NCBI GenBank assembly: GCA_017448545.1
Contig: JAFSLH010000005.1
Span: 52,627 to 116,626, forward strand
Direction of reading: 5' to 3'
Source: Clostridia bacterium
GTDB lineage: Bacteria; Bacillota; Clostridia; Christensenellales; CAG-138
DNA length: 64,000 nucleotides
Part shown: positions 1 through 64,000 of the stretch, piece after piece
Position numbering within the stretch: position 1 is the stretch's first letter
Layout of the letters: every line of letters starts with the position of its first letter
Notes under the pieces: generated by a model
Databases searched by the model: none
What the model saw: the letters and a program-made list of their open reading frames with translations, nothing else
What the model was told of the DNA's origin: nothing
Translations under genes and position numbers: made by a program

Positions 1-1
1 A

Positions 2-244
2 ATCCTTTCGGCCGAAGCGGAGAACGGCGATACCGTCGCGGCCGCAAAAGCGGACAAGGCAGCCGTTTCGGCTGCCGTATCGGCAAGCGAAAAATCGCTG
101 TCGCTTTCAGAGGAGGAAGCGTCTGTGGAGCGCGGCTTCCTGCTGTACGGCAAGGGATATGAAAAGGATTGCTCGCTGAAGGCGATTCTTTCCGAATTGC
201 GCGGCGCGGAGGAGACGAAAGTCGCCGAGATTCTGTTTTCTTAA
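2..244 (+). CDS. V-type ATP synthase subunit E, C-terminal part (5' end outside window)
   Basis: Frame 2 is open from the window edge to TAA at 242-244. The tail GFLLYGKGYEKDCSLKAILSELRGAEETKVAEILFS is typical of V/A-ATPase subunit E. It lies directly upstream of subunits C-F-A-B-D. Confidence 0.55.
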   Translation: MLSAEAENGDTVAAAKADKAAVSAAVSASEKSLSLSEEEASVERGFLLYGKGYEKDCSLKAILSELRGAEETKVAEILFS

Positions 245-260
245 GTAGGAGGAAAGGCGT

Positions 261-1250
261 ATGCCGCAACCGAGTTATACCTATGCGAACGCACGCCTGG
301 CGGCGCTTTCGAAGCGGCTTTTGGATCCGCCGACGATTCGCCGCATGGCGGACGGATCGCTTGCGGACGCTTTGCGCACGCTGCAGGATCTGCGCTACGG
401 CGGATACAGCGACGGCAGCGACGCGGGTGTGGAGCAGTTGATTTCCGCCGAGCTGATCGAAGCGGCGGAGGAAATCCGCGCGCTTTCTCCGAACGTTAAG
501 ATGACCGATCTGTTTCTGCTGCGTACCGATATTCAGAATCTGAAAGTGCTGCTGAAGGCGCGTATGCTGCAGACAAAAGCCCCCGAGCTTTCGGCCGGCG
601 GCGTCTACGCAACGGAAACGCTTTCCGATATGGTGCGGGATCAGCTGTACGACGCGCTGCCCGGTACAATTGCGGCGGCGTTGAATGCCCTGGAAAAGCA
701 GCTTTCCGTTCGGGTCGATCCGCAGGAGATTTCCGTTGCGCTCGATCGTGCCTATCTGCAGTATGCGCTGGAAACGGTCAAAAACGATAAAGTATTGAAG
801 CAGTATTTCCTGTCGCTTTGCGATTTCGACAATATCCTGACGTTTCTGCGCGTCCGTGCGATGGGCGGAACCAAGGAAATGCTTGACGATCTGCTGCTGC
901 CGGAGGCCGGTATCAAAAAGCAGCAGCTGATGGAAACGTTCGACTGGTCGTTTGAGCAACTGAACCGCATCTTAAGCGCGAGCGTCTGCCGCGAACCGCT
1001 GCTGGCCGGATTGAACGCGATGCAGCACAGCGGCAATATCGGCGACGTCGAAAAAGCGCGGGACAACTATTTGATTTCGCTGTTCACCGTACACCAGTAC
1101 GAAACGGACAGCATCTATCCGATCATCGGGTACCTGCTCGCAAAAGAGCGGGAAAGCCGCGCGATCCGGCTGATCGTTACGGCGAAGCGGAACCGGCTCC
1201 CCGATTCGGTGATTGCGGAAAGGTTGGTGACACTGTATGGCCAACGGTAA
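261..1250 (+). CDS. ntpC: V-type ATP synthase subunit C
   Basis: 329-aa ORF with an AGGAGG RBS. The N-terminus YTYANARLAALSKRLL and its position in the operon fit subunit C. Confidence 0.85.
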   Translation: MPQPSYTYANARLAALSKRLLDPPTIRRMADGSLADALRTLQDLRYGGYSDGSDAGVEQLISAELIEAAEEIRALSPNVKMTDLFLLRTDIQNLKVLLKARMLQTKAPELSAGGVYATETLSDMVRDQLYDALPGTIAAALNALEKQLSVRVDPQEISVALDRAYLQYALETVKNDKVLKQYFLSLCDFDNILTFLRVRAMGGTKEMLDDLLLPEAGIKKQQLMETFDWSFEQLNRILSASVCREPLLAGLNAMQHSGNIGDVEKARDNYLISLFTVHQYETDSIYPIIGYLLAKERESRAIRLIVTAKRNRLPDSVIAERLVTLYGQR

Positions 1251-1560
1251 ATGCGCCGTGATCGGCGATCGGGATTCGATTCTGCTGTTTCGTGCGGTCG
1301 GGATTGAGGTATATCCGGAAACGGACGGCGATCGCGCGAACCAGATCATGCACCGGCTTGCGCGAACGGGATACGCCGTTATCTATGTGACCGAATCGCT
1401 GTACCCGCTCTGCGCGGAAACGGTAGCGGAGTTTGCGTCGGAACCGTATCCGGCGATTATCCCGATTCCGGATGCGCTCGGCTCGCAGGGGACGGGCATG
1501 AAAACGCTGAAAGCGAACGTCGAAAAAGCGGTCGGCGTTGATATTTTGAGTAATTCTTGA
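1237..1560 (+). CDS. ntpF: V-type ATP synthase subunit F
   Basis: 107-aa ORF overlapping the end of subunit C. It contains the subunit F signature [19 protein letters not shown]. Confidence 0.85.
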
Positions 1561-1574
1561 GCAGGAGAGAGAGT

Positions 1575-3338
1575 ATGCAAGGAACGATTATCAAAGTTTC
1601 CGGGCCCTTAATCGTTGCAGGCGGCATGGCGGACGTCCAGATGTTCGACGTCGTTCGCGTGTCCGAAAAGCATCTGATCGGCGAGGTCATAGAGCTGCGC
1701 GGCGACAAAGCGTCCATTCAGGTTTATGAGGAAACCGGCGGCATCGGGCCGGGCGAGCCCGTTGTTTCGACCGGCGCGCCGCTGTCCGTTGAGCTTGCGC
1801 CGGGCCTGATCGAGTCGATTTACGACGGTATCCAGCGTCCGCTTTCCGAGATTCGCAAGCGCGCAGGCGACCGCATCACGCGCGGTATCGAGGTCAATGC
1901 GCTCGACCATGAAAAGTTATGGCACTTTGTCCCGACGGCAAAGGTCGGCGATGTGCTTGCGGCCGGCGATGTGCTCGGCACGGTGCAGGAGACCGAGGCG
2001 GTTCTCCATAAGATCATGGTTCCGCCGAATGTTTCCGGTACGCTGACCTGGATTTTCGAGGGCGACGCGAACATCGTAACCCCGATTGCCAAGCTGGAAA
2101 AGAACGGCAAGACGGTTGAACTGCCGATGCTGCAGAAGTGGCCGGTGCGCAGAGGCCGTCCGTATGCCGAAAAGCTCGCGCCGAATGAGCCGATGATTAC
2201 CGGTCAGCGCGTTATTGATACGCTGTTCCCGGTTTCCAAGGGCGGCGTCGCAGCAGTTCCCGGTCCGTTCGGCAGCGGCAAGACGGTCGTGCAGCATCAG
2301 CTTGCGAAGTGGGCCGATGCGGATATTATCGTTTACGTCGGCTGCGGCGAGCGCGGCAACGAGATGACGGACGTTCTGATGGAGTTCCCCGCGCTGAAGG
2401 ACCCGCGCACGGGACTGTCGCTGATGAAGCGTACCGTGCTGATCGCGAACACATCCGATATGCCGGTTGCGGCGCGTGAAGCGTCCATCTATACGGGCAT
2501 CACGATTGCGGAGTATTTCCGTGACATGGGATATAAAGTCGCTATCATGGCGGACTCGACGAGCCGTTGGGCAGAGGCGCTGCGCGAAATGAGCGGTCGT
2601 CTCGAAGAAATGCCCGGTGAAGAAGGATACCCTGCGTATCTGTCTTCCCGTCTCGCGGAGTTCTATGAGCGTGCCGGCGCGGTCAAGACGCTCGGCAGCG
2701 AGGGACGCACCGGCGCCGTTACGGCGATCGGCGCTGTTTCCCCTCCGGGCGGCGATATTTCCGAACCGGTTTCGCAGGCGACGCTGCGTATTGTAAAGGT
2801 GTATTGGGGCCTTTCGGCCAAGCTCGCGTATGCGCGTCACTTCCCGGCGATCGACTGGCTGCAGTCCTATTCGCTGTATCAGGATCGGCTGGCGCCGTGG
2901 TTCAATTCGAACGTGAATCCGCAGTGGTCGGCGCTGGTTGCAGAAACGATGCATCTTTTGCAGGTTGAAAGCGAACTGGACGAAATCGTCCGACTTGTCG
3001 GTATCGACGCGCTGTCGTTCCGCGATCGATTGACGCTCGAAACCGCGCGCAGCATTCGTGAGGACTATCTGCACCAGAACGCGTTCCACGAGGTTGACAC
3101 GTATACGTCGCCGAAGAAGCAGTATATGATGCTCGACGTGATTCTGCAGAACTACAAGAAGTCGCTGGAGGCGCTGGAGCATGACGCGTCGTTTGCCAAG
3201 CTGATGGCGATGCCGGTTCTGGAGCGCATCGGTCGTCTGAAATACGTTCCCGAAGATCGCGTGGAAGAGGAGTATAACGACATCCTGAAAGCGATTGCCG
3301 CCGAAACGGCTGCGCTGACGGAAGGAGGTGCGTTCTGA
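1575..3338 (+). CDS. ntpA: V-type ATP synthase catalytic subunit A
   Basis: Walker A motif GPFGSGKTV and strong A-subunit similarity throughout. I chose the ATG at 1575, which follows GGAGAGAGAG, over the upstream TTG at 1557. Confidence 0.95.
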
Positions 3339-4714
3339 TGCGGAAGGAATATCGTACGATTACCGAAGTCGTCGGCCCGCTGATGATGGTCAAGGACGTC
3401 GAAGGCGTCAAGTATGACGAACTCGTTGAGATCGAGCAGGCGGACGGCACAATCCGTCGCGGCAGAGTGCTGGAAATCAACGGCGACAAGGCGATGGTGC
3501 AGTTGTTTGAGGGCTCGCAGGGCCTTCGGATTTCGGACAGCAAAGCCCGCTTCTTGGGCCATTCGATCCAGCTTGCCGTTGCGCCGGACATGCTCGGCCG
3601 TATCTTCAACGGCATGGGCGAGCCGAAGGACGGCGGCCCCGCGCTGATTGCCGAGAAGCATCTTGACATCAACGGCGTCGCGATGAACCCCGCCGCGCGC
3701 GACTACCCCTCCGAGTTTATTCAGACCGGCGTTTCCGCAATCGACGGATTGAATACGCTGGTGCGCGGACAGAAGCTGCCCGTGTTCTCCGGCTCCGGTC
3801 TGCCGCATGCAAACCTTGCCGCGCAGATCGCGCGTCAGGCGCGCGTACTCGGCTCCGATGAGAAGTTCGCCGTCGTATTCGCCGCTGTCGGCATTACGTT
3901 CGAGGAAGCCGACTTCTTCATCAACGACTTCCGCAGAACCGGCGCGATCGAGCGAACCGTGACGTTTATCAACCTGGCAAACGACCCGGCGATCGAGCGT
4001 ATCAATACGCCGCGTATGGCGATCACCGCTGCGGAATATCTGGCATACGATCTCGGCATGCACGTGCTCGTTATCATCACGGACATCACGAATTACGCCG
4101 AGGCGCTGCGCGAAGTCTCTGCTGCACGTAAAGAGGTCCCGGGCCGCCGCGGTTATCCGGGCTATATGTACACCGATCTTGCGACGATGTATGAGCGCGC
4201 GGGCCGTATTCGCGGCAACAAGGGCTCGATCACGATGATCCCGATCCTGTCGATGCCGGAAGACGACGTAACGCATCCGATTCCCGACCTGACCGGCTAC
4301 ATCACCGAGGGCCAGATCATCCTGTCCCGCGAACTGTACCGCAAGGGCGTAACGCCCCCGATCAACGTCCTCCCGTCGCTGTCGCGTTTGAAGGATAAGG
4401 GCATCGGCAAGGGCAAAACGCGCGAGGATCATGCGGATACGATGAATCAGCTGTTTGCCGCCTATTCCCGCGGCAAGGACGCGAAGGAGCTGGCCGTTAT
4501 TCTCGGCGACGCGGCGTTGTCCGATACCGACAAGCTGTATGCAAAGTTTGCGGATGCGTTCGAAGCGGAATACGTTTCGCAGGGCTATTACACGAACCGT
4601 TCCATCGAAGAGACGCTCGATCTCGGCTGGAAGCTGCTTTCGATTCTGCCGAAGTCGGAGCTGAAGCGTATTCGCGACGAGTACATCGAAAAATACTATC
4701 CCGAGGAGGCGTAA
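3338..4714 (+). CDS. ntpB: V-type ATP synthase subunit B
   Basis: 458-aa ORF with typical B-subunit sequence ([21 protein letters not shown]). A TGATG overlap couples it to subunit A. Confidence 0.95.
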
Positions 4715-4717
4715 GCC

Positions 4718-5350
4718 GTGGCGCTGCAATACAAGCCCACCCGAATGGAGCTGTCCAACCTGAAAAAACGGCGGACGGTTGCCATTCGCGGTCACAAGAT
4801 GATGAAGGATAAGCGGGACGAGCTCGTTCGCCGCTTCATCGTCTATGCCCGGCGGAATCAGCAATTGCGGCGGGAGACGGAGGAGAAGCTCCAAAAGGCC
4901 ATGCAGAGCTTCGTGCTCGCACGCGCCATGATGTCGACGGCGGAGATCGAGGAAGCGCTCCTGTATCCGGCGCGCGCGATCGACCTCGATCAGTCGGTGC
5001 AGAACGTGCTTTCGATCCCGGTACCGAAGCTCGAAATGCAGGATCCGCAGGACGGATTCGTGTACCCGTACGGATTCGCTTCCACGGGCGCGGATCTCGA
5101 TACGGCGGTGCAGGCGCTTGCGGAGATTTTGCCGCTGATGCTGGAACTTGCCGAGGTCGAAAAAGCGACAAGCCGGCTCGCTGACGAGATTGAAAAAACG
5201 CGCCGCCGCGTCAATGCGCTCGAGTACGTCATGATTCCGCAGTTCGACGAGGCGATCCACGATATCCAGATGAAGCTCGAAGAAAACGAGCGCGGCAACA
5301 CGTCCCGCCTGATGAAGACGAAAGAAATGCTGGCAAAGGAAGCGGAATGA
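4718..5350 (+). CDS. ntpD: V-type ATP synthase subunit D
   Basis: 210-aa ORF with a GTG start 3 nt after subunit B. The N-terminus PTRMELSNLKKR and the coiled-coil C-terminus fit subunit D. Confidence 0.9.
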   Translation: MALQYKPTRMELSNLKKRRTVAIRGHKMMKDKRDELVRRFIVYARRNQQLRRETEEKLQKAMQSFVLARAMMSTAEIEEALLYPARAIDLDQSVQNVLSIPVPKLEMQDPQDGFVYPYGFASTGADLDTAVQALAEILPLMLELAEVEKATSRLADEIEKTRRRVNALEYVMIPQFDEAIHDIQMKLEENERGNTSRLMKTKEMLAKEAE

Positions 5351-6270
5351 ACCCGATTGCGCTTTGCAGGGAAAACGGGTTTGCGGAAGCGTTTATTCTT
5401 CCGGTTGCCCCATACGAAGATTGGACGCGCCATCGCAACGGTGGCGCGTTTCATTCCAATGCAGACGAGCTGAAGGACAACCCCGCCGACGCGTATCCGT
5501 GGGCGAATGCGTGCATGATCGCGGTCTGGGCATATGCGCCTTATGATGACACGTCGGTCGTTGCCGCCTATTATCCGGCAAGCAACGCCGCTTATCATGC
5601 GATGACGCGGATCGTCCGCATGCTGAACGAAGCGGGGATACAAGCCGAACGCGCAAAAACGCCGTTTCGCACGCAGTTGCTCACCGCGGGGATCGGCACG
5701 AAGATGGACAATCAGCTTTGGTACTACCCGCCCTACGGGACGTATACGCATCTGGAGGGCGTGATGCTGAAGCTGAACGAGCCGGTCGCGTTTACGCCGC
5801 CGCACGCGAACGAGCCGGTTTGCGACCATTGCGGACGGTGCGATAAGGTTTGCTACGGCGCGCTGAACGGCGGACGGTACGACTGGCACGACTGTATCCG
5901 CTCCTATCTCGAAACCGTTCCGATTCCGGCACGTTTTTTGCCCGAGCTGACTTGCTTTTTCGGCTGTCAGCGCTGTCAGGACGTCTGCCCCAAAAACCCG
6001 AAATCGTTCGTGCCGGTGCCGGATGGCGTGCGTGCAGCGCTCGATCCGGTTCGGATTCTGAACGGCGAGCTGCCAAAAGCGCTGCAGGTGCTCGGCACAA
6101 ATCGCAAAAAGCAGATTCTGCGGCAGGCGATCGTCTTGTGCGCGAACCACCGTCGGACGGATGCTCTGCCGACGCTGCTGCGGATGCGCGAAGCCGGGGA
6201 CAGCCCGTACAAATCCGAATTGGATTATGCGATTTTCCTCTTGCAAAAAGAGAAAAGTATGGTAAAATAG
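5347..6270 (+). CDS. QueG-like (epoxyqueuosine reductase family) 4Fe-4S dicluster protein
   Basis: Two cluster motifs, CDHCGRCDKVC and GCQRCQDVCPKNP, plus AGIGTKMDN and DCIRSYLE blocks resembling QueG. An ATGA overlap couples it to subunit D. It is shorter than canonical QueG. Confidence 0.65.
   Translation: MNPIALCRENGFAEAFILPVAPYEDWTRHRNGGAFHSNADELKDNPADAYPWANACMIAVWAYAPYDDTSVVAAYYPASNAAYHAMTRIVRMLNEAGIQAERAKTPFRTQLLTAGIGTKMDNQLWYYPPYGTYTHLEGVMLKLNEPVAFTPPHANEPVCDHCGRCDKVCYGALNGGRYDWHDCIRSYLETVPIPARFLPELTCFFGCQRCQDVCPKNPKSFVPVPDGVRAALDPVRILNGELPKALQVLGTNRKKQILRQAIVLCANHRRTDALPTLLRMREAGDSPYKSELDYAIFLLQKEKSMVK
6241..6268 (+). promoter_or_regulatory. Putative sigma-A promoter for the SRP RNA (TTGCAA-16-TGgTAAAAT)
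   Basis: TTGCAA at 6241-6246 and an extended -10 TGGTAAAAT at 6260-6268. It lies inside the last codons of the QueG-like CDS, about 7 nt upstream of the predicted RNA 5' end. Confidence 0.45.
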
Positions 6271-6274
6271 GTTT

Positions 6275-6545
6275 GTCGCACTAAGCGGGGAGTTAGCGGT
6301 GCCCTGTACTCGCAATCCGCTATAGCGAGGCTGAACTCCCATTCCGAGGCAAACGGTTGTGAGGTCGATCCCGGCACGGAGTGTTGATCGGCGGGTCCTG
6401 TGCAATCGTGCGCTGTGAACCGTGTCAGGTCCTGACGGAAGCAGCACTAAGCAGAAAGCGCGGTGTGCCGCGGGAAAGCCTGCAAGGAGCCACCGACCGG
6501 GCCACCACTCGGAGCCGAATGTCGAAGAATGGGTGTGCGATATTG
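6275..6545 (+). ncRNA. ffs: Signal recognition particle RNA, large Bacillus/Clostridium type (scRNA)
   Basis: Contains the domain IV core GTCAGGTCCTGACGGAAGCAGCAC. The 5' TGTCGCAC pairs with the 3' GTGTGCGA. An Alu-like 5' domain (GGGGAGTTAGCGGTGCC) is present, the length is about 270 nt, and no coding signal is apparent. The ends are approximate. Confidence 0.8.
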
Positions 6546-6550
6546 CAATC

Positions 6551-6631
6551 AAAGGGATTGTGAAAAACTGCCGTGGGTTCTTCGGAATCCCCGAATCATC
6601 GGACAGGACGTTTTTCACAGTCCCTTTTTGC
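6551..6631 (+). terminator. Long hairpin plus T-run downstream of the SRP RNA
   Basis: AAAGGGATTGTGAAAAAC (6551-6568) pairs with GTTTTTCACAGTCCCTTT (6610-6627), followed by TTT. An inner GGGTTCTTCGGAATCCC hairpin sits in the loop. Confidence 0.5.
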
Positions 6632-6660
6632 AGAATGTGGCAGGATTGCATGGAGGTATC

Positions 6661-7323
6661 ATGGAAAGCTTTTCGGTTTTTGAAATTGTCGGCCCGCGTA
6701 TGACCGGCCCGTCGTCGAGTCATACGGCCGGCGCGGCAAAGATCGCGCTGCTTGCGCGGCGGATCATCAATCGCCCGATTCGTGAGGTGCGTTTTACGCT
6801 GTACGGGTCGTTTGCCGAAACCGGTCGGGGCCATGGAACGGACAAAGCGCTTGTCGCCGGGATTCTCGGCTTTGCGCAGGATGATCCGAGGATTCCGAAC
6901 GCATACGATTATGCGAAGGAACAGGGCGTTCTGGTGAACGTGATCATGTCGGACGAGCCGACGCGCCATCCGAATACCGTGAAGATCGAAGCGTGCGGCG
7001 ACGACGATTCCTGGACCGAAGTCATGGGCGAGTCGATCGGCGGCGGAAACATCCTGATCACCGAGATCGACGGCCTTGCCGTGGAGCTGACCGGCGATTA
7101 TCCGACGATGATTATCCGGCACCACGATCAGCCGGGCGTCATTGCGGAGGTTTCGCACGTACTGGCACAGATGCGCGTCAATATCGCATTCATGCGCGTG
7201 TTCCGGCACGGACGCGGCGAGGACGCCTATATGTGCATTGAAACGGACACGGAAGTCACCGAAGGCATGCAGACGATCATCCTGCAGCTTTGTCGGTCGA
7301 TCCGGCAGCTCATTGTGGTGTAA
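6661..7323 (+). CDS. sdaAB: L-serine ammonia-lyase (dehydratase), iron-sulfur dependent, beta subunit
   Basis: The N-terminus FEIVGPRMTGPSSSHTAGAAKIA and a C-terminal ACT-like region fit sdaAB. I chose the ATG at 6661, after GGAGG, inside the longer ORF 6463-7323. Confidence 0.9.
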   Translation: MESFSVFEIVGPRMTGPSSSHTAGAAKIALLARRIINRPIREVRFTLYGSFAETGRGHGTDKALVAGILGFAQDDPRIPNAYDYAKEQGVLVNVIMSDEPTRHPNTVKIEACGDDDSWTEVMGESIGGGNILITEIDGLAVELTGDYPTMIIRHHDQPGVIAEVSHVLAQMRVNIAFMRVFRHGRGEDAYMCIETDTEVTEGMQTIILQLCRSIRQLIVV

Positions 7324-7335
7324 GGAGGCGGCAGA

Positions 7336-8253
7336 ATGATAGCGTTGACCGATGCGTTTGTAAACGGCGAAACCCTGTGCCGCTTTTGCGCACAGGAGGG
7401 GATTCTTCTTTCCGAAGCCATGATCCGGCGCGAAATCGCCATGGGCGAAATGACGCGGGACGAGATTTGGGAGGAGATGCGAAAGAATCTGCTTGTTATG
7501 CGGGAAGCCATTCGTCGCGGGTTGGAAGAGCACGTGGAATCCGTGAGCCATCTCTCCGGCGGCGAAGCGATGCAGCTGTTCCGGTACGCGAAGTATAATC
7601 CGTTTTCCGGGCCGAATACCTGCCGCGCCTGCGCGAGCGCGATGGCGGTCGTGGAAGTAAACGCGGCGATGGGACAGATCGTTGCTGCGCCGACGGCGGG
7701 CGCAAGCGGAATTCTTCCGGGCGTGCTGCTGGAATGCGGCATCGACCGCAACTGGAACGACGAACAGCTGATTCAGGGCCTGTTCTGCGCCGGCGCTGTC
7801 GGGCTGCTGTTTGCGCAGAACGCAACGATCTCCGGCGCGGAAGGCGGCTGCCAGGCCGAAACGGGCGTCGGCAGCGCAATGGCGGCTGCGGCGCTGGTCG
7901 AGCTGTCGGGCGGAACGCCGGAGCAGTCGCTCGACGCTTCGGCGATGACGATCAAAAACATCATGGGTCTTGTCTGCGATCCGGTTGCAGGCCTTGTCGA
8001 ATGTCCCTGCATCAAGCGAAACGCGCTCGGCGCGGCGAATGCGCTGCTGTGCGCGGATATGACGCTGTGCGGCATCACGAGCCTGATTCCGTTCGACGAA
8101 GTCGTTGCAGCGATGCTGGCGGTCGGGCGCGATATCCGGCGCGAATACCGGGAAACGGCGATGGGCGGTCTCGCGACCACGCCGACCGGCAAGGCGGTCG
8201 CCGAAAAGGTGCATCGGTTCCAGGAATATCAGCGAACAAATCATTCCCGCTGA
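7336..8253 (+). CDS. sdaAA: L-serine ammonia-lyase, alpha subunit
   Basis: 305-aa ORF with an AAGGAGG RBS. Motifs GASGILPG and GGCQAE match, and it pairs with sdaAB. Confidence 0.9.
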   Translation: MIALTDAFVNGETLCRFCAQEGILLSEAMIRREIAMGEMTRDEIWEEMRKNLLVMREAIRRGLEEHVESVSHLSGGEAMQLFRYAKYNPFSGPNTCRACASAMAVVEVNAAMGQIVAAPTAGASGILPGVLLECGIDRNWNDEQLIQGLFCAGAVGLLFAQNATISGAEGGCQAETGVGSAMAAAALVELSGGTPEQSLDASAMTIKNIMGLVCDPVAGLVECPCIKRNALGAANALLCADMTLCGITSLIPFDEVVAAMLAVGRDIRREYRETAMGGLATTPTGKAVAEKVHRFQEYQRTNHSR

Positions 8254-8313
8254 TGCAACCAAACGGTTGGATAGGCGGTATTATGATCAGATAGGGGAAA
8301 GGAGCTTACTGCT

Positions 8314-9282
8314 ATGAAAAAGAAATGGATTGCAATTTTGCTCGCGGCGGTGATCGCGGTTGCCTGCGTTGCCTGTTCCGCTAACGCGTCTAAGGCGTCC
8401 CGGGATCAGGGCGGCTATTATGCCACCAAGTCGGAGTCGTATTATTCCGACTCATGGGTGGAGATGGAGGAAGCGCCCGCTGCTGCCGGAATGGCGACTT
8501 CGAACAGTTATTCGGCAGTGAACACGTCTGCAAACGAGCAGGTTCCGCAGGAAGTCGGCCGCAAACTGATTCGGGACGCTTCGATGACGATCGAAACGAA
8601 GCTGTTTGACGAGATGATCCCGGAACTGCAGGCGCATATCGCAGTCTGCGGCGGCTATATCGAGTCCATGACCGAAAGCGGCAACAGCTATAACAGCAGC
8701 TCATATCGCCGCGCCTATTTCACCGCGCGCATTCCCGCCGACCGACTGGACGAGTTCCTCGGCAAAGTGGACGGCATCGGCAACGTAACCTCCAAGAGCC
8801 TTTCCACACGGGACGTGACTTCGCAGTATGTCGACGTGGAGAGCCGGCTGGAAGTGCTGCGGACCGAGAAGGAGAGTCTCGAACGGATCATGGCTGCGGC
8901 CGAAACGACCGTCGATATGCTGGAAGTGCAGTCGCGGCTGTATGACGTCATTGAGGAGATCGAGTCCTACGAAGCGACGAAGCGCACCTATGACGCGCTG
9001 ATTTCGTACAGCACGGTCAATATCAACGTGCAGGAAGTCATTGAACTGACGCCGCCGAAGGAAGAGACGCGCTGGGAGGAACTGAGCCGACGGTTTGCGA
9101 CGAGCCTTGACAACCTCGGCGAAGGAATCGTTGACTTCGGCATCGGCTTCGTCGTCGCGCTGCCGTGGCTGCTGGTGTTCGGCGTCGTGTTCGGCGGTAT
9201 CGCGCTGGCAATCATTCTTCCGATCCGTGCGAAGGTCAAGAAGCGTAGGGCGGCTGCCGCAAAGAAGGAAGAAAACAAATAA
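8314..9282 (+). CDS. DUF4349-like lipoprotein with C-terminal membrane anchor
   Basis: It has a lipobox (LLAAVIAVACVAC), a coiled-coil middle and a C-terminal TM segment followed by a KKRR tail. The family assignment is from memory. Confidence 0.6.
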   Translation: MKKKWIAILLAAVIAVACVACSANASKASRDQGGYYATKSESYYSDSWVEMEEAPAAAGMATSNSYSAVNTSANEQVPQEVGRKLIRDASMTIETKLFDEMIPELQAHIAVCGGYIESMTESGNSYNSSSYRRAYFTARIPADRLDEFLGKVDGIGNVTSKSLSTRDVTSQYVDVESRLEVLRTEKESLERIMAAAETTVDMLEVQSRLYDVIEEIESYEATKRTYDALISYSTVNINVQEVIELTPPKEETRWEELSRRFATSLDNLGEGIVDFGIGFVVALPWLLVFGVVFGGIALAIILPIRAKVKKRRAAAAKKEENK

Positions 9283-9304
9283 ACCCAAAGAACAGAACAG
9301 ATCT

Positions 9305-9336
9305 AAAAAGAAGCAGGCGTTTTCCTGCTTCTTTCT
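9305..9336. terminator. Bidirectional intrinsic terminator hairpin
   Basis: AAAGAAGCAGG-CGTTTT-CCTGCTTCTTT lies between convergent genes and is flanked by A- and T-runs. Confidence 0.6.
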
Positions 9337-9340
9337 GCGT

Positions 9341-9916
9341 TCAGGGCTGTTTTGACGATGCATCCGCGATCTTGTCAAGAGATTCCTGTTTGATCAGCTC
9401 GCGAAGTTCGGTCAGATACGGCGAAAAGGCGACCTTGTCATAGCCGTAGGTCAGCTGCAGATCGTACTCGTTCGGGAGCCAGGTTTCGATCTGCGATTCG
9501 TTGTGCGCGATCACGGCTTCGAGATTGTCAAGCGCCTTGTAAATCTTCGCCTCGATCGTTTCGCGTGCGATCATTTCCTCGTACAGCGCGCGCATCTCTT
9601 CGCGATACGGCAGGGGGAGCGTATCCACCCAACGGAACAGCAGCGATTCTTCCTTTTGCTCGTCCGCAGCCGTTTTCAGAAACGTCGGGATATCGCCGGT
9701 GAATGCTTCGCCGATGTCGTGAATCAGACACATGCGGACGACCTTGTTCATGTCCGCTTCCGGGAAATCGTCCGAAATCCAGTACGCCATCAAAGCAAGC
9801 CGCCAGGAGTGCTCGGCGACGCTTTCGTGCCGTCCCTGCGACGTATAGCAGTGGCGCGTCGCGTCCTTCAGCCGCTCCATCAGGTGCAGGTTTTCCAAAA
9901 GATCCTTGCCGTTCAT
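9341..9916 (-). CDS. HD-domain phosphohydrolase (YfbR-like 5'-deoxynucleotidase family)
   Basis: HD motif elements ESVAEHSWRLA and LIHDIGEAFTGD. An AAGGAG RBS is embedded in the end of the upstream gene. Confidence 0.75.
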   Translation of the reverse strand: MNGKDLLENLHLMERLKDATRHCYTSQGRHESVAEHSWRLALMAYWISDDFPEADMNKVVRMCLIHDIGEAFTGDIPTFLKTAADEQKEESLLFRWVDTLPLPYREEMRALYEEMIARETIEAKIYKALDNLEAVIAHNESQIETWLPNEYDLQLTYGYDKVAFSPYLTELRELIKQESLDKIADASSKQP

Positions 9917-9925
9917 CGCGTCTCC

Positions 9926-10588
9926 TTACAGCAGCGGATCGACCGCATCCCGAATCCGGGCCGCAATCGTGTCGATCGGCTCTAATTTTCCGTCCTTCAT
10001 ACACGGAATAAAGACGATGCTGTCGAGCCGTTCGGCATATTCGCGGTACTTGGCACGGGCGCGGGATTGGATGGAATCGATGCTTTCGTACACGTCGCGC
10101 GCGTTACCGACATAGTCGCGGAAGCCTTTTTTATCAACGTTACCGGCAGCTTCTTCCAAATCCATATCCAGCACGAGGTCGATGTCTGCGCGCGGAATGC
10201 CGAAGTGCTCGTGCTCCAGCGTCAGACAGAAATCCAGAAGGTCCGGTTTGCCGAGGTCGCAGTCGCGGATGCTTTGATAAACCGCGTTCGAAAGAACGTA
10301 GCGATTGATCAGCAGCACGTCATAGCCGGAATAATCGAGCGAACGAAACGCTTCAAAACGGTCAAGCGCGAACCAGAGCGCCATGCTTTTTCCGTCCACG
10401 GTGTTTGCGGCGACGCCGTCCTTTGCGGTCAGATAGCGGCCGACGATCGAACCGAAGAAGGTATCGTACATCGGAAAGGACAGGGTCAAAACGCGCAGTC
10501 CGCGTTCTTCAAGATGCGCTCTGAGTCGCTCCATTTGCACGGTTTTGCCGGTTCCGTCGATGCCCTCAAACGAAATAATCTTTGTCAT
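9926..10588 (-). CDS. Thymidylate kinase-like nucleoside/nucleotide kinase
   Basis: P-loop FEGIDGTGKT at the N-terminus. I chose the ATG at 10588, after CAGGAGAAG. The upstream part of ORF 9926-11302 is Arg-rich noise. Confidence 0.7.
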   Translation of the reverse strand: MTKIISFEGIDGTGKTVQMERLRAHLEERGLRVLTLSFPMYDTFFGSIVGRYLTAKDGVAANTVDGKSMALWFALDRFEAFRSLDYSGYDVLLINRYVLSNAVYQSIRDCDLGKPDLLDFCLTLEHEHFGIPRADIDLVLDMDLEEAAGNVDKKGFRDYVGNARDVYESIDSIQSRARAKYREYAERLDSIVFIPCMKDGKLEPIDTIAARIRDAVDPLL

Positions 10589-10807
10589 ACTTCTCCTGTG
10601 CGGCGGCGCGGTTTTGTGCAAAGCCGCCTTTTGAAACAGTATACCACGCTGCTGCGCATCGTTCAAGATAATTCTGCCGAACCGTTCGAAATCACAATAC
10701 GACAGGCAGATTTTGTTCGTATCCTGTCGATGGATGCGGAAATTACGGCGCGTCCCGATCCCTTGATTCGCGCTTTTTGAACGGTTTCGGTTCGCTACAA
10801 TGGACGC

Positions 10808-13054
10808 ATGCAAACGGGAAAGGCGCGAAAAACAAAATATCGGAAGCCGACAGACGAATGGGTTCTGTCGATTGTTTCGTTTTTGCTTGCCGTTCTTTTG
10901 AGTCGCGTTCGCATCCATGCGTATCATGCGCCGTTTGCCGCAGCCGTTCTGTACGGCGCGGTCATGTGCAACCTGTCGTTTCCGCTGACGGCAGCCGGTG
11001 TGGTCGCGGGCTGTTTTCTGGGCGCACCGGCGTGGGACAGCGCACTTTGCGCCATGCTGTTTACCGCAGCCTATGCGTTGGCGCGATTGCGGGAGAACCA
11101 TCTTTCTGACCGATTCCGGACGATTCTGTTTGCCGGATGCTGCGTGCTGGCTGTGCCGATTTGTGCTGTACAAGGAAAAACGGAACTGATTTACGGCGCA
11201 TTGTGTGCGCCGATCGCACTGGCCGGAGGCGTCTGCATGACGCACGCGTTTCGGACGCTCGGCCGGTTTCGGAGAATCAGGCTTCTGACGGAATGGGATC
11301 AAAACGCGCTGCTTGTCGCATGGGGACTCTGCATTCTGGGGTGTTCGGAACTGTCCGTCGGGGACGTGTCGTTTTCGATGATCCTGATCTTATTTTCTAC
11401 CATGGTTCTCACACGCGCGCGAGGGCTTTATGGCTCGTTTGTCGCATCGCTGCTGTCCGCCGCATGGGTGCTTTATTCCAAAATGGACGCGCGAATCGTC
11501 GCCGTTGTGACGCTCGGCGCGGCGCTTTCGATTCCGTTCTATCGCGAGGGGAGAATCTGGATCGCGGCAAGTCACTTTGCGTCGGCTTTATTGTTGATCG
11601 GGTTGCAGCCGGAAGGTCTTTCGGCAGGGTTGATCTGGAACACCGTGGCATCGTCCGTCCTGCTTCTGCTGCTGCCTGCGCCGATCATTGAACGGATCAT
11701 AGCGCTGACAGCGATCGACCAGACGATCCAACGAAACGCACGCGCATCGCTGCTGCGTGAACAGAAACGAACGGCGGATTCCCTCTCCGAGATGAGCACG
11801 CTCCTCAAAGCGGTGTCCGACACGTTTCAACGGGAACCGTCTTGGCAGGAAACGACGGAGGAGTGGACGGTGCAGGGCGCGCTGGTGATTTGCCGCAACT
11901 GTGTGCATCAAAAAATATGTTGGAAACATGCGGACGATATGCGGATTACGGTCATGGAACTTGCCGAACGGCTCGACCGTGCGGAAAAGGTGATTCCGCT
12001 TGATCCGATCCGGCCGGACTGTCCGGCGTTTTCGGACGTCTGCGGTTCCGTTCTGCTCGCGTTTCAGCAAGCGTCTCTGCGATGCGCGGTTCGCGCACAA
12101 TTGCAGCGGGACGCGCGGTTTACGGCACGGGAACTGAACGGCGCCGGGGAAGCGGTTGACCGGCTTGCGTCGCAGTATCGGATGCCGTTCGGGTTGGATC
12201 GCAGCATGGAAGCGGCGATCCTGAAAGCGCTTTTGAAAGGCGGATTTGAAACGAACGCCGTCGAAGTCGTGCGCGAGCCGGACGGGCGAAGCATTCGCGT
12301 TCATTTGGCGTCGTATGACCCCAATACGGCGGGTGAGATACGGAAGCGCGTGGCAGAGGCGACCGGCGGACGGGTGCGGCTGATTACCGCGGAGCAAACG
12401 GGAGAAGACGTGCAGCTGCTTTTGGAACCGGCGCCCAAGTGGAACGTACGGATGGCGGTTTCGCAGTCGGCGGTTGACGAAGCTGCTTCCGGGGACAGTT
12501 TCGGTGAGAAGCACAGCAAAGGGGGTCGTTCGCTGTTCGCACTCTCGGACGGGATGGGAACCGGCAAGCAAGCCAACGCGGAAAGCTGCGGCGCGATCGA
12601 AACGCTGTTTCGCCTGTATGATTCCGGGATGGAACGGGAACTCGTATACGAGAACGTGAACCGGATTCTGATGCGCGGTTCCCGCGAGGATTCCTATGCG
12701 ACGCTGGACGCGGTTTCGTTCGATCTGAACACCGGGACGGCGGAACTTTTGAAGTTCGGTACGCCGCCTTCGTATCTGCTGCGCGGGAAAACGCTCTATG
12801 CGCTTTGTGGCGAAGCGCTGCCTTGCGGCATCGTGGACGACGTGCGTCCGACGGTCATCCGGTTGGATTTTGTGCCGGAAGACGTTCTGCTGCTGATGAC
12901 GGACGGCGTGACGGACGCGCTTGCGGAGAGGACGGAAGCGGTTTTGGTCGCGAATGCAAACCGATCAGACGCGGCGGACAGGATTCTTGCGGCAGCGCGG
13001 GAAACCGGGTATCGGGACGATCAATCCGTAATGGTTCTGCGTGTCCGCCGATGA
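10808..13054 (+). CDS. spoIIE: Stage II sporulation protein E (SpoIIE PP2C phosphatase)
   Basis: The N-terminal third has about 10 TM segments. The C-terminal PP2C domain carries SGDSF and ALSDGMGTGKQA, and the total length of 748 aa fits SpoIIE. Confidence 0.9.
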   Translation: MQTGKARKTKYRKPTDEWVLSIVSFLLAVLLSRVRIHAYHAPFAAAVLYGAVMCNLSFPLTAAGVVAGCFLGAPAWDSALCAMLFTAAYALARLRENHLSDRFRTILFAGCCVLAVPICAVQGKTELIYGALCAPIALAGGVCMTHAFRTLGRFRRIRLLTEWDQNALLVAWGLCILGCSELSVGDVSFSMILILFSTMVLTRARGLYGSFVASLLSAAWVLYSKMDARIVAVVTLGAALSIPFYREGRIWIAASHFASALLLIGLQPEGLSAGLIWNTVASSVLLLLLPAPIIERIIALTAIDQTIQRNARASLLREQKRTADSLSEMSTLLKAVSDTFQREPSWQETTEEWTVQGALVICRNCVHQKICWKHADDMRITVMELAERLDRAEKVIPLDPIRPDCPAFSDVCGSVLLAFQQASLRCAVRAQLQRDARFTARELNGAGEAVDRLASQYRMPFGLDRSMEAAILKALLKGGFETNAVEVVREPDGRSIRVHLASYDPNTAGEIRKRVAEATGGRVRLITAEQTGEDVQLLLEPAPKWNVRMAVSQSAVDEAASGDSFGEKHSKGGRSLFALSDGMGTGKQANAESCGAIETLFRLYDSGMERELVYENVNRILMRGSREDSYATLDAVSFDLNTGTAELLKFGTPPSYLLRGKTLYALCGEALPCGIVDDVRPTVIRLDFVPEDVLLLMTDGVTDALAERTEAVLVANANRSDAADRILAAARETGYRDDQSVMVLRVRR

Positions 13055-14049
13055 AGATCATCATCGAATGGTTCTTGCTTGACAATGCGCTGATGAACGC
13101 CTGTATCTTTCTGCTGGCTGCTGCTTTTTCCGGCGCACGGATTCGCGTTCTTCCGATCTGCCTGTTTTCAATCGGCGGCGCTGTCTATGCGCTTCTTGCA
13201 TTATTCTATATTCCCGTGCTGCGATCGACATGGGTCAAGCTGCTTTCGTTTCTGCTGCTTGCGCTGCCGATGTGGGAAAAGGGGACGTCGATTTTCTGGA
13301 CGCTGCTTTCGGTGCTGCTTTCCGCCGCGATGCTCGGCGGTGCAGTCCTTTGCATCACGCTCTTATCCGGCGGAACGGTGCATGCCGACGGAACGATTGT
13401 CGGAACGATCCCGCTGCGCGTCTCGTTGCTCGGACTCTTTGTCGCGCTGCTGCTGCCGCGATGGATGCGCGGTTTACTGCACCGAAGGCGCGTGCAGTCG
13501 CTGCAAACGACACTGACGATCCGGTTGTCCGATGGGGAACACACGCTTCGTGCGATGATCGACACGGGCAACCTGCTGACGGAACCGATCTCCGGTCTGC
13601 CGGTCGTCTTATTGCAGGACGTATCGGTCAAAACGGAGCGGGTCATCCCGTTTGCTATGCAGAACGGCGTCGGTGTTTTACCCGCGGAGCGCGCACAGGA
13701 GGCACGGCTCCCGGAATACGGAAACGGCTTAATCGACTGTTATGCGGCGTCGGCAGTACAGCCGATCCTGCATGCGGACGCAATTTTACCGGCGACGCTG
13801 CTGCCGCCGGATTGGAGGGAATCGAATGAAACGAATCAAACTGCGACACAATCCGTTTTCTCTGCGCTGGCACGCTTGGCTGCAAAGGCTGCGGCTGCGA
13901 CTTCGGCGGCTGCTCGGCGGGCGAAACGTCGTATGGTACATCCATTCGACCGAAACGCTGCCCGCGCCGCTCGATCCGGAGGAGGAAGCGGAATGCATCC
14001 GACTTGCTCCGACCGAGAAATGGGCGAAGGACAAACTGATCGTTCATAA
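13051..14049 (+). CDS. spoIIGA: Sigma-E processing peptidase SpoIIGA
   Basis: Five N-terminal TM segments and the aspartic protease motif MIDTGN. An ATGA overlap couples it to spoIIE. The frame has no stop codon until 14049, which is inside sigE. Confidence 0.85.
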
Positions 14050-14575
14050 TCTGCGCCTTGTCGTTTATCTGGCGCGAAAGTTTGACAACACCGGCGTTTC
14101 GACCGACGATCTGATCGGCATCGGAACGATCGGCCTGATCAAAGCGATCGACACGTTCAAGCCGGACAAGAAAATCAAGCTGGCGACCTATGCGGCTCGC
14201 TGCATCGAAAACGAAATCCTGATGCACCTTCGGCGCACCACGCGCCAAAAGCTCGAAGTCAGCTTCGATGAACCGCTGAACGTGGATTGGGACGGGAACG
14301 AATTGCTGCTTTCCGATATTCTCGGAACCGATCCGGATACCGTGAGCCGGGACATGGAGGATTCCGTGGAACGCGAGCTTCTCTATCAGGCGCTTGATAC
14401 GCTGACGGATCGGGAGCGGGACATCATTGCCATGCGATTCGGTCTCCTGGACGACAATCCGCGGACGCAGAAGCAGGTGGCCGACGCGATGGGTATTTCA
14501 CAAAGCTACATCAGCCGCATCGAAAAGCGCGTCATGAAACAACTGAAGCAGGAAATGCTGCGGATGCAGTCATAG
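13826..14575 (+). CDS. sigE: RNA polymerase sporulation sigma factor SigE (pro-sigma-E)
   Basis: MKRIKLR pro-sequence, then [26 protein letters not shown] and [13 protein letters not shown], near-collinear with B. subtilis SigE. A GGAGGGA RBS precedes the ATG at 13826. Confidence 0.92.
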
Positions 14576-15349
14576 CGTGACGTATTTCTCCAGCTGCCGC
14601 AGCGCGCTTTTTTCGAGGCGCGAGACCTGAGCCTGTGAAATGCCGATTTCCTTGCTGACTTCCATCTGCGTGCGCGCGCCGAAGTATCGCAATTTCAATA
14701 TCTTCTGTTCGCGTTCGTTGAGATGCGACATCCCTTCTTCCAGCGCGATGCTGTTCAGCCATTGGGATTCGCCGTCCTTCGTGTCTTTGATATGATCCAT
14801 GATCGTCGTCGCGTCTTCGTCGCTGTGGTACACCGGTTCGTAAAGACTGACCGGATCGGAGATCGCGTCGAGCGCAAAGACGACGTCGGCTTCGGGCAGC
14901 TGCAGTTCTTTCGCAATTTCCGCGACGGTCGGGTCGTGATCGGACCGCTCGGAAAGCCGGTTTTTGGCCTGCATCGCGCGATATGCAAGATCGCGGATCG
15001 AGCGCGAGACGCGAACGGCGTTGTAGTCCCTGAGATGTCTTCGGATTTCGCCGGCGATCATCGGCACCGCATAGGTGGAAAAGCGAACGTCCAGCGACAG
15101 ATCAAACCCGGCAATCGCTTTCATCAGGCCGATACAGCCGACCTGAAACAGATCGTCCGGCTGTTCGCCGCGCCCGGCAAACCGTTGAACGACGGAGAGC
15201 ACCAACCGCAGGTTTCCGAAGATAAACCGATCCCTTGCCGCAAGATCACCCTTCTTGGCTTTTTCCAGAAGGGAACGCATTTCCGCCGGGCGCAGAACGG
15301 GCAGAGAGCCGGTGTCGATACCGCAGATTTCAACTTTATTCGTAAGCAT
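14570..15349 (-). CDS. sigG: RNA polymerase sporulation sigma factor SigG
   Basis: [16 protein letters not shown] at the N-terminus, plus [13 protein letters not shown] and [12 protein letters not shown], match SigG rather than SigF. The ATG at 15349 follows GGAGG. Confidence 0.9.
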
Positions 15350-15425
15350 ACCTCCGAGGGGATGATATGCCCAGTGTTCCCAGCAGCGCGAAGGAATAAA
15401 CGGAAAGGAAACGGTTTGCGCATAT

Positions 15426-15454
15426 TTGACAGGATATGACAAACATGGTAGAAT
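15426..15454 (+). promoter_or_regulatory. Near-consensus sigma-A promoter (TTGACA-17-TGgTAGAAT)
   Basis: TTGACA at 15426-15431, a 17-nt spacer, and extended -10 TGGTAGAAT at 15446-15454. The PPTase ATG lies 7 nt after the -10 element, with no SD sequence. Confidence 0.55.
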
Positions 15455-15461
15455 AGCGGAC

Positions 15462-16091
15462 ATGAAGGCTGTTTTACTTGTGACATTCGCATCTGTCGAG
15501 TCGCTTCCGGCGCTTTCTGCCCGCTATGACGGGATGCTTTCAATGTATCGGCAGCAGAAGCTTTCCCGACTGAAAGACGAGGAAGACCGTGCGCGCAGCA
15601 TGCTGGCAGAGTTTTGTCTGATGGAAGCTGTACGGCGCATCGTTCCGTCCTGTCCGCTTCCGCTAACGATCAGAACGGAGCAAAACGGGAAGCCGTTTCT
15701 GATCGGATCACCGCTGCAGATCTCGCTTTCGCATGCCGGCGCTTACGCCGCGGCGGCGGTCAGCACGCTGCCGGTCGGCGTGGACGTGGAGCGAACGCGC
15801 ACGGTTTCCGAATCGCTCGTGCGGCGGATTGCCACCGAATCGGAGTGGGCTGCGCTGCAAGAACTCGGGATTACGGACGAATCGTTCCGGGACCTGTTTT
15901 CGGCGAAGGAAAGCCTTGTTAAGCGAGACGGCATCGGGCTTGCAGCGCTTAAGCAGGCGGACATCACAAAAACGAATGCGGTACGGCAACTGCGGTTTGC
16001 CGACTATGTTCTTTCGGTCGCGTCGGATCTGACGGCTGAATGGGAGGTGTATACATGCGGAAAAGATGGATTGTTCTGCTTGCACTGCTGA
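15462..16091 (+). CDS. 4'-phosphopantetheinyl transferase, Sfp type
   Basis: Motifs GKPFL, ISLSHAGAYAAAAV, GVDVER and KESLVKRDG fit the Sfp family. The length is about 209 aa. Confidence 0.8.
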   Translation: MKAVLLVTFASVESLPALSARYDGMLSMYRQQKLSRLKDEEDRARSMLAEFCLMEAVRRIVPSCPLPLTIRTEQNGKPFLIGSPLQISLSHAGAYAAAAVSTLPVGVDVERTRTVSESLVRRIATESEWAALQELGITDESFRDLFSAKESLVKRDGIGLAALKQADITKTNAVRQLRFADYVLSVASDLTAEWEVYTCGKDGLFCLHC

Positions 16092-17206
16092 TCCTGATCG
16101 GATGCAGCAGCGGCTTGATGGAAACAGACGTTTCGACAACCGAAACGCCGATCATTATTGAAGCCGAGATAACGCTTAAGACGCCGACCCCGATTGCCGA
16201 AGCGACGGAAACGACTCCATCCCCGACAGCAATGCAGGCGCCGACCGAAACGTCAGTTCCGACCCCGGAACCGACTGCAACGCCCGTACCGACGCCGACG
16301 CCCGAACCGACGCCGACGCCGCGTCCGTACGTCGCGCAGGGCGACGTCTATACGATTGCCTGGATCAGCGATCCGCAGCATTATTCGGCCAAATACCCGG
16401 AGCTTTACTACGCGATGACGTCGTTTTTGCGCGATCATTGGGAAGAAATGAATCTGCAATACATCATCCATACCGGCGATCTGGTCAACAAAACGGATGA
16501 CGACGAGCAATGGAAGATTGCATCCGATGCACAGTCCTATATCGACGATATTCCGAACGGCGTCCTGGCGGGGAACCATGATTGTCAAAGCCCGGACGGC
16601 TTTACACCCTACAGCAAGTACTTTGGTGAAAAACGTTATAAAGACCGGGAATGGTACGGGGGATCGTATCAAGACAATCGCGGACATTACGACTTGCTGA
16701 CGATCGGAAATACGGATTATATATTTGTATATATGAGCTTTGGCCCGGGGAGCGGCGCAATTAAGTGGATCAATCGTGTTTTCGAGGAGCATCAGGACCG
16801 TGTCGGATTTCTGCTGGTACATGAATACTTTGAGAACGATTTTACTCGCTCCAAAGATGGGCAGAAACTATTTGATCAGGTCATAACAAAGAACCCGAAC
16901 GTGTACTTCATGCTCTGCGGCCATCGATACGGCGCGTACCGGCAAGTCTCCGAAATCGACGACGGCGACGGGAAGCCGCTTCGGACTGTGCATGAGATGA
17001 TGTTCAACTACCAGGCGGCCGGAAAGATCGGCGGAAACGGGTATCTGCGGCTGATGCAGATCGACGAATCGGCCGGAACGATCCACATGCTGACGTATTC
17101 GCCGAGCGACGACGACTTCAATCGTTTCGACGATCCGGAGAACCGGGAATTACATTATGAAGTCGACGAAACAGCCGAGGAATTTATCATTCCGATTCCG
17201 TGGTAA
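16055..17206 (+). CDS. Metallophosphoesterase lipoprotein with Thr/Pro-rich linker
   Basis: Lipobox LLILIGCSS, a linker (TPVPTPTPEPTPTPRP) and calcineurin-like motifs (ISDPQH, HTGDL, GNHD). The ATG at 16055 follows GGGAGGTG. It overlaps the PPTase gene by 37 nt. Confidence 0.8.
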   Translation: MRKRWIVLLALLILIGCSSGLMETDVSTTETPIIIEAEITLKTPTPIAEATETTPSPTAMQAPTETSVPTPEPTATPVPTPTPEPTPTPRPYVAQGDVYTIAWISDPQHYSAKYPELYYAMTSFLRDHWEEMNLQYIIHTGDLVNKTDDDEQWKIASDAQSYIDDIPNGVLAGNHDCQSPDGFTPYSKYFGEKRYKDREWYGGSYQDNRGHYDLLTIGNTDYIFVYMSFGPGSGAIKWINRVFEEHQDRVGFLLVHEYFENDFTRSKDGQKLFDQVITKNPNVYFMLCGHRYGAYRQVSEIDDGDGKPLRTVHEMMFNYQAAGKIGGNGYLRLMQIDESAGTIHMLTYSPSDDDFNRFDDPENRELHYEVDETAEEFIIPIPW

Positions 17207-17212
17207 GACATA

Positions 17213-17246
17213 GGGAACCGATGCAAAAAGGCACGGTTCCTTTTTG
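17213..17246 (+). terminator. Intrinsic terminator
   Basis: GGAACCG-13 nt-CGGTTCC followed by TTTTT. Confidence 0.55.
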
Positions 17247-17277
17247 ATTGGAATCCATTGGAGAAAACGCGGAAAAC

Positions 17278-17306
17278 TTGACACATTCTGTCACAATGGA
17301 TATACT
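17278..17306 (+). promoter_or_regulatory. Sigma-A-type promoter (TTGACA-17-TATACT)
   Basis: Exact TTGACA at 17278-17283, a 17-nt spacer, and TATACT at 17301-17306. It lies about 60 nt upstream of the 17368 start. Confidence 0.55.
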
Positions 17307-17367
17307 ATACAAGATGGAATGATCCGTAAGGCGTTGCACGCAAAGATTGTATCATAAGGAGGATCCG

Positions 17368-17859
17368 ATGCAAAAACAGCTCAGAAAACAGCGGGATTCA
17401 CTTATGATTTCCGGCACCGGCGTTATTGCGTTCGGAACGTGGAGCGTTGTGCGATCTATCGTATACTTTGCAACCGGCGTTCGTGAGATTCAGGCCTCTT
17501 TTCCGCAGCGTTTTGCGAACGATCTGACGATTGCGACGCTGTATGTGCTGGTGTTTGCGTTTTTGACGTTTGATCTCGGCCTGCGTGTATACGTCGGCTT
17601 TTGCGCGCGCGCGGAAGGACGGGGCAAAAGCGCCGGTCTTGCGTATCTGATCGTGGCGGGCATTCTGATCGCAACGTATTGCTATTCCATTCCGCAGGAT
17701 ATTATTGTTTTCACGCGCGGGCAGGATACGCTTCTGGTTTTGTTTGCATCGCTGTTTATTGACCTGACCTCGCTGCTGACATTGACGCTGCTGCTGTATT
17801 CCGCCGTTCAGACTCGACGCCTTGAAAAGGCACTTTCCGAAGGGAGGGAAGCGCAGTGA
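17368..17859 (+). CDS. Hypothetical integral membrane protein (4 TM)
   Basis: The ATG at 17368 follows AAGGAGGA. The protein has four hydrophobic segments, and I recognise no family. Confidence 0.6.
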   Translation: MQKQLRKQRDSLMISGTGVIAFGTWSVVRSIVYFATGVREIQASFPQRFANDLTIATLYVLVFAFLTFDLGLRVYVGFCARAEGRGKSAGLAYLIVAGILIATYCYSIPQDIIVFTRGQDTLLVLFASLFIDLTSLLTLTLLLYSAVQTRRLEKALSEGREAQ

Positions 17860-19025
17860 ATACGGATTTCCATTATTATGCTACCTATTGCGCGGCAGTG
17901 CTTGCCGGATTCTCTCATGAAGAAAGCGTAACGGTCGCTTATTCCGCCGAACTGACGGATAACTGCACCAAAACGTTCCTGTCCAAGCTGAAAGCGCCGC
18001 GGGAAGCAGCGACGTCGCAGCTGACGATGGAAATGATGGATGCCCGCAACGACCTGATCGGCATTTGGGACATTACGCGCATCTGGGCGTCGTTCCATTT
18101 TCTGCCGTATGATCTGTATGCGCAGAAGCCGCATTGCGCCAAGCAGTATCTGGACAAGTATCGACTGATTTGCGGACCGAACAGCGATCTGCTCGTGGAA
18201 ACCGTGAACCTTGCGAAGGGGAAAAGTCTGCAGGCATTCGGACTTTGCATGCACGTGCTCGCCGATACGTGGGCGCATCGGTACTTCGCCGGAACGACGT
18301 CGCTGGTCATCAACAACGTGGATGATTCGGTGCGGGAGCTGATGAACGCGGACGGAACCGAGACGCGACCGATCACGTTTGTGCGCAATCCCGGCCGTCC
18401 CGACGACGTGTTTGGCGGCTCCTATTCCGCGACGATGTTTGTAACGAGCGAAAACTCCGTCATGAACCTCGGACACGGGCGTGCGGGACGCATTCCGGAT
18501 TACAGTTTCCTGCGATATCGGTATCAGCCGGCATGGGCGGATTACGAAGAGTTCGAGAAGAACAATCCCGAAGATTACTACCATGCGTTCACGCAGATGA
18601 TTGATGCGCTGCGATTCCTGAAAGGCGATTCGGAAACCTTCGAAAAGGAACGTTATGCGTTCGATGCGGTCGAGCCGCATGAAAACACAATCCGCACGAT
18701 ACTGACGACGCGGCAGGGGGAAAATGACGCTTGTCGGGCATGGAAAGCGTTCGGCGAACAGCTTTCCGGTACGAGCATCCCCGATTTCTCGCTGGAAACG
18801 CATCAGCAGGAATACATCGATGCGCCGGAGGGAAAGAAAAACGACACGTTCCTGGGACGGTATATCCTTGCGGCGCTTGCCCAAAAGAGCATGGTGACGA
18901 ACCGTATTCACCGTTCGGGCAACGTGCTTGCAGGACGGTCGATCGACTACAACGAAAAAGGGCTGCGTGGGCTGCGCGATTATTGGGCGCTCGTGTTCTC
19001 CCCGGAGGAGGCCCAGGATGAGTAA
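17856..19025 (+). CDS. Hypothetical His-motif protein (zinc phospholipase C / nuclease P1-like motifs)
   Basis: 389-aa ORF with a GTGA overlap start. Motifs are DFHYYATY at the N-terminus, ASFHFLP, HVLADTWAHRYF and NLGHGRAG. There is no signal peptide. Confidence 0.6.
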   Translation: MNTDFHYYATYCAAVLAGFSHEESVTVAYSAELTDNCTKTFLSKLKAPREAATSQLTMEMMDARNDLIGIWDITRIWASFHFLPYDLYAQKPHCAKQYLDKYRLICGPNSDLLVETVNLAKGKSLQAFGLCMHVLADTWAHRYFAGTTSLVINNVDDSVRELMNADGTETRPITFVRNPGRPDDVFGGSYSATMFVTSENSVMNLGHGRAGRIPDYSFLRYRYQPAWADYEEFEKNNPEDYYHAFTQMIDALRFLKGDSETFEKERYAFDAVEPHENTIRTILTTRQGENDACRAWKAFGEQLSGTSIPDFSLETHQQEYIDAPEGKKNDTFLGRYILAALAQKSMVTNRIHRSGNVLAGRSIDYNEKGLRGLRDYWALVFSPEEAQDE

Positions 19026-19563
19026 ACTGCAGCGGATTCGAAAATTCCTGACCGGATTGTTGTTGCTGGCTGTCGTTGTACTGCTTGGCGTTTGGCCGGA
19101 GATCGGATACGACGTTCTGATCATCGTGCTGTGCGTGGGAATGCTGGCCTACGGCATCCGTATGCTGATCTACTATTTTGTGATGGCGCGGCATATGGTG
19201 CGCGGAAAGCTGATTTTGCTGATCGGGATTTTGATGGTGGACTTCGGCCTGTTTGCGCTGACGCTGTCGCACATCCCGAAAGTGTATATGCTGCTGTATC
19301 TGTTCCTCGGGCACATGTTTTACAGCGTGATCGACATCATGCGCGCGATGGAGGCACGGAAAAACAGTTCTCCCCGCTGGCAGTTCAAGCTGCTGTTCGG
19401 CGCATTCAATCTTCTGATTGCGCTGTTTGCACTGATCGGCGGTCTTGTAGTGCGTTCGGTGCGCGTACCGGTCTATATCTACGCCGTCGGTCTCCTGTAC
19501 ACCGGCATTGAACGGATTGTCGACGCGTTCCGGAAAACGGACGTTATGTTCTTCGAGACGTAA
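19018..19563 (+). CDS. HdeD/DUF308-like membrane protein
   Basis: The ATG at 19018 follows GGAGGAGG and overlaps the upstream gene by 8 nt. It has about six TM segments in a repeated small-helix pattern. Confidence 0.55.
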   Translation: MSKLQRIRKFLTGLLLLAVVVLLGVWPEIGYDVLIIVLCVGMLAYGIRMLIYYFVMARHMVRGKLILLIGILMVDFGLFALTLSHIPKVYMLLYLFLGHMFYSVIDIMRAMEARKNSSPRWQFKLLFGAFNLLIALFALIGGLVVRSVRVPVYIYAVGLLYTGIERIVDAFRKTDVMFFET

Positions 19564-19566
19564 GTT

Positions 19567-19596
19567 AAAACCGACCGTACGACGCGGTCGGTTTTG
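19567..19596. terminator. Bidirectional intrinsic terminator
   Basis: AAAACCGACCG-TACGACG-CGGTCGGTTTT lies between convergent genes. Confidence 0.7.
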
Positions 19597-19614
19597 TACT
19601 GCCCGAAAAAAGTG

Positions 19615-20718
19615 CTATTCCGCAAAAACGGAGCGCAGGAAGGTCTTTACAACGGCGCTGTCGCATGTTCCCGGCGTTTTGGCAAGGTTCGGAACGGTCA
19701 GCGGCCAGCGCGGAAGAAGCGCGTCCAGCTCGGCGTCGGAAAGATGAAAATGATACGGAGGCAAGAGCTTTTGCAGCAGGGATTCGATGCGGGCGATATC
19801 CATACCGGTTTTTGCGCGGAACAGAGACGCGACTTCCGGCGCGGCTGCTTCGGAATGTCGGAGAAATGCCGTAAGGAAACAGGCGCAGGCAAACCCGTGC
19901 GGAACCCCGTACTGTTCCGAAAGCAAATACCCGATCGTGTGCGGCGCACAGGTGCCGGTGACCGAAATGGCCATCCCGCCGAGGATGGATGCACTGTAGA
20001 GCGATTCGCGCATCTGCGCGTCCGGTGTGATTCCGGAGGCGACCTGCTCCAGCGCAGGAACAAGCAGACGAATGCCTTCCGTGGCGAGCGCGCGTGATAC
20101 GTCCGATGCGGGTTTGCTCCAGAAGCTTTCCGCACAATGACACAGAGCGTCCACGCCGGTCGAAGCAGTGACGGCGTGCGGCATCGTTGCGGTGTACCGC
20201 GGATCGCCGAACGAAAGCGCAGCATACAGATCGTTGCCGCGAACGCTGCGCTTGCGGCCTTCGGAATTCGTGATAACGGCGACGGAGGTTACTTCACTGC
20301 CCGTTCCGGCGGTCGTCCCGACCAGCACGATCGGAACGGGACGGTTCGCCCATTCCAAACGGTAGAGCGCGTCCTCGGCTGCTTCGGGGTTGGCGATGCA
20401 CACCGCGATCACCTTTGCCGCATCAAGCGGCGAACCGCCGCCGACGCCGACGACAAAGTCCGCACAAAAATCCGCGCCGATCTGTCCGCCCGCAAGGCAG
20501 GAAGCCATCGTCGGATTCTGCCGGATACCGTCATAGACGGTATAAGCGATGTTTTGCTCGGACAGCGCAGCCGTCACGTCGTCCAGTGCGCCGCAGGTCT
20601 TGGCGGACGAACCGCCGGTAACGATCAGACAGCGTCGACCGAATGCGGAAAGCGCCGCGCCGTTGGAACGAACGACGTTGTTCCCTGTTATGAGCCGAAA
20701 CGGCATATAAAACTGCAT
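19615..20718 (-). CDS. Iron-containing alcohol dehydrogenase family protein
   Basis: Motifs GGGSPLDAAK, and GVPHG near the C-terminus. The ATG at 20718 follows GGAGG. The length is 367 aa. Confidence 0.85.
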   Translation of the reverse strand: MQFYMPFRLITGNNVVRSNGAALSAFGRRCLIVTGGSSAKTCGALDDVTAALSEQNIAYTVYDGIRQNPTMASCLAGGQIGADFCADFVVGVGGGSPLDAAKVIAVCIANPEAAEDALYRLEWANRPVPIVLVGTTAGTGSEVTSVAVITNSEGRKRSVRGNDLYAALSFGDPRYTATMPHAVTASTGVDALCHCAESFWSKPASDVSRALATEGIRLLVPALEQVASGITPDAQMRESLYSASILGGMAISVTGTCAPHTIGYLLSEQYGVPHGFACACFLTAFLRHSEAAAPEVASLFRAKTGMDIARIESLLQKLLPPYHFHLSDAELDALLPRWPLTVPNLAKTPGTCDSAVVKTFLRSVFAE

Positions 20719-20894
20719 ATCGAATCCTCCCGAAATGATTCTGGAATCAGTATAACATATCATAACGGATTCCGACAGGGGAAACTGCCGATAGATTTTA
20801 CGCAATTCTACGGAAATTCATAGAACCTTCGTATTTTTGCCATATTTCCATGCTATAGTAGGCAAAAACAGAAACGAAACGGAGATTACTCTGT

Positions 20895-21488
20895 ATGAAG
20901 AAAAAACAAATGACAGCTGTGCTTCTGGCGCTCCTTCTGCTGATTGCGGCGGTTCCGTCACTCGGGGAAGGAGAGGATATCGTCATCGACGCAGTGCATT
21001 CAAGCGACGAATACAAAGCGCTGTTGATGGACGCTTTTGATCAGACCGTGCTCGGCGCGAATACGAACGTGCGGCAGCAGTTGAAAAAGATCCTGTATCT
21101 CGACTCGATTGAAGTGGATGCGACGGCGTATAACGCGATCGTTTCGGCGGTGCAGCGCACGCTGGATACGCAATCGCTTTCCGAGGGCGCGACGCTGGAT
21201 TCCTATACGGAACAGGACCTTGCCGTCGCGGTCGAATTGATCAACGCCGTGTGCGACGCGCTCGATCTCGACTGCTCGATCGACCCGAGCAACGACTCGC
21301 AAAACGAATATGCGCGTGTGATTACGATCAAAAAGAACGGAAAAGTGCTCGGCAAAATCAATTCCGACGCCAAGACCGACGTGGGCGAACGCGCTTCCGT
21401 CGTTTGGATCGCGGTCGGAGGCGCTTTGCTGCTGGCTGCGCTTGCGTCCGGCGTTTGGATTCTGACGCACAGAAGGGAAAACGCCTGA
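20895..21488 (+). CDS. Secreted protein with sorting-signal-like C-terminus
   Basis: It has a signal peptide (MKKKQMTAVLLALLLLIAAVPSLG). The C-terminus is a 22-aa hydrophobic stretch followed by HRRENA. Confidence 0.6.
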   Translation: MKKKQMTAVLLALLLLIAAVPSLGEGEDIVIDAVHSSDEYKALLMDAFDQTVLGANTNVRQQLKKILYLDSIEVDATAYNAIVSAVQRTLDTQSLSEGATLDSYTEQDLAVAVELINAVCDALDLDCSIDPSNDSQNEYARVITIKKNGKVLGKINSDAKTDVGERASVVWIAVGGALLLAALASGVWILTHRRENA

Positions 21489-22156
21489 TGGAATCTGCTG
21501 CTAAAAAACGAAAATCGGGCCGGCTGCTGCTTCTTCTGCCGTTTTTGCTGTACGTTGCCGGGCTTTTTTTCGTCGGCATCTATGTATTCGGCACAGTTGC
21601 GGAGGAGAACGCGTATATCTCGCTGCTCGTTGCGGACAGCGCGCCGCAGGAAACGGAAGATATGGACACCGGTTTTGTGCCGGGCGAACGGCCGTCGCGG
21701 CTCGTGCAGATTCCGTCGGTTGCATACGGCAAGCAGTTTGCGCGACTCAATGTGACATGGGAAGGGGACGGATGGGATATCATAAACATTCCCGTCTATC
21801 TCGGCTCGGATAAAAAGACGCTGAAAAAAGGCGCCGGCATGTCTTTCGCTTCGTATTTCCCGGGCGAACGCGGCTGTACAATCATCTCAGCGCACGTTAC
21901 GCGACACTTTGCGGAACTCGAGGAAACGCCGGTCGGCGCGACGGTTCTGCTCGAAACGAGCTACGGCCCGTACCGTTACGAAGTGACGGAGAAGTACGAG
22001 GGCGTGGACGGCGCCGATCGCTGGTATATGGACGCATCCGTCGACTATGATCTGATTCTGTATTCCTGCTATCCGCGGGACAACAACGGCGAGCGCAGGA
22101 CGCAGCGCTGCGTGCTCTGCTGCAAACTCGTCGACGGTGTGGAGGTGGAACAATGA
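21488..22156 (+). CDS. Sortase family transpeptidase
   Basis: N-terminal TM segment, then GMSFASYFPG, IISAHVTRHFAELEE-VGATVLLET, LILYSCYP (a TLxTC-like Cys) and a downstream Arg. A TGATG overlap couples it to the upstream gene. Confidence 0.65.
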   Translation: MESAAKKRKSGRLLLLLPFLLYVAGLFFVGIYVFGTVAEENAYISLLVADSAPQETEDMDTGFVPGERPSRLVQIPSVAYGKQFARLNVTWEGDGWDIINIPVYLGSDKKTLKKGAGMSFASYFPGERGCTIISAHVTRHFAELEETPVGATVLLETSYGPYRYEVTEKYEGVDGADRWYMDASVDYDLILYSCYPRDNNGERRTQRCVLCCKLVDGVEVEQ

Positions 22157-22986
22157 GCCTCACAAAAGCAATCGGAACGGTCGTTCTGTGTCTGCTGTTG
22201 CTGTTCTCCACAGCGCTTTCGGCTGTATCGGGTCTTCTGACCTTCGTTGTCCTGAACCCGACGTATTACAAGGCCATGCTGCCGACAAAGGCGTATTGCG
22301 ATGAATTGCGGGAGCGGATCGGCGAAAACCTGGATCATGTTGCGATTCTGTACGGGCTTTCGGAAGGTTCGCTGAATGAGATCGTAACGGATGCGGATAT
22401 CCGCGCCTATACCGGCGCACTGATCGACGAACTGTTCAATGAACAAACGACGGAAACGTTGACGCTGCCGGCGTTTCCGACCGAAGGATTTGCGGCGTAC
22501 TTACGAGCGCATACCGCGTACAGCGAACAGGCGATCGCAGACATTTCGGAGGACTGCGCCGCTTCGGTCAGCGAAGACCTTGCCGCCGTCAACGTCGGCC
22601 TGATCGTGCAGGGCTTTGCACGGATGCGCGATTCGCGGCTTTCGCAGTTTGCGCCGATCCTGTTTCTTGCGTCGGCGCTTCTGACGGTGATCCTGATCGC
22701 GATGGCGATTGCGGCGTATGCCGAAGAACGCAGGGCGCGCGGCGTCGTCATTTGGGGCGGGCTGTTCCTCGGAACGGCGACCTTGTTTGTGCCGCTGTCA
22801 CAGTTCTGGCTGTTCGACTTTGTCGGGCGGCTGAACATTTCCGCATCCGCGTTCCGGACGATTCTGACCGGTTTTCTGAACACGGCACTGTACGGATGCC
22901 TGACGGTGCTCGGAATTGCAATGATCGGAACGTTTCTGCTTCTGATGTTTGCCTGCTTGCGGAACAAACGGAAAAGACGGTCGTGA
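22153..22986 (+). CDS. Hypothetical membrane protein
   Basis: An ATGA overlap couples it to the sortase gene. It has an N-terminal TM segment, a soluble domain, three C-terminal TM segments and a KRKRRS tail. Confidence 0.55.
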   Translation: MSLTKAIGTVVLCLLLLFSTALSAVSGLLTFVVLNPTYYKAMLPTKAYCDELRERIGENLDHVAILYGLSEGSLNEIVTDADIRAYTGALIDELFNEQTTETLTLPAFPTEGFAAYLRAHTAYSEQAIADISEDCAASVSEDLAAVNVGLIVQGFARMRDSRLSQFAPILFLASALLTVILIAMAIAAYAEERRARGVVIWGGLFLGTATLFVPLSQFWLFDFVGRLNISASAFRTILTGFLNTALYGCLTVLGIAMIGTFLLLMFACLRNKRKRRS

Positions 22987-23045
22987 CAAAGAAAGTAACA
23001 ACAGCGCTTGGATTGCTCCTTGCGCTGTTTTGCTTTGCTTGGCTG

Positions 23046-24272
23046 TTATGCGCGCTTATGCGGAAACGGTTTTCGCCAGATGTATTTGTTCAGCACTTCC
23101 ACAACCATAAAGCCGAGGACGATGCCGAAGCAGACGAGCAGCAGGTCGATTCCTTTTTGCAGCGCAAAGGGGAGGTCGTTTGTGACGAATCCGTACATCA
23201 TGTAGTACAGTGATGCGCCGGGGATCAGCGGGATCGCGGAAATTGTCTGGAAGATGGTGGCCGGGGCCTTGTGAATCCGCGCCATGATCTGCGCAAACAG
23301 TGCGGATGCGGCGGAGCCGAGCACGGTCGCAAAAAACACGTTCGGAATCCAAAGATACGCGAGAAGGTAAACGCCCCAAACGAGCAGCGAGCCGATCGCA
23401 CAGGAGAGAATCTTCCAGCCGCGTACGCCGAACCAGATCGAAAAACCGACGCCGGCGGCTGCGCTTGCAGCGAGCGCAAGAATCGGACTCGGATTCAGAA
23501 GCAGCGATTCTGTTTCGCCGATGAAGCCGAGCATCAGAAGCGGCAGCGCAATGCCCATTGCAATTCCGATCGCGCCGGTAAACGACGCGATGATGTTCAT
23601 AACGCCGGAAAGCGTATCAAGATGTACGAGGTCGCGAACGCCGTTCGTCGTGCCAAGGCCGGAGATCAGCAGCATCACGACGCCGATTGTGATGTAGCCG
23701 ATGTGGTTTCCGAATCCGAACCGAACGGACAGCACGATGAACAGTTCGGCGAAAAACGAGATGATCAGGTTCAGCACCATCGGGTTGGATTCGCGTTTCG
23801 AAAGCAGCCGAACGAGCAGCGTGACGATCAATGACGCGACGGCGCAAACGCAGGTGTCGAGCAGATTGCAGTTGAAAAAGACGCCGAAGCCGGAACCGGC
23901 AATCACGCCGCCGACGCAATGCAGCCAGAGAGACAGGGAAGGCAGAGCGGTGATCTTGCTCAGCCGGGATTCCAAATCGGCGGCGGCAGGCCGTTCGATA
24001 CACGCGTTGCGGCAAAGCGCATTGAGCTTGTCCAATCGGTCAAAGTTGACGCCCGGACCGCGGACGTGTCGAATCTGCGTCAGACGTTCTCCGTCCGGCG
24101 TCGTAACGGTCGCCTGAATATTGCTCGGCACAACCCAGATGTTGCAGGCAGAAAACGAATACGCGTCGCACAGCCGATACAGACTGTCTTCGACACGATG
24201 CGTTTCAGCGCCGCTGCGAATCAGTTCAGCACCGATATCCAGAATCAAACCGAGAATTTTTGCGGATTCCAT
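23046..24272 (-). CDS. Threonine/serine exporter family protein (fused ThrE-like DUF1212+DUF3815)
   Basis: The N-terminus ILDIGAELIRSGAETHRVEDS and about 10 TM segments fit this family. Confidence 0.75.
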   Translation of the reverse strand: MESAKILGLILDIGAELIRSGAETHRVEDSLYRLCDAYSFSACNIWVVPSNIQATVTTPDGERLTQIRHVRGPGVNFDRLDKLNALCRNACIERPAAADLESRLSKITALPSLSLWLHCVGGVIAGSGFGVFFNCNLLDTCVCAVASLIVTLLVRLLSKRESNPMVLNLIISFFAELFIVLSVRFGFGNHIGYITIGVVMLLISGLGTTNGVRDLVHLDTLSGVMNIIASFTGAIGIAMGIALPLLMLGFIGETESLLLNPSPILALAASAAAGVGFSIWFGVRGWKILSCAIGSLLVWGVYLLAYLWIPNVFFATVLGSAASALFAQIMARIHKAPATIFQTISAIPLIPGASLYYMMYGFVTNDLPFALQKGIDLLLVCFGIVLGFMVVEVLNKYIWRKPFPHKRA

Positions 24273-24355
24273 AAATGCCTCTGCTCTAATACAATACCGC
24301 GGTCAGTATAGCATATTCCGTCCTGCGGTTCAAGAGAGAATCCCGAAATGCGAAC

Positions 24356-24384
24356 GAAAAACCGGACAGGTTTTCCTGCCCGGC
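24356..24384 (-). terminator. Intrinsic terminator of glgP
   Basis: On the minus strand, CCGGGCAGG-AAAA-CCTGTCCGG is followed by TTTTT. Confidence 0.65.
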
Positions 24385-24397
24385 TTTGTGGATTGCT

Positions 24398-26767
24398 TTA
24401 GTTCAGTTTCACGGAGTCTTCGCACTGCAGCGGCTCGATGTGCCAGATTTCGGAAGCATACTGACCGATCGAACGGTCGGAACTGAACTTCCCGGCGGAG
24501 GCCGTGTTCATCAGGCACTTCTTGCCGAACGCAAGACGATCCTGATAGTCGTACAGCGCGCGCGTCTTCGTGTCGATGTAGGGCAAAAGCTCCTGCAGCA
24601 CGAAGTAGTAGTCCGGCTTCTGCCATCCGTTGCCGAACAGCAGGGAACGATGCAGGTCGGCGAGAACGCCGGTTCCGTTGTCGTTGAACGTGCCGTCTAC
24701 GAGCGTATCCAGTACGCGGCGTACGCGCGGTTCATAGTCATAGATGACTTTCGGATTGTACCGCGGACGCAGCGCGTTGAGGTCCTGCACGCTGTGGCCG
24801 AAGATATAGTTGTTCTCCAGACCGGCCTGTTCGACGATTTCAATGTTCGCACCGTCAAACGTGCCGAGCGTAACTGCGCCGTTCAGCATCAGCTTCATGT
24901 TGCCGGTGCCGGACGCTTCCGTACCGGCGGGGCTGATCTGCTCGGAAATGTCGGCCGCAGGGATGATGTGCTCTGCATAGGAGCAATTGTAGTTCTGAAC
25001 GAACACGACGCGCAGCTTATCCTTCATGTCGGGATCGGCGTTGATCTTCTTGGCGATCTCGTTGATGAACTTGATAACAGCCTTCGCGCGGAAGTAGCCG
25101 GGAGCAGCCTTGGCGCCGAAGATGAACGCTGTCGGTGTGAAATCCTTCAGGCGACCGTCCTTGATGCCGAAATAGATATCCAGAATCGCAAACGCGTTCA
25201 AAACCTGACGCTTGTATTCGTGCATACGCTTGACCTGTACGTCAAACGCAAACGTTTCGGGCAGATCCACGCCTTCGCGCTCCAGAATGATCTTGCGAAG
25301 CTGACGCTTTTTCTCGGTCTTGACGGCAAGGAATTCTTCAATATCGCGATCGGTCATATGCTCCTTGAGACCGGAGATCACGGACAGGTCCTTCAGCCAG
25401 CCGTTTCCGACGCGCTCGGTGATGTAGTCGGCGAGTTCGGGGTTGCAGACGCCGAGCCAGCGGCGCTGCGTAATGCCGTTCGTCTTGTTCTGGAACCGTT
25501 CCGGATACAGAACGTACCAGGGATGCAGCACGTCGTCCTTCAGAATCTGCGTATGGATTTCGGCAACGCCGTTCACGCAGCTCGAGCCGTAAACCGCAAG
25601 GTTCGCCATGCGGATCACATTGTTGGAGACGATCGCATACGGTTCGCAATCCATGCCCTTTGCCATCAGCTCGCCGCAGAGCTTTGCGTTGATCTGATAG
25701 ATGATTTCGAAGATTTCCGGCAGCAGACCGCGGAACAGCTCGACGTTCCACTTTTCGAGCGCCTCGACCATGACGGTATGATTCGTGTAGCAAAACGTTT
25801 TCTGCGCGATTGCGAACGCTTCTTCGAACGTGAGACCTTCTTTCTTCAGAAGCCGGATCAGTTCGGGGATCGAAACGGTCGGATGCGTGTCGTTCAGCTG
25901 AATCGTGACGTACTTGTAGAGATCGGTAATCGGATGATTCTCGCGCTTATAGCGGAAAAGGATATCCTGCAGACTGGCGGAGGAGAGGAAATACTGCTGC
26001 TTTAAGCGCAGACGCTTTCCGGCCGGCGTCGTATCGTTCGGATAGAGGACGCGGGTGATATCTTCCACGGCGTTCTTCTCCAAAACGGCGGAAGCGTACT
26101 CCTGGTTGTTGAAGGACTGGAAATCGAAATCGCGCACGGCTTCGCTCTGCCAAAGACGGAGCGTACCGATATTGCTCGTGCCGTAGCCGATGATCGGCAT
26201 GTCGTAGGGAACGGCGCGCACGGTCTGATCCGAGAAGGAGACAAGCACTTCGTGGGAAGCGCGGCGACGGCTCCAAGGATCGCCGAAGCGCTGCCAATCG
26301 TCTGCGGATTCGACCTGGAATCCGTTCTGGAAGCTCTGCTTGAACAGGCCGTATTTGTAGCGCAGTCCGTAGCCGTCAAGCGGAAGGTTCATGGTTGCAG
26401 CGGAATCAAGATAGCAGGCGGCAAGTCTGCCGAGACCGCCGTTGCCGAGCGCGTCGTCTTCGATCTCTTCAAACATGTTGAGGTCGAGACCCTTTTCGGC
26501 AAACGCTTTTTTCACGTCGTCCAGAATGCCGAGCGCAAACAGGTTGTTGTAAACGCTGCGGCCGGTCAGATACTCTGCGCTGAAGTAGAACGCGCTGCGC
26601 GCATGCTCGTGCGCATGGCGGCTGGCGTACCAGGCGTCCGCAATTGCGCCCATCACGCAGGTCGAGAGCGCGTTGTGCAGCTCCTGCGGCGTCGCCTCCT
26701 GAAGCGTGGTCTGGAAATCGCGTTTGAGCACCAGGGAAATGTGATCCATAATGGCGTCGGTTTGCAT
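24398..26767 (-). CDS. glgP: Glycogen/alpha-glucan phosphorylase
   Basis: 789 aa with motifs EAxGTGNMK (GTEASGTGNMKLMLNG) and LGNGGLGRLAAC. An AAGGAG RBS precedes the start. Confidence 0.95.
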   Translation of the reverse strand: MQTDAIMDHISLVLKRDFQTTLQEATPQELHNALSTCVMGAIADAWYASRHAHEHARSAFYFSAEYLTGRSVYNNLFALGILDDVKKAFAEKGLDLNMFEEIEDDALGNGGLGRLAACYLDSAATMNLPLDGYGLRYKYGLFKQSFQNGFQVESADDWQRFGDPWSRRRASHEVLVSFSDQTVRAVPYDMPIIGYGTSNIGTLRLWQSEAVRDFDFQSFNNQEYASAVLEKNAVEDITRVLYPNDTTPAGKRLRLKQQYFLSSASLQDILFRYKRENHPITDLYKYVTIQLNDTHPTVSIPELIRLLKKEGLTFEEAFAIAQKTFCYTNHTVMVEALEKWNVELFRGLLPEIFEIIYQINAKLCGELMAKGMDCEPYAIVSNNVIRMANLAVYGSSCVNGVAEIHTQILKDDVLHPWYVLYPERFQNKTNGITQRRWLGVCNPELADYITERVGNGWLKDLSVISGLKEHMTDRDIEEFLAVKTEKKRQLRKIILEREGVDLPETFAFDVQVKRMHEYKRQVLNAFAILDIYFGIKDGRLKDFTPTAFIFGAKAAPGYFRAKAVIKFINEIAKKINADPDMKDKLRVVFVQNYNCSYAEHIIPAADISEQISPAGTEASGTGNMKLMLNGAVTLGTFDGANIEIVEQAGLENNYIFGHSVQDLNALRPRYNPKVIYDYEPRVRRVLDTLVDGTFNDNGTGVLADLHRSLLFGNGWQKPDYYFVLQELLPYIDTKTRALYDYQDRLAFGKKCLMNTASAGKFSSDRSIGQYASEIWHIEPLQCEDSVKLN

Positions 26768-26944
26768 AAATACTCCTTACGTTTTGCCAATCTGCACAAA
26801 CATGCACATTAGCAGAATTCGATGGTATTATACCATATTCGCTTTCGAAAATATGGTTCTTTACAGCCTTTTTGCGTAAAAGTTTTGTAAACGGAATACC
26901 GTAAAATTTACAGAAAGTGGAAGCAAAAAAACGGATGTCGCATC

Positions 26945-26973
26945 TTGTCCAATCTGCAAATTCGGTATATAAT
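26945..26973 (+). promoter_or_regulatory. Sigma-A-type promoter of the dat operon (TTGTCC-17-TATAAT)
   Basis: TTGTCC at 26945-26950, a 17-nt spacer, and TATAAT at 26968-26973. It lies 40 nt upstream of the dat ATG. Confidence 0.5.
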
Positions 26974-27013
26974 GACAAAATAGTATGCAAATAAGAATGG
27001 GGATATTATCGCT

Positions 27014-27859
27014 ATGTCGTCAATCGGATATTATAACGGAACCATGGACGCGCCGGACCGGATCCGGATTCCGCTTCTGGATCGCGCAGTCTGTTTCGGT
27101 GACGGATGCTATGAAGCGTGCTTTGTTCGAAACGGAAAAGGCTTTGGACTCGAGGCGCATATCGACCGGTTCTACAGGAGCCTTGCGCTGTTGCGGATTC
27201 AGCCGTACAGCGATCGCGAAACGCTGAAAGCGATCCTGGCGCAATGCGTGGCGGCGGCGAACGAGCCGACTTCGGTGCTCTATTGGCAATGCTCGCGCGG
27301 AACGGCTCCGCGGAAGCACGCGTTTCCGCCTGCGGACGTTCCTTCCAATCTGGCGGTTACGGTTACGCCGAAGCCGCTGCCGGAGGCGCACGGAACGGTT
27401 CGGCTGATGACAGCCGAGGATATTCGATACACGATGTGCAACGCCAAAACACTGAACCTGCTGCCGAACGTTCTGACGAATCAGATCGCAACGGATCGCG
27501 GACTGGACGGCGCGATCTTTCTCCGGAACGGAATCGTTACGGAGGGGACGCACTCCAACGTTCACATTCTGCAGGACGGCGTATTCATTACGCATCCCGC
27601 GGATCAGTACATCCTGAACGGCATTACGAGAGCCGTTCTGCTTGATACGTGTGCTGCGCTCGGAATCCCCGTCCGGGAAGAACCGTTTACCCGGGAACGG
27701 CTGTTTACTGCCGATGCGGTGCTGATTTCGGCAAGCACGGCCGGCCCGCGGACGGTTACGGAGATCGACGGCGTCGCCGTCGGCGGCAAAGACAACGGAT
27801 TGGCGAAAGCGCTGCAGACAGCGTATTATCAACGGTTTCTGAAAGAGACGGAAGCATGA
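27014..27859 (+). CDS. dat: D-amino-acid aminotransferase (class IV aminotransferase)
   Basis: 281 aa. The N-terminus GYYNGTM-IPLLDRAVCFGDGCYE, plus a class IV fold signature, resembles Dat. Confidence 0.8.
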   Translation: MSSIGYYNGTMDAPDRIRIPLLDRAVCFGDGCYEACFVRNGKGFGLEAHIDRFYRSLALLRIQPYSDRETLKAILAQCVAAANEPTSVLYWQCSRGTAPRKHAFPPADVPSNLAVTVTPKPLPEAHGTVRLMTAEDIRYTMCNAKTLNLLPNVLTNQIATDRGLDGAIFLRNGIVTEGTHSNVHILQDGVFITHPADQYILNGITRAVLLDTCAALGIPVREEPFTRERLFTADAVLISASTAGPRTVTEIDGVAVGGKDNGLAKALQTAYYQRFLKETEA

Positions 27860-29934
27860 CGGCAAAAGAAAAGAAGCGTCGGCGCAGAAGGATACGCGTG
27901 ATCGTTGCGGGAGGGATCCTGCTGATCGGCGTCCTTGTATTTGCGGCTTCGCTTTGGCTTTCAATTGCATATTTCGGGATTCGACCGTTTGTTGCAGCCG
28001 AGTACGGGCAGGGTTTGCCGAATCCTTCGGCGTTCGGCGATCGCGTCGTCGGCTATGCGGAAGCGTCGGAACCGCAAAAGGGCGTGAACCGGGTTCGCTT
28101 ACGGCTCGAAAACGGCGGCGAACGCGTTGCTTGGCTGACGGTACGCGATACGACCGCGCCGACTGCCGAACCGGCGGAGCGCACGATTTCCACGCTCGTT
28201 ACGCTGAAACCGACGGACCTGATCGAGCATCTTGCGGACGCGGACCTGGTGGGCGTGTCGTTTGCCTCTGTTCCGCCGTTTGGCACGGTCGGCGACTATT
28301 CCGTGGAGATTCTGCTGGAGGACGTTTCCAATAACAAAACTTCCTTGGAATCGACGCTGCATATTCGCGTCGTCAACGAAGGCGTGACGATTGAAGCAGG
28401 GGAGGATGCACCGTCTGTGGAATCGTTTCTGATCGATGACTATGCGGTGGAACGTGTTGCCGGACTGGATGCGCAAACGATCCGAACGCCCGGCAAGCAT
28501 TCGGTATTCGTTACGATCGACGGGGAAACGTATGAAACGTTTCTGACCGTAACAGACACGGTTGCGCCGACGGCGGAAACGCAAACGCTGTTCCTGAAAC
28601 CGGGAACGAACCCCGATCCGGCAGACTTCTTACGCAACGTTTCGGACGGCAGCGACGTTTCGGCTGCGTTCCTGCAAGCGCCCGATCCGGATGTACGCAC
28701 GTTTCAGACGGTGGAAATCCGCCTGACCGACGCGGCGGGGAACACGTTCGACTGTACCGCGTCGCTGCTTTTTACCGATATTCTGCCGATTACGATCGAA
28801 GCAAGGAACAGCGTACTGACAATCGAGGACTGCTTCCCGGACGGCGTGCCGGAAGGCGCTGCACTGCTGACTTCCTTTATTACGAACCGGCTCGGCACGT
28901 TTTCCGTATCGGTTGCAGTGGACGGGACGGAGGAGATGGCGATTATCGAAGTCGTCGATACGACCGCGCCGGTGCTGTACGTTCGCAAGCAGAAGTACTA
29001 TACGAACCATCCGCTTCCGACCGAAGAGCTTTATACGGCAGTGGTGGACGGAACGGAAACGACCGTGACGGCGTCGGAGATCGATTGGTCGTTCGAGGGC
29101 GTGCAGACCGTTACGCTGACGGCAGTCGATGCAGCAGGGAACGAATCGGAGGATTCGTTTGAACTGACACTTGTACGGGATGCAGTCGCGCCGACTCTGT
29201 ACGGCGTGCGCGATCGGAACGCCTACGTCGGCGAACCGGTGGCATACCTTGCGGAAGTTTTTGCAACGGATGCGCTGGACGGGGAGATTGCGGTAACCGT
29301 CGACGCTTCGGCAGTGGACCCCAACCGCGCGGGAACGTACACCGTGACGTATACAGCGACGGACCTGTCCGGGAATGCGACGGTCAAAAGCTGCCGGTTT
29401 ACGTTTACGAATCCAACCGTGTCGGAGGAAGAACTGCGCGCGCTGACGACGGAGATTGTTGCGCGCGTTACGACGCCGGACATGACGAAAACCGAAAATC
29501 TGGTCGCCCTGTACCGGTACGTCTATGACCGGATTACGTACAACGGCAAATCGGACAAAACGGACTGGCGCAAGGAAGCCGTCAACGGCATCCGGCTCGG
29601 CGTGGGCGACTGCTTTACGTATTACGCCACGCTGCGCGCGCTGCTGGATGAAACGGATATTGAATACATGAGCGTAACGCGCAAGGGCGGCGCAACGCGG
29701 CATTTCTGGCTGCTGGTCAACGTCGGTACCGGATGGTATCATCTCGACGCGAACCACAACGCCACGGCACACTGGGAATGCTTTATGTGGACAAACGCAC
29801 AATGCGCTTCGCCGGCCGGATTCTGGACATTTGACCAGTCGCTTTATCCGGCGGTTGCAACGGAACCGTTCGTTGCAAGCGCGGTGATTGCCGCCGAAAA
29901 GGCAGAGAGAAACGAATCCATCGAAACGGAATGA
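27856..29934 (+). CDS. Membrane-anchored Ig-repeat protein with C-terminal transglutaminase-like core
   Basis: An ATGA overlap couples it to dat. It has an N-terminal TM segment and repeated modules each introduced by DT(T/V)AP(T/V). The C-terminal Cys-His-Asp core is GVGDCFTYYA and HFWLLVNVGTGWYHLDA. Confidence 0.75.
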   Translation: MTAKEKKRRRRRIRVIVAGGILLIGVLVFAASLWLSIAYFGIRPFVAAEYGQGLPNPSAFGDRVVGYAEASEPQKGVNRVRLRLENGGERVAWLTVRDTTAPTAEPAERTISTLVTLKPTDLIEHLADADLVGVSFASVPPFGTVGDYSVEILLEDVSNNKTSLESTLHIRVVNEGVTIEAGEDAPSVESFLIDDYAVERVAGLDAQTIRTPGKHSVFVTIDGETYETFLTVTDTVAPTAETQTLFLKPGTNPDPADFLRNVSDGSDVSAAFLQAPDPDVRTFQTVEIRLTDAAGNTFDCTASLLFTDILPITIEARNSVLTIEDCFPDGVPEGAALLTSFITNRLGTFSVSVAVDGTEEMAIIEVVDTTAPVLYVRKQKYYTNHPLPTEELYTAVVDGTETTVTASEIDWSFEGVQTVTLTAVDAAGNESEDSFELTLVRDAVAPTLYGVRDRNAYVGEPVAYLAEVFATDALDGEIAVTVDASAVDPNRAGTYTVTYTATDLSGNATVKSCRFTFTNPTVSEEELRALTTEIVARVTTPDMTKTENLVALYRYVYDRITYNGKSDKTDWRKEAVNGIRLGVGDCFTYYATLRALLDETDIEYMSVTRKGGATRHFWLLVNVGTGWYHLDANHNATAHWECFMWTNAQCASPAGFWTFDQSLYPAVATEPFVASAVIAAEKAERNESIETE

Positions 29935-32024
29935 GTCAGAACAGCAAACGACAACCGAATCGGAAATCCTCCGCGCTCGCCCGCTTTTTCGGCGGGCTGA
30001 TCCTCGCGCTCGGCATTCTGATCGGCGGTTCGCTTTTGCTGATCGGCATTGCATACTTCGGGCTGAAGCCGGTCGTCGTTTGGGAATACGGAACGGGTAT
30101 TCCTGAGATTTCCGTGTTCGCACCGGGTAAAGCCGCAAGCTATGTGGATACGCTGCCGCAAAAGCCGGAAATCGGTCTGCACACCGTTCGGATCGAAGTG
30201 AACGGGTGGGAACGGCCTGTCTGGCTCTATGTGGAGGACACGACGGCGCCGACCGCCACGGCGCGGGAACAGACCGTTTCGACCAAAACGGTTTTGAAGC
30301 CGACGGAGCTGATCGACCATCTGACGGACGCCGACAAGGTTTGGGTTGACTTTTTGGAGATTCCGCCGTTCGGAACCGTCGGCGACTTTCCGGTCACGAT
30401 TGTTTTGCAGGACGTTTCCGGCAACCGTTCCGAAGTGGAATCCGCGCTGCACGTCCGGCGCGTCAAGGATACCGGATTAACGGTGGAAGCGGGAGACGAA
30501 GCGCCGCAGGCGGACGATTTTCTGACCGATGCGTACGGTGCGACGCTTTTGACTGTGATCGACGAAACCATGCTGCGGACGCCGGGAACCTATCCGATTG
30601 AGATTGCGGCGGACGGCGTTACGGTTCAGTCGACTCTGACCGTTGTGGATACCAAAGCGCCCGACGTCGAAACGCACATGCTGTTCCGCGAACCGGGGGC
30701 AACGGTTTTGCCGGAGGAATTTTGCGAGCGGATCGAGGATGCGTGCGACGTTACGGTCGCATATCTCGTGGCCCCGGACCCGGACGAACGCTCGTTCCAA
30801 CAGGTGACAATCCGTGTAACGGACGCGGCGGGCAACGTCACAGACGCGACGGCAGGGCTTCTGTTCACGCACGCGACGCCGGTCGTTGTGGAGGCGCGCA
30901 ATACGTCGCTGACGGCAGAGGAATGTCTCGAAGATGCGGAATACACCGGAGCCGTTCTGGTGCGCGACTTCGTGCCGGACACAACCGGCTTGTTTGCGGT
31001 GACACTGTATGTGGACGGTGCGCCGGAGATTGCGCTCGTCGAAGTGCAGGACACGGTTGCGCCCGTCGTGCAGACGAAGCCGTTTCAATGGTATCTCGAT
31101 CATCCGATCGACGCTGCGCGGCTTTGTACCGTCACCGATGCAACGGCGACGGAAGCGTTTTATGTGAGCGAAGTGGACTGGCGCGCTGCGAATCAGGAAG
31201 TCACGATTCTCGTGCGCGACGCGGGCGGAAACGAGACCGAAGCTACGCTTTCGCTTTCGCTGATCGCAGACCTGGAGCCCCCGGCGCTGTACGGCGTGCA
31301 GGATCGGTATTTCTATCTCGACGAGCCGTATGCGTACCTGACGGGCGTCACGGCGGTAGACAATGCGGACGGACTCGTTGAAGTGACAGTGGACACAAGC
31401 GCCGTTACGCCGAACAAGACCGGTTCGTATCGCGTGACGTACTTTGCGAGCGATTCGGTCGGAAACAGCATTTCGCGCATTGTGACCATTACGGTCAAAA
31501 AATCCACGACCAATACGAAAAAACTCGACAAGTACGTGAAAAAGGTTGCGGATCGCATCTTTACGGACAAGATGTCGCTGGCGGACAAGGTAACGGCGAT
31601 CTATGAATATGTCTTTGACAACATCCATTACGTCGCAAAGTCGGACAAGACGGATTGGAAAAAGGAGGCGCTGCGCGGTTTGACGACAGGCAAGGGCGAT
31701 TGCTTCACCGCGAACTGCGTTGCGCGCGCGCTTCTGGAATCTGTCGGCGCGGAAACGTATCCGATCCGGCGGTATAAGGGCAACGGCAATCACTACTGGC
31801 TGTTGGTCAACATCGGGACCGGGTGGTACCACTTCGATGCACACAATTCCTGGGAGCACGGCTATCAGTGCTGCATGTGGACGGATGCGCAATGCTCGGT
31901 GATGAGCGCCTATTGGCGGTACGACAAGACGACGTGCCCGGCGGTCGCGACGGAGCCGTTCAGCAAATCTGCGGCACAGGCCGTGGAGAAAGAATGGCTG
32001 CAATCCCATCAAAACGGAGAATAA
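29931..32024 (+). CDS. Paralogous membrane-anchored Ig-repeat / transglutaminase-like protein
   Basis: An ATGA overlap couples it to the upstream paralog, and the architecture is the same. The core reads GKGDCFTANC and HYWLLVNIGTGWYHFDA. Confidence 0.75.
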   Translation: MSQNSKRQPNRKSSALARFFGGLILALGILIGGSLLLIGIAYFGLKPVVVWEYGTGIPEISVFAPGKAASYVDTLPQKPEIGLHTVRIEVNGWERPVWLYVEDTTAPTATAREQTVSTKTVLKPTELIDHLTDADKVWVDFLEIPPFGTVGDFPVTIVLQDVSGNRSEVESALHVRRVKDTGLTVEAGDEAPQADDFLTDAYGATLLTVIDETMLRTPGTYPIEIAADGVTVQSTLTVVDTKAPDVETHMLFREPGATVLPEEFCERIEDACDVTVAYLVAPDPDERSFQQVTIRVTDAAGNVTDATAGLLFTHATPVVVEARNTSLTAEECLEDAEYTGAVLVRDFVPDTTGLFAVTLYVDGAPEIALVEVQDTVAPVVQTKPFQWYLDHPIDAARLCTVTDATATEAFYVSEVDWRAANQEVTILVRDAGGNETEATLSLSLIADLEPPALYGVQDRYFYLDEPYAYLTGVTAVDNADGLVEVTVDTSAVTPNKTGSYRVTYFASDSVGNSISRIVTITVKKSTTNTKKLDKYVKKVADRIFTDKMSLADKVTAIYEYVFDNIHYVAKSDKTDWKKEALRGLTTGKGDCFTANCVARALLESVGAETYPIRRYKGNGNHYWLLVNIGTGWYHFDAHNSWEHGYQCCMWTDAQCSVMSAYWRYDKTTCPAVATEPFSKSAAQAVEKEWLQSHQNGE

Positions 32025-32027
32025 CGT

Positions 32028-33542
32028 ATGAAAACGATTTTGGAATATCTCGATCTACAGGCGATGCTTCGACCGGAGAAGGCCGCATTTTGCGACGAAA
32101 CGGTTTGCTATTCGTTTTCGGAGAGCAAGGAAATGACGATGCGCATCGGTTCCGTTCTGCTCTCTGCCGGAGCGAACCGGGAATCGGTCGCAATCCTTCT
32201 GCCGCGCTCCGCAACAATGCTGCTCGCGATGCTCGGCACGATGCGCGCGGGCTGCCCCTATGTGCCGCTGGACGCGGAACTCGGCGCGCTTCGTCTTTCC
32301 TCGATCTTTGAGCGAGTTCAGCCGCGGTTTCTGATTGCCGATGAATCGACGGAACCGATCGCGCGGGAGAACGGTTTTTCCGGCACTGTGATCCGGATTT
32401 CCGAAGCTATGCAAACCGAGCCCGATCTATGCGCGCTTGCAGACGTGTATCATCGGCTGCTCGACGTCGATCCGGCGTATATTGTATTTACAAGCGGTTC
32501 GACCGGCGCACCGAAAGGCGTGATCGGCAAGCACAGCGCGATGCTCGATTATGCGGAGCAGTTGACCGGCGTTTTGCGCGTGACGGACAAGGATGTGTTC
32601 GGGATGCAGGCGCCGCTGTACGTGGATGCGTGCCTGAAGGAAATTCTTTCGGTTCTGCGCTGCGGCGCGACGCTTTGGATCGTTCCGAAGCGACTGTTTA
32701 TGGCGCCGGTGGAGTTGGTACGTTTTTTGAACGACCATGCGGTGACGACCGTTTGCTGGGTGGTTCCGGCGCTGACGCTGATTTCGTCGCTGCACACGTT
32801 CAGCGAGATTGTGCCGACCACGCTGAAAACGATTGCGTTCGGCAGCGAAGTGTTCCCGATCCGGCAGCTGCACCTTTGGGAACAGTACGTTCCGGCACGG
32901 TACATCAATCTGTATGGGCCGACCGAGTGCACCGGCATGTCTTGCTGGTACGAAATTGACCGCGCATTTTGCGACGGGGATCGGATTCCGATCGGCCGAC
33001 CGTTCGACAATACGGAAATCCTTTTGCTGGATGAATCCGATCATCCGGCGACCGAAGGCGAAATCTGCATCCGCGGCGTTTGTCTCTGTCATGGGTACTG
33101 GAACGATCCGGAGCATACGGCCGCTGCGTTTGTGCAGAACCCGCTGTGCGCGTCCTATCCGGATCGGATCTATCGCACGGGAGACCACGGCCGGTACAAT
33201 GCGCGCGGAGAACTGGAGTTTCTCGGCCGAATCGACAATCAGATCAAGCGGATGGGCCATCGGATCGAGCTCGGCGAGCTTGAGAACGCTGCGCTGAAAA
33301 CGGACGGCGTCTCGGGCGCGTGCGCCGTATTCGATCCGGAAAAGAACCGGCTTGCGCTTGCCTATACCGGAACGGCTGAAAAAGCTGCCGTTGTGACCGG
33401 ACTGCGCGGTTCCGTACCGGAATATATGCTGCCCGGCAAAGTGCTCCGCCTTGATCGGATGCCGCTGACCGGCAACGGCAAAACCGACCGGCTCGCTGTG
33501 CATCGTCTCTGCTTCCCGTCGAAACCTTCTGCAGTCAAATAA
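32028..33542 (+). CDS. Stand-alone amino-acid adenylation enzyme, DltA-like carrier protein ligase
   Basis: Adenylation motifs FTSGSTGAPKGV, NLYGPTE, YRTGD, GRIDNQIKRMGHRIELGELE and GNGKTDR. At 504 aa it is DltA-sized. Confidence 0.85.
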   Translation: MKTILEYLDLQAMLRPEKAAFCDETVCYSFSESKEMTMRIGSVLLSAGANRESVAILLPRSATMLLAMLGTMRAGCPYVPLDAELGALRLSSIFERVQPRFLIADESTEPIARENGFSGTVIRISEAMQTEPDLCALADVYHRLLDVDPAYIVFTSGSTGAPKGVIGKHSAMLDYAEQLTGVLRVTDKDVFGMQAPLYVDACLKEILSVLRCGATLWIVPKRLFMAPVELVRFLNDHAVTTVCWVVPALTLISSLHTFSEIVPTTLKTIAFGSEVFPIRQLHLWEQYVPARYINLYGPTECTGMSCWYEIDRAFCDGDRIPIGRPFDNTEILLLDESDHPATEGEICIRGVCLCHGYWNDPEHTAAAFVQNPLCASYPDRIYRTGDHGRYNARGELEFLGRIDNQIKRMGHRIELGELENAALKTDGVSGACAVFDPEKNRLALAYTGTAEKAAVVTGLRGSVPEYMLPGKVLRLDRMPLTGNGKTDRLAVHRLCFPSKPSAVK

Positions 33543-33555
33543 GAAAGGAATTTGT

Positions 33556-33786
33556 ATGGATACGTTACTGGAGATTTTGTCCGAGCTGCGGCCCGACGTG
33601 GATTTTGCCGCGGAAGACCGGCTGGTCGAACGGGGGCTGCTCGGTTCGTTTGACGTGGTCATGCTGGTGACCCGAATTGAGGAGGAGTTCGACGTTGTGA
33701 TTCCGGCGCGTTTGATCACGCCCGAAACGTTCCGCTCCGCCGAAGCGCTGTATTCCGTCATTCAAACGCTGTCCGAGGAGGATTGA
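33556..33786 (+). CDS. DltC-like aminoacyl/acyl carrier protein
   Basis: 76 aa. The sequence LLGSFDVVMLVTRIEEEF places the phosphopantetheine Ser at residue 31, as in DltC (IDSF). Confidence 0.8.
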   Translation: MDTLLEILSELRPDVDFAAEDRLVERGLLGSFDVVMLVTRIEEEFDVVIPARLITPETFRSAEALYSVIQTLSEED

Positions 33787-35363
33787 TGCTGTTCACGTCC
33801 TGGGGATTCGCATTGTTGATCGCGGTTCTGATTCCGCTGTACTATGCGGTTCCTCAAAAATGCAAAACGGCTGTGCTGCTGCTTGCGAACCTGGTGTTCT
33901 ATGCGTTCGCAGGCGTTTTCGCGCTGCTGCTTTTGCTCGGGACGGCGGCTTCGGTCTATTGCTTCGCACGTTGGATCGGATGGCTATGGACGCAGCAGAA
34001 GGATTCGCTTGCCGCGCATCGGGAGGACTGGGACAAGGCGCAAAAGAAATCGTTCCGGGAACGGATGGAAAAGAAGCGTCGGCTGGCGCTTGCGCTGTGC
34101 CTTGTACTGCACTTCGGGATTCTGTTCGGGATGAAGTACGGCGCGGGAATCGTCGGCCTTGCCAACGGCCTGTTCGGCACGACGTGGGACGGGACGAAGA
34201 TCGTCCTGTTCATGGGCTGTTCGTTCTACACGTTTTCTGCGATGGGGTATGTGATCGACGTGCAGCGCGGCAAGTATCCCGCTGAGCGAAATCCGTTTCG
34301 CGTGCTCCTGTTCACTTCGTTCTTTCCGATTCTGGTGCAGGGGCCGATCAGCCGCTTTGACCGGCTCGGCGAAACGCTGTTTGCGCCGCATCGCTTTTCC
34401 CGGGAAAACCTCGAAGCCGGTCTGCTGCGCGTACTGTGGGGCTACTGGAAAAAGCTGATCGTGGCCGATCGGCTTTTGGTGGCGGTTAAGCAGCTGATCC
34501 GATATCCGGAGACCTATAACGGCGCGTTTGTATTCCTCGGAATGCTGCTGTACGCGGCAACGCTGTATGCCGACTTTACCGGCGGCATCGACATCACGAT
34601 CGGCATCGGACGAATGCTCGGGATTCGCATCGACGAGAACTTTATCCGACCGTATTTCTCTAAGAGCATCGGCGAATACTGGCGGCGCTGGCATATCACG
34701 CTCGGCGCATGGTTCAAGGAATACCTGTATTATCCGATTTCAGTCAGCAAACCGCTGCGTCGATTGACGAAAGCGGCGCGAAAACTCGGCGACGGGTTTG
34801 CGCGGAGATTGCCCGTTTATATCGCAACGTTCGCCGTCTGGGCTGTGACCGGTATGTGGCACGGCAATTCGTGGAATTTCCTCGTTTGGGGCCTCTCAAA
34901 CGGCGTGATCCTATTGGCAAGCGAGGAGCTCTCGCCGCTCTACGCGCGTTTTCACGGCCGTTTTCGCGGCTGGAAGGATGCTTGGGCCTATCGTGCGTTT
35001 ACGGTCATTCGGACGGTTCTGCTGCTTTCCTGCCTGCGAATGTTCGACTGCTATGCGACGGTGCCCGAAACGCTGCGCGCGTTCGGTTCGATGTTTACGG
35101 TGTGGAACCTGCCGATGCTTTGGAACGGCGGAATTGCGTCGCTCGGACTTTCGTTCGGAGATTGGATCGCCGCAGGGGTCGGCGTAGTGCTGATGTTTGC
35201 CGTTTCGTTGCAGCAGCGTCCGGCGCTGCTGACGCCGCGTTTTTTGCAAAAGCCGCTTGCCGTCCGGCTCGCCGTTTACGGGACGCTTCTGATTACGATT
35301 CTGGTGCTCGGATACTATGGATTCGGATTCGATGCGGGACAGTTCATTTATAATCGGTTCTGA
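33786..35363 (+). CDS. MBOAT family O-acyltransferase (DltB/AlgI-like)
   Basis: Multi-TM protein containing the catalytic His block YWRRWHITLGAWFKEYLYYPI. A TGATG overlap couples it to the carrier gene. Confidence 0.85.
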   Translation: MLFTSWGFALLIAVLIPLYYAVPQKCKTAVLLLANLVFYAFAGVFALLLLLGTAASVYCFARWIGWLWTQQKDSLAAHREDWDKAQKKSFRERMEKKRRLALALCLVLHFGILFGMKYGAGIVGLANGLFGTTWDGTKIVLFMGCSFYTFSAMGYVIDVQRGKYPAERNPFRVLLFTSFFPILVQGPISRFDRLGETLFAPHRFSRENLEAGLLRVLWGYWKKLIVADRLLVAVKQLIRYPETYNGAFVFLGMLLYAATLYADFTGGIDITIGIGRMLGIRIDENFIRPYFSKSIGEYWRRWHITLGAWFKEYLYYPISVSKPLRRLTKAARKLGDGFARRLPVYIATFAVWAVTGMWHGNSWNFLVWGLSNGVILLASEELSPLYARFHGRFRGWKDAWAYRAFTVIRTVLLLSCLRMFDCYATVPETLRAFGSMFTVWNLPMLWNGGIASLGLSFGDWIAAGVGVVLMFAVSLQQRPALLTPRFLQKPLAVRLAVYGTLLITILVLGYYGFGFDAGQFIYNRF

Positions 35364-35366
35364 CGT

Positions 35367-36389
35367 ATGAAAGCTGTTTGGAAAAAATGGATCGTTGCGG
35401 GAATCGCCGCGCTGCTGACTGTGGGACTGCTTTGGGCCGCACAGCGGCTCGTCATGCCGAAATACCAGTCCTCGTCCATCGAAGGCAGCCTGACAGAAGA
35501 ATATTACCGCGAAACGCTGAACCATGACGTCCTGTTTATCGGCGACTGTGAAGTGTTCTCCAACTTTTCGCCGATGACACTGTATCGGGAATACGGTATT
35601 GCGTCCTATATCCGCGGATCGGCGCAGCAGCTTGTCTGGCAATCCTATGCGCTGCTCGAGGATGCGCTCGTGACCGATTCTCCGTCCGTCGTTGTGTTTA
35701 ATGTTCTGGCGCTGAAGTACGGGGAACCGCAATCGGAAGCATATAATCGGATGACGATCGACGGGATGCGGTGGGGTAAGGCGAAGATCGACGCGATCCA
35801 AAGCAGCATGACGGACGGGGAAGAGGCGATCACGTACGTTTTCCCGCTGCTGCGGTTCCATGATCGCTGGAGCGAGCTGACTGTGGAGGACTTCCGCTGT
35901 TTCTTCGAAAAGGAACCTGTTTCGTTTAGCGGGTATCTGCTGCGCACCGAAGTACGGCCGGTCACGCAAACGCCCACGCCGGCGCCGCTGACCGACCCGC
36001 ATCTGCCGCAGACGAGCATGGAGTGGCTCGAAAAGCTGTATACGCTGTGCGAATCACACGGGATCGAACTGGTCCTTGTCAAATCCCCGTCGATCGTGCC
36101 GCACTGGTATGACGAATGGGATGCGGATATTGTTGCATTTGCAAATTCGCACGGGATATGGTATACTAACACCATCGCACAAAACGACGAAATCGGGATC
36201 GACTACGAAACGGATACCTGCGATATGGGGCAGCACTTGAACGTTGCCGGCGCGGAGAAGCTTTCGAGCTGGTTCGGCGCGGAACTGCTTCGGCGGTACG
36301 ATCTGCCCGATCGGCGAACGGACGACGCATATACTGCGGTTTGGACGGAACAGATCGAACAATACGAAAGGGCGAAAGCGACGGAATAA
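35367..36389 (+). CDS. Membrane-anchored SGNH/DltD-like protein with Cys at the expected nucleophile position
   Basis: N-terminal TM segment. Block I reads VLFIGDCEVF and the C-terminal block reads DMGQHLNVAGAEKL. The gene sits where dltD would be. Confidence 0.6.
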   Translation: MKAVWKKWIVAGIAALLTVGLLWAAQRLVMPKYQSSSIEGSLTEEYYRETLNHDVLFIGDCEVFSNFSPMTLYREYGIASYIRGSAQQLVWQSYALLEDALVTDSPSVVVFNVLALKYGEPQSEAYNRMTIDGMRWGKAKIDAIQSSMTDGEEAITYVFPLLRFHDRWSELTVEDFRCFFEKEPVSFSGYLLRTEVRPVTQTPTPAPLTDPHLPQTSMEWLEKLYTLCESHGIELVLVKSPSIVPHWYDEWDADIVAFANSHGIWYTNTIAQNDEIGIDYETDTCDMGQHLNVAGAEKLSSWFGAELLRRYDLPDRRTDDAYTAVWTEQIEQYERAKATE

Positions 36390-36390
36390 T

Positions 36391-36909
36391 ATGAAACGAT
36401 TCGGAATCCTGGTACTGGTATTGCTTTTGACGGCGATCGGCTGCGCGCAGCCTGCTTCCGCGCCGCAGAACGGCACGGTTGTATTCGTCGACCCGAACGC
36501 GGTCAAAGCCGGCGCGTACGGCGATCTCTACTTCACGTCCAAGGGATATTCCTTCGGCATTTACGATCCGACGTCGGAGATCTTTGCGCATCTGACGGCG
36601 AACAACTCGTTCGCAGAACAAAGCTGTGCGTTCGACGGGGAAGACGTTTACTACTTTTTCAGCGGATTTGAAATCATGGCGAACGTGATCGACGGCGAAG
36701 AACGTGTCACGGCAATCAATATCGTAGACGATACCGTAATGACGCCGGACGGGCTGTATATCGGCATGCCGGAAGCGGATCTATGCGAAGCGCTGCATTG
36801 TGAGATCGACGACAGCGGCCTTTATCTTGCGAAAGACGGCACCGCGCTGAGAACCGTTACGGTGACCGACGGCACGGTTCGCGCGATCTCATATCTCCCC
36901 GCGGAATAA
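36391..36909 (+). CDS. Small lipoprotein, unknown function
   Basis: Lipobox LLLTAIGCA. The ATG at 36391 lies 1 nt after the upstream stop codon. Confidence 0.6.
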   Translation: MKRFGILVLVLLLTAIGCAQPASAPQNGTVVFVDPNAVKAGAYGDLYFTSKGYSFGIYDPTSEIFAHLTANNSFAEQSCAFDGEDVYYFFSGFEIMANVIDGEERVTAINIVDDTVMTPDGLYIGMPEADLCEALHCEIDDSGLYLAKDGTALRTVTVTDGTVRAISYLPAE

Positions 36910-36927
36910 TCCCCCCCTAAAATGCAT

Positions 36928-36970
36928 CGCGCCCTGCCAAACGGCAGGGCGTCATCTTGCCCGTTTTTTC
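36928..36970 (+). terminator. Hairpin terminator of the dat/Dlt-like operon
   Basis: CGCGCCCTGCC-AAAC-GGCAGGGCG with a T-run at 36964-36969. The stem is identical to the hairpin at 43523-43546. Confidence 0.5.
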
Positions 36971-37083
36971 TCAAAAAACCGTATACTATACATATAAATG
37001 GTATAAATATACCGTTCTATCTGGATTTTCAAGGTTTTTATTTATATTTTATTACATTTTTACAGACGCAGGGCCGTGCGGAA

Positions 37084-37112
37084 TTGACAATTGTAAAAAG
37101 ATATATTATAAT
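37084..37112 (+). promoter_or_regulatory. Consensus sigma-A promoter of the opp operon (TTGACA-17-TATAAT)
   Basis: Exact TTGACA at 37084-37089, a 17-nt spacer, and exact TATAAT at 37107-37112, within an AT-rich intergenic region. Confidence 0.65.
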
Positions 37113-37186
37113 TCCGAAAATCAGATCATTCTGTGAGAAGGGCGCCGTATATTCGGCGATTGTTCTCACCGAAGAAGGGGGAAGAC

Positions 37187-38128
37187 ATGGTCGCGTATAT
37201 TTTGAAACGTGTTGCGGGATCGATCGCGATCCTGCTGCTGATCATGGTCGTCACCTTTCTGCTGATGAACGCGATTCCGGGGAGCCCTTTTTTGACCGAA
37301 AAATCCACGCCGGAGCAGATTGCTTTGGCGGAGGCGAAGTATGGGTTGGATAAGCCATTGTATGTCCAGCTTTGGAACTACATCAAGAACTATTGCGTGG
37401 GCGACCTCGGCACGTCTCTCAAAATGCAGGAAGGAACGCCCGTCAAGGATATCATTTTTCATCAGGGGAAGTTCGCTCTGTCGATCAAACTCGGCGCGTG
37501 CGCTTTGGTGATTGCCGTATTGATCGGTATCCCGCTTGGCTGCATAGCAGCGTACTATCGCGGGTCGTGGATCGACGGTCTGCTTCGCGTGCTGACCACG
37601 GTCGGCGTTGCGGTGCCGACGTTTGTTTTGGCGGCGCTGCTTTTGGTCGTGTTCTCCGTCAACTTGAATTGGTTTCCGACGCTCAGCGGCAGTCTGCCGG
37701 ACGCAAAGAGCTATGTGCTGCCGGTGATCAGTCTGTCGTTCTATTATACGTGCTATATCGCGAAGCTGATGCGCACGAGCATGCTTGACGCGATTCATCA
37801 GGATTACATCCGCACGGCGAAGGCGAAGGGCGTCAAGACGCATATTTTGGTGCTCAAGCACGCGCTGCGCAACTCGCTGATTCCTGTGATCACATATCTC
37901 GGACCGGTCCTGGCGGGCATCATCACGGGCAGCTTTGTGGTGGAATCGACGTTCTCGATCCCGGGGCTCGGCAAGTATTTTGTGCAGTGCGTCTTAAGCC
38001 GCGACTATCCGGTCATCATGGCTACGACGGTCGTACTGTCCGCGCTTGTCATTTTCATGATGCTGATCGTTGACATCACGTATAAGCTCGTGGACCCGCG
38101 TATCACGCTGACTGCAAAGGAGGAATAA
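37187..38128 (+). CDS. oppB: Oligopeptide ABC transporter permease
   Basis: The N-terminus YILKRVAGSIAILLLIMVVTFLLM-IPGSP and an EAA-like loop (YIRTAKAKG) fit OppB. Confidence 0.9.
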   Translation: MVAYILKRVAGSIAILLLIMVVTFLLMNAIPGSPFLTEKSTPEQIALAEAKYGLDKPLYVQLWNYIKNYCVGDLGTSLKMQEGTPVKDIIFHQGKFALSIKLGACALVIAVLIGIPLGCIAAYYRGSWIDGLLRVLTTVGVAVPTFVLAALLLVVFSVNLNWFPTLSGSLPDAKSYVLPVISLSFYYTCYIAKLMRTSMLDAIHQDYIRTAKAKGVKTHILVLKHALRNSLIPVITYLGPVLAGIITGSFVVESTFSIPGLGKYFVQCVLSRDYPVIMATTVVLSALVIFMMLIVDITYKLVDPRITLTAKEE

Positions 38129-38131
38129 CAG

Positions 38132-39496
38132 GTGAAAGAACCCTTTGCAAAGCTGAGCCCTTTCCATGTCAATCCCGACAGCATCCTGGAAACATTCGGG
38201 TTGAAGGAGGATGATTTCGCGTCTGCGTCCGGCGAGGAAAAGGAATCCATGGTCGAAATGCACAAGAGCATTTCGTATTGGCAGGATGCGCTGCGCCGCT
38301 TCCGCGCAAACACCGTTTCCATGGTCGCGCTGTTCGTATTTCTGCTTTGCCTCGTGTTCGCATTTATCGGACCGATGCTGATTCCGTACGATTATTCTGA
38401 GCAGTACCGCAGCTCACAGAAACTCGGGCCGATGGAGTATTCCAAGAACGAGGAAACGATCCGCGCGTTGTCGAAAAACGTTGAAGCCTTCTACGCGACG
38501 GGGTTGCGTCCCGGCAGTCTGACCGCCTTGTCCAAGGGCAATTACGTGATTTCCTACAAGGGCAAGACGTACGCGTTCACCCTGGAAAAAGCGCTGGATA
38601 AGAGCGTGATCGTGATGCAGTCGGATGCCGAAGACCCGCTGCGCCTCGTGAAGGAGAGCAATATCAAGGACGGCGTTTATACCGATTACACGGCGATTGC
38701 CTATACCGAAACGGCGGCGGAGGACGCGACCGTGCTCAAGCTGCGGACGTATGTGTTTCCGCATGTGTTCGGCACCGACTCGCAGGGGCGCGACATCATG
38801 GCCAGAACGATGTACGGCGCGCGCGTTTCGATTATCATCGGCGTTGTGGCGGCTTTGATCGTCCTCGTCATCGGTTCCCTGTACGGCGCGATCTCGGGCT
38901 TGTGCGGCGGACCGGTCGATTTTGTGATGATGCGCATCGTGGAATTGATTTACTCGATTCCGGAGGTGCTGATCGTCCTGCTGCTGCAGGTGGTTCTGAA
39001 GGACCCGCTGCAGGCATGGTTCCAATCGGGAACGAGCGGATTTGTCAAAGCCATGTCCGACCTCGGCGCGGGCATCGTGAGTATTTTTATTACGTTTGCC
39101 GTGCTGTACTGGGTCACGATGGCTCGTATCATTCGCGGGCAGGTCCTGCAGTTGAAAAAGCAGGAATACGTAACGGCGGCGACCGCGCTCGGCGCGTCAA
39201 ATACGCGGATCATCGCCAAGCATCTGCTGCCGAACTGCATCGGACCGCTTGTGATTACAACGTGCCTGCAGATTCCGTCGGCAATCTTTCTGGAATCGTT
39301 CCTGTCGTTCCTCGGTCTCGGCGTTTCCGCGCCGATGGCGAGCCTCGGCTCTCTGTGCTCCGACGCGCTGGAAACAATCACTCTTTACCCGTACCGGCTC
39401 GTTTTTCCGGCGGTCATTCTGACCATCATCGTGCTGACGCTGAATCTGGTCGGAGACGGTCTGCGCGACGCGCTTGATCCGCGCCTGAAGAAGTAA
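38132..39496 (+). CDS. oppC: Oligopeptide ABC transporter permease with enlarged extracytoplasmic loop
   Basis: It contains GTDSQGRDIMAR and an EAA loop (YVTAATALGAS). The start is GTG. About 110 extra residues lie between TM1 and the GTD motif. Confidence 0.85.
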   Translation: MKEPFAKLSPFHVNPDSILETFGLKEDDFASASGEEKESMVEMHKSISYWQDALRRFRANTVSMVALFVFLLCLVFAFIGPMLIPYDYSEQYRSSQKLGPMEYSKNEETIRALSKNVEAFYATGLRPGSLTALSKGNYVISYKGKTYAFTLEKALDKSVIVMQSDAEDPLRLVKESNIKDGVYTDYTAIAYTETAAEDATVLKLRTYVFPHVFGTDSQGRDIMARTMYGARVSIIIGVVAALIVLVIGSLYGAISGLCGGPVDFVMMRIVELIYSIPEVLIVLLLQVVLKDPLQAWFQSGTSGFVKAMSDLGAGIVSIFITFAVLYWVTMARIIRGQVLQLKKQEYVTAATALGASNTRIIAKHLLPNCIGPLVITTCLQIPSAIFLESFLSFLGLGVSAPMASLGSLCSDALETITLYPYRLVFPAVILTIIVLTLNLVGDGLRDALDPRLKK

Positions 39497-39509
39497 AGGA
39501 GGTTCTCGC

Positions 39510-40517
39510 ATGGAAGAAAACAAGCCTTTGCTGAAAGTTCAGGATCTGAAAGTTTCCTTCTTCACCCCGGCGGGCGAAGTCAAGGCGGTGGACGGCATCT
39601 CCTATACCCTCGGTTATAACGAGGTCATGGGCATTGTCGGCGAGTCCGGTTCCGGAAAGAGCGTTGAAGCGTATTCCATCATCGGGCTTTTGCAGGACCC
39701 GGGCAAGGTGACCGGCGGCAGCATCGAGTTCGAGGGCGAGGACGTGCTCGCGTTCACGCCGGCGCAGATGCGCCAGTTTCGCGGAAACAAGGTCAGTATG
39801 ATCTTCCAGAACCCGATGACGTGCCTTAACCCGGTTTATACGATCGGTAATCAGCTTACAGAGGCGCTGACCTGTCACGATTCCTCGATTTCCAAGGAGG
39901 AAGCGAAAAAGCGGGCGATCGAAATGCTCGAACTGGTCGGCATCAACAATGCCGAAAAGCGGATGAACCAGTACCCGCACGAGTTTTCCGGCGGCATGCG
40001 TCAGCGCGCGATGATCGCTATGGCGCTGATCTGTTCTCCGAAGCTGTTGATTGCCGACGAGCCGACGACCGCGCTGGACGTGACGATTCAGGCACAGATT
40101 CTGGAACTGATGAAGAGCCTGCAAAAGAAGGAGAATACTTCGATCATCTTCATCACGCACAACCTGGGCGTCGTGGCGGAAATCTGCGATCGTGTGACCG
40201 TTATGTACGCGGGACGCATCGTGGAGCAGGGCAAGGTCAACGATATCTTTTACCGTCCGCAGCATCCGTACACAAAGGGGCTGCTCACGTCGATTCCGCG
40301 TTTGGACGAGGACGGGCTCGAACGGTTGATTCCGATCGAGGGAACGCCGATCGACCTGCTCGATCCGCCGAAGGGATGCAGCTTCGGACCGCGCTGCAGT
40401 CAGTGTATGAAAATCTGCCTGCGGGAAAAGCCGCCGTTTGCAGAGGTCGGCGAAGAACACATTTCCGCGTGCTGGCTGCACTTTAGGGACGGGCTCCCAA
40501 AGGGGGATGAAGTATGA
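39510..40517 (+). CDS. oppD: Oligopeptide ABC transporter ATP-binding protein
   Basis: Walker A GESGSGKS, the signature FSGGMRQR, and an OppD C-terminal domain. Confidence 0.92.
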
Positions 40518-41524
40518 GCGACGAACGTAAAAAACTGGTCGAGGTCGAGTCGCTGCGCAAATATTTCACGGTCAAAGGCAATAAGCTGTTCGAAAAGAAA
40601 TACGTGCAGGCGGTCGAATCCGTATCGCTCTTCATTTACCAGGGGGAAACGCTCGGACTCGTCGGCGAGTCCGGCTGCGGAAAGACGACGCTCGGCAGAA
40701 CGATCATCCGGCTGTATGAGCCGACTTCCGGGCGCATCGTATACGACGGAACGCCGATCTTCGATTCCGAGCAGAAGATTCGCCTGAATATGCTGAAGTA
40801 CCGGCGAAAGATGCAGATCATCTTTCAGGACCCGTCCGCATCGCTTGACCCGCGCATGACGGTCGGAGAAATCGTAGGCGAAGCGCTCGATATCCATCAT
40901 CTGACGCAGAACAAGAACGAGCGGCGCGACCGCATCTGTTCTCTGCTTTCGGAGGTCGGGTTGAATACCGAGCATGCCAACCGCTTCCCGCATGAGTTTT
41001 CGGGCGGTCAGCAGCAGCGCATCGGCATCGCCCGCGCGCTCGCCGTCGACCCCGAATTTATCGTCTGCGACGAGCCTATCTCTGCACTGGACGTTTCGAT
41101 CCAGTCGCAGATTGTGAACATGCTGGAGGATTTGCAGCGCGAGAAGGGACTGACATACCTGTTCATCGCGCACGACGTTTCGGTGGTGCGTCATATTTCA
41201 GACCGCATCGGCGTGATGTACCTCGGATCGCTGGTAGAGCTTGCCGAAAGCTACGAGCTGTGCAACCACCCGATTCACCCGTATACGCAGACGCTGCTGT
41301 CTGCGGTGCCGCTGCCGGATCCGGAAAAGAGCCGCGCAAGACAGCGTATCCTGCTCGAGGGCGATATCCCGAGCCCGATGAATCCGCCGTCCGGCTGCCG
41401 GTTCCACACCCGTTGCCCGTATGCGACGGAGCGCTGCAAGGCCGAAACGCCTGTTTTCCGGGAATACAGCCCGGGTCACTACGCTGCCTGCCACCTTTTG
41501 GAACAGGGTGGTTCGGATAGATAA
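40514..41524 (+). CDS. oppF: Oligopeptide ABC transporter ATP-binding protein
   Basis: Walker [10 protein letters not shown] and the signature FSGGQQQR. An ATGA overlap couples it to oppD. Confidence 0.92.
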
Positions 41525-41575
41525 AAAACAGTAGTTCTCTGTACAAAAGAACAGAATCCAAAGGAGGAAAAAACC

Positions 41576-43381
41576 ATGAAGAGAATCATTGCATTGCTTC
41601 TTGTGCTGTGCCTGGCAGTATCGCTCTTTGCGTGCACAACCAGCACGCCGGCCAACACGGGAACGACGACAACGACCGACACGACGAGCACGACGACGAA
41701 CTCCGGTTCCCAGTCCGCAAACGCCGGTACGACGGACAACAGCGGCAAGACCGATACGACCGAAACGACCGTGGCTGAAAAGTTTGTGGTCAATGCCTGC
41801 ATTGCGTCTGAACCTGAGACGATTGATCCGTCCACCATCAGCTCCGTAGACGGCTCGACCTACACGCAGCATCAGTTTGAGAACCTGATGAAGTATCAGA
41901 TGACCAACGATAACCCGGCGGGCGACCCGAATATGAAGTCCACTGAGATCGTGCTCGGTCAGGCCGCAGGCTATACCGTGTCCGATGACCTCACCGTCTA
42001 CACCTTCACGCTTCGTGACGACATTTTCTGGTCGGACGGCGTGCCGGTCAAGGCGCAGGATTGGGTCTATTCCTGGCAGCGCCTCGTCGATCCCGCGACC
42101 GCGTCTGACTACGGCTACTTCCTGGATAACATCGTGCTGAACGCGTATGATATCTATGAAGAAAACACCAAGGACAAGAGCGAGCTCGGCATCAAGGCGC
42201 TTGACGACAAGACGCTGGAGATCACCCTTGAAGCGCCCTGTGCGTACTTCCTCGAGATGTGCGCCTTCGCGTCCCTCGTCCCGCTCCGTCAGGATGTTGT
42301 GGAAGGCAGCGACAACTGGACCGATCCGGCGAACATCGTCGTCAACGGCGCGTACAAGCTCACCGAGTGGGTACACGACAGCTACCTGAAGATGGAAAAG
42401 AACGAAAAGTACTATGATTACGATAACCTCGGACCGGATGAGATCATCTGGTGGCTGAGCGACAGCGAGACCGCGATCTACTCCGCATATCAGTCCGGCG
42501 AGTATCAGTTCATCGAGAGCTTCCCGAGCGATCTGACCGAGACGCTGCAGGCTTCCGGCGATTGCTACATCAATCCGTACGTCGGCACCTATTATCTGTA
42601 TCTGAACTGCAGCAAGGTCACTGATTGGCGCGTCCGCGCTGCGATGGTCCTCTCCGTTGATCGTGAGAACATCGTAGACAACGTCACCCAGCAGAATCAG
42701 AGCCCGGCAACCGGTTTCGTTGCTTCCGGTATCCTCGATTCCACCGGTGCGGACTTCGCGTTCGGCGTTTCCGAGCTCGGTGCAATCTACAACACGCTTT
42801 CGACCATGTATCCGGATGCTGACCTCAGCACCTATGCGGGTCGCTGCGAGCTTGCACAGCAGCTCTATCAGGCGGCGGTTGACGACGGATCCTGGGATCC
42901 CAACACCACCGTTGTTTACAACTTCAACACGTCCGAAACCCACAAGGCGATCGCAGAAGCCTGCGGTTCCGACTGGGTGACGGTTCTCGGTCTGAAGATC
43001 TCGCTGGAGAACCAGGAATGGGCGACCTACACCAACGGACTCGGCGAGCACACGTTCGGCGTTGCGCGTCTCGGCTGGATCGCGGACTACAATGACCCGG
43101 TCACTTACCTTGAGCTGCTGGTCACCGGCAATTCTTACAACTACGGTCTGTTCAGCAATGAGGCCTACGACGCGAAAATCAACAGCGCGAAGGCGATGCT
43201 TGCGGGTGCAGAGCGTGACGCCCTGCTGTACGAAGCGGAAGAGCTGCTGTTCGGCGAAGGCGGCTTCCCGGTTTGCCCGATCTACTACTACACCAACCCC
43301 TACTGCGCACAGGGCCTGACCAATGTCGCTTACACGACGATGGGTTACTTCTTCTTCCAGTATGCGCAGCCCGCTGCGTAA
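41576..43381 (+). CDS. oppA: Peptide ABC transporter substrate-binding lipoprotein
   Basis: Lipobox LFACTT, a Thr-rich linker and a family 5 SBP body of 601 aa. An AAGGAGG RBS precedes the start. Confidence 0.9.
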   Translation: MKRIIALLLVLCLAVSLFACTTSTPANTGTTTTTDTTSTTTNSGSQSANAGTTDNSGKTDTTETTVAEKFVVNACIASEPETIDPSTISSVDGSTYTQHQFENLMKYQMTNDNPAGDPNMKSTEIVLGQAAGYTVSDDLTVYTFTLRDDIFWSDGVPVKAQDWVYSWQRLVDPATASDYGYFLDNIVLNAYDIYEENTKDKSELGIKALDDKTLEITLEAPCAYFLEMCAFASLVPLRQDVVEGSDNWTDPANIVVNGAYKLTEWVHDSYLKMEKNEKYYDYDNLGPDEIIWWLSDSETAIYSAYQSGEYQFIESFPSDLTETLQASGDCYINPYVGTYYLYLNCSKVTDWRVRAAMVLSVDRENIVDNVTQQNQSPATGFVASGILDSTGADFAFGVSELGAIYNTLSTMYPDADLSTYAGRCELAQQLYQAAVDDGSWDPNTTVVYNFNTSETHKAIAEACGSDWVTVLGLKISLENQEWATYTNGLGEHTFGVARLGWIADYNDPVTYLELLVTGNSYNYGLFSNEAYDAKINSAKAMLAGAERDALLYEAEELLFGEGGFPVCPIYYYTNPYCAQGLTNVAYTTMGYFFFQYAQPAA

Positions 43382-43395
43382 GCAACGGTAAGTAC

Positions 43396-43428
43396 CTGCT
43401 GCAAAGGCGTCAGGCTGTTTGCGGCAGA
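43396..43428 (+). repeat. Partial copy (5' arm only) of the intergenic module seen at 44706-44980 and 60519-60849
   Basis: CTGCTGCAAAGGCGTCAGGCTGTTTGCGGCAGA compares with GGCTGTTGCAAAAGGCGTCAGACCATTTGCGGCATA. As in the full copies, it lies shortly after a stop codon. Confidence 0.5.
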
Positions 43429-43521
43429 ACAGGAATGAAACCGAAAGACGGGGCTGTCTCATGCGTGAGGCAGCCTCTTCGCCGTCTGTGGCCTTTTCCG
43501 CTCGAAAGGGTTCTTAATACA

Positions 43522-43560
43522 ACGCGCCCTGCCGGATGGCAGGGCGTTGTTCGTTCTGTT
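43522..43560. terminator. Hairpin terminator between convergent oppA and the permease gene
   Basis: CGCGCCCTGCC-GGAT-GGCAGGGCG followed by a T-rich tract. Confidence 0.55.
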
Positions 43561-43561
43561 T

Positions 43562-44701
43562 TCAGAAGAAATTCCAATGCGAAAGCAGGAAGCCGGGAAT
43601 CACGACGATCAGGAAGAACGCCCAGCTGATCAGCGTAAAGACTTTGATGAACGGCTTTCCGTTGTTCGGATATTCGCGGACATAGATGCGATAGTTGATC
43701 ACCGAAGCGAGCGAGCCGATCAAAGAGCAGAGCCCGGCAGTGTCCGCGCCGTAAATCAATCCGGCAAAGTTCTCCGTGAACGGATACAGCACGATCGTTG
43801 CGGGAACGTTGGAAATAATCTGACTGAGGCCGATCGCCCACCAGTATTCGTACCCGGCGACGGCCTTTTTCAGCCAACCGGCAATCGCTTCGTTGGCGGC
43901 AATCGATGAGGAAAACACGAAGAAGCAGAAGAACGTAACGATCAGCACATAGTCCACTTTGAGAAGCAGTTTCCGGTCGAAAATCAGGATCGCTGCCAAA
44001 ACGATTCCGACGACGATATACCAATACGCGGTGCGCGTCACGATGCACGCGATGATCAGCGCAAACAGCGTCAGATAGACGATGCGCTTTGTGCGGCCTT
44101 CCTTTTCCCAGGGAACGCTTTCCGGCGCGGCGTCGATCGTTTCGCGCGGGTCTTTCCGATACAGGAACAGGATAAACACGATCAAAAGCAGGGCGGAAAT
44201 CGCCGCAAGCGGCAGCATGTGCAGCATAAAGTGCCATGCACTGACGTTTGCCTGTCCGTACAGAAACAGGTTCTGCGGGCTTCCGAACGGCATCAGAAGC
44301 GAGCCGCGGATTGCTGCAATATTCTCAAACGTCAAAACGGGCAGAATGTATTGCTCCTTGTTTCCGGCGCGGAAGAGCAGAATCGTTACCGGTACAAAAA
44401 TGATCAGCGAAACGTCGTTCGTGACGAACATCGACATAAAGAATACGCCGAACACCAGAAACAGTGTCATCAGCGTCATGCGGCGCAAGCCGGACGCAAG
44501 CCGGATCAGCGGCTGCAGAATCCGTTCCTGCTTGAAGCCCTCCAGCACACAGAGCATCATCAGCAGCGTTCCGAGCGTGCGCCAGTCGATATCGGCAAGC
44601 AGCGCCGCAGACGGCGGCGTGATCAGCAGGGACAGCAGCGCTGCCAGGACCGAGACGGTGAGCATCGGCTCCCGTTTCAAGAATGAAAGTACTTTTTTCA
44701 T
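43562..44701 (-). CDS. Anion permease (SLC13 / ArsB-NhaD / citrate transporter-like superfamily)
   Basis: About 11 TM segments and 379 aa. The ATG at 44701 sits 6 nt after a TATAAT box. The longer ORF starting at 44767 would begin inside a non-coding repeat. Confidence 0.7.
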   Translation of the reverse strand: MKKVLSFLKREPMLTVSVLAALLSLLITPPSAALLADIDWRTLGTLLMMLCVLEGFKQERILQPLIRLASGLRRMTLMTLFLVFGVFFMSMFVTNDVSLIIFVPVTILLFRAGNKEQYILPVLTFENIAAIRGSLLMPFGSPQNLFLYGQANVSAWHFMLHMLPLAAISALLLIVFILFLYRKDPRETIDAAPESVPWEKEGRTKRIVYLTLFALIIACIVTRTAYWYIVVGIVLAAILIFDRKLLLKVDYVLIVTFFCFFVFSSSIAANEAIAGWLKKAVAGYEYWWAIGLSQIISNVPATIVLYPFTENFAGLIYGADTAGLCSLIGSLASVINYRIYVREYPNNGKPFIKVFTLISWAFFLIVVIPGFLLSHWNFF

Positions 44702-44705
44702 AGGC

Positions 44706-44980
44706 GCATTATACATCGGAACCGATCGAAAGACAAGCTTTTTTGGATGAAAAGGACGTTGTCTCAAAACTCTCTAAGGTGCTATAAGGGGCTGTTGATA
44801 AGGCAGGCAGAATTCGCGTTTTCGTCCCGAAGGCTATACTGACGCTATGCCGAGGGCGAAAACGCGGATAGTTTTCGGCAAATAATCAAAAGAATGTGCG
44901 AAATTGGCGCACATTCTTCCTACCAGTATTCTTTTTTCCGGTCTGCCGAAAACGGTCTGGCGCCTTTTGCGACAGCCACC
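44706..44980 (-). repeat. Structured intergenic module, copy 1 (terminator hairpin, branched stems, outward promoter)
   Basis: Collinear with 60519-60849 when read in the direction of the flanking genes. Shared blocks are GGCTGTYGCAAAAGGCGYCAGACC, TGATTATWTGCCGMAAAYTATCCGCGTTTTCGCCC, GGGACGAAAACGCGAATTCTGMCTGCCTTATCAACAGCCCCTTA, AGAGTTTTGAGACAAC and TTTCGATCGG..TATAATGC. Confidence 0.75.
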
Positions 44981-45001
44981 CGAAACGCTTTAGGATTCGA
45001 A

Positions 45002-46324
45002 TTACTTCTCCTTCTTCATGCCGCCGAGTACCAGGTTGGCGACGATGCCGAGGATCAGCGCGCACGCAACGGTTGTGAGGTTGACGTTGCCGAAACTGAC
45101 AGTCAAACCGCCGACGCCCGCGACCAGGATGACAGAGACCACAAACAGGTTGCGGTTGTCGTTCAGATTGACCTGCTGAATCATCTTCAGACCGGAGACT
45201 GCGATGAAGCCGTACAGCGTGATGCAGACGCCGCCCATGACGCAGCCGGGGATCGTGGCGAGGAATGTTGCGAACGGTCCGATGAAGCTGACGATGATGG
45301 CCATGATCGCGGTGTAGAGGATCGTGATGACCGAAGCGTTGCCGGAAATCGCGACGCAGGCGATGGACTCGCCGTAGGTGGTGTTGCAGGCGCCGCCGAA
45401 GATTGCACCTGCAAAGGAGCCGATACCGTCGCCGAGCAGCGTGCGGTGCAGGCCCGGATCTTTGGTCAGGTCGACGCCGAGGATGGAGCTGAGGTTCTTA
45501 TGGTCGGCAAGGTGCTCCGCAAAGACGACGAAGGCAACCGGGACATACGCGACGATGATCGTGACGACATATTCGAGAGTCAGATCGCCGAAGCCCTTGA
45601 ACGCGGTCAGGAACGTGAAGTCCGGGATCCATTGGATGTTCTGGAACTTGGCGAAGTCGATGACGACCAGCTCCGCATTGCCGGTGACATTGCCGATGAC
45701 GGTGAAGATCGAAGCGACGATGTAGCCCGCGACGATACCGACGACGAACGGGATCAGCTTCAGCATCTTCTTGCCGTAGACGGAGGAGAGGATCGTAGCA
45801 AACAGAGTCACGAGACCGCAGATGAGGCAGACGTAGGTGTTGGCCGTCATGGAACCGCCGGATGCGCCGGTCAGGTCGTTGATAGCGTTGCTCGCAAGCG
45901 AAAGACCGATGATTGCGACAGTCGGCCCAATGATGATTGCGGGCATCAGCTTGTTGATCCAGTTAACGCCGGCGAACTTCACGACAAGCGCGATTACGAC
46001 GTATACAAGACCTGCGAAGCAGGCGCCCATGATCAAACCGAGGTAGCCGAGCTGCACCGAAGCGGCGCCGCCGAAGGCTGCAAACATCGAACCGAGAAAT
46101 GCGAACGAGCTGCCGAGGAAGACCGGGCTGCGGAACTTGGTGAAGAGCAGGTAGACGAGCGTGCCGATACCTGCGCCGAACAGGGCGGCCGTTGCGCTCA
46201 TGCCGTTGCCGACGATGGCCGGAACCGCGATCGTTGCCGCCATGATGGCAAGCAGCTGCTGCAGCGCGAACAGAATCGTTTGACCGAATTTCGGTTTGTC
46301 CTTAATGTTGTAAACCAGATTCAT
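45002..46324 (-). CDS. pyrP: Uracil permease (NCS2 family)
   Basis: FGQTILFALQQLLAIMAATIAVP and 12-14 TM segments. I chose the second ATG (46324), preceded by GGAGG. Its position downstream of pyrR also fits pyrP. Confidence 0.88.
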   Translation of the reverse strand: MNLVYNIKDKPKFGQTILFALQQLLAIMAATIAVPAIVGNGMSATAALFGAGIGTLVYLLFTKFRSPVFLGSSFAFLGSMFAAFGGAASVQLGYLGLIMGACFAGLVYVVIALVVKFAGVNWINKLMPAIIIGPTVAIIGLSLASNAINDLTGASGGSMTANTYVCLICGLVTLFATILSSVYGKKMLKLIPFVVGIVAGYIVASIFTVIGNVTGNAELVVIDFAKFQNIQWIPDFTFLTAFKGFGDLTLEYVVTIIVAYVPVAFVVFAEHLADHKNLSSILGVDLTKDPGLHRTLLGDGIGSFAGAIFGGACNTTYGESIACVAISGNASVITILYTAIMAIIVSFIGPFATFLATIPGCVMGGVCITLYGFIAVSGLKMIQQVNLNDNRNLFVVSVILVAGVGGLTVSFGNVNLTTVACALILGIVANLVLGGMKKEK

Positions 46325-46390
46325 AAGTACCTCCATTGACTTATTATGTCTTGCTTGTATGCTATCGGCACGATTGCCGGATAGTCCTCT

Positions 46391-46933
46391 TTAGCGCTCC
46401 CCGCGCCGGTTGACGCAGATTTCGTTGACGCCGTCAATTTCCGCAACGCGAACGCTGACGAATTCTTCGCGCGACGTCGGAATGTTCTTACCGACGAAGT
46501 TTGCGCTGATCGGCAGTTCCCGGTGTCCGCGGTCGACCGCGACGCAGAGCTGAATCGCGGCAGGCCGTCCGAGCTCGATCAGGGCGTCCATGGCGGCGCG
46601 CGCTGTCCGTCCCGTGTACAGCACGTCGTCCACAAGAACGATTACCTTCTTGTTGACGTCGAACGGGATCACCGTCTGGTTGACGTGCGGCATATCGAAT
46701 CGTTCCTCAAGATCATCGCGGTACAGCGTGATATCGAGTTCTCCGATTTCGATCTTCCAGTCCGAGAAGCGTTCAATGTTGGCTTTCAAACGCTTGGCAA
46801 GGGGAACGCCTCTTCGACGGATGCCGACCAGATACAGTTCGGTTGCTTCTTCGTTTCGCTCGATGATTTCATGCGACAGCCGCATCAGCATCCGGTTCAT
46901 CGTTTGCTCATCGACGAGCTTCCGTTCCTCCAT
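46391..46933 (-). CDS. pyrR: Bifunctional pyr operon regulator / uracil phosphoribosyltransferase PyrR
   Basis: MNRMLMRLSHEIIERN, the PRPP loop VVLVDDVLYTGRTARAA, and a length of 180 aa. The ATG at 46933 follows GGAGGAA. Confidence 0.92.
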   Translation of the reverse strand: MEERKLVDEQTMNRMLMRLSHEIIERNEEATELYLVGIRRRGVPLAKRLKANIERFSDWKIEIGELDITLYRDDLEERFDMPHVNQTVIPFDVNKKVIVLVDDVLYTGRTARAAMDALIELGRPAAIQLCVAVDRGHRELPISANFVGKNIPTSREEFVSVRVAEIDGVNEICVNRRGER

Positions 46934-46947
46934 TGCGTTCCTCCGCA

Positions 46948-47045
46948 TAAAAAAATCTTGCTGTTGGCACAGCAAGACAGACTTTTCTTTGAAAGCGATA
47001 TTGTAAGCCTTGCCGGCATCTCGTACCGAATTAAAGGATCTTTTT
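46948..47045 (-). promoter_or_regulatory. PyrR-binding attenuator (binding loop plus intrinsic terminator)
   Basis: The minus strand carries GATCCTTTAATTCGGTACGAGATGCCGGCAAGGCTTAC, which resembles the PyrR binding hairpin. It is followed by TCTTGCTGT-GCCA-ACAGCAAGA and TTTTTTT, directly upstream of pyrR. Confidence 0.6.
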
Positions 47046-47056
47046 GATTCGTCGGT

Positions 47057-47085
47057 ATCATATCATACGGATTTTGGTTTGTAAA
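47057..47085 (-). promoter_or_regulatory. Putative promoter of pyrR-pyrP (TTTACA-17-TATGAT)
   Basis: Minus-strand TTTACA at 47085-47080, a 17-nt spacer, and TATGAT at 47062-47057. Confidence 0.45.
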
Positions 47086-47227
47086 GTAGAAACTTCACTT
47101 TTTTGCAACATTTTTTCACATTTTCGGACTACAACCTTTTGCGGTTATTGGCTCAACCGGTGCAAGATATGGGGGATCGATCTTTTTTCCTTGCAAATCC
47201 GGGGCCGATGCGGTATACTGTCGATCC

Positions 47228-48148
47228 ATGAAAACGACGTCGAAAAAGCCGCTTCGCGGCGCTCTGATTCTTTTGACAGCCACCGTCATCTGGGGGCTTG
47301 CTTATATTGCGCAGAGCGACGCGATGCAGTATCTCGACGTACTGACGTTCAACGGCGTGCGGATTCTGCTCGGCGGAATCGCGCTGATTCCGATCGTTCC
47401 GCTGTATCATCGGTTCGATCCGGCCTATCGGACGCATTCCGCTGATCAAAAGAAACAGACGTTCCGCGTTTCCGTGATCGGCGGCGTGGTTTGCGGCGTC
47501 TGCATGGGAACGGCGGCGACGCTTCAGCAGTACGGAATCGCTATGACGTCCGCCGGAAAGTCCGGCTTTTTGACTGCCCTGTATATCGTTCTGGTTCCGA
47601 TCGTCGGCATCCTGTTTCGGCGGCGCGTACCGTGGATCGGGATCGTCAGCGTCGGGATTGCGGTCGTCGGTTCCTACTTTCTGTGCGTAAAGAACAGCTT
47701 CGTTATCGAAAAGGGCGATTGGCTGTTGATTCTGGACGCGGTCGCGTTCGCGTTCCAGATCCTGTTTATCGACTTTTTCCTGGAGCGCGGCGGCGACAGC
47801 GTGACGATGGCATGCGTCGAGTTTCTGACGGCGGGTCTTTTGCTGTTCCCGCTTATGTTCCTGTTTGAACAGCCGACGTGGCAGAACATCTGGGCGGCGC
47901 GAAACACGATTCTGTACGCCGGGTTGGTCTCCGGAGCGGTCGGGTATTCCATGCAGATGCTCGGGCAAAAGGAACTGGAACCGACCGCTGCGTCGCTGCT
48001 TATGAGCCTCGAATCGGTCTTTGCGGCGCTGTTCGGCTGGTGGCTGCTCGGGGAACGCATGACGCATCGGGAACTGATCGGCTGCGCGCTTGTGTTCATT
48101 GCCGTCATTCTTTCACAGCTTCCGATCGGAAGACGGAGGGATACGTGA
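47228..48148 (+). CDS. DMT superfamily (EamA-like) transporter
   Basis: Ten TM segments arranged as two EamA repeats, with LTATVIWGLAYIAQ at the N-terminus. Confidence 0.85.
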   Translation: MKTTSKKPLRGALILLTATVIWGLAYIAQSDAMQYLDVLTFNGVRILLGGIALIPIVPLYHRFDPAYRTHSADQKKQTFRVSVIGGVVCGVCMGTAATLQQYGIAMTSAGKSGFLTALYIVLVPIVGILFRRRVPWIGIVSVGIAVVGSYFLCVKNSFVIEKGDWLLILDAVAFAFQILFIDFFLERGGDSVTMACVEFLTAGLLLFPLMFLFEQPTWQNIWAARNTILYAGLVSGAVGYSMQMLGQKELEPTAASLLMSLESVFAALFGWWLLGERMTHRELIGCALVFIAVILSQLPIGRRRDT

Positions 48149-48495
48149 TGTACGTTTATATTCTGCGCTGCAAAGACGGCTCGCTTTACACGGGAATCAC
48201 GCCGGACGTGCAGCGGCGATACGCAGAGCATTGTGCCGGCAAAGGCGCCAAATACACGAAAAGTCATCCGCCCGTTTCGCTGGAGGCGGTATGGCAGGTC
48301 GCCGATAAATCGGACGCGCTGCGACTGGAATACCGGATCAAATCGCTTTCCAAAGAACAAAAGGAACGGCTTTTGACGGATGAGCCGGACGAGACGGTTC
48401 TCGGAATCCCGGCAGAGCGAACAGCACGGACGCTCAATAAAGATGAAACACGCGGCTTTCTTCCGGACGATCGGGACAGTTTCGCGTGTTTTTAG
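48148..48495 (+). CDS. GIY-YIG nuclease family protein (UPF0213-like)
   Basis: MYVYILRCKDGSLYTGIT-RRYAEH is a GIY-YIG signature. The start overlaps the DMT stop codon by 1 nt. Confidence 0.8.
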   Translation: MYVYILRCKDGSLYTGITPDVQRRYAEHCAGKGAKYTKSHPPVSLEAVWQVADKSDALRLEYRIKSLSKEQKERLLTDEPDETVLGIPAERTARTLNKDETRGFLPDDRDSFACF

Positions 48496-49334
48496 TAGTG
48501 TTCAACGATATAGGTTTTTCGTAGTTTCGCGATGCGATCCAGCGGAACGTTGCTTTTCAGCGCAAACCCGTGTACGGGACGGATCAGTGTGCCGGGCAAA
48601 CCGCAGTCGACCGGCAGGTCAGCGGAAACGGTTTTGGAGGGCGAGAATGCCGCGGCGGCGCGCAGCAGCAGCCGGTAATGCGCCGGGGAAGCGGCAAAAC
48701 ATTCCGTGACCTCGACGCCGTTTTCTCCGGGCAAAAAGCAGAGGTATCCGTTTCCGTCGATCGTTCGGATGGTTCTGCCGCCGTCCGCTTTGTATTCCTG
48801 CATCGCAAGCTGAAACTGTTTTTGATTGCGAAGCAGCATCAGCGGATGGGAACGCGCACAGGCGAGATAGATAACCAGATGCCGAATGGGGTCCGGCGTT
48901 TCCGTAATCAGCTGCAGTTCGTCCGGCGTCGCCGCTGTTTCTTCTGTTCGCATGGCGTACGTGAGCGGGACGAACCCAAAGGGTACATATAGATCCGGAA
49001 TGGCAGGGGAGAGCAGAGCAAGATCAAAGCTTTGCTCTTTTGCGTTTTGCAGCAGTTGCGTGAGCGTTTCGGTCATCAATCCCCGGCGCCGGTATTCCGG
49101 CAGCGTACTGACGCCGGATATCATGACGGCCTTCAGCGTCGGGATTCCGGTCACGACCGGACGGCTAAGCGACATCGAAACAAGCCGTCCGTCGTCAAAC
49201 GCGCCGAACGAAAGCGTCGGCGCAAACCGATAGGTGAAGAAAAACGTGGCAAACGGGAGCGTGTCGTGAAAGACTTCTTGCCAAAGCCCCATGGCGGCGA
49301 ATCGGTCTTCGGAGCAAAGCGGACGAATTGTCAT
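48492..49334 (-). CDS. GNAT family N-acetyltransferase (Eis-like, with C-terminal SCP2-like part)
   Basis: The acetyl-CoA loop VSTLPEYRRRGLMTETL. The ATG at 49334 forms an ATGA overlap with the upstream FtsW/RodA gene. Confidence 0.7.
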   Translation of the reverse strand: MTIRPLCSEDRFAAMGLWQEVFHDTLPFATFFFTYRFAPTLSFGAFDDGRLVSMSLSRPVVTGIPTLKAVMISGVSTLPEYRRRGLMTETLTQLLQNAKEQSFDLALLSPAIPDLYVPFGFVPLTYAMRTEETAATPDELQLITETPDPIRHLVIYLACARSHPLMLLRNQKQFQLAMQEYKADGGRTIRTIDGNGYLCFLPGENGVEVTECFAASPAHYRLLLRAAAAFSPSKTVSADLPVDCGLPGTLIRPVHGFALKSNVPLDRIAKLRKTYIVEHY

Positions 49335-50497
49335 AGCCGCCGCCTTCCGCCTGCTCGCGCGTAAACGCTCATAACGATGCCGACACAGGCCAGGGACGCA
49401 AGGATATTCGAACCGCCGTAGCTGATAAACGGCAGCGGAATGCCGGTGACAGGCATCGCGCCCATGCACATACCGATGTTTTCAAATACGTGGGACGCAA
49501 GCATGGCCGTACAGCCGACGACGAGGCAGCGCCCGTAAATATCGCGTGCGCGGAGCGCCGTCCGAAGCCAATGGAAAAACAGCACGAAAAAGGCAAGAAT
49601 CAGCACGGTGCAGCCGATAAAGCCGAGTCCCTCGCCGATCCCGGCAAAGATGAAATCGCTGTGCCAGACCGGAACGTAGCCGGTTTGAATCAAAGTGCCT
49701 TTGACAAAGTACCCTTTTCCGAACAGACCGCCGGAACCGATAACCTGCTTTGCGTGCAGAACGTTCAGGCCGTCGCCCTTCAGGTCGCGCGTCGGATCCA
49801 AAAAGACGCGAATGCGGTTCTTTTGCACTTCGGTGAAAAAGAACTGCCATCCGATTACGGCAGCGGCGGCCATACCGCCCGCGCCGATTGCAAGATACGC
49901 CCAATGCAGCCGTACTGCAAACAGAATCGCGATCGCTATGACGAGCAGAACCATCGCAGTTCCGAAGTCTCGCTGCAAAAGCACAAGCACGAACGGAACG
50001 AGAACATAGAGCATACAGATCAAAACATCAAGCGGACGGGAGAGCGCGCCGTGCCGTTCGTAGCGCTCGGCGGCCGTCTTGGACAGAATGATGATCAGTA
50101 CGACCTTAGTGAGTTCACTGGGCTGAAACGCGCGCGTGCCGATCGTGTACCAGCCGAACGCGCCGCGTGTGTTTTCCCCGATCAGAACGAGCAGGAGCAG
50201 CAGAACCAGACAAACCAGATATGCTGTTTTGGAAAACGGCTTATACAGCTCGTAATCAAAGATTGCAAGCGGGACTGCGAGCAGCAGCGAAATGGCAATA
50301 TTGCCGACCTGTCTCGACGGGAACGCCAGGTGCATCTTGTCCAGATAATCCTGAAAAGAGACTTCGCTGCCGTCGAACGGGTCGCAGAATACGTTCACAA
50401 GCGTAACGAGACCGAACAAAACCAAGGTCGAAACAAGAATGATCGTCAGAACATCCACACGGTACGGCGCTTTGATTCGGGTCGTTTCACGGGTCAT
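49331..50497 (-). CDS. FtsW/RodA/SpoVE family peptidoglycan glycosyltransferase
   Basis: Ten TM segments and SEDS motifs (FQPSELTKV, HSDFIFAGIGEGLGF, PLPFISYGGS). Confidence 0.9.
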   Translation of the reverse strand: MTRETTRIKAPYRVDVLTIILVSTLVLFGLVTLVNVFCDPFDGSEVSFQDYLDKMHLAFPSRQVGNIAISLLLAVPLAIFDYELYKPFSKTAYLVCLVLLLLLVLIGENTRGAFGWYTIGTRAFQPSELTKVVLIIILSKTAAERYERHGALSRPLDVLICMLYVLVPFVLVLLQRDFGTAMVLLVIAIAILFAVRLHWAYLAIGAGGMAAAAVIGWQFFFTEVQKNRIRVFLDPTRDLKGDGLNVLHAKQVIGSGGLFGKGYFVKGTLIQTGYVPVWHSDFIFAGIGEGLGFIGCTVLILAFFVLFFHWLRTALRARDIYGRCLVVGCTAMLASHVFENIGMCMGAMPVTGIPLPFISYGGSNILASLACVGIVMSVYARAGGRRRL

Positions 50498-50523
50498 CGA
50501 ACGATGTCTTCCTCCTGTTTGGG

Positions 50524-51327
50524 TTACAGAATCTGTTTTTGAAACGCATGAAATGCGTCGCGCAGCTGTGCTATATCCGTATAGGTGTCGCTGTATACTT
50601 CGATCAGCACGTCTCCGTCGAATCCTTTTGTCTGCAGACGGCGGACAAGACCTGCAAAATCGAACCCGCCGTAGGGCGGCAGCAGATAGCGCACTTTGCC
50701 GTTTTCGGTCTTGCAGTCACAGCAGTGTACCGCGTCGATTCGCTCGCCGACGGCGTCGACAAAGGAGAACGGGTCTACGCCGCTGCGGATCGCCTGCTTG
50801 ACGTCCAGCGTGAAATGCAGGCCGTCGTTCCGCATCGCATCCAAAAGTTGAAGCGCAAAGTCCGGTTCCCGGCAGAAGCACCAGCTGACGTTTTCGAGCG
50901 TCAGGCGCACGTCGTATTCGGCCGCCATTGAAACAAGCCGATCAAAGACGGGAGCGATTCGTTCGATTTCGAGGTTTTTTGCCGCGCCCGAAAGATGCGC
51001 AGCGCCGTGCATGCAGTACCGATGCGCACCGAGCCGCTTTGCGGCGACGAGCACCTTTTCGTAGATGCGGAAGGCGTCGTCGATCTGTCGCGGATGCAGC
51101 GAAAAGAGCTGCGATTCAAACATGGAGCTCATCGGATGAACGCTGGTGACCGTGACGCCCGCTTCGCGCGTTCGCTGTGCAAGGAGCGAGATGAACTCCG
51201 GCTCGTACTCACTGAGCGAATTCAGAAAATACTCCGCATAGGGGACGCCCCAATCCCGCAGGACGGCAGGGATGTCCTCCAGCATATACAGATTGTAAAA
51301 GCTTGCAGTTGAAATTCCGACTCGCAT
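50524..51327 (-). CDS. Sugar phosphate isomerase/epimerase (xylose isomerase-like TIM barrel)
   Basis: The N-terminus MRVGISTASF and an AP-endonuclease-2-like barrel pattern. The ATG is at 51327. Confidence 0.7.
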   Translation of the reverse strand: MRVGISTASFYNLYMLEDIPAVLRDWGVPYAEYFLNSLSEYEPEFISLLAQRTREAGVTVTSVHPMSSMFESQLFSLHPRQIDDAFRIYEKVLVAAKRLGAHRYCMHGAAHLSGAAKNLEIERIAPVFDRLVSMAAEYDVRLTLENVSWCFCREPDFALQLLDAMRNDGLHFTLDVKQAIRSGVDPFSFVDAVGERIDAVHCCDCKTENGKVRYLLPPYGGFDFAGLVRRLQTKGFDGDVLIEVYSDTYTDIAQLRDAFHAFQKQIL

Positions 51328-51417
51328 AAATACCTCTGCACTATTGTAGCATCCTTTTTTCCGGATGGCAAACAAAACAAAAAGATTTTTCGCATCAAAT
51401 TATTATTTAGAAATGGG

Positions 51418-51446
51418 TTTACAAAAATGAAAAAGCGTTGTAAAAT
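51418..51446 (+). promoter_or_regulatory. Sigma-A-type promoter (TTTACA-17-TAAAAT)
   Basis: TTTACA at 51418-51423, a 17-nt spacer, and TAAAAT at 51441-51446. The short leader contains a hairpin, ATCGCGT-GCA-ACGCGAT. Confidence 0.5.
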
Positions 51447-51504
51447 GTAAAAGGTAAATCGCGTGCAACGCGATCCGAATACGATTTTAAGAGGGAGCCG
51501 CAAT

Positions 51505-52977
51505 ATGATTGATCTTACCATGAACCGCGAGAATCTCAAGCGCACGATCGATCGCGCAAAAGAGCGCAACATCATTATCCCGACCTTTGCCGAAATGCAG
51601 CATCCGGAAACGATTCCCGAGGCGATTCAAAGCAAACTGCCCGAAGTCGGGCTTTGGGACGTGAACCCGCTGAACCTGTTCCGTATCACATGGAAAAACA
51701 ACCCCGTTGAAAAGGGCGGCGACGGAAAGTTCGGCGACGTCAACTATATCGAAATCCCGCAGCAGCTGTCCGGCGTAAAAGCGCGGATCGTGATGCTGGT
51801 CGGCAAATGGTTCCCGACCGGTTGCCACAAGGTCGGCGCGTCGTTCGGTTGCCTTGTTCCGCGTCTTGTGACTGGCCAGTTCGATCCGACGTATCATAAA
51901 GCCGTTTGGCCGTCCACCGGCAACTATTGCCGCGGCGGCGCGTACAACAGCGCGCTGCTCGCCTGCAATTCGATTGCAATCCTGCCGGAAGAAATGAGCG
52001 CAGAGCGTTTTGAATGGCTGAAGACCGTCGCGGGAGAGATCATCGCAACGCCGGGCTGCGAGTCGAACGTCAAAGAGATTTTCGACGAGACGCATCGTCT
52101 CCGCAAACGTCCCGAAGTCATGATCTTCAACCAGTTCGAAGAAATGGGCAATCCGCTTTGGCATTATCAGGTCACCGGTCATGCGATCGCGGAAGTCGTG
52201 GAAAAGATCAAGGGTGAGGGCGACCGGTTTGCCGGCGCGGCCTTTACGTCCGGTTCGGCCGGCACGATGAGCGCCGGCGACTACCTGAAGGAAGTTTATC
52301 CCGGTTCGAAGCTCGCCGTCGGCGAAGCGCTCCAGTGCCCGACGCTCCTGAACAACGGATTCGGCGGCCACCGTATCGAGGGTATCGGCGACAAGCACGT
52401 GCCGTGGATTCACAACGTCAAGAACACCGATATGGTGATCGCGATTGACGACGAGGACAGCCAGCGTCTGCTGCGGCTTTTCAACGATCCGGAAGGGCAT
52501 CGGTACCTGAAAGAGATCGGCGTTCCGGCGGACTTCGTGGAGAAGCTCCCGCTGCTCGGTATTTCCGGCATCGCAAACATGCTTTGCTGCATTAAGATGG
52601 CGAAGTATTACGAGCTGACCGAACACGATATTCTGGCGTCCGTGTGCACCGACTCTGCCGTTATGTATCAGAGCCGTATTCGGGAGCTCGAAGAAGCGTA
52701 CGGCGAGTATACCGAAGCGAAAGCGGCGGCCGATTACGCCGAGCATCTGCACGGTCTGCGTACCGACAGCATGGAGGAACTCACCTACGTCACGCGTAAG
52801 CGCATTCACAACCTCAAGTATTACACCTGGGTTGAGCAGCAGGGTAAGACGGTGGAAGAACTCAACGCGCAGTGGTACGATCCGGACTACTGGAAGAACG
52901 TCCACAACCAGATGGACGAAATCGACGAACTGATCAACGAGTTCAACGACCAGACCGGCCTTCTGAAGAATCTGTAA
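51505..52977 (+). CDS. PLP-dependent enzyme, tryptophan-synthase-beta (fold type II) superfamily, function unknown
   Basis: 490 aa. The candidate PLP lysine is in FPTGCHKVGA, with a glycine loop at TSGSAGTMSAG. The ATG at 51505 follows GAGGGAG. Confidence 0.7.
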   Translation: MIDLTMNRENLKRTIDRAKERNIIIPTFAEMQHPETIPEAIQSKLPEVGLWDVNPLNLFRITWKNNPVEKGGDGKFGDVNYIEIPQQLSGVKARIVMLVGKWFPTGCHKVGASFGCLVPRLVTGQFDPTYHKAVWPSTGNYCRGGAYNSALLACNSIAILPEEMSAERFEWLKTVAGEIIATPGCESNVKEIFDETHRLRKRPEVMIFNQFEEMGNPLWHYQVTGHAIAEVVEKIKGEGDRFAGAAFTSGSAGTMSAGDYLKEVYPGSKLAVGEALQCPTLLNNGFGGHRIEGIGDKHVPWIHNVKNTDMVIAIDDEDSQRLLRLFNDPEGHRYLKEIGVPADFVEKLPLLGISGIANMLCCIKMAKYYELTEHDILASVCTDSAVMYQSRIRELEEAYGEYTEAKAAADYAEHLHGLRTDSMEELTYVTRKRIHNLKYYTWVEQQGKTVEELNAQWYDPDYWKNVHNQMDEIDELINEFNDQTGLLKNL

Positions 52978-52996
52978 TCCGACAGACAAACAACAT

Positions 52997-53026
52997 GCGG
53001 GACCGCTTTTTCGGCGGTCCCGTTTG
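52997..53026. terminator. Bidirectional terminator hairpin
   Basis: GCGGGACCGC-TTTTTCG-GCGGTCCCG followed by TTT, between convergent genes. Confidence 0.6.
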
Positions 53027-53038
53027 CGTTCAGATGGG

Positions 53039-54022
53039 TTATTTGCCTTCGGCGGCTTTTGCAACGGCATTGTCTACCAATGCGGCAAAGGCAGGGCGTG
53101 CGGTCAGAACGCCGTTGAACTCCATGATGTCCAGCAGACGGTTATAGTCGCTTTCCTCCATCGTCAGTTCCGTTTTCCATGCGTCGGTCTGTCGGTAAGA
53201 AGCGGCGACAATTTTCAGGCTGTTCAGCGAAGCGTCCGGAAAATATGGCTGCATCGCTTTGGCAACCTCCTCATCGGCAGCCGTCTGAATCCAGACCTGC
53301 GCCCGATGAATCGCGCGGAGAAACGCCATGGTTTTCTCCGAAGTCTTTTGCGCTTCGGTCGTGAAATAGCAGGTATAGGGCACTTCGCCTGATTCGAGAC
53401 CGATGTTTGCGACGATATACCCTTTTCCGGCGTTCTGGAATTCGGTCGCGGTCGGCTCAAAGAGCGTGACGTAATCGCCCTCGCCGCCTTCAAAGGCGCC
53501 GGCCATCAGATTGAATTGAATCGAGTCGATGATCGTGCAGTTTTCCCCGTCAACAAGGCCGTTGTTTGCCATAACGTAGCGCAGCGTCATGATCGGCATG
53601 CCGCCGGCTCTGCCGCCGATCACGGACTTTCCGATCAGATCGCTCCAGGAAAACGAATCGGTCGGCGTCCGGGAAATCAGGAATGATCCGTCACGCTTGG
53701 TCAGCTGCCCGACGATCACCGGGTGCTCCGCTTTTCCTTCGTTCATGATGTATACGCCGGTTTCCGGTCCGGCCAGGCAGATGTCTGCCTCTCCGGCAAG
53801 CAGCGCGGTCATGGCCTTTTCGCTGCCGCCCGACGTTGTGATTTCGACGCGGATGCCTTCTTCCTCAAAGAATCCGAGCGCGTCGGCAACGTACTGCGGC
53901 GCATAGAATACCGATCGCGTGACTTCATGCAAGCGGACGACCGGCGTATCGGCCGACTTCTTGGCGCAGCCGACAAACGGCAGAAGCAGCAGGGAGAGCA
54001 GCACAGCAAACCATTTTTTCAT
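53039..54022 (-). CDS. ABC transporter substrate-binding lipoprotein (NMT1/THI5-like, NitT/TauT family)
   Basis: Lipobox LLPFVGCA and an SsuA/THI5-like body. The ATG at 54022 follows GGAGG. No permease or ATPase gene is adjacent. Confidence 0.75.
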   Translation of the reverse strand: MKKWFAVLLSLLLLPFVGCAKKSADTPVVRLHEVTRSVFYAPQYVADALGFFEEEGIRVEITTSGGSEKAMTALLAGEADICLAGPETGVYIMNEGKAEHPVIVGQLTKRDGSFLISRTPTDSFSWSDLIGKSVIGGRAGGMPIMTLRYVMANNGLVDGENCTIIDSIQFNLMAGAFEGGEGDYVTLFEPTATEFQNAGKGYIVANIGLESGEVPYTCYFTTEAQKTSEKTMAFLRAIHRAQVWIQTAADEEVAKAMQPYFPDASLNSLKIVAASYRQTDAWKTELTMEESDYNRLLDIMEFNGVLTARPAFAALVDNAVAKAAEGK

Positions 54023-54135
54023 AGGAACCTCCATGTGTTTTTTCTGTAATGATATGACGGTCGGAAAAAATGCGTGCATCCCTTGAAATCTTCTTTGGAA
54101 TCGGTTATACTAATCGCAGCGGGAGGTATAGCACA

Positions 54136-54390
54136 ATGGAAAATATGGATACCACCAGAAAGTTTCGGGCGGCGAAGGACATTCGTTCTCCGGAAGAAGT
54201 ATTGATGACGGTTTACCGCGCCATGCAGACCAAGGGCTACGATCCGGTCAATCAGATCGTGGGCTATTTGCTGTCCGGCGATCCGACGTATATCACGAGC
54301 CATAACAACGCCCGGTATCTTGTTCTGCGCATGGAGCGGGACGATCTGCTGGAAGAATTGGTTCGCTCCTATATTGAGCATCACGAATGA
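54136..54390 (+). CDS. ireB: IreB family regulatory phosphoprotein (UPF0297, YrzL-like)
   Basis: GYDPVNQIVGYLLSGDPTYITSHNNAR is near-identical in pattern to B. subtilis YrzL. The ATG follows GGGAGG. Confidence 0.9.
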   Translation: MENMDTTRKFRAAKDIRSPEEVLMTVYRAMQTKGYDPVNQIVGYLLSGDPTYITSHNNARYLVLRMERDDLLEELVRSYIEHHE

Positions 54391-54803
54391 GAACGCTTTG
54401 TCTTGACGTAGGCGATCGCAGGATCGGCGTGGCTGTTTCGGATGCGCTCGGCATCACGGCGCAGGGACTCGAAACCTATTGGCGCACCGACAGCACGAAA
54501 AAGGACGTCGCTTATATTTTGAACCTGCTACGGCAATACGCGCCCTGTCGGCTGCTGCTGGGACTTCCGATGAATATGAACGGAACGCTCGGCGAGCAGG
54601 GGGAGAAGGTACAGCGCTTCGCAGACGCCATCCGAAAGGAATGGGACGGCGAGATCGTTTTCTTTGATGAACGGCTGACGACGATGACGGCGCGGCGCGT
54701 TCTGCTGGATGCGGATATTTCCCGCGGCAAACAGAAAAAGGTGATCGATAAGCTGGCAGCGGTCGTGATCCTGCAGGGCTATATGGAAAGCCATCCCGTA
54801 TAA
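54387..54803 (+). CDS. ruvX: Holliday junction resolvase-like nuclease RuvX (YqgF)
   Basis: The N-terminus LCLDVGDRRIGVAVSD, a length of 138 aa, and the conserved position after ireB. Confidence 0.9.
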   Translation: MRTLCLDVGDRRIGVAVSDALGITAQGLETYWRTDSTKKDVAYILNLLRQYAPCRLLLGLPMNMNGTLGEQGEKVQRFADAIRKEWDGEIVFFDERLTTMTARRVLLDADISRGKQKKVIDKLAAVVILQGYMESHPV

Positions 54804-54826
54804 AGAAAAAGAAAGAGGAATGCAAG

Positions 54827-55111
54827 ATGGAAGAAAACAACAGCATCATTACGCTGACAGATGAGAACGGCAACGAAGCGGATTTCGATCTGGTCTGCAC
54901 GTTCGATTATGAGAATCGCAAGTTCGCAGCGATGTTCCCGATCGGAGACGTCGAAAACGTTGCCGACGACGAAGTCGTGATTCTCGAGATCGTCAAGGAC
55001 GGCGACGGCGAGATTCTGGCGCCGATCGAAAACGAGATTCTGCTCGACGAAGTGTTCAACGAGTTCATGGAAATCTTCGAGGACATGGCTGACGCAGACG
55101 ACGAGGAATAA
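54827..55111 (+). CDS. DUF1292 domain protein (YrzB-like)
   Basis: An acidic 94-aa protein containing ITLTDENGNEADFDL. It is the third member of the conserved yrzL-yrrK-yrzB cluster. Confidence 0.8.
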   Translation: MEENNSIITLTDENGNEADFDLVCTFDYENRKFAAMFPIGDVENVADDEVVILEIVKDGDGEILAPIENEILLDEVFNEFMEIFEDMADADDEE

Positions 55112-55127
55112 GCCCCAAAACATGCAG

Positions 55128-55160
55128 CATCCCGCAGAATTGACCTGCGGGATGTTTTTT
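55128..55160 (+). terminator. Intrinsic terminator
   Basis: CATCCCGCAG-AATTGAC-CTGCGGGATG followed by TTTTTT. Confidence 0.75.
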
Positions 55161-55164
55161 GCAA

Positions 55165-56991
55165 TCAATAGTCTTCCTTGATTTTTTTGGCGGCCTGCTT
55201 CATGCGCTGTTCTTTCGAAAGCATCCGCTTCCGCATCCGGATATTCTTCGGCGTAATCTCGACGAGTTCGTCGTCTGCGATGAATTCCAGGCATTGTTCC
55301 AGCGTGAAGTAGGTCGGCGGCGTCAGACGAAGCGCTTCGTCGCTGCCGGCGGCACGCATGTTGGTCACGTGCTTTTTCTTGCAAACGTTCACAACGATGT
55401 CTTCCGCACGGGCGTTCTCACCCACAATCTGGCCTTCGTAAACCGGAACGCCGGGACCGACAAACAGTCTGCCGCGATCCTGTGCATAGAACAGTCCGTA
55501 GGAGCTCGTATCGCCGGTTTCGTGGGCGACAAGGCTTCCGGTCTTACGCTCGGCAATCTCGCCCTTGAACGGCTCATAGCCCGCGAAGATATGGTTCATC
55601 ACGCCGTTGCCGCGCGTATCGGTCATCAGCTCGCTGCGATAGCCCATCAGGCCGCGTGCGGGGATGAGGAACTTCAATCGCGTGCCGGTATCGCCGATTG
55701 CGGTCATATCGGTCATTTCTGCCTTGCGCTGGCCGAGCTTTTCCATAATGGCGCCGACGTATTCCTGCGGAACGTCGATCGTCAGTTCTTCCATCGGCTC
55801 GGTGATGCGGCCCTGCTCGTCACGGCGGAGGATGACCTTCGGACGCGAAACGGCAAATTCATAACCCTGGCGCCGCATCTGCTCAATCAGGATGGAAAGA
55901 TGCAGTTCGCCGCGGCCGGAGACGCGGAAGGTATCGGTCGATTCGGTTTCTTCCACGCGCATGCTTACATTCGTTTTCACTTCATTGAACAGGCGGTCGC
56001 GGAGATTCCGGCTCGTGACGTACTTGCCTTCTTTTCCGGCGAACGGGCTGTCGTTGACGACGAACAGCATATTGACCGTCGGTTCGTCGATCTTTACAAA
56101 CGGCATCGGTTCGACGGCGAGCGGATCGCAGGCGGTTTCCCCGACGTTCAGATCTTCCACGCCGGCAACGCAGACGATGTCGCCCGCATAAGCGGTATCG
56201 ACTTCCACGCGCTGCAGTCCTTCAAAGTTATAAAGGCGTGTAATCTTCGTATCGCGCGTGCGGTTGTCCTGTCCGCCGCAAAGAACAATCTGCTGTCCGC
56301 GTTTCGCGGTGCCGCGTTCGATGCGTCCGATTCCGATCTTGCCGACGTATTCGTCGTAATCGATCGTCGAAAACAGAATCTGCAGCGGCGCGTCCACATC
56401 CTGCTGCGGGGCGGGGATTTCCTTCAGAATCGTGTCGAAAACAGCCTGCATGTTGTTTTCCAGCTCATCCGGTTCATAACCGGACTGACCGTTCCGCGCG
56501 GAAGCATATACGATCGGGAAGTCCAGCTGTTCGTCGCTTGCGCCAAGCTCGATGAACAGCTCCAGGGCTTCGTCGACGACTTCGTACGGCCGCGCTTCCG
56601 GTCGGTCGACCTTGTTGACGACGACGACGCATTTCTTGTTCAGCTCCAGCGCCTTGCGCAGAACAAAGCGGGTCTGCGGCATGCAGCCTTCAAACGCATC
56701 GATCAGAAGCAGAACGCCGTCTACCATTTGCAGGATGCGTTCCACTTCGCCGCCGAAATCGGCGTGGCCCGGCGTGTCAACGATGTTGATGCGCGTATCG
56801 CCGTACAAAACGGCCGTGTTCTTGGACAGAATTGTGATACCGCGTTCGCGTTCGAGGTCGCCGGAGTCCATAATGCGGTCGGTTCCCTGCTCGCTGCGGC
56901 GAAGCGCGCCTGCGCCCTTTAAGAGTTGATCCACCAGAGTGGTTTTGCCGTGATCGACGTGCGCGATGATGGCAACGTTTCGAATGTTCAT
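55165..56991 (-). CDS. typA: Translational GTPase TypA/BipA
   Basis: IRNVAIIAHVDHGKTTLVD and DTPGHADFGG, with a length of 608 aa. Confidence 0.95.
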   Translation of the reverse strand: MNIRNVAIIAHVDHGKTTLVDQLLKGAGALRRSEQGTDRIMDSGDLERERGITILSKNTAVLYGDTRINIVDTPGHADFGGEVERILQMVDGVLLLIDAFEGCMPQTRFVLRKALELNKKCVVVVNKVDRPEARPYEVVDEALELFIELGASDEQLDFPIVYASARNGQSGYEPDELENNMQAVFDTILKEIPAPQQDVDAPLQILFSTIDYDEYVGKIGIGRIERGTAKRGQQIVLCGGQDNRTRDTKITRLYNFEGLQRVEVDTAYAGDIVCVAGVEDLNVGETACDPLAVEPMPFVKIDEPTVNMLFVVNDSPFAGKEGKYVTSRNLRDRLFNEVKTNVSMRVEETESTDTFRVSGRGELHLSILIEQMRRQGYEFAVSRPKVILRRDEQGRITEPMEELTIDVPQEYVGAIMEKLGQRKAEMTDMTAIGDTGTRLKFLIPARGLMGYRSELMTDTRGNGVMNHIFAGYEPFKGEIAERKTGSLVAHETGDTSSYGLFYAQDRGRLFVGPGVPVYEGQIVGENARAEDIVVNVCKKKHVTNMRAAGSDEALRLTPPTYFTLEQCLEFIADDELVEITPKNIRMRKRMLSKEQRMKQAAKKIKEDY

Positions 56992-57175
56992 AAATAGCCT
57001 CTGTTTGTTTCAAAAAATCAAGTTATTATACACCCCGGTATTTTTCCTTGCAAGAAGATCGCACGGAATTCGCGTTGTATTTTCGCTTTTTTTACAAGGA
57101 AGAAGACGAATCCGTCCGATCGGCGTCCGATTGCAAACTTCCTGAAACTTTACGGTGTTTTCCTATGAAAAACGC

Positions 57176-57204
57176 TTGCAAACATTTTTTGCTTATGGTA
57201 TGCT
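57176..57204 (+). promoter_or_regulatory. Putative promoter of tig (TTGCAA-17-TGgTATGCT)
   Basis: TTGCAA at 57176-57181, a 17-nt spacer, and extended -10 TGGTATGCT at 57196-57204. Confidence 0.45.
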
Positions 57205-57255
57205 ATCAAAACACTGGCGTAGTATGCCACGCAGGAAAGATAAGGAGAAATCATT

Positions 57256-58545
57256 ATGGCACAGTATGAGTTGTTGGAAGGCAAAAAGGCAAAGTTGACG
57301 ATTACGGTTTCGGCAGAAGAATTCGAAAAAGCAGTCAACAATGCATATCATAAGACGGCGGGCCGTTATAACGTGATGGGATTCCGCAAGGGCAAAGCGC
57401 CGCGGAAGATCATCGAAGCGGCTTACGGCGCGGGCGTTTTCTATGACGACGCGTTCAATGCGGTCTGGGGTCCCGCATACGATGCGGCAGTTGCCGAGCA
57501 TGAACTCGTTCCGGTGGATCAGCCCGATCTCGACATCACGGCAATCGGTCCGGAAGGCGTTACGTTCGTCGCGACCGTTCAGCTGTATCCCGATGTGACG
57601 CTCGGTCAGTACAAGGGACTGCCCGTTCCGAAGGCCGATCTTTCCGTTTCGGATGCGGACGTGGATCAGGCGCTCGAAGAAGAGCGTGAAAAGCAGGCGC
57701 GCTTTGCCGACGTGGATCGTCCGGCAGAGGACGGCGACCGGCTGCTGCTTGACTACAGCGGTTCCGTGGACGGCGTCAAGTTCGACGGCGGTACGGCGGA
57801 GGATCAGACGCTGGTTCTCGGTTCGAACGCATTTATCCCGGGCTTTGAATCCCAGCTGATCGGCGTGAAAGCCGGCGAGCAGAAGGATATCACCGTTACG
57901 TTCCCCACCGAATATCATGCAGAGAACCTTGCCGGCAAGGAAGCGGTGTTTGCGTGCAACGTGAAGGCCGTTCAGGTGAAAGAACTGCCGGAACTCGACG
58001 ATGATTTCATCGCGGATATTTCCGAGTTTGACACAGTCGCCGAATGGAAAGCCAATAAAAAGGAAAAAATGATCGCAGAGAAAGAGCGCGCCGCCAGAAC
58101 GGCGAAGGAAAACGCCGCGATCGAAGCCGCCTGCGATAACACGACCGTGGAGATTCCGGCCGTCATGATCGACCGTCAGGTGGACTATATGGTGCGCGAT
58201 CTGGAGTATCGCCTCTCCGGCAGCGGTCTCGATATGAACACCTATTGCCAGTACCTCGGCACGACCGTAGACGAAATGAAGAAGAATTTCCGTCCCGACG
58301 CCGAGAAGCGCGTCAAGATGCAGCTTGTGATCGAAGCGATCATCAAGGCGGAAAACCTTGTTGCGAGCGACGAAGAAGTCGACGCCGAGATCGAGCGTTA
58401 TTGCGAGAGCAACGGTATGGTCAGCGAGGATCTGAAGCCGCGTCTGAACGCCGAAGACATGGATTACTTCAGAGAGCGCGCGACGGTCGATAAGGCCGTG
58501 CAGCTCATTGCCGATTCCGCCGAAGAAACAAAGACGGAGGCATAA
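57256..58545 (+). CDS. tig: Trigger factor
   Basis: GFRKGKAP, an FKBP-type PPIase domain (GGTAEDQTLVLGSNAFIPGFE), and a length of 429 aa. Confidence 0.95.
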   Translation: MAQYELLEGKKAKLTITVSAEEFEKAVNNAYHKTAGRYNVMGFRKGKAPRKIIEAAYGAGVFYDDAFNAVWGPAYDAAVAEHELVPVDQPDLDITAIGPEGVTFVATVQLYPDVTLGQYKGLPVPKADLSVSDADVDQALEEEREKQARFADVDRPAEDGDRLLLDYSGSVDGVKFDGGTAEDQTLVLGSNAFIPGFESQLIGVKAGEQKDITVTFPTEYHAENLAGKEAVFACNVKAVQVKELPELDDDFIADISEFDTVAEWKANKKEKMIAEKERAARTAKENAAIEAACDNTTVEIPAVMIDRQVDYMVRDLEYRLSGSGLDMNTYCQYLGTTVDEMKKNFRPDAEKRVKMQLVIEAIIKAENLVASDEEVDAEIERYCESNGMVSEDLKPRLNAEDMDYFRERATVDKAVQLIADSAEETKTEA

Positions 58546-58591
58546 TTGCATACGCTTTAGCGTATGACTTTTCAGGAAGGAGGGTATCCGA

Positions 58592-59176
58592 ATGACTCTG
58601 ATACCGATGGTCGTTGAGCAGTCCGCACACGGCGAGCGCTCGTACGACATTTATTCCCGCCTTTTGAAGGATCGCATTATCTTTCTGGGCGGTCCGATTG
58701 ACGATGATGTTGCGAATCTTGTCATCGCGCAGCTTCTGTTCCTTGAGGCGGAAGATCCGGACAAGGATATTTTCCTCTACATCAACAGCCCCGGCGGTTC
58801 CGTTTCGGCGGGTCTCGCCATCTACGATACGATGCAGTACATCCGCTGCGAGGTGCAGACGATCTGCGTCGGACTCGCTGCAAGCATGGGCGCATTCCTG
58901 CTTGCCGCCGGCGCCAAAGGGAAGCGCCGCGCACTGCAAAATGCCGAGATTATGATTCACCAGCCGAGCGGCGGCGCATCCGGTCAGGCGACCGAGATTC
59001 GCATTCATGCCGAGCAGATTCTGAAAATTCGCGACCGGTTGAATCAGATTCTGGCCCAAAGAACCGGTCAGCCCCTTTCCGTGATCGAAGCGGACACGGA
59101 GCGCGACAACTTCATGACGGCGGAAGAAGCGAAGACCTACGGATTGGTCGACGAAGTCATTGTGCCGAGGAGATGA
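58592..59176 (+). CDS. clpP: ATP-dependent Clp protease proteolytic subunit
   Basis: [29 protein letters not shown] (Ser nucleophile) and MIHQP. Confidence 0.97.
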
Positions 59177-59180
59177 TTGC

Positions 59181-60500
59181 ATGCCCACAAAGGATAGAGA
59201 TAATTTCGATAAAGTGTGTTGCAGCTTTTGCGGCAAGCGGCGCGGTCAGGTTCGAAAGCTGATTGCTGGACCTAACGCCTACATCTGCAACGAGTGCGTC
59301 GAATTGTGCCGGGAACTGGTGCGGGAGGATATGCGGTTTGCAGAACCGACCGAAGAGTTCGACGCGCCGACCGTTGCGGATATCCCGAAGCCGGCGCAGA
59401 TTGTCGCCGCGCTGGACGACTATGTGATCGGACAGTATGCCGCAAAGCGCGCGCTGTCGGTCGCCGTTTACAATCATTATAAGCGCGTACGCCTGCAGAA
59501 GAAGGACGACGACGTCGAGCTGCAAAAGAGCAATATCATCATGCTCGGGCCGACCGGCTGCGGAAAGACGCTGCTGGCGCAAACGCTTGCCAAGGTGCTT
59601 GACGTGCCGTTTGCCGTTGCGGACGCGACGGCCCTGACCGAAGCCGGCTATGTCGGCGACGACGTGGAAAACATTCTGCTCAAGCTGATCCAGGCTGCGG
59701 ACTTCGATATTCATCGGGCGGAGCGCGGGATCGTCTATATCGACGAGATCGACAAAATCGCGCGCAAGGGCGAAAACGTTTCGATTACACGCGACGTTTC
59801 GGGCGAAGGCGTGCAGCAGGCACTTCTGAAGATTCTCGAAGGCACGGTCGCAAATGTCCCGCCGCAGGGCGGACGGAAGCATCCGCAGCAGGAATGTCTG
59901 CAGATCGACACGACGAACATTCTGTTCATCGTCGGCGGCGCGTTCACCGGCATCGACAAGATCATCGAACGCCGCACCGGCAATAAGATGATGGGCTTCG
60001 GCGCAGACATCAAGTCGACCGAAGAGAAGGATATCGGATCCGTTCTGCGCGGCATTCTGCCCGAAGACCTGTTGAAGTTCGGTCTGATTCCGGAATTCGT
60101 CGGCCGCGTCCCGGTAATCGTCACGCTCGACAGTCTGGATGAAACAGCGCTGATCAAGATTCTGACGGAGCCGAAGAACGCCCTGACGCGCCAGTATCAG
60201 CGCCTGTTCGAGATGGACGGCGTGAATCTGGTTGTGACCGACGACGCGCTGCACGAGGTCGCGAAGAAAGCAATCGAGCGCAAGACCGGCGCGAGAGGTC
60301 TGCGCGCCATCATGGAAGACGTCATGCTGGATATCATGTATGACATTCCCTCGATGGACGGCGTGAAAACTTGCGAGATCACGGGCGATACAATCCGGAA
60401 GTCCGGCCCGCCGCGGTTTATCCGCAGCGATTCGGTACAGCCGGCGGCGCTTCCCGCGACGCGCAAACGCAAAACGACACAGGCAAAAAAAGCGGAATAA
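59181..60500 (+). CDS. clpX: ATP-dependent Clp protease ATP-binding subunit ClpX
   Basis: Zinc ribbon CSFCGK-CNEC, Walker A GPTGCGKT and IGFG-like GFGA. The ATG at 59181 follows GAGGAG. Confidence 0.97.
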
Positions 60501-60518
60501 CCCATTCCGATCCGTTCC

Positions 60519-60849
60519 AGGGCTGTTGCAAAAGGCGTCAGACCATTTGCGGCATATTGGAATTGTTTTAACTTGTATGTAGAAAAGGCGGAAAAAATCC
60601 ACCTTTTCTCTGATTATATGCCGCAAATTATCCGCGTTTTCGCCCTACAAAATTCCGTGCGCTCGCAGTGCGAGATGCAGCACGGGATTTTGATATCCGC
60701 TGTCAGTACAGCCTTCGGGACGAAAACGCGAATTCTGACTGCCTTATCAACAGCCCCTTACAACGCTCAAAGAGTTTTGAGACAACACCTTTGCTTTTGA
60801 AAATTGCATAGTTTTGCTTTACTTTTTCGATCGGATTCGGTATAATGCA
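60519..60849 (+). repeat. Structured intergenic module, copy 2 (with an extra nested hairpin)
   Basis: It has the same ordered blocks as 44706-44980 read on the minus strand. It also carries a ~46-nt hairpin insertion (AAAATTCCGTGC...GCACGGGATTTT) in one loop, and ends in TTTCGATCGGATTCGGTATAATGC. Confidence 0.75.
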
Positions 60850-60855
60850 GAAAAA

Positions 60856-61020
60856 CAGAGTAGGCAGGCGCGCGTCGGCAAAAGCCGCAGTGCCGCACGG
60901 ACGGGGAGTTGCCGTGCGGACGAAGAAGCGCAAATCTCGCGATGCGTCTGCCGCATCCCGCTGTGACATCATACGGACCGTTTGCCTCCTTGTGTTGCCA
61001 TAGCCGGCAAAGAAGGAGGT
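60856..61020 (+). promoter_or_regulatory. THF (tetrahydrofolate) riboswitch with SD-sequestering expression platform
   Basis: The aptamer at 60856-60966 carries AGAGTAG, GCGCGT, GGGGAGT, ACGAAG and GCATCCCGCTGTG, collinear with the THF-I aptamer as I recall it from Eubacterium siraeum. GCCTCCTT (60984-60991) can pair with the SD sequence AAGGAGGT (61013-61020). It lies upstream of a folT-like gene. Confidence 0.8.
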
Positions 61021-61026
61021 TTTGCT

Positions 61027-61752
61027 ATGGAGCAGAAAACGTATCAGCCGCTGGATCAAAGGGCGCTGTTTTCAACGCCGTTTCATCGGGACTATTGGCG
61101 ACTGGCGGCGAGGGAGGTAAAGTCCCTTCGCGTTTTGATTCTCGCCGCGCTGCTGACTGCGCTTCGAATTGCAATCAAGTCCGTCAAAATACCGCTCGCA
61201 GCCGATCTTTACATCACATTCGGATTTATGGTCAATGCGGCCGGCTCGATGATCTACGGGCCGATCGTCGCAATCCTTGCTTCTGCCGTCAGCGATACGG
61301 TCGGCGCGCTGCTGTTTCCGACAGGAACATATTTTCTCCCGTTTCTGTTGGAAGAGATCGCAGGCGGTGTGATTTTCGCGCTGTTTTATTATCGGGCGCG
61401 GCTTACGACGCAGCGGGTTTTGCTCGGACGGCTTGCCGTAACGGTCGTTTGCAACCTGATCCTGAATCCGCTGTTCATGATGTGGTATTACGCGCTGTAT
61501 ATGGGAAAGGCATACACGTTCATGACGTGGCCGCGCCTTGCAAAGAATATCGCGCTGTTCCCGGTGCAGACCGTAATTCTGGTTCTGCTGTTCCGTTTGC
61601 TGCTCCCGATTACAAACCGTCTGAAAGTGACCTATGCGCCTGCCGACGAATTGAAGATTCGCAAAAAAGACGTGGTTTCGTTGATTGTGCTTACCGTCGG
61701 CGCAGCTGCAATTGTCATATTGTATTTCTTCTTTGTCTATAAGAATAAGTGA
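61027..61752 (+). CDS. folT: Folate-family ECF transporter S component
   Basis: Six-TM S-component pattern, length 241 aa, and a THF riboswitch directly upstream. The ATG follows GAAGGAGG. Confidence 0.8.
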   Translation: MEQKTYQPLDQRALFSTPFHRDYWRLAAREVKSLRVLILAALLTALRIAIKSVKIPLAADLYITFGFMVNAAGSMIYGPIVAILASAVSDTVGALLFPTGTYFLPFLLEEIAGGVIFALFYYRARLTTQRVLLGRLAVTVVCNLILNPLFMMWYYALYMGKAYTFMTWPRLAKNIALFPVQTVILVLLFRLLLPITNRLKVTYAPADELKIRKKDVVSLIVLTVGAAAIVILYFFFVYKNK

Positions 61753-61953
61753 TAGCAATAACGAATTGTTATTTTTAAACGTATTTACAGACTTTTGTTT
61801 CGCGTCCGGACGTTTCTATCGCGTCTGACGCGTTTTTTTCGGTAATACTCAAAGAAATATTTTACAATTTTGCAACGTTTTTCCTTCGTGAAAGGTGTAT
61901 GATATAGTACGAAACGGAAGCGCAGAATTTTCTGCAGGAAAGGAACTGAAAGA

Positions 61954-63390
61954 ATGAAAAAGAAGAATAAGGCCGGACGCATCATTTTGATTTGCATTCT
62001 GGTTTTGCTGGTTGTTGCGGTCGGCGGATACTTTGTCGCGACGCAGCTGCTGCATATCGAATTGCCGTTCGAACTGCCGTTTGAACTGCCGTTCAATCTC
62101 TCTTCGACGGAAGAAACCGTTTATGTCCAGTCGGTTGCGGACATTCTCGGCGTCGGCTATACGGGCAAGAACAATCGTTATTCCGGCGTTGTCGAGGCAA
62201 AAGAGGTAATCGAAATCAATCCGGACAGTCAGCTGACGATCGAAGAATGCTTTGTCAAGGCCGGCGACCTCGTTACGGAGGGGATGCCTCTGTTTGCGTA
62301 TGACGTGGAGAGCATTTCTCTGTCCTATGAACAGACGCTGATCGAGATCGTCGGACTTGAAAACTCGATTCGGACGGCGAATGAAGAAATCGAATCGCTT
62401 AACGCCCGGATTGCAAAGACGAAGGTCGATAAGCAGTACGAACTGAAGCTGAAGCTCCAGGAGGTTGAGCTTTCTCTGCGGAGAAACGAATACGACCTGA
62501 AAGCGAAGCAGGAGCAGGCGGACAGTCTGAAAGCCGCGATTGACGACAGCGTCGTCTTCTCGCCGGTTTCCGGTAAGGTTCGTTCGGTTCGCAGCGACGA
62601 AAGCCAGGGCGGCATGTTCGGCGTAACGCAGGATTCCAACGCGTACATTACGATTGTCGCCGGATCGGATTACTGCATCAAGGGCAAAGTGAATGAGCAG
62701 ACCGTGCATACGCTTTACGAAGGGATGCCTGTTACAATCCGGCTGCGCACCGATGAATCGGTCACGTATCTCGGTGAAATCTACAAGATCAATACGGAAG
62801 AACCTGTCAAGGAACAATCCTATTACTATTATGACGGCGGTTCCGGCGATCAGTCGGCCAAGTATGCGTTCTATGTATCGGCGGAATCATTCGACGGTCT
62901 GATTATGGGACAGCATGTTTATATCGAACTCGGGATCGTTGACGAGGACGAGGGGAAAATGTTCCTGCCGTCTTACTATCTCGTGTTCGACGGAGACGGT
63001 ACATACGTTTATGCGGCGAATTCCAAGAACCGGATCGAAAAGAAGTACGTGACGGTCGGCGCATACAAAGAGGATACGGATTCGTATGAAATCGTTTCGG
63101 GCCTTTCCTTCACGGATAAGATCGCATTCCCGGACGAGACGGTGCAGGAAGGCCTTCTGGCAAGTGAAACCCAGTATGCGGACAACGCGTCGTATATCGA
63201 TTACGGCAACTATACCATCGACGACGGCTACTTTGAAGACAACGGCTACTACGAAGACGGCAGTTATTCTGAGGACGGCGGATATCAGGAATCTGTTGAC
63301 GATACTTCGCTGACCGACGACGCAGTGCTTGACGGTGCGATGACTGACGACGCTTCGGCGGATTTCGAATCGGAGGATGGGGCGGAATGA
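61954..63390 (+). CDS. Efflux transporter periplasmic adaptor (HlyD/MacA family) with acidic Tyr-rich tail
   Basis: N-terminal TM segment, a lipoyl-like motif (VKAGDLVTEGMPLFAYD), a coiled coil and a beta-barrel. The C-terminal 70 aa are D/E/Y/G-rich. Confidence 0.8.
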   Translation: MKKKNKAGRIILICILVLLVVAVGGYFVATQLLHIELPFELPFELPFNLSSTEETVYVQSVADILGVGYTGKNNRYSGVVEAKEVIEINPDSQLTIEECFVKAGDLVTEGMPLFAYDVESISLSYEQTLIEIVGLENSIRTANEEIESLNARIAKTKVDKQYELKLKLQEVELSLRRNEYDLKAKQEQADSLKAAIDDSVVFSPVSGKVRSVRSDESQGGMFGVTQDSNAYITIVAGSDYCIKGKVNEQTVHTLYEGMPVTIRLRTDESVTYLGEIYKINTEEPVKEQSYYYYDGGSGDQSAKYAFYVSAESFDGLIMGQHVYIELGIVDEDEGKMFLPSYYLVFDGDGTYVYAANSKNRIEKKYVTVGAYKEDTDSYEIVSGLSFTDKIAFPDETVQEGLLASETQYADNASYIDYGNYTIDDGYFEDNGYYEDGSYSEDGGYQESVDDTSLTDDAVLDGAMTDDASADFESEDGAE

Positions 63391-64000
63391 TTCTGGAACT
63401 GGAACATATCGATAAGGATTACGGTACGCCGTCCGTTCCCGTCCCTGTTCTGCACGACATCAACCTATCTTTGGAAAAGGGCGAATATCTTGCAATCATG
63501 GGACCGAGCGGCAGCGGCAAATCCACGCTGATGAATATCCTCGGCTACCTCGACGTGCCGACGCGCGGCGTTTACCGCTTCGACGGCGAGGACAATACGC
63601 GTGCAAACGACAGCAAAATGGCGATGGTGCGAAACCAAAAGATCGGTTTTGTCTTTCAGTCGTTCCATCTGCTTCCGCGCCGGAGAGCGTGGGAGAACGT
63701 TGCACTGCCGCTGATGTATGCCGGCGTATCCCGTCGGGAACGAAAAAAACGTGCGATTGAAGCGCTGAATCGGATGGGGCTTGCGGATCGCGTCGACTTC
63801 TATCCGTCGCAGCTTTCCGGCGGACAGTGCCAGCGTGTTGCGATTGCGCGCGCGATCGTGACCAATCCGCTGATGCTGCTTGCCGACGAACCGACCGGCG
63901 CGCTGGATTCCAAGTCCGGTCAGCAGATTATGGATATTTTCGATGAGCTGCACGCGCAGGGAATGACGATCGTGATGATTACGCATGAACAGGCGATTGC
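63387..64000 (+). CDS. MacB-type ABC transporter ATP-binding protein (3' end outside window)
   Basis: An ATGA overlap couples it to the adaptor gene. Walker [10 protein letters not shown], signature LSGGQCQR and Walker B LLLADEPT are present. The frame is open to the window edge. Confidence 0.9.

Follow-up and report, generated by a model that had tools for sequence, protein, structure and literature searches.

Genes and geometry of the sigE/sigG locus

The sporulation genes considered here lie in the window (the whole stretch of DNA analysed, 64,000 nucleotides) within a one-directional array, in which all the genes from 10808 to 19563 are encoded by the plus strand except sigG, in the order spoIIE-spoIIGA-sigE-(sigG)-downstream genes. 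The gene spoIIE (748 aa, 10808..13054, plus strand) was recognized by NCBIfam TIGR02865 with E = 1.9e-68, below the curated cut-off, and the Pfam domains SpoIIE_N and SpoIIE were matched on the identical gene of the locus L001. It is followed, after a gap of 8 nt (in the relatives, the two gene calls share 4 nt), by spoIIGA, encoding the pro-sigma-E processing protease (13063..14049, plus strand; Pfam Peptidase_U4, E = 1.9e-25, and NCBIfam TIGR02854), and directly 3' of the latter stands the sigE orthologue for pro-sigma-E (249 aa, 13826..14575, plus strand), with the same 249-aa call in L001. The spoIIGA frame extends 224 nt past the sigE start (13826-14049), in a different frame, and the silent-site diversity of sigE is lower in this overlap (0.24-0.32 vs 0.40-0.50). 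In the relatives, the overlap amounts to at least 119 nt in the gene-called L092 and, taken as the spoIIGA stop against the extent of the sigE match, to about 120-180 nt or more elsewhere, and the canonical locus L094 has a 13-nt gap between the two genes instead. The gene sigG (259 aa, 15349..14570, minus strand) adjoins sigE with an overlap of 6 nt; beyond it, on the plus strand, lie an ACPS-family (phosphopantetheinyl-transferase) gene (15462-16091) and a Metallophos lipoprotein-like gene (about 16055-17206), both assigned by Pfam (ACPS and Metallophos, respectively) and by the gene calls of L001.

The overlap of spoIIGA and sigE is also where automatic annotation goes astray: gene callers shorten sigE to 170-177 aa at this place (L083, L085, L091), and the calls of L001 give a wrong-frame 199-aa ORF instead of spoIIGA. 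Such mis-annotation can make the metagenome-assembled genomes (MAGs) concerned seem sporulation-defective.

The names sigE and sigG, given in an earlier note made from the letters of the window, proved right, since both genes passed the NCBIfam cut-offs: 346 bits against 339 for the SigE family NF006158 (SigK, 262 bits) and 397 bits against 372 for the SigG family NF006071 (SigF, 280 bits). The SigG protein is identical to GenBank MBR0081399.1, annotated as SigG in a 'Clostridia bacterium' MAG. As judged by these profile scores, sigE and sigG are true orthologues. That the minus-strand gene is instead another paralogue of the SigF/SigG family, with the functional sigG located elsewhere, appears very improbable. 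Although its score of 391 stays under the stricter TIGR02850 cut-off of 457, it passes the SigG equivalog cut-off of NF006071 and outscores SigF by over 110 bits, its alignment to SigG is full length, starting at the N-terminal NKVEICG motif, it has a sigma-F-type promoter (motif match), and it groups in the SigG tree with the sigG genes of canonical loci; a second sigG copy or a further sigma paralogue is absent from the window.

At the junction, the plus strand reads ATG CAG TCA TAG (14564-14575), with which sigE ends as M Q S stop, and sigG, read from the other strand, ends as K Y V T L stop, its final codon CTA being the reverse complement of the sigE TAG. The pair thus overlaps tail to tail by the six nucleotides TCATAG (14570..14575), both coding sequences being counted with their stops. 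The triplet TCA encodes Ser in SigE and, read on the opposite strand, is the TGA that stops sigG; TAG stops sigE and, read likewise, gives the final Leu codon of SigG, i.e., each stop lies within the frame of its partner and covers the partner's last sense codon (TCA/TAG). The earlier note had spoken of stop codons overlapping by 6 nt; the convergence and the 6 nt stand, as an overlap of the coding sequences, but the stop codons themselves abut. Its positions of the stops, TAG at 14573-14575 for sigE and TGA at 14572-14570 for sigG, agree with the reading of both strands, and the 6-nt coding overlap leaves, as it had held, zero intergenic space and hence no room for a terminator between the genes.

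Distribution and age of the convergent layout

The convergent layout was found on 10 contigs from separate assemblies, which carry the identical SigG with the same neighbours, and in relatives at 37 loci, where the identity of SigG to that of the window is 66-100%; the carriers are uncultured Clostridia from gut or rumen-type samples. Among the SigG homologues (identity to the window in brackets), sigG is convergent with sigE in P0006 (84%), P0012 (76%), P0031 (74%), P0040 (72%), P0067 (70%), and P0083 (67%), stands alone in P0091 (68%), and is in the canonical order in P0118 (65%). The survey of layouts combined one genome per GTDB species with loci read from SigG homologues and is a sample, not a census. 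It gave the usual co-directional order sigE to sigG, which the earlier note had taken as canonical, in at least 58 other Firmicute loci, set against the opposite-strand sigG of the window and the 37 related loci, and sigG unlinked from sigE in at least 13, where unlinked means no sigE in the DNA on either side of sigG (mostly 5 kb, at least 1.5 kb by rule). L003 was the only convergent GTDB locus among the matches listed.

The exact junction of -6 nt with YYATGACTGCAT is present in six species-level lineages (the window, L003, L085, L087, L089, and L091), which were found via SigG homologues without use of the junction pattern. The search of JGI metagenomes with that pattern matched 39 contigs, of which 30 carry true sigE/sigG junctions of the YYATGACTGCAT type, with SigG 66-86% identical to the window's. 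The SigE terminus is MQ(S) in all the junctions compared, and the last SigG residue is Leu where sigE stops at TAG and Ser where it stops at TGA; with this covariation, the residue is dictated by the stop codon of the partner. Two departures from the exact overlap were seen within the layout: in L092 the stops of sigE and sigG abut with a gap of zero, and in L083 a 41-nt spacer separates the genes, with a hairpin and a T-run in the sigE direction forming a sigE terminator.

In the neighbour-joining tree of SigG, all the 37 convergent loci fall into one clade, whose proteins have diverged to 61% identity and in which only the unlinked L093 and one too-short contig are otherwise nested. The lineages next out from this clade are unlinked ones; the order of events is tentative, because the tree rests on a single protein. 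In L093 (5769-6800), the unlinked sigG is followed by about 1 kb of short ORFs without a called gene, and no sigE match was found in this locus. The earlier note had pointed to the relatives for dating the inversion, and among them the layout turned out to be clade-wide. It is best explained as an ancient inversion, by now fixed, of sigG alone within a one-directional array. Since sigG is the sole inverted gene in two neighbourhoods, that with ACPS and Metallophos and that of L092, where yabP-yqfD-phoH lie beyond it in their place, an in-place inversion of sigG alone would be the simplest history. After the inversion, the spacer may have shrunk until the coding sequences came to share 6 nt.

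A mis-oriented sigG in the contig, named by the earlier note as what would overturn its reading, can hardly be credited, as the same junction is carried by the 10 contigs from separate assemblies, by six species-level lineages, and by the 30 metagenome contigs. Equally negligible is the chance that sigG sits on an invertible segment flipping between the canonical and the convergent state. The earlier note had seen no inverted repeats flanking sigG, and none that is credible was found, the best pairs being of 13-32 nt, 74-94% matched, and wrongly placed. All 37 loci show one orientation, no recombinase occurs among the called genes or Pfam matches near the locus, and, with the coding sequences overlapping, a flip would cut short both sigE and sigG.

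The layout is accompanied by another linkage: spoIIE is directly 5' of spoIIGA in 33 of the 37 convergent loci vs none of the 58 canonical loci among those listed. Accordingly, the three regulators of compartment-specific sigma activation, spoIIE, spoIIGA, and sigE, look like one operon in this clade, as far as gene order can tell. In L084, whose SigG is identical to that of L083, pyrH-frr replaces spoIIE 5' of spoIIGA (L084 6554-8756), which reflects a rearrangement of recent date or else a chimeric assembly.

Terminators and promoters around the junction

All five of the other short convergent gaps in the window (51-61 nt; 9283-9340, 19564-19614, 22987-23045, 52978-53038, and 55112-55164) were found by folding to hold perfect GC-rich hairpins of 11-13 bp, flanked by A and T runs, with energies from -15.5 to -23.3 kcal/mol, i.e., terminators for both strands. 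The absence of a terminator from the sigE/sigG junction, already stated in the earlier note, could be extended into the genes themselves: sliding-window folding of 30 loci revealed no terminator-grade hairpin within 200 nt inside sigE or sigG. In these 30 loci, the medians of the best 36-nt hairpins up to 200 nt beyond each stop are -14.4 and -13.2, no better than the minimum of -16.3 expected from the coding background, so that a covert intrinsic terminator inside the partner gene was rejected. A pattern scanner matched only L083 and one weak site of L097, and it missed most of the clear terminators of the control gaps. The ratios of C over G downstream of the stops, calculated as a check for a Rho-loading signature, are 0.7-1.4. 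The first terminator-grade hairpin with a T-run past sigE is met 2.6 kb away (17208..17243, plus strand, -17.1 kcal/mol, then TTTTTGATT), and the first terminator-grade site past sigG, by sliding-window folding, at about 9339-9304 on the minus strand.

An 11-bp hairpin of -17.8 kcal/mol is located inside sigE, on the minus strand at 14219..14254, about 330 nt past the sigG stop, and it would be a possible species-specific stop for sigG transcripts. As a conserved sigG terminator it was rejected, being absent in 29 relatives, with a median of -9.7 in 30 relatives. The hairpin coincides with two differing residues, the window having TTRQK and most relatives TTKLK. Because the sigE and sigG paralogues face each other, the junction is flanked by an imperfect inverted repeat made up of their region-4.2 codons for the GISQ motif (14490-14505 and 14631-14645). 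A long hairpin across the junction is predicted, but it is no better than in shuffled sequences (z = -0.9 and -1.5) and was discarded as a functional element.

Directly 5' of sigG, about 25 nt from its start, a forespore-type (sigma-F/G) promoter was recognized by motif match, GTTTA-N15-GGGAACACTG (15372..15401, minus strand), and GTTTR-N15-GGnnAnAcTr recurs at the same place in 27 of the 30 non-identical loci of the clade. Its -10 part presumably agrees with the sigma-F consensus. The 15-nt spacing is common in the sigma-F promoters of B. subtilis (PMC5942855). Back to back with the sigG promoter stands a divergent sigma-70-type promoter, TTGACA-17-TAGAAT with TG before the second hexamer (15426..15454, plus strand; 11 of 12 matches in the promoter scan), which is predicted to serve the phosphopantetheinyl-transferase and metallophosphatase genes and has TTGACA-17-TACGAT as its conserved equivalent in the relatives. 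The likely promoter region of the spoIIE-spoIIGA-sigE array is 10640..10807 (plus strand), by motif reading and an alignment of seven loci. It includes two Spo0A-box-like motifs 5' of spoIIE (GnCGAAT and ATTCGCC), common to the relatives in that alignment, and a -10-like TACAAT, conserved in the relatives, that ends 6 nt before the spoIIE ATG. The early promoter of the sigE operon is probably Spo0A-driven.

Some features of the starts deserve mention by themselves. The -10-like hexamers end only 6-7 nt before the ATG in spoIIE (TACAAT, 10794-10810) and ACPS (TAGAAT, 15449-15464), which suggests that both mRNAs may be leaderless or near-leaderless. The Shine-Dalgarno sequence GGAGG of sigG is only 1 nt from the ATG (window 15349-15360, minus strand), and in several relatives (seen directly in L003, L087, L089, and L091) sigG starts at TTG with normal spacing; the tight spacing and the TTG starts would both suggest weak initiation of sigG translation.

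Insulation, possible antisense transcription, and comparison with known systems

To our knowledge, few features of gene order are shared as widely among endospore formers as the sigE-sigG neighbourhood, and we know of no settled reason for the position of sigG behind sigE or purpose of the untranslated read-through message. The convergent pair is a previously undescribed layout of the known spoIIG-sigG cluster in the literature searched, where no description of it was found. With the canonical cluster of B. subtilis, C. difficile, and C. acetobutylicum, the clade shares the same three adjacent orthologues, spoIIGA before sigE, and the own forespore-type (sigma-F/G) promoter of sigG (PMC3789822), recognized here by motif match. 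However, in the clade sigG lies on the other strand, with the 6-nt overlap at the 3' end of sigE; a sigE-sigG intergenic region and a three-gene transcript are both lacking, spoIIE has joined the array on its 5' side, and the spoIIGA frame runs into sigE. Three transcripts have been described in B. subtilis and C. acetobutylicum, one of them spanning spoIIGA-sigE-sigG, and in C. difficile the sigma-A-driven transcription of sigG was inferred (PMC3789822; PMC2530871). With sigG on the opposite strand, the spoIIGA-sigE-sigG message cannot form in the clade, and the convergent geometry likewise excludes a sigma-A-driven transcription of sigG as inferred for C. difficile. Therefore, sigG is insulated from the early sigE-operon promoter and relies only on its own. 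The hairpin of more than 20 bp that blocks the translation of the read-through sigG message in B. subtilis (PMC5942855) is unnecessary where no such message exists.

The lineages with unlinked sigG (labelled Oscillospiraceae, Ruminococcus, Eubacteriales, and Defluviitaleaceae), the nearest neighbours of the clade in the SigG tree, are similarly devoid of a co-directional link from sigE to sigG, but theirs have no sigE near sigG, whereas the clade keeps the adjacency in the opposite orientation. Excludons, described in Listeria, are neighbours of opposed function on opposite strands with a long antisense transcript that doubles as mRNA. The likeness is that the read-through from sigE would cross sigG and, the ACPS and Metallophos genes being co-directional with sigE, enter both in sense; the difference is that excludons are defined by mapped long transcripts, classically of divergent genes rather than of coding sequences overlapping at their 3' ends. 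The switches based on interference of convergent promoters, such as prgQ/prgX of pCF10 and pR/pL of phage 186, are also face-to-face units for alternative states, whose choice can be sharpened by interference and antisense pairing. However, their promoters lie within tens to hundreds of bp of each other and work in one and the same cell, while the promoters of the sigE operon and sigG, separated by about 4.6 kb if spoIIE is the first gene of the operon, are expected to fire mainly in different compartments.

The earlier note had also argued that read-through from either gene is antisense to the other, and this follows from the convergent geometry; as no stop for the polymerases is predicted, such read-through would reach into the partner gene. 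Its further suggestion, a built-in mutual exclusion of sigma-E and sigma-G expression, is tempered by several of the results given below. The reading we favour, as slightly on the probable side, is the insulation of sigG together with some reinforcement by antisense transcription. According to it, polymerases leaving sigE in the predivisional and mother cell would traverse sigG and its promoter in antisense, thereby damping stray or premature sigma-G synthesis, and sigG transcription in the forespore would run antisense into sigE, spoIIGA, and spoIIE. The antisense transcription would thus reinforce, not create, a compartment specificity that the sigma cascade establishes, and an antisense tuning of sigma-G or sigma-E appears plausible from this arrangement. 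The clade may be regarded as a natural experiment that retains the linkage, excludes co-transcription, and makes antisense transcription likely. An active antisense would hold the self-amplifying sigma-G in check, by simple hard-wired means, up to the proper moment and site; an inactive one would leave proximity, or nothing at all, as what is preserved in the clade.

A bolder version, that the terminator-free, overlapping, head-on pair is a selected cis-acting device of promoter occlusion and mutual antisense silencing, seems unlikely. If true, transcription of spoIIE-spoIIGA-sigE, early and in the mother cell, would occlude the sigG promoter, with antisense RNA delaying or blocking sigma-G, and forespore transcription of sigG would silence spoIIE, spoIIGA, and sigE. 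Such a DNA-encoded toggle would take over the part that in B. subtilis falls to the read-through hairpin, the anti-sigma-G factors, and the weakness of the sigG promoter. Several results speak against an antisense role in either version. Over the final 15-45 codons of sigE and sigG, the silent-site diversity (0.40-0.46) equals that of the gene bodies, which argues that no embedded element is under selection, and the z-scores of the long hairpin (-0.9 and -1.5) likewise reveal no selection beyond the coding constraint near the overlap. Against any antisense role also stands the unlinked sigG of L093, inside the clade, and of the sister lineages, and the L083 spacer with its sigE terminator indicates that read-through is dispensable and perhaps disfavoured. 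In B. subtilis, sigE and sigG are already kept apart by compartment-specific sigma factors, and their promoters are thought to be active in different cells or at different times, so that collisions of transcription may be rare. In C. difficile, overlapping convergent transcripts are common (32% of the transcripts with mapped ends) and mostly without known role (PMC8237595).

Some of these observations lend weight to a neutral frozen accident, a possibility of some substance even if it falls short of being probable. It supposes that sigG was inverted once, that the spacer was lost by deletion bias, and that read-through, short-lived owing to Rho and RNases, has no measurable effect on sporulation; the layout would persist only because the overlapping 3' ends bar any harmless rearrangement or indel. 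Indeed, the 3' overlap leaves no neutral breakpoint, which could alone preserve the layout. The absence of extra constraint on the silent sites near the junction agrees with such a history, as do the compactness of the locus throughout (the 8-nt gap of spoIIE-spoIIGA and the 120-224-nt overlap of spoIIGA/sigE) and the last SigG residue, which merely tracks the sigE stop (Leu/TAG, Ser/TGA). One lineage gained a terminator spacer and another abutting stops with no obvious harm, and unlinked sigG is no handicap in the related lineages. What speaks against the accident is the presence of strong terminators at five of the five other short convergent junctions of the window and the retention of the terminator-free state while SigG of the clade fell to 61% identity. 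This retention across the clade means tolerance, possibly advantage.

Several other features of the window were noted in passing. A 702-aa ORF on the minus strand (3152-5260), without a Pfam match, overlaps the last of the V-type ATPase genes (261-3338) and is probably a spurious high-GC ORF; being antisense to V-ATPase genes, its apparent convergent overlap of -187 nt was rejected as false. No rRNA was detected within the window. A large bacterial SRP RNA is located at 6276-6540 (195 bits), and a THF riboswitch at 60854-60965 (73 bits).

Follow-up and report, generated by a model that had tools for sequence, protein, structure and literature searches.

A Dlt-like cassette of Clostridia encodes an SGNH-fold protein with a candidate cysteine nucleophile

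In a Clostridia bacterium of the Christensenellales (contig JAFSLH010000005.1), a stretch of 64,000 nucleotides, which was analysed as a whole and is referred to here as the window, encodes a 340-residue, N-terminally anchored protein with an SGNH fold (positions 35367–36389; this and all other features given below lie on the + strand) that carries a cysteine, Cys61, at the site of the catalytic serine. We propose, with a probability of roughly 0.7, that this protein, designated SGNH(Cys), is the membrane-anchored extracytoplasmic terminal transferase of a Dlt-like, carrier-dependent acylation relay and that Cys61 is its nucleophile.

SGNH(Cys) is the last enzyme of a cassette and is followed by a lipoprotein gene. 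Its orthologues were taken as the best 80 of approximately 600 matching stretches in species-representative genomes, with identities of 50–76%. About 70 of these 80 species genomes (the best 80 of ~600) keep the order transglutaminase-like protein, adenylation enzyme, carrier protein, MBOAT, SGNH(Cys), and lipoprotein. All members of this best-80-of-~600 set belong to Bacillota and nearly all to Clostridia (Lachnospiraceae, Oscillospiraceae, and Christensenellales), and the genomes were obtained largely from gut or rumen samples. In the window, the tightly packed gene run opens with a class IV aminotransferase (27014–27859; Pfam Aminotran_4), whose best NCBIfam match is the D-amino-acid transaminase model TIGR01121 (218 bits, cut-off 277; IlvE models score about 100 bits) and whose stop codon overlaps the following start; such a gene is found here in 10 of the 80 loci, all of which belong to the more similar part of the set. 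It is followed by TG1 (27856–29934), a membrane-anchored protein with Ig-like repeats and a C-terminal transglutaminase-like (Cys-His-Asp) core (Pfam Bact_surface_Ig-like and Transglut_core), and by its paralogue TG2 (29931–32024), which also has a TM anchor and Ig-like domains (Transglut_core, E 1.3e-11; Bact_surface_Ig-like, 2.1e-5). A TG1 gene precedes the cassette in 67 of the 80 loci, and in 71–72 of them adenylation and carrier genes lie directly upstream of the MBOAT and SGNH(Cys) pair. The MBOAT and SGNH(Cys) genes are separated by only 3 nt in the window and adjoin each other in approximately 73 of the 80 loci, while no MBOAT gene is present within 8 kb in four. The accessory lipoprotein (36391–36909; 172 residues, lipobox AIGC) is encoded downstream in 61 of the 80 loci; its AF2 model has a pLDDT of 83.6, and homologue search, structure prediction, and fold search provided no clue to the acceptor beyond weak YfeY/BLIP-like fold matches (TM ~0.4).

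The gene at the DltA position (32028–33542) encodes a stand-alone NRPS-type amino-acid adenylation enzyme, which matches the AA-adenyl-dom model TIGR01733 with 319 bits (cut-off 317) and the DltA equivalog TIGR01734 with only 216 bits (cut-off 560), and which is closer to the A-domains of LgrA and GrsA than to DltA structures. Its specificity-code positions, D-A-K-(C/W)-[VI]-F-L-G-M-K, vary hardly at all among 69 orthologues and appear to differ from the DltA code. Judged by the code, the activated amino acid is predicted to be something other than D-Ala. The invariant Lys239 of the code may bind an acidic side chain, by analogy with published Glu codes, and is treated here only as a lead; together with the D-amino-acid transaminase gene of the operon, it hints at an acidic D-amino acid as the acyl group. 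At the DltC position lies a 76-residue carrier protein (33556–33786), which just passes the Pfam PP-binding threshold (21.1 bits, cut-off 20.8), is matched weakly by the NCBIfam ACP and DltC models, and carries its phosphopantetheine serine, Ser31, within a GSFD motif; Ser31 is invariant in 73 of 73 sequences.

The MBOAT gene (33783–35363; residue numbers count from the TTG at 33783, with an ATG one codon later) encodes a DltB-like core (Pfam MBOAT, 2.7e-18) with approximately 110 extra C-terminal residues; the DltB model TIGR04091 covers only residues 124–412 of 526, with 140 bits (cut-off 375). The catalytic histidines, H304 and H360, are both invariant (72/72). The protein ends in the hexapeptide F521-I-Y523-N-R-F526 (35343–35360), an FxYxxF acyl-shuttle motif directly followed by the stop codon. 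All 74 evaluable orthologous MBOAT C-termini read FIY[NSDG][QR][FY], with F521 and Y523 invariant. No other ORF in the window ends in FxYxxF, and a separate DltX ORF was not found there. The motif and its acyl-Tyr role have been described for DltX and PatA (PMC12148441).

Structure prediction, which had been proposed in the preliminary description of this locus, was carried out for SGNH(Cys) and gave a confident AF2 model (pLDDT 88.4, pTM 0.86) with the three-layer alpha/beta/alpha fold and central parallel sheet of the SGNH superfamily. Nearly all of the top PDB matches found by Foldseek are SGNH-fold proteins, including 4hf7, 3p94, TesA (1ivn; TMt ~0.7), PatB, Axe2, and PAF-AH, and the highest ranks are taken by designed scaffolds built from a GDSL-like protein; DltD is absent from the top 50 fold matches. 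The N-terminal TM helix is preceded by Lys residues, which places the SGNH(Cys) domain outside the cytoplasm. By sequence the family is much harder to recognize. SGNH(Cys) itself has no Pfam or NCBIfam model match (the curated Lipase_GDSL and Lipase_GDSL_2 models give none at E<=0.1), Pfam and NCBIfam searches with its first ten close relatives yielded nothing useful, and PDB sequence searches with the protein or a narrow profile as query returned only noise. A sub-threshold Lipase_GDSL_2 match, confined to the C-terminal half, appears in 15 of 36 close relatives (best E 8e-5). The DltD models of Pfam and NCBIfam match neither SGNH(Cys) nor any of the 36 relatives at E<=10, and the protein is not a member of the DltD family. 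The earlier designation "DltD-position" is right as regards gene order, the gene coming directly after DltA-, DltC-, and DltB-like genes. Homologues comprise 4266 database clusters at E<=1e-3 and 8518 representatives at 50% identity. Some relatives carry the accession PF27429 in the protein database.

Most characterised SGNH proteins, as well as most of the Foldseek matches (TesA, Axe2, and PAF-AH), are hydrolases, and MBOAT-SGNH operons can encode a further SGNH esterase, for example Ape1 (PMC12148441). Cys61 could accordingly be catalytic in a protein that acts mainly as an esterase or thioesterase, either removing the modification or proofreading and unloading acyl-Tyr. We consider such a role distinctly unlikely, considering that SGNH(Cys) is the only SGNH protein of the cassette and takes the PatB/DltD position right after the MBOAT, and that an ATP-spending relay serving just to hydrolyse its own product would be futile. 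In addition, a surface substrate is suggested by natural fusions, in which the lipoprotein is joined to the C-terminus of SGNH(Cys) (P0121, P0122, P0127, and P0129) or Ig and Transglut_core modules homologous to those of TG1 are joined to the SGNH-like domain (P0125, Cys type; P0156, Ser type, a GDSD sister).

The proposed function as a terminal transferase centers on block I, G59-D60-C61-E62 (35541–35552). Codon 61 is TGT (35547–35549) and lies inside VLFIGDCEVF, exactly as first described. In the AF2 model, strand beta1 (residues 55–59) leads through GDC into a helix (61–66), with Cys61 at the strand-to-helix turn; where the SGNH superfamily has the serine of GDS, this protein has the cysteine of GDC, with D60 as the customary Asx residue before it. 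Alignment with DltD and SGNH proteins, another check put forward at the outset, matched Cys61 in three independent comparisons to the nucleophile Ser, which lies in GSSE in DltD, in GDS in PAF-AH, and in GNS in a Bacteroides GDSL-like protein. Each of these comparisons is weak (E 0.018–0.056); the hhalign alignment with DltD has an E-value of 0.018 and a probability of 2.6% and extends over blocks I–III only. Within the family, this column contains Ser in 95 and Cys in 49 of the 144 aligned cluster representatives, and nothing else. The earlier statement that the protein has just one block I-like motif also holds in practice: the sole other G-S, R83-G84-S85, is located at the end of beta2, in the block II position, and its S85 varies among S, N, T, and G in members of the clade. 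According to the secondary structure of the model, no strand close to block I ends in an alternative invariant Ser, and S68 and S80 lie away from the elbow.

The remaining active-site elements are also recognizable. Block V, D286-M-G-Q-H290-L-N292 (36222–36242), contains the proposed acid D286 (36222–36224) and the proposed general base H290 (36234–36236). The segment DMGQHLNVAG (residues 286–295), previously likened to the SGNH Asp/His block, does align with canonical block V and matches the DGxHPN/DGVHPN motifs of TesA, Lipase_GDSL_2, and the Bacteroides GDSL-like structures; in an hhalign comparison with E. coli TesA, block V was the only part aligned. The Asp and His of the superfamily's Asp-x-x-His are both present, though spaced as D286-x-x-x-H290 (DxxxH) instead of the canonical DxxH, and approximately 22 relatives are one residue shorter here, which restores DxxH. 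H290 is invariant in 81 of 81 orthologue sequences and D286 is present in 80, and the Cys and Ser clades alike retain both residues. R83-G84 (35613–35618), at the end of strand beta2 (80–84), is a candidate block II with the oxyanion Gly, assigned by topology only; both residues are invariant in the GDCE clade, whereas the Ser clades have G, A, or S at 84 and mostly L at 83. N112 (35700–35702), at the end of strand beta3, is a candidate for block III; it is N in 79 of 81 orthologues and E or D in the Ser clades. Reference SGNH alignments are unreliable in the loops that hold these conserved beta2- and beta3-end residues.

A second family-wide invariant pair is formed by His165 and Arg167 in H165-D-R167 (35859–35867; 'YHxRW' motif), which lies in a low-confidence loop (pLDDT <50 for residues 162–167) and could contribute to catalysis. 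H165 is conserved at 97% in the Cys as well as the Ser clades and R167 at 94% and 93%, respectively, and both are found in 81 of 81 orthologues. A permuted triad of the AlgX/AlgJ 'DxHW' type with His165 as base was considered and rejected, as block V aligns with that of canonical SGNH proteins and YHxRW lacks the Asp of that motif.

The preliminary description had left it undecided whether Cys61 is catalytic or the protein is a non-catalytic or rewired homologue. In a homologue of this kind, Cys61 would serve a structural, redox-sensing, or metal-binding purpose, and another residue or protein would perform the transfer. The absence of the canonical Ser, the failure of the curated SGNH and DltD HMMs to match SGNH(Cys) itself, and the unexplained invariance of the His165/Arg167 pair are in keeping with such a homologue. 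Nevertheless, pseudoenzymes usually lose the rest of their active site, whereas here the whole set is retained, with an invariant H290, a nearly invariant D286, and conserved G84 and N112, which argues for a catalytic Cys61 and against a dead homologue. Moreover, site 61 accepts just the two nucleophilic residues Ser and Cys across the 144 representatives, and the model offers no other invariant Ser at the end of a strand in the vicinity of block I. The other invariant cysteine, C228, is equally conserved in the Ser clades, so it is no dedicated disulfide partner of C61, and a C61–C228 disulfide was rejected for this reason. A non-catalytic role thus appears very unlikely, and the catalytic alternative gains support as a proposal, in which the thioester would be the expected intermediate.

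The orthologue comparison suggested for deciding between Cys and Ser gave a uniform answer that goes well beyond chance: all 80 species-level orthologues (the best 80 of ~600) carry GDCE (residues 59–62), as do the 120 database clusters nearest to the protein, with identities as low as 54%, and Cys61 never varies, including in the set of 81 sequences used above for H290 and D286. The codons used are TGC in 43 and TGT in 30 orthologues, and the use of both indicates selection on the amino acid. Although TGT is one substitution away from the Ser codons AGT and TCT, the idea that Cys61 reflects an error of sequencing or assembly, or a mutation of a Ser enzyme confined to one strain, is refuted by the occurrence of an identical protein on 13 independent contigs, together with the 80 genomes, the 120 clusters, and the use of both Cys codons. 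GDCE proteins form a monophyletic clade whose sister is a GDSD clade, and a second Cys lineage, GSCN, has a separate origin, which implies that Ser was replaced by Cys at least twice at this one site.

In the transferase mechanism that we propose, the adenylation enzyme would activate an alpha-amino acid and load it onto the Ser31-phosphopantetheine of the 76-residue carrier. The MBOAT, using His304 and His360, would carry the acyl group across the membrane to Tyr523 of its own FIYNRF tail, whose aryl ester would then be attacked by Cys61, activated by His290 and Asp286, to give an aminoacyl-thioester enzyme. Finally, the acyl group would be passed to an envelope acceptor. DltX/DltD and PatA/PatB have been shown to pass the acyl group from Tyr to the SGNH nucleophile in this way (PMC12148441). 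It is conceivable, if rather unlikely, that the exchange of Ser for Cys altered the chemistry as well as the nucleophile. The thioester would then permit the formation of an amide (isopeptide) bond, by which an acidic D-amino acid, supplied by the relay of carrier, MBOAT, and Tyr, would be placed outside the cell on an amine of peptidoglycan or a surface protein, and the transglutaminase-like Cys enzymes, which are encoded in the cassette and in some cases fused, would cross-link or trim the resulting branch; if true, gut Clostridia would aminoacylate their cell wall by an extracytoplasmic route not known before.

MBOAT-SGNH relays, including Dlt, PatAB, and alginate and cellulose acetylation systems, are a general bacterial route to the acylation of envelope polymers, and their mechanism, from acyl-Tyr through acyl-Ser to the polymer, was worked out only in 2023–2025. 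The cassette described here suggests that this scheme is more modular than has been described, as it combines a carrier donor and a fused shuttle with replacement of Ser by Cys. It defines a putative, uncharacterised surface modification of abundant gut commensals and indicates a broader family of Dlt-like cassettes that have at least three different acyl specificities, in which the sister Ser and Cys enzymes provide a natural pair for asking what benefit a thioester intermediate offers to an SGNH transferase.

Among solved SGNH structures, a survey found Ser at the block I nucleophile site in all but Oskar (PMC10792757). The one experimental precedent for a Cys nucleophile in the superfamily is TviD, the SGNH-like O-acetyltransferase of the Vi antigen, which requires its block I Cys and block V His for acyl transfer (PMC8760489); within MBOAT-SGNH systems, our literature search found none. 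TviD, compared here by description only, shares the Gly-Ser-Cys spelling of block I with the minor GSCN lineage. Unlike SGNH(Cys), it is cytoplasmic, contains a TPR domain, uses acetyl-CoA directly, and works without a partner MBOAT.

Among the closest systems are the Ser-type sister cassettes of Clostridia (GSSx, GNSD, GDSN, and GDSD), which have the same layout of adenylation enzyme, carrier protein, MBOAT with FxYxxF, and SGNH-like protein and share the family-wide invariant residues G59, H165, R167, D175, D283, D286, H290, and N292. They differ in having Ser at column 61, L, I, or V in place of H53, Q in place of E104, and E or D in place of N112. Their adenylation codes differ from that of the Cys cassette, two of them being without the alpha-amino-binding Asp, and transglutaminase-like and lipoprotein neighbours were found in none of the three loci with enough flanking DNA; several other Ser- and Cys-type relatives lie on contigs whose short length left little gene context to read.

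DltXABCD is the pathway for D-alanylation of Gram-positive teichoic acids, in which DltD moves D-alanine onto lipoteichoic acid. The cassette resembles that pathway in grouping the genes for an adenylation enzyme, a small carrier, an MBOAT, and an extracytoplasmic SGNH-fold protein with an N-terminal anchor, and in having the FxYxxF acyl-shuttle Tyr. In the weak hhalign alignment, GDCE corresponds column for column to GSSE of DltD, and the match extends to the Glu that follows the nucleophile and to the subsequent 'SP/HP..L...Y' helix. However, the candidate nucleophile is Cys here and Ser in DltD, so that GSSE(L) is not found, and the shuttle motif is located at the MBOAT C-terminus instead of on the DltX microprotein. 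In addition, the genes run in the order A-C-B-'D', the specificity code of the NRPS-like adenylation enzyme appears to differ from that of DltA, and transglutaminase-like and lipoprotein partners are added. Judged from these sequence features, SGNH(Cys) is not a DltD orthologue and the operon is not a dlt operon.

With PatA/PatB and the related AlgI/AlgJ and WssH/WssI pairs, the cassette shares an MBOAT whose extra C-terminal helices end in FxYxxF and that adjoins an SGNH-fold partner. PatA of N. gonorrhoeae ends in FIYANF, compared with FIYNRF here, and the Tyr hands the acyl group on to the neighbouring SGNH protein (PMC12148441). PatAB-type systems, on the other hand, use acetyl-CoA and a Ser nucleophile without an adenylation enzyme or carrier, and MBOAT/SGNH pathways other than Dlt have been described as lacking a carrier protein (PMC12148441). 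In contrast to this acyl-CoA-dependent, carrier-free arrangement, adenylation and carrier genes lie upstream in the present cassette, and its donor is presumably carrier-bound. The cassette therefore combines a donor of the Dlt type with a fused shuttle of the PatA type and a cysteine at the site where both known systems have serine.

The gene for the SGNH-fold protein studied here, termed SGNH(Cys) for its Cys61, begins with ATG and encodes 340 aa (35367..36389, + strand, ORF listing). Upstream of it, the ORF listing and family-model matches place genes for an adenylation enzyme (32028-33542), a 76-aa carrier protein (33556-33786) and, directly before it, an MBOAT protein (33783-35363), all four separated by gaps of 3-13 nt or overlapping. 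The TGT at codon 61 (35547-35549) within VLFIGDCEVF, noted in the preliminary description, was verified in the raw sequence, and the C-terminal DMGQHLNVAG block is present at residues 286-295. Genes for a complete Opp-type oligopeptide ABC transporter, with a pair of permeases, a pair of ATPases and an SBP_bac_5 binding protein, come immediately downstream in the same orientation (37133-43381), and this transporter also follows the cassette on L001 and L002, contigs carrying an identical SGNH(Cys) protein.

The SGNH(Cys) sequence had no matches among Pfam and NCBIfam models or PDB sequences, and its NCBI annotation is only "SGNH/GDSL hydrolase family protein". Nevertheless, searches recovered 4266 related 90% clusters and 8518 related 50% representatives. 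Some close relatives (P0005, P0024, P0025 and others) bear a precomputed assignment to PF27429, an entry outside the Pfam set searched, under which the family may already be catalogued. The AlphaFold model, built with an alignment of 36 relatives as input (pLDDT 88.4, pTM 0.86), has an N-terminal transmembrane helix at residues 2-28 preceded by Lys residues, and a strand beta1 (55-59) that runs straight into G59-D60-C61 and a helix (61-66), which in the predicted structure is the SGNH nucleophile-elbow topology. Nearly all of the best Foldseek matches of this model in the PDB were SGNH-fold proteins, including Bacteroides GDSL-like lipases, PatB, Axe2, PAF-acetylhydrolase and E. coli TesA (TM about 0.7 on target).

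The strongest evidence for Cys61 at the nucleophile position is internal to the family. Among the best 150 of the 50%-identity representatives, 144 align at this column and have either Ser (95) or Cys (49), with no other residue; block I is spelled GDCE (44), GSSH (29), GNSD (9), GSCN (4), GSCA (1), and also GSSQ, GSSN, GDSD and others. Using HMMER with A2, a profile from both Cys and Ser clades, "DVlfiGsSevy" paired with "DVLFVGDSMVQ" of PAF-AH Ib (E 0.056) and block I with "VVFMGNSITE" of a Bacteroides GDSL-like scaffold, and hhalign against DltD sequences (taken from the 6pfx and 6o93 PDB alignments) set G-D-C-E on G-S-S-E (E 0.018, probability 2.6%); each of these alignments is weak, and in every one of the three Cys61 falls on the reference nucleophile. 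The assignment of block V is firmer than these block I alignments: "DkgkHlN" pairs with "rdGvHpN" of the same scaffold (E 6.6e-5), TesA DGIHPN pairs with MGQHLN in hhalign, and Lipase_GDSL_2 matches stop at the block V His in 15 of the 36 relatives. The earlier proposal that Cys occupies the expected Ser position is thus upheld by the predicted fold, the Ser-or-Cys column (144/144) and the three weak alignments.

When column 61 was checked in relatives, GDCE, and with it the Cys, was invariant in the 120 closest clusters and in all 80 orthologues from species-representative genomes (50-76% identity), the codons in orthologues being TGC (43) and TGT (30). H290, G84, R83, H165, R167 and D283 were also invariant in the orthologue set, and D286 was kept in 80 of 81 sequences. 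A neighbour-joining tree built from 123 full-length representatives placed all 23 GDCE sequences in a single clade without intruders, whose sister is P0156 (GDSD), and the four GSCN sequences were nested within a GSS[NQH] clade; because these lie apart from the GDCE clade, Ser changed to Cys at least twice at this column. Residues switching along with Cys61 between the Cys and Ser clades are D60, E62, H53, R83, E104 and N112, with L/I/V, Q and E/D as the Ser-clade counterparts of H53, E104 and N112, respectively. The second, independent Cys lineage (GSCN, GTCN and GSCA; P0179, P0194, P0210, P0268 and P0245), nested among GSS[NQH] sequences, is represented at L086:712-3828 by tandem paralogues that follow an MBOAT with the terminus FIYGAF; several members apparently carry Arg or another residue in place of the block V His, which could reflect an alignment shift or real loss. 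A "YHxRW" motif (H165-D-R167, 35859-35867) is invariant in Cys and Ser clades alike; it lies in the sole model segment with pLDDT < 50 (residues 162-167), which may form a flexible lid or contact the MBOAT or the acceptor.

Across the 80 orthologous loci, the gene order is transglutaminase-like gene(s), adenylation enzyme, carrier protein, MBOAT, SGNH(Cys) and a 172-aa lipoprotein, with MBOAT present in 75, carrier in 72, adenylation enzyme in 71, transglutaminase-like in 67 and lipoprotein in 61; most missing genes are due to contig ends. In four loci with GDCE orthologues (L049, L050, L060 and L071), genes for MBOAT, adenylation enzyme and carrier protein are all absent within 8 kb, the SGNH match lying at about 8001-9000 in L049, L050 and L071 and at 3913-4926 in L060, and in L072 and L078 an insertion of about 3.3 kb separates the MBOAT gene from the SGNH(Cys) gene. 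The last six residues of the MBOAT protein, just before the stop codon, are F521-I-Y523-N-R-F526 (35343-35360). A FIY[NSDG][QR][FY] terminus is shared by each of the 74 orthologues that could be evaluated, and His304 and His360 are invariant. This hexapeptide is the FxYxxF acyl-shuttle motif, whose Tyr is acylated in DltX and PatA and then serves as donor to the SGNH partner (PMC12148441). No separate DltX-like ORF was found in the window.

At 27856-32024, two tandem paralogues encode membrane-anchored proteins of ~700 aa that combine Ig-like repeats with a transglutaminase-like core, and their start and stop codons overlap those of neighbours. SGNH(Cys) is fused to the lipoprotein domain in P0121, P0122, P0127 and P0129, and Ig/transglutaminase modules are fused to SGNH in P0125 (Cys) and P0156 (Ser); these Rosetta-stone fusions link the accessory genes with the SGNH(Cys) enzyme. 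The 172-aa lipoprotein model gave only weak YfeY/BLIP-like fold matches.

The adenylation enzyme passes the amino-acid-adenylation model (319 bits vs a cut-off of 317), falls below the cut-off of the DltA equivalog model (216 vs 560 bits), and resembles NRPS A-domains more than it does DltA structures. Its specificity code, D-A-K-(C/W)-[VI]-F-L-G-M-K, is essentially invariant in 69 orthologues, and the Asp points to an alpha-amino acid as substrate. Lys at code position 239 is found in Glu-activating domains. The first gene of the run, a class IV aminotransferase (27014-27859), scores best as a D-amino-acid transaminase, and just 10 of the 80 loci have such a gene in the cassette.

The best-supported reading for the cassette is a four-step relay. 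The adenylation enzyme would load an amino acid onto the carrier protein, and the MBOAT would transfer it to its own Tyr523 on the outer side of the membrane, two steps that follow from homology and the published Dlt and PatAB mechanisms. We infer that Cys61, with His290 and Asp286, then accepts the amino acid as a thioester, and that SGNH(Cys) hands the acyl group to an envelope acceptor. Group-transfer potential is higher in a thioester than in the alkyl ester that a Ser enzyme forms, and enzymes that acylate amines, among them sortases, L,D-transpeptidases, transglutaminases and Lnt, work through thioester intermediates; SGNH(Cys) could therefore form an amide. TviD demonstrates, however, that O-acylation too is within reach of a Cys SGNH enzyme.

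Ser-type relatives have the same four-gene layout, with MBOATs ending FVYMNF, FIYGQF or FIYMQF (FxYxxF), and adenylation codes that differ from the D-A-K code of the Cys clade. In the GSST cassette at L085:4623-10294 (code D-A-I-R-W-V-F-I-G-V-K), the adenylation, carrier, MBOAT (ending FVYMNF) and SGNH genes are directly followed by a radical-SAM lysine 2,3-aminomutase gene, which suggests a relay putting beta-lysine on the envelope. The GNSD/GDSN-type cassettes at L089:1671-6349 and L091:4636-9044 share the code S-M-L-Y-W-[IV]-F-L-D-I-K; since Ser replaces the alpha-amino-binding Asp in their adenylation enzymes, their acyl group is probably not an alpha-amino acid. Given these differing codes, the family comprises Dlt-like relays that differ in their acyl group, and the Cys clade is marked by the D-A-K code and the transglutaminase partners.

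According to a survey of solved SGNH structures, all have Ser in block I except the Oskar domain (PMC10792757). A literature search found one experimental precedent for a Cys nucleophile in SGNH, TviD, whose block I is Gly-Ser-Cys and whose Cys and block V His are both required for Vi-antigen O-acetylation (PMC8760489), and no publications on the GDCE clade. SGNH(Cys) probably functions in the manner of DltD or PatB but is a non-member of the DltD family by every model tested; the preliminary label "DltD-position SGNH-like" holds for the modelled fold and for the gene order (adenylation, carrier and MBOAT genes directly upstream). The cassette shares its donor side, adenylation enzyme and carrier protein, with Dlt, and a shuttle motif fused to the MBOAT with PatA. 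Carrier-protein donor and fused shuttle, combined in this one cassette, have been assigned to different systems (PMC12148441).

Follow-up and report, generated by a model that had tools for sequence, protein, structure and literature searches.

Within the 64,000-nt stretch of Clostridia DNA analysed here (the window; contig JAFSLH010000005.1), the spacer between a permease gene and its downstream neighbor holds a segment that folds into branched stems and that recurs, in altered form, downstream of clpX. What is this segment? A sequence-only reading of the window offered two answers: a structured RNA on whose fold selection acts, or a palindromic module that moves at the level of DNA. In this report, we found support for the second answer in the form of orthologous sites that lack the element, copies at three unrelated loci, assembly breaks and AT-richness, whereas the first is not established. 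We consider it fairly probable that the element is a low-copy, lineage-restricted small palindromic interspersed repeat, similar to MITEs and SPRITEs, that replaces native terminators.

Results

Two copies of one repeat in the window

Read on the minus strand, the first copy (c1; 44990-44743) is collinear with the plus strand of the second (c2; 60510-60805), as had been proposed. Within the window, blastn aligns the two in a 126-nt 5′ block (72% identity, E=2.3e-13) and an 86-nt 3′ block (91% identity, E=1.4e-28). A 21-mer conserved between c1 and c2, GGGACGAAAACGCGAATTCTG, has two exact occurrences, with 0 expected. The repeat proper covers 220 nt in c1 (44758-44977, minus strand; nhmmer E=1.1e-80), where it lies between a uracil/xanthine-permease gene and a CitMHS-type permease gene (ATG at 44701). 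In c2 it covers 267 nt (60520-60786, plus strand; nhmmer E=1.3e-76), between clpX and the native folT promoter with its THF riboswitch. Because a phosphoribosyltransferase gene precedes the Xan_ur_permease gene, the name pyrP that was given to the latter is reasonable. The two copies were said to start about 25 nt past a stop codon; by our measurement, the left end of c1 is 24 nt past the stop of pyrP (45004-45002), and that of c2 is about 20 nt past the stop of clpX (60498-60500).

The right limit of c1 was set by alignment of its flank to an empty site in a sister species (L004), and the limits of c2 by alignment to empty sites in two relatives (L021 and L026). From these flank alignments, it follows that GAGACAAC closes the repeat unit (at 44758 in c1, at 60786 in c2) and that both promoters beyond it are native. 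The module had originally been drawn to 44706 and 60849, which is too far to the right: about 50 nt at c1 (44706-44757) and positions 60787-60849 at c2 are native flank and include the promoter of each locus. At c1, this is a predicted sigma-70-type promoter of the CitMHS-type gene (44708-44736, minus strand; TTGTCT-17-TATAAT) that aligns to the promoter of L004. At c2, it is the folT promoter (60818-60846, plus strand; TTTACT-17-TATAAT), which is kept in L021 and L026, both without the element. The sequences at the two ends of the repeat are GGGCTGTTGCAAAAGGCG... and ...GAGTTTTGAGACAAC.

With a GC content of 46-48%, the element is AT-richer than the window (56% GC). The three copies that we collected (the third, c3, is described below) have no open frame in common. 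A frame of 60 codons in c2 runs into a stop in c1 and is shifted in c3, which rules out an element that encodes a small protein.

A third copy and the search for more

A metagenome scan with CTGCCTTATCAACAGCCCC brought up 13 loci. Chance matches accounted for 12 of them, and the remaining one, in a JGI metagenome contig (L015), was a further full copy. This copy, c3 (L015:1252-1470), begins 6 nt past the stop of a gene for a 78-aa HTH protein and is in the sense orientation to it. Its composition is mosaic: it resembles c1 in part of the 5′ region and in its short P3, has P2 in the c2 form, and matches c2 exactly over the 3′-most 77 nt. Such a composition implies exchange between copies. The window also contains a 41-nt fragment (43396-43436, sense; blastn E = 0.003-0.016, nhmmer E = 0.0016) that resembles the left end of the repeat, comprising the 5′ arms of P1 and P2. 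An SBP_bac_5 gene (plus strand, 41576-43381) ends about 13-15 nt before it. The fragment is without the full-element fold and may be a decayed copy.

Three full copies have thus been collected overall, two of them within about 74 kb of this genome, and the copy number looks low. A profile built from the three copies recovered no further full copy by nhmmer from the window, the fetched loci or a 10-kb extension of the window. Near-matches to the 5′ arm of P1 at 10625, 10929, 30151, 35238 and 53053 were considered as copies and rejected, as none was recovered by this profile; at 10625, 10929 and 35238, where we read the sequence directly, the surroundings are unrelated to the repeat. A scan of genome contigs with the 19-mer GGGACGAAAACGCGAATTC gave one chance match, in a coding region of Verrucomicrobia, and no true copy. 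Three viral scans gave chance matches only, and blastn of c2 against plasmid and phage collections gave no match. When a 33-aa peptide from a spurious antisense ORF called over the element was compared with 1.84 billion proteins, the only matches were this locus itself and a repeat protein unrelated to it. The flanking proteins assign the host to uncultured Oscillospiraceae/Clostridia, from metagenomes that, to go by the sample names, are of rumen or gut origin. The repeat is restricted to one lineage of these Oscillospiraceae.

The impression that the element belongs to no known Rfam family held up. At the gathering threshold, Rfam 15 detected only an SRP RNA and the THF riboswitch in the whole window and nothing on the element. 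In E-value mode on c1 and c2, the best hits reached 10-17 bits (E >= 0.12), with no family assignable and no intron or other ribozyme detected.

Orthologous sites lack the element

In L004, whose CitMHS protein is 87% identical, the spacer between the permease and CitMHS genes is 113 nt long, lacks the element, and consists of a plain terminator, a promoter and a Shine-Dalgarno leader. The clpX-folT spacer measures 526 nt in the window versus 256-258 nt in four relatives with FolT proteins 83-84% identical (L021, L024, L025 and L026); in these element-free spacers, there are a terminator, a promoter and the THF riboswitch. The third locus is without the element in L063, which has 96.7% nucleotide identity to L015, and is also empty in the relatives L064-L067 (90-92% identical).

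We mapped the insertions by removing the element in silico and aligning the remaining flanks to the empty sites, with 1000 shuffles for comparison. The right flank of c1 (44757-44702) is collinear with L004 from the U tract of the terminator through the promoter, and the joined flanks of c2 align to L026; in both cases, 0/1000 shuffles reached the observed score. Both c1 and c2 sit between the 5′ arm or loop of the native terminator on one side and its 3′ arm and U tract on the other. The junction of c3 lies within the 5′ arm of the native hairpin. All three copies point in the same direction as the upstream gene, at 6-24 nt past its stop codon. The idea that c1 carries a transduced folT promoter was ruled out, since its right flank aligns equally well, and collinearly, with the CitMHS promoter of L004.

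The junction at the third locus reads ATAATGCAG|GGGTTG in the filled site versus ATAATGCAG|CACAGC in the empty one. Past ATAATGCAG, L063 continues with CACAGC... into a small hairpin and a convergent gene, and L015 and a second contig (L062) continue with GGGTTGTTGC... The right flank of c3, which comprises a promoter and the start of a new gene, is not collinear with the empty site. A rearrangement or a larger insert is involved to the right of c3.

No direct repeat of at least 6 nt flanks c1 or c2 as a target-site duplication would. An 8-nt sequence, ATGCAGGG, flanks c3 on both sides, perhaps by chance; the sequence beyond is discontinuous with the empty site.

Contigs of four independent assemblies of the window's species begin inside c2 (at 60652, 60732, 60757 and 60764), and the Logan contig L062 breaks off after 27 nt of c3. 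At the third locus, no contig that includes the HTH gene exceeds 3.3 kb. Breaks of assemblies inside an element are the expected signature of a genomic repeat, and these breaks suggest that more copies exist.

A common fold

Independent minimum-free-energy (MFE) folds reproduced all four of the stems that had been proposed (P1, P2, P2a and P3) and added a fifth. In the common architecture, P1 encloses P2, which is tipped by P2a, and P3; a small hairpin, P4, lies in the tail. The MFE z-scores are -6.2 for c1, -11.7 for c2 and -6.5 for c3, and RNAalifold on the three copies returned the same architecture. The sense and antisense strands fold equally well, the antisense strand perhaps slightly better.

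In c1 (minus strand), P1 is formed by GGCTGTCGCAAAAGGCGCCAGA (44956-44977) and TCTGCCTGCCTTATCAACAGCC (44790-44811), P2 by GTTTTCGGCAGA (44942-44953) and TTTGCCGAAAAC (44871-44882), and P3 by CGCGTTTTCGCCC (44854-44866) and GGGACGAAAACGCG (44815-44828). The tail hairpin P4 (44763-44778) is CUUAGA-GAGU-UUUGAG. In c2 (plus strand), the arms of P1 are at 60521-60542 and 60734-60755, those of P2 are ATTTGCGGCATA (60545-60556) and TATGCCGCAAAT (60617-60628), those of P3 are at 60633-60645 and 60717-60730, and P4 (60766-60781) is CUCAAA-GAGU-UUUGAG. A nested hairpin of 45 nt in the loop of P3 (60648-60692) is present in c2 only; c1 and c3 are without it. The arms of P1 are 22 nt long and imperfectly complementary. 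The left arm is terminal, but about 30 nt of conserved tail sequence lie beyond the right arm, so that P1 departs from a textbook terminal inverted repeat.

P2a keeps its place while its sequence differs in each of the three copies, which extends what had been noted for two. Its top contains GC, and its two sides are A-rich (5′) and U-rich (3′). In c1 (44888-44920), it has 13 pairs, is followed by the tail GATTATTT, and has a z-score of -4.4. In c3 (1312-1337 of L015), it comprises 10 pairs and a terminal TTTTTT, after which comes CTTGATTATT. In c2 (60581-60609), AGAAAAGGCGGA-AAAAA-TCCACCTTTTCT has the shape of a terminator with a weak U tract (z = -3.2). The description of P2a as terminator-like stood for c1 and c3, both of which were flagged by a terminator scan, but not for the weaker hairpin of c2, which the consensus scan left unflagged. 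As a predicted structure, P2a of c1 and c3 matches the pattern of an intrinsic terminator: a GC-containing hairpin and U tract, in the sense orientation, 3′ of a gene. The P2a hairpins are not themselves the native terminators, a possibility ruled out by the different sequences of the native hairpins in the empty sites.

Covariation among the copies

Covariation was counted on the three-copy alignment, which has 60 pairs and 97% of its cells paired. In P1, 17/20 pairs are invariant, one changes from C-G to U.G, and two are broken; all of the 13 pairs of P3 are invariant. The compensatory changes previously noted in P2 are real, with 3 of its 12 pairs altered on both sides (A-U/G-C, G-C/U-A and G.U/U-A) between c1 and c2/c3. 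P4 has two one-sided changes, which give G.U in c1 where c2 and c3 have C-G and A-U. RNAalifold shows four both-sided changes in P2a. Changes on both sides are thus confined to P2 (three pairs) and P2a (four pairs) in three sequences.

The covariation term of RNAalifold is -0.99 kcal/mol for the three copies, and 17 of 500 column shuffles reached the observed covariation score. The both-sided changes are essentially one contrast, that of c1 versus c2/c3. Given three sequences and this essentially single contrast, the covariation is suggestive at most, and the claim that selection acts on structure is weakly supported. P1 and P3, being near-invariant, give no information on structural selection either way. 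P1 contains both G.U pairs on the sense strand and C.A mismatches, and its strand signal is not clear. Template-switch “correction” of quasi-palindromes yields seemingly compensatory changes without selection. Such correction could maintain the pairing of P1, P2 and P3, as an alternative to DNA-level propagation. The compensatory changes in P2 are left unexplained by a terminator function.

Discussion

The element at this locus is one of a set of related segments that share their limits and fold, that are absent from orthologous spacers, and that lie within native terminator hairpins in one orientation. From these facts we infer a repeat that has moved. New copies would land in the intrinsic-terminator hairpin just 3′ of a gene, and the insertion would break that hairpin, whereupon the element’s own terminator-like P2a would take over. 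Either the element inserts into terminator hairpins or it is tolerated only there. If P2a acts in this manner, only insertions in the direction of the upstream gene would leave that gene with a working terminator. Selection for termination could thus account for the fixed orientation, for the place just past stop codons, and for the retention of the P2a hairpin despite the drift of its sequence. P1, P2 and P3 would then be nested inverted repeats, most likely needed for, or left from, propagation at the level of DNA.

A different reading would make the element a functional structured RNA (a 3′-UTR element, an insulator or an sRNA), with the three-way junction of P1, P2 and P3 under selection as RNA. 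The very stable fold is the same in all three copies, pairing is preserved by the both-sided changes in P2 and P2a, the one-sided changes in P1 of c3 and in P4 of c1 (two) lead to G.U pairs on the sense strand, and the orientation to the upstream gene is fixed; all of this speaks for such an RNA. However, the corresponding spacers of sister species, and that of a near-identical strain, are empty, so the element is not a conserved regulator of these genes. Further, a transcript terminated at P2a, in the middle of the fold, would end before P3 and before the 3′ arms of P1 and P2. This mid-fold terminator and the absence at orthologous loci make it less likely that P1-P3 act as RNA. Folding of the antisense strand is as good or slightly better, the C.A mismatches in P1 of c1 and c3 would be G.U pairs on that strand, the covariation score is matched by shuffles at the frequency given above for three sequences, and no Rfam family matches. 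We therefore regard a functional RNA as unlikely.

Another possibility is that the element is not mobile, and that one or two events of gene conversion or illegitimate recombination copied to another locus an intergenic segment that happens to be palindromic. The low apparent copy number and the lack of a target-site duplication are compatible with such events, the mosaic nature of c3 attests to recombination among copies, and, compared with the empty site, c3 shows a rearranged right flank. On the other hand, three or four independent loci have common left and right limits, the right one at GAGACAAC, and every copy sits within a terminator hairpin in one orientation. The flanks were not duplicated with the element, the promoters being native to each locus, and the assembly breaks in several samples hint at more copies. 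This origin, too, seems improbable to us.

A more elaborate version of the mobile reading is that the element is a non-autonomous “terminator cassette”, moved by an enzyme, that would specifically recognize intrinsic-terminator hairpins, enter them in an orientation fixed relative to transcription and put its own terminator in the place of the host’s, and whose P1-P3 stems would form a clamp that acts in read-through RNA as an insulator, a processing site or a block to exonucleases. Such a cassette would have a function compatible with the host built into it. We judge this combination to be quite unlikely. No transposase, recombinase or IS gene was called beside any copy, and we found no matching IS end.

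Finally, the element could be the end part of a larger mobile element or of a recombination hotspot, with the copies in the window being solo ends left after deletion. The promoter and new gene start to the right of c3, unrelated to the flank of the empty site, and the solitary left-end fragment at 43396-43436 could be remnants of such an entity, but c1 and c2 are simple insertions with both flanks collinear with empty sites, and the called genes beside the copies include no recombinase or transposase; we hold this origin to be very unlikely. The idea that the element is a retron, an integron attC site, an omega or bridge RNA or a group II intron is not supported: arrays are lacking, the gene calls include no adjacent RT, integrase, TnpB or IS110 gene, and Rfam gave no match.

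If the reading as a mobile, terminator-carrying repeat is correct, it extends the known small interspersed repeats by another family, from the poorly studied Clostridia of the rumen. The filled and empty sites show this repeat in the place of the terminators native to housekeeping genes, clpX and that of a pyrimidine permease among them, and they provide a small case study of terminator turnover. There is also value for annotation, as such elements break assemblies and can pass for regulatory RNAs. The finding would carry greater weight only if insertion targets terminator hairpins or if the P1-P3 fold has a function as RNA.

Among known families, the closest analogue is SPRITE of S. pneumoniae, an 18-bp duplex with a U tract and AAAA/TTTT ends, present in about 30 copies in the genome examined (2011, PMC3049150). 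SPRITEs are terminator-like, located near the 3′ ends of coding sequences, species-restricted and AT-rich, with no known IS and no demonstrable target-site duplication (PMC3049150). The present repeat is likewise a small, non-coding and lineage-restricted element of a Firmicute. It combines a stem with a U-rich tract, lies close to where coding sequences end, has a higher AT content than its genome, and has neither a recognizable IS nor a target-site duplication. The likeness is one of analogy, as the descriptions set the two apart: the present repeat is 3-4 times larger and branched (P1 around P2/P2a and P3, plus P4), has a 22-nt outer inverted repeat, differs in GC content, so far looks low-copy, and is shown here inside native terminator hairpins.

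Prokaryotic MITEs such as Correia/NEMIS, RUP and QMITE are non-coding, AT-rich elements of <500 bp with transcripts that form stable stem-loops, and their target-site repeats fade with age (PMC10969869). Our repeat resembles them in its size (220-267 nt), its non-coding, intergenic and AT-richer nature, its stable stem-loop folds, its dispersal (three loci and one fragment), and the differences between filled and empty sites among related genomes. Unlike MITEs, it has no target-site duplication, its right inverted-repeat arm is not terminal, its orientation is tied to the upstream gene, and no parent IS is known for it. A MITE sensu stricto carries at either end a terminal inverted repeat of some 4-30 bp and is flanked by a target-site duplication. 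Because the target-site duplication is absent and only one of the inverted-repeat arms is terminal, we do not file the repeat as such a MITE. We would place it, as a new family, in the broader class of small palindromic interspersed repeats.

Several mobile elements are known to favor hairpins. IS1397 and ISKpn1 insert into the loops of REP sequences, IS110-family elements insert into REP, and class C group II introns insert next to terminators. Our repeat shares with them an insertion in or near a palindromic or terminator hairpin and an orientation fixed relative to it. Unlike these elements, which are autonomous and carry an enzyme or are ribozymes of at least 600 nt, it encodes nothing.

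PATEs derived from IS200/IS605 have a constant tetra- or pentanucleotide target at the left end, and their orientation is tied to the direction of replication. In contrast, the left flanks of the three copies end in GGGT, CCAG and GCAG, with no constant target, and c1 and c2 lie 16 kb apart in opposite orientations, each following its gene. REP/BIME sequences are GC-rich palindromes of 20-40 nt in high copy, whereas the present repeat is 220-267 nt long, branched, 46-48% GC and found in two copies per ~74 kb. A possible lead to a parent IS may be found at the junctions: the ends of ISAs1-family elements presumably begin with CAGGG, and c2 and c3 read CAG|GG.

Fragments and flanks of the repeat

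A 41-nt stretch resembling the left end of the repeat (the 5' arms of P1 and P2) lies at 43396-43436 (+), beginning about 13-15 nt past the stop codon of the SBP_bac_5 gene. On its 3' side come unrelated hairpins and a bidirectional terminator (43524-43547), and it may be a decayed copy of the repeat or a solo end. Copy 2 alone carries a further near-perfect hairpin of 45 nt within the P3 loop (60648-60692, +), and the rest of the window contains no similar sequence.

At the third locus, behind the 78-aa HTH gene, the sequence on the repeat's right side in the filled site (L015, 1476-1694) is unrelated to the corresponding flank of the empty site (L063, 361-480). The former holds the start of a new gene (MRSLCGGWEF...) together with a promoter, TTGCCG-17-TATACT; the latter holds a hairpin plus a 131-aa gene in convergent orientation. 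The repeat at this locus is accompanied by a rearrangement or larger insertion.

Promoters adjoining the repeat

The gene for the CitMHS-type permease looks leaderless from its sequence (44701-44716, -). Only 6 nt, GCGCCT, separate the TATAAT from the ATG of MKKVLSF, and no Shine-Dalgarno sequence is present between the two. In the sister species (L004), by contrast, the CitMHS gene has a 19-nt leader that includes GAGG. The start chosen by gene callers is an ATG 15 nt further upstream, which overlaps the -10 box.

In the folT promoter the -10 box occupies 60841-60846 (+), and a THF riboswitch (RF01831, 73 bits; 60854-60965, +) starts exactly 7 nt downstream, ahead of a folate-family ECF S-component gene (ATG at 61027). 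Both promoter and riboswitch are also kept in repeat-free relatives. The spacers of the native folT and CitMHS promoters share the 10-mer TTTCGATCGG, at 60825-60834 (+) and 44721-44730 (-), respectively. The genes served by these promoters are unrelated, and the folT promoter of relatives has CGACCGATTCGG or TCGACAGAATCGG in its place. The shared 10-mer could be a common operator, or it could have arisen by chance.

Other features of the window

A bacterial large SRP RNA (RF01854, 195 bits) is encoded at 6276-6540 (+). By coordinate arithmetic, two contigs of a single assembly, ERZ28018901 (k141_690034 and k141_302387), both seem to stop near 50600-50613; this apparent end, at about 50600, falls in a short gap separating two ORFs.

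Follow-up and report, generated by a model that had tools for sequence, protein, structure and literature searches.

A structured, non-coding element that occurs twice in a 64,000-nt stretch of DNA from a Clostridia bacterium (GCA_017448545.1, JAFSLH010000005.1:52627-116626; hereafter the window, with positions counted from its first nucleotide) sits where element-free strains or species have an ordinary intrinsic terminator, and it has been gained or lost as a unit. The element is probably a lineage-restricted dispersed repeat, like BOX or SPRITE, that takes the place of terminators; on this reading, the promoter found beyond the second copy is native to the adjacent folT unit and external to the repeat.

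Copy 2 (60520-60789, + strand, 270 nt, GGGCTGTTGC...GAGACAACACC; nhmmer E = 1e-73) starts 20 nt past the stop codon (60498-60500) of clpX (59160-60500, +) and is followed by a THF riboswitch. Copy 1 (44977-44754, - strand, 224 nt) starts 24 nt past the stop codon of a uracil/xanthine permease gene (uraA, 45002-46336, -) and precedes a gene for a CitMHS-family permease (43562-44701, -). Both thus lie between co-directional genes and in the orientation of those genes, as a preliminary description of this DNA had anticipated. Pairwise alignment showed that they are copies of one element and about 78-79% identical. In a repeat search of the 64-kb window, the best pair of arms (44785-44843 and 60702-60760) was 97% identical over 59 nt and a second pair (44853-44888 and 60611-60646) 92% identical over 36 nt. 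The 16-mer AGAGTTTTGAGACAAC occurs exactly twice and is common to copies 1 and 2, and a 26-nt pattern taken from the 5' arm gave 3 matches against 0.00 expected. The 97% arm, the shared 16-mer and the stable folds of the copies uphold the earlier view that a real, structured module recurs here above chance. Its extent had been given as 60519-60849; the real unit is 60520-60789, with its ends set by a pair of alleles described below, and the final 60 nt of that interval are flanking DNA. We also considered a small protein and rejected it because the open frames over the core differ between the copies and the 46-nt insertion in copy 2 shifts every reading frame.

Exact-word scans with the 97%-identical core gave one real locus each beyond the window. 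An 18-mer scan of species-representative genomes returned 10 matches, nine by chance in unrelated phyla and one real (L015, from the rumen 'Clostridiales' metagenome-assembled genome RUG11401), and a 20-mer scan of the JGI metagenomes returned a single match (L018), a full copy that follows an unrelated gene encoding a 78-aa protein. Looking up this protein led to a further locus in an occupied (L036) and an empty (L035) form. The sample comprised four full copies and four partial pieces. Three of the pieces, found by profile search, are solo 5' arms, each forming a hairpin whose loop is AGGCGYCAGRCYR: one in the window (43396-43427, +; arm-profile nhmmer E = 6e-9, with a pattern match and a fold), 14 nt past the stop codon of a family-5 solute-binding protein gene (41576-43381), and two in L015 (5628-5588 and 4295-4254), which also carries a 3' half at 2740-2525.

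Random orientation and context were looked for among these copies. Three full-copy loci, three solo arms and one 3' half make up seven pieces, a small sample, and every one of them started 1-24 nt past a stop codon and pointed in the direction of the gene before it. These upstream genes have no function in common, coding for ClpX, UraA, a solute-binding protein, the 78-aa protein and a nucleotidyltransferase. GC skew is positive over the whole window, indicating that copies 1 and 2 face opposite ways relative to replication and the same way relative to transcription. In more distant relatives, nhmmer and a covariance model of the 5' half detected no copy in about 125 kb (L019-L025, with ClpX 86-87% identical; L028, with the permease 79% identical; and the sister-species loci L026 and L027). 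Plasmids and phages gave no match with blastn in distant mode, and three pattern scans of viral contigs found nothing. Within the data searched, the repeat occurs only in a narrow lineage of uncultured Clostridia from gut or rumen.

The true ends of the element were read from the occupied and empty alleles, whose flanks match at 342 of 349 aligned positions (98%). In occupied L036, the left flank TAATGCAG is followed by a 222-nt element (GGGTTGTTGC...GAGACAGCCC) and then directly by the right flank (CCGCGGATT, CCGCGGATTATAAATG); empty L035 reads TAATGCAG-CACAGCAAAACGCTGTG-CCGCGGATT, and the flank after CACAGCAAAACGCTGTG is CCGCGGATTATAAATG. The right end of the element is GAGACARC(N)CC, represented in L036 by GAGACAGCCC, with no promoter block after it. 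The unit is accordingly 222 nt long at L036, 270 nt in copy 2 and 224 nt in copy 1. No bases are duplicated in L036 relative to L035, the one occupied/empty pair; instead, 17 nt of the target are missing. These 17 nt form a native hairpin in L035, the terminator between two convergent genes, which is absent from occupied L036. Inverted repeats are not found at the extreme ends: the left GGGYTGTYGC pairs with CAACAGCCCC, about 30 nt inside the right end, and nothing at the left end pairs with GAGACARCNCC on the right. Relatives with a flanking protein 88% identical carry the empty form too, which is therefore the ancestral state. These alleles show that gain or loss affects the element as a whole. 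Presence/absence and dispersal are the only signs of mobility, and import of an occupied allele by homologous recombination may have left the same picture.

To see what occupies the two window sites in a relative, we used loci of a sister species (L026 and L027, from one metagenome sample, found via ClpX and permease homologues), in which ClpX is 88% and the permease 87% identical to those of the window. The gene orders clpX-folT and pyrR-uraA-permease are kept, the intergenic regions are 258 and 113 nt long versus 526 and 300 nt in the window, and neither nhmmer nor the covariance model of the 5' half detected the element there. After clpX, the sister species has a plain terminator, GAAGCTGTTGC-ggatgcgaaa-GCAACGGCTTC plus T's, then TTTACA-17-TATAAT and the riboswitch; after uraA, it has AAAGAACCTTTCGC-ggcaat-GCGAAAGGTTCTTT, then TTGCTT-17-TATACT and a 20-nt leader. 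Together with the hairpin of L035, the sister terminators show that the element occupies the terminator slot at three independent loci, and the native hairpin is missing at the one locus from which both alleles were recovered.

Consensus folding of the four full copies with RNAalifold gave a long imperfect palindrome (P1-P3), a central terminator-like hairpin (P3a), a side helix (P4) and a conserved 3' tail. P1 pairs GGGCUGUUG with CAACAGCCC, P2 pairs AAAGGCGUCAGA with UCUGACUGCCUU and P3 pairs AUUUGCGGCAUAU with AUAUGCCGCAAAU, and P3a appears in the consensus as a central hairpin flanked by A and U runs. In copy 2, all features lying on the + strand, the fold and the alignment place the 5' arm at 60520-60557, with the 5' strands of P1 (60520-60528), P2 (60531-60542) and P3 (60545-60557). 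P3a lies at 60581-60609 and the 3' strand of P3 at 60616-60628. P4 with its variable apical part spans 60633-60730, within the 97%-identical core, and alignment and the pair count place the 3' strands of P2 (60734-60745) and P1 (60748-60757) at 60734-60757. The 3' tail (60758-60789) holds a weak hairpin, P5 (60766-60781), and the right end GAGACAACACC, whose junction is seen in L036. P4 is a 13-bp helix, CGCGUUUUCGCCC / GGG-A-CGAAAACGCG, a perfect inverted repeat with 13/13 pairs invariant in all copies. The tail segment AGAGTTTTGAGAC is identical in the four copies, and the 5' arm can fold by itself as the hairpin UGUUGCAAA[AGGCGUCAGACCA]UUUGCGGCA. By eye, the tail CGCCUUUUUGC is complementary to GCAAAAGGCG of the 5' arm in L018 and in both window copies, a pairing that occurs in no minimum-energy fold.

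Over the four full copies, 96.2% of the cells of the 65 consensus pairs are paired. Changes on both sides of a pair, compensating each other, were found at eight pairs (one in P1, with the series C-G, U.G and U-A, three in P3 and four in P3a), compared with 3.2 +/- 1.4 in shuffles; none of 500 shuffles reached eight, and sliding the partner strand left 0-2. The fold of copy 2 has a minimum free energy of -114 kcal/mol, and three copies, with z = -9.75 (copy 2), -4.8 and -5.9, are far stabler than shuffled sequence. Identity between loci is 53-62% in the junction and P3a, 88-96% in P4 and 85-100% in the 3' arm.

The variable part of P4 accounts for the greater length of copy 2, which has 31+15 = 46 extra aligned columns relative to copy 1. 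Here, 55 copy-2-specific nucleotides (46 net; 60647-60701, +; ACAAAATTCCGTGC...GATATCCGCT), delimited by alignment and fold, replace CGGCRTAGC, the sequence at the insert site in copy 1, L018 and L036, and a nested palindromic hairpin folds within them at 60649-60691. A self-complementary insert of about 46 nt had been noticed before and assigned to the loop of P3; the insert and its hairpin are confirmed, and the place is the tip of P4. Tolerance of the loops to hairpin insertion, also proposed then, is borne out by this apical loop. We rejected the idea that the 46-nt hairpin is a separate mini-repeat, since no second copy was found in any sequence retrieved.

In both window copies, no terminator candidate other than P3a lies between the upstream gene and the next promoter. 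In copy 2, it reads AGAAAAGGCGG-AAAAAAU-CCACCUUUUCU, then CUGAUUAU (60581-60609, +), and in copy 1 GGAAGAAUGUGCG-CCAAUUU-CGCACAUUCUUUU, then GAUUAUUUGC (44888-44920, -; 13 pairs); in L018 and L036, the hairpin is AAAAAGGCG-CAAAAA-CGCCUUUUUUCUU. A strict terminator scan flagged P3a of copy 1 and left that of copy 2 unflagged. The U run of the copy 2 hairpin lies partly inside the stem, and a strain variant (L006) has its G.A mismatch repaired. Homologous P3a hairpins with compensatory changes are present in every full copy, indicating that P3a is part of the element. The possibility that P3a is each locus's own native terminator was rejected on the same homology between hairpins of different loci. 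From its shape, P3a would terminate the upstream gene, which at copy 2 is clpX, and as far as shape goes the module may have the terminator ascribed to it in the preliminary description. The 3' half, beyond this would-be terminator, is the most conserved part of the element, which the terminator idea alone leaves unexplained.

With a terminator of its own, such an element could take over a terminator slot without harm to the host: if P3a ends the upstream transcript, this would make the element harmless in the slot and would explain its orientation. The remainder of the palindrome might be recognised as folded DNA by a copying process. In read-through RNA, the palindrome would form a long duplex that may be cleaved or may block exonucleases.

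The structure could also be read as that of a functional RNA under folding selection, working with a closed P1-P4 fold as a 3'-UTR element or a read-through switch; within this reading, it could be an RNase III site, an exonuclease barrier or a protein platform separating transcription units. The compensatory changes in P1, P3 and P3a and the very stable folds would suit such an RNA, and its peripheral hairpins vary in length round an invariant core, as in many RNA families. Orientation with respect to transcription is strict (7/7) and independent of the direction of replication, with the arm always just inside the 3' UTR. However, folding is equally or slightly more stable for the antisense strand (antisense versus sense, -84.7 vs -81.1, -118.5 vs -113.9 and -90.2 vs -87.2 kcal/mol), so that the data are silent on whether selection acts on RNA or on folded DNA and nothing marks the sense RNA as selected. 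The central terminator-like hairpin would, moreover, stop most transcripts before the 3' half, the upstream genes share no function, the element is absent at orthologous sites in the sister species and in conspecific strains, and no Rfam family matches it. We therefore regard a selected RNA function as unlikely.

A further explanation is that the element homes to intrinsic terminators, recognising hairpins strand-specifically and swapping in its own by a new copying mechanism, for which recombination between folded single-stranded hairpins is a candidate. Homing would explain the position after stop codons, the co-orientation regardless of replication and the loss of the native hairpin. Group IIC introns, ribozyme retroelements of about 1.9 kb, insert after a terminator and leave its hairpin intact. 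These mobile introns are oriented with transcription and lie immediately 3' of intrinsic terminator motifs, as described in the portions of PMC1702495 drawn on here, indicating that terminator hairpins can be insertion targets. The present element has no intron domains and no Rfam intron match, and it replaces the hairpin. Homing of this kind strikes us as distinctly unlikely.

Beyond the right end of both window copies lies a shared block, TTTCGATCGG..TATAATGC (TTTCGATCGGATTCGGTATAATGC at 60825-60848 for copy 2; TTTCGATCGGTTCCGATGTATAATGC at 44731-44706, -, for copy 1), identical at 27/35 positions and with a local alignment score reached by 0/2000 shuffles. Each block scans as a sigma-70-like promoter matching 10/12 consensus positions and correctly placed for the next gene: TTTACT-17-TATAAT at 60818-60846 (+), ahead of folT, and TTGTCT-17-TATAAT at 44708-44736 (-), ahead of the permease gene. 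From this block and its -10 box, which do follow both copies, the preliminary description derived a portable cassette in which a terminator and an outward promoter insulate the upstream gene and drive the downstream one. By position, the TATAAT at 60841-60846 is indeed well placed to start the THF riboswitch-folT transcript; the aptamer, put at 60856, starts at 60854 (60854-60965, +; RF01831, 73.1 bits vs a threshold of 36, full model) and precedes a folT-like ECF S-component gene (61027-61752; Pfam ECF-ribofla_trS and ECF_trnsprt). The TATAAT of copy 1 (44713-44708) likewise ends 6 nt before the permease ATG at 44701, as stated, a start codon supported by the length of permease homologues, mostly 379-380 aa among the matches listed. 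If this box is used, the permease mRNA would be leaderless; the locus lacks the 20-nt leader present in the sister species, as if the promoter region had been remodelled.

Neither promoter belongs to the element as its junctions in L036 and L035 define it. The promoter-like sites lie 28 nt outside copy 2 and 17 nt outside copy 1, and the shared block starts 35 nt and 22 nt, respectively, past the right end, after spacers unalike in length and sequence. The TTTCGATCGG block is absent from L036, L018 and L015; L018 has another promoter-like sequence (TTGCCG-17-TATACT, by eye) about 70 nt further on, and the L015 piece lies between convergent genes and is without one. The sister species, in turn, has promoters at the same positions and no element. 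In 35-36-nt windows, the copy 1 promoter matches its own orthologue at 25/35 positions and the copy 2 promoter its own at 23/35, and the two sister promoters match each other at 16/36. Both window promoters thus have positional orthologues that stand without the element, and 60818-60846 is probably the promoter native to the THF riboswitch-folT unit. The closer resemblance between the window promoters (27/35, against 16/36 in the sister species) could stem from ectopic conversion from the adjacent repeat, a longer duplication or chance; it leaves some room for a built-in promoter. A cassette is very unlikely: a terminator-like hairpin does belong to the unit, and the promoter is external. Termination and then re-initiation probably do occur in succession here, with only the terminator half belonging to the repeat.

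Copies of the element also recombine with one another. L018 is a chimera, in which alignment columns 1-213 correspond to the L036 copy (98-100% across segments) and the 3' third to window copy 2 (arm 100%, tail 97%), with a different gene as its right flank. The switch between the two sources falls just after the invariant core, indicating that two copies recombined near this core and that gene order changed. In L015, two pieces, one 5' and one 3', lie on one strand 2.8 kb apart, separated by three unrelated genes and a further arm; no recombinase was found in this interval, which holds only NTP_transf_5, HTH_26 and a lipoprotein without assignment. That the element is simply a DNA site, with P4 as an operator or the palindrome as a recombination hot spot or an attachment site for inserted DNA, would suit the invariant 13-bp inverted repeat of P4, the exchange in L018 and the split pieces of L015, but it is highly improbable, as no recombinase gene adjoins a copy at the loci retrieved, the fixed transcriptional orientation and post-stop position would be unexpected, and exchange between dispersed repeats requires no dedicated site.

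Returning to a dispersed repeat in terminator slots, we compared the element with known classes. At the gathering score, Rfam 15 matched only an SRP RNA and the THF riboswitch in the whole window, and the two copies gave nothing credible at E <= 10; no tRNA or tmRNA was found in the window. In being small and non-coding, with at least three full-copy loci plus pieces and with occupied and empty alleles, the element resembles a MITE; this class was rejected because inverted repeats at the extreme ends and a target-site duplication are lacking. No transposase was found in the loci retrieved. Those same two absences fit an element derived from IS200/IS605 (PATE), features shared by other kinds. 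In other respects this class fits poorly: such elements insert 3' of one conserved 4-5-nt target with a strand bias tied to replication, whereas the left flanks here differ (...GCAG, ...CCAG and ...GGGT) and the window copies are opposite with respect to replication, a comparison of two or three sites only.

By analogy, the nearest known kinds appear to be the pneumococcal SPRITE and BOX repeats. In the portions of PMC3049150 drawn on here, SPRITE is a small terminator-shaped repeat that is enriched near the 3' ends of coding sequences, follows coding bias and has been proposed to be a co-opted terminator. The present element shares with it a small size, dispersal, a non-coding nature and a terminator shape, but SPRITE consists of one 18-bp duplex and a U-rich tract (PMC3049150, same portions), whereas our element has 222-270 nt and four or five helices surrounding its terminator hairpin. 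The two are unrelated in sequence and come from different orders of Firmicutes, and replacement of a native terminator, seen directly here, is not mentioned for SPRITE in those portions of PMC3049150. BOX of Streptococcus pneumoniae, with its modules boxA, boxB and boxC, is intergenic, present in many copies and able to influence neighbouring genes; as in our element, outer modules pair into a long stem and an inner module may be absent or expanded with the fold left intact (PMC3049150, in part). BOX is bounded by terminal inverted repeats similar to those of ISSpn2 (same portions of PMC3049150), whereas in the present element the right arm of the palindrome lies about 30 nt in from the right end. 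The element shows no sequence similarity to BOX, and no related insertion sequence is known for the element.

Two further families share single features with it. ERIC (IRU) elements of enterobacteria are imperfect palindromes, about 127 nt long, that lie in intergenic regions which are transcribed, with longer variants that arise by insertions at fixed internal sites and with orientation-dependent effects on mRNA stability. The element is likewise an imperfect, intergenic palindrome with a longer insertion variant; to our knowledge, ERIC elements neither carry nor replace terminators. Orientation-dependent destabilisation of transcripts by ERIC is described in the portions of PMC3049150 drawn on here. 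ERIC belongs to a different phylum and has no sequence similarity to our element. Correia elements are bounded by 26-bp terminal inverted repeats, duplicate a TA target and contain an IHF site, with promoters formed by the element's end; the element here is without target duplication. In Neisseria, Correia elements (CREE/NEMIS) can create promoters at their ends, are bound or cleaved by RNase III when transcribed and alter adjacent expression, according to the part of PMC2649163 consulted. Correia is thus a known case of a repeat with its own promoters, whereas the promoter beside our element is external and pre-exists in relatives. The element belongs to the broad class of structured intergenic repeats and to no named family.

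Small dispersed repeats can rewire the boundaries of transcription units, yet those of uncultured Clostridia from gut and rumen have scarcely been mapped. Between strains of one species, a native terminator has been exchanged for a repeat with a terminator-like hairpin, and copies act as crossover points that change gene order, as in L018. The element also breaks metagenome assemblies, six contigs ending inside it. For annotation, the lesson is that a promoter and a riboswitch beside a repeat need not be the repeat's own. If terminators prove to be true targets, the insertion specificity of the element would be new, and the element would naturally supply compact terminator parts.

We compared the full copy at the metagenome locus L018 (1251-1472) with that of the third-locus allele L036 (1472-1693). 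The 5' two-thirds of the L018 element agree with the L036 copy, and its 3' third agrees with copy 2 of the window; the L018 element is recombinant. Since the gene on its right flank differs from that at L036, the L018 arrangement was produced by repeat-mediated rearrangement.

Partial forms of the family were also detected. Locus L015 of the rumen genome RUG11401 contains three pieces on its minus strand within a 3.2-kb span (2525-5630). The first is a short version whose helices resemble P3 and P4, another is a lone arm, and the third is a 3' half. Each lies a short distance past a stop codon, and the genes between them encode an NTP_transf_5 protein, an HTH_26 protein, and a lipoprotein. Within the window, a solo 5'-arm hairpin is present at 43396-43427 (+), 14 nt past the stop codon of a gene encoding a family-5 solute-binding protein. 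It is situated between two convergent genes in a 180-nt intergenic region (43382-43561), which is predicted by folding to form four hairpins.

The bases directly 3' of GAGACAA (CGCCUUUUUGC, CACCUUUGC, and CGUCCUUUU; window 60783-60795 and 44760-44750, and L018 1463-1473) are complementary to GCAAAAGGCG in the 5' arm (L018 1259-1268). Pairing of the tail with the 5' arm is a possible alternative to P2; it was not found in the minimum-energy folds. In L006, a strain variant of copy 2, P3a carries CCGCC in place of CCACC at about 3847-3855 (window about 60597-60605), which mends a G.A mismatch, and the P3a loop has one A fewer.

Beside copy 1, the ATG of the permease (44701, minus strand) is 6 nt past the TATAAT box, and no Shine-Dalgarno sequence is present (window 44699-44716), so the permease mRNA may be leaderless. 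In the database gene call P0121 (384 aa), an alternative start is used, at an ATG within the -10 box. Sequence comparison revealed a 20-nt leader containing GAGG in the sister-species permease.

Elsewhere in the window, a full-model match to the bacterial large SRP RNA (RF01854; 195 bits) was found at 6276-6540 (+). A repeat search also detected several direct repeats (D1, D5, and D7) at about 28200-31350 (+), spaced by about 2090 nt with 71-78% identity, suggesting a duplicated gene or domain array.

At the sister-species clpX-folT locus L026, which lacks the element, the stem of the clpX terminator (GCTGTTGC...GCAACGGC; 6964-7020) is similar to P1 of the element (GGGCTGTTGC...CAACAGCCCC; window 60520-60528 and 60748-60757). 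This likeness could be due to chance, or could be a hint on the origin or target of the element.
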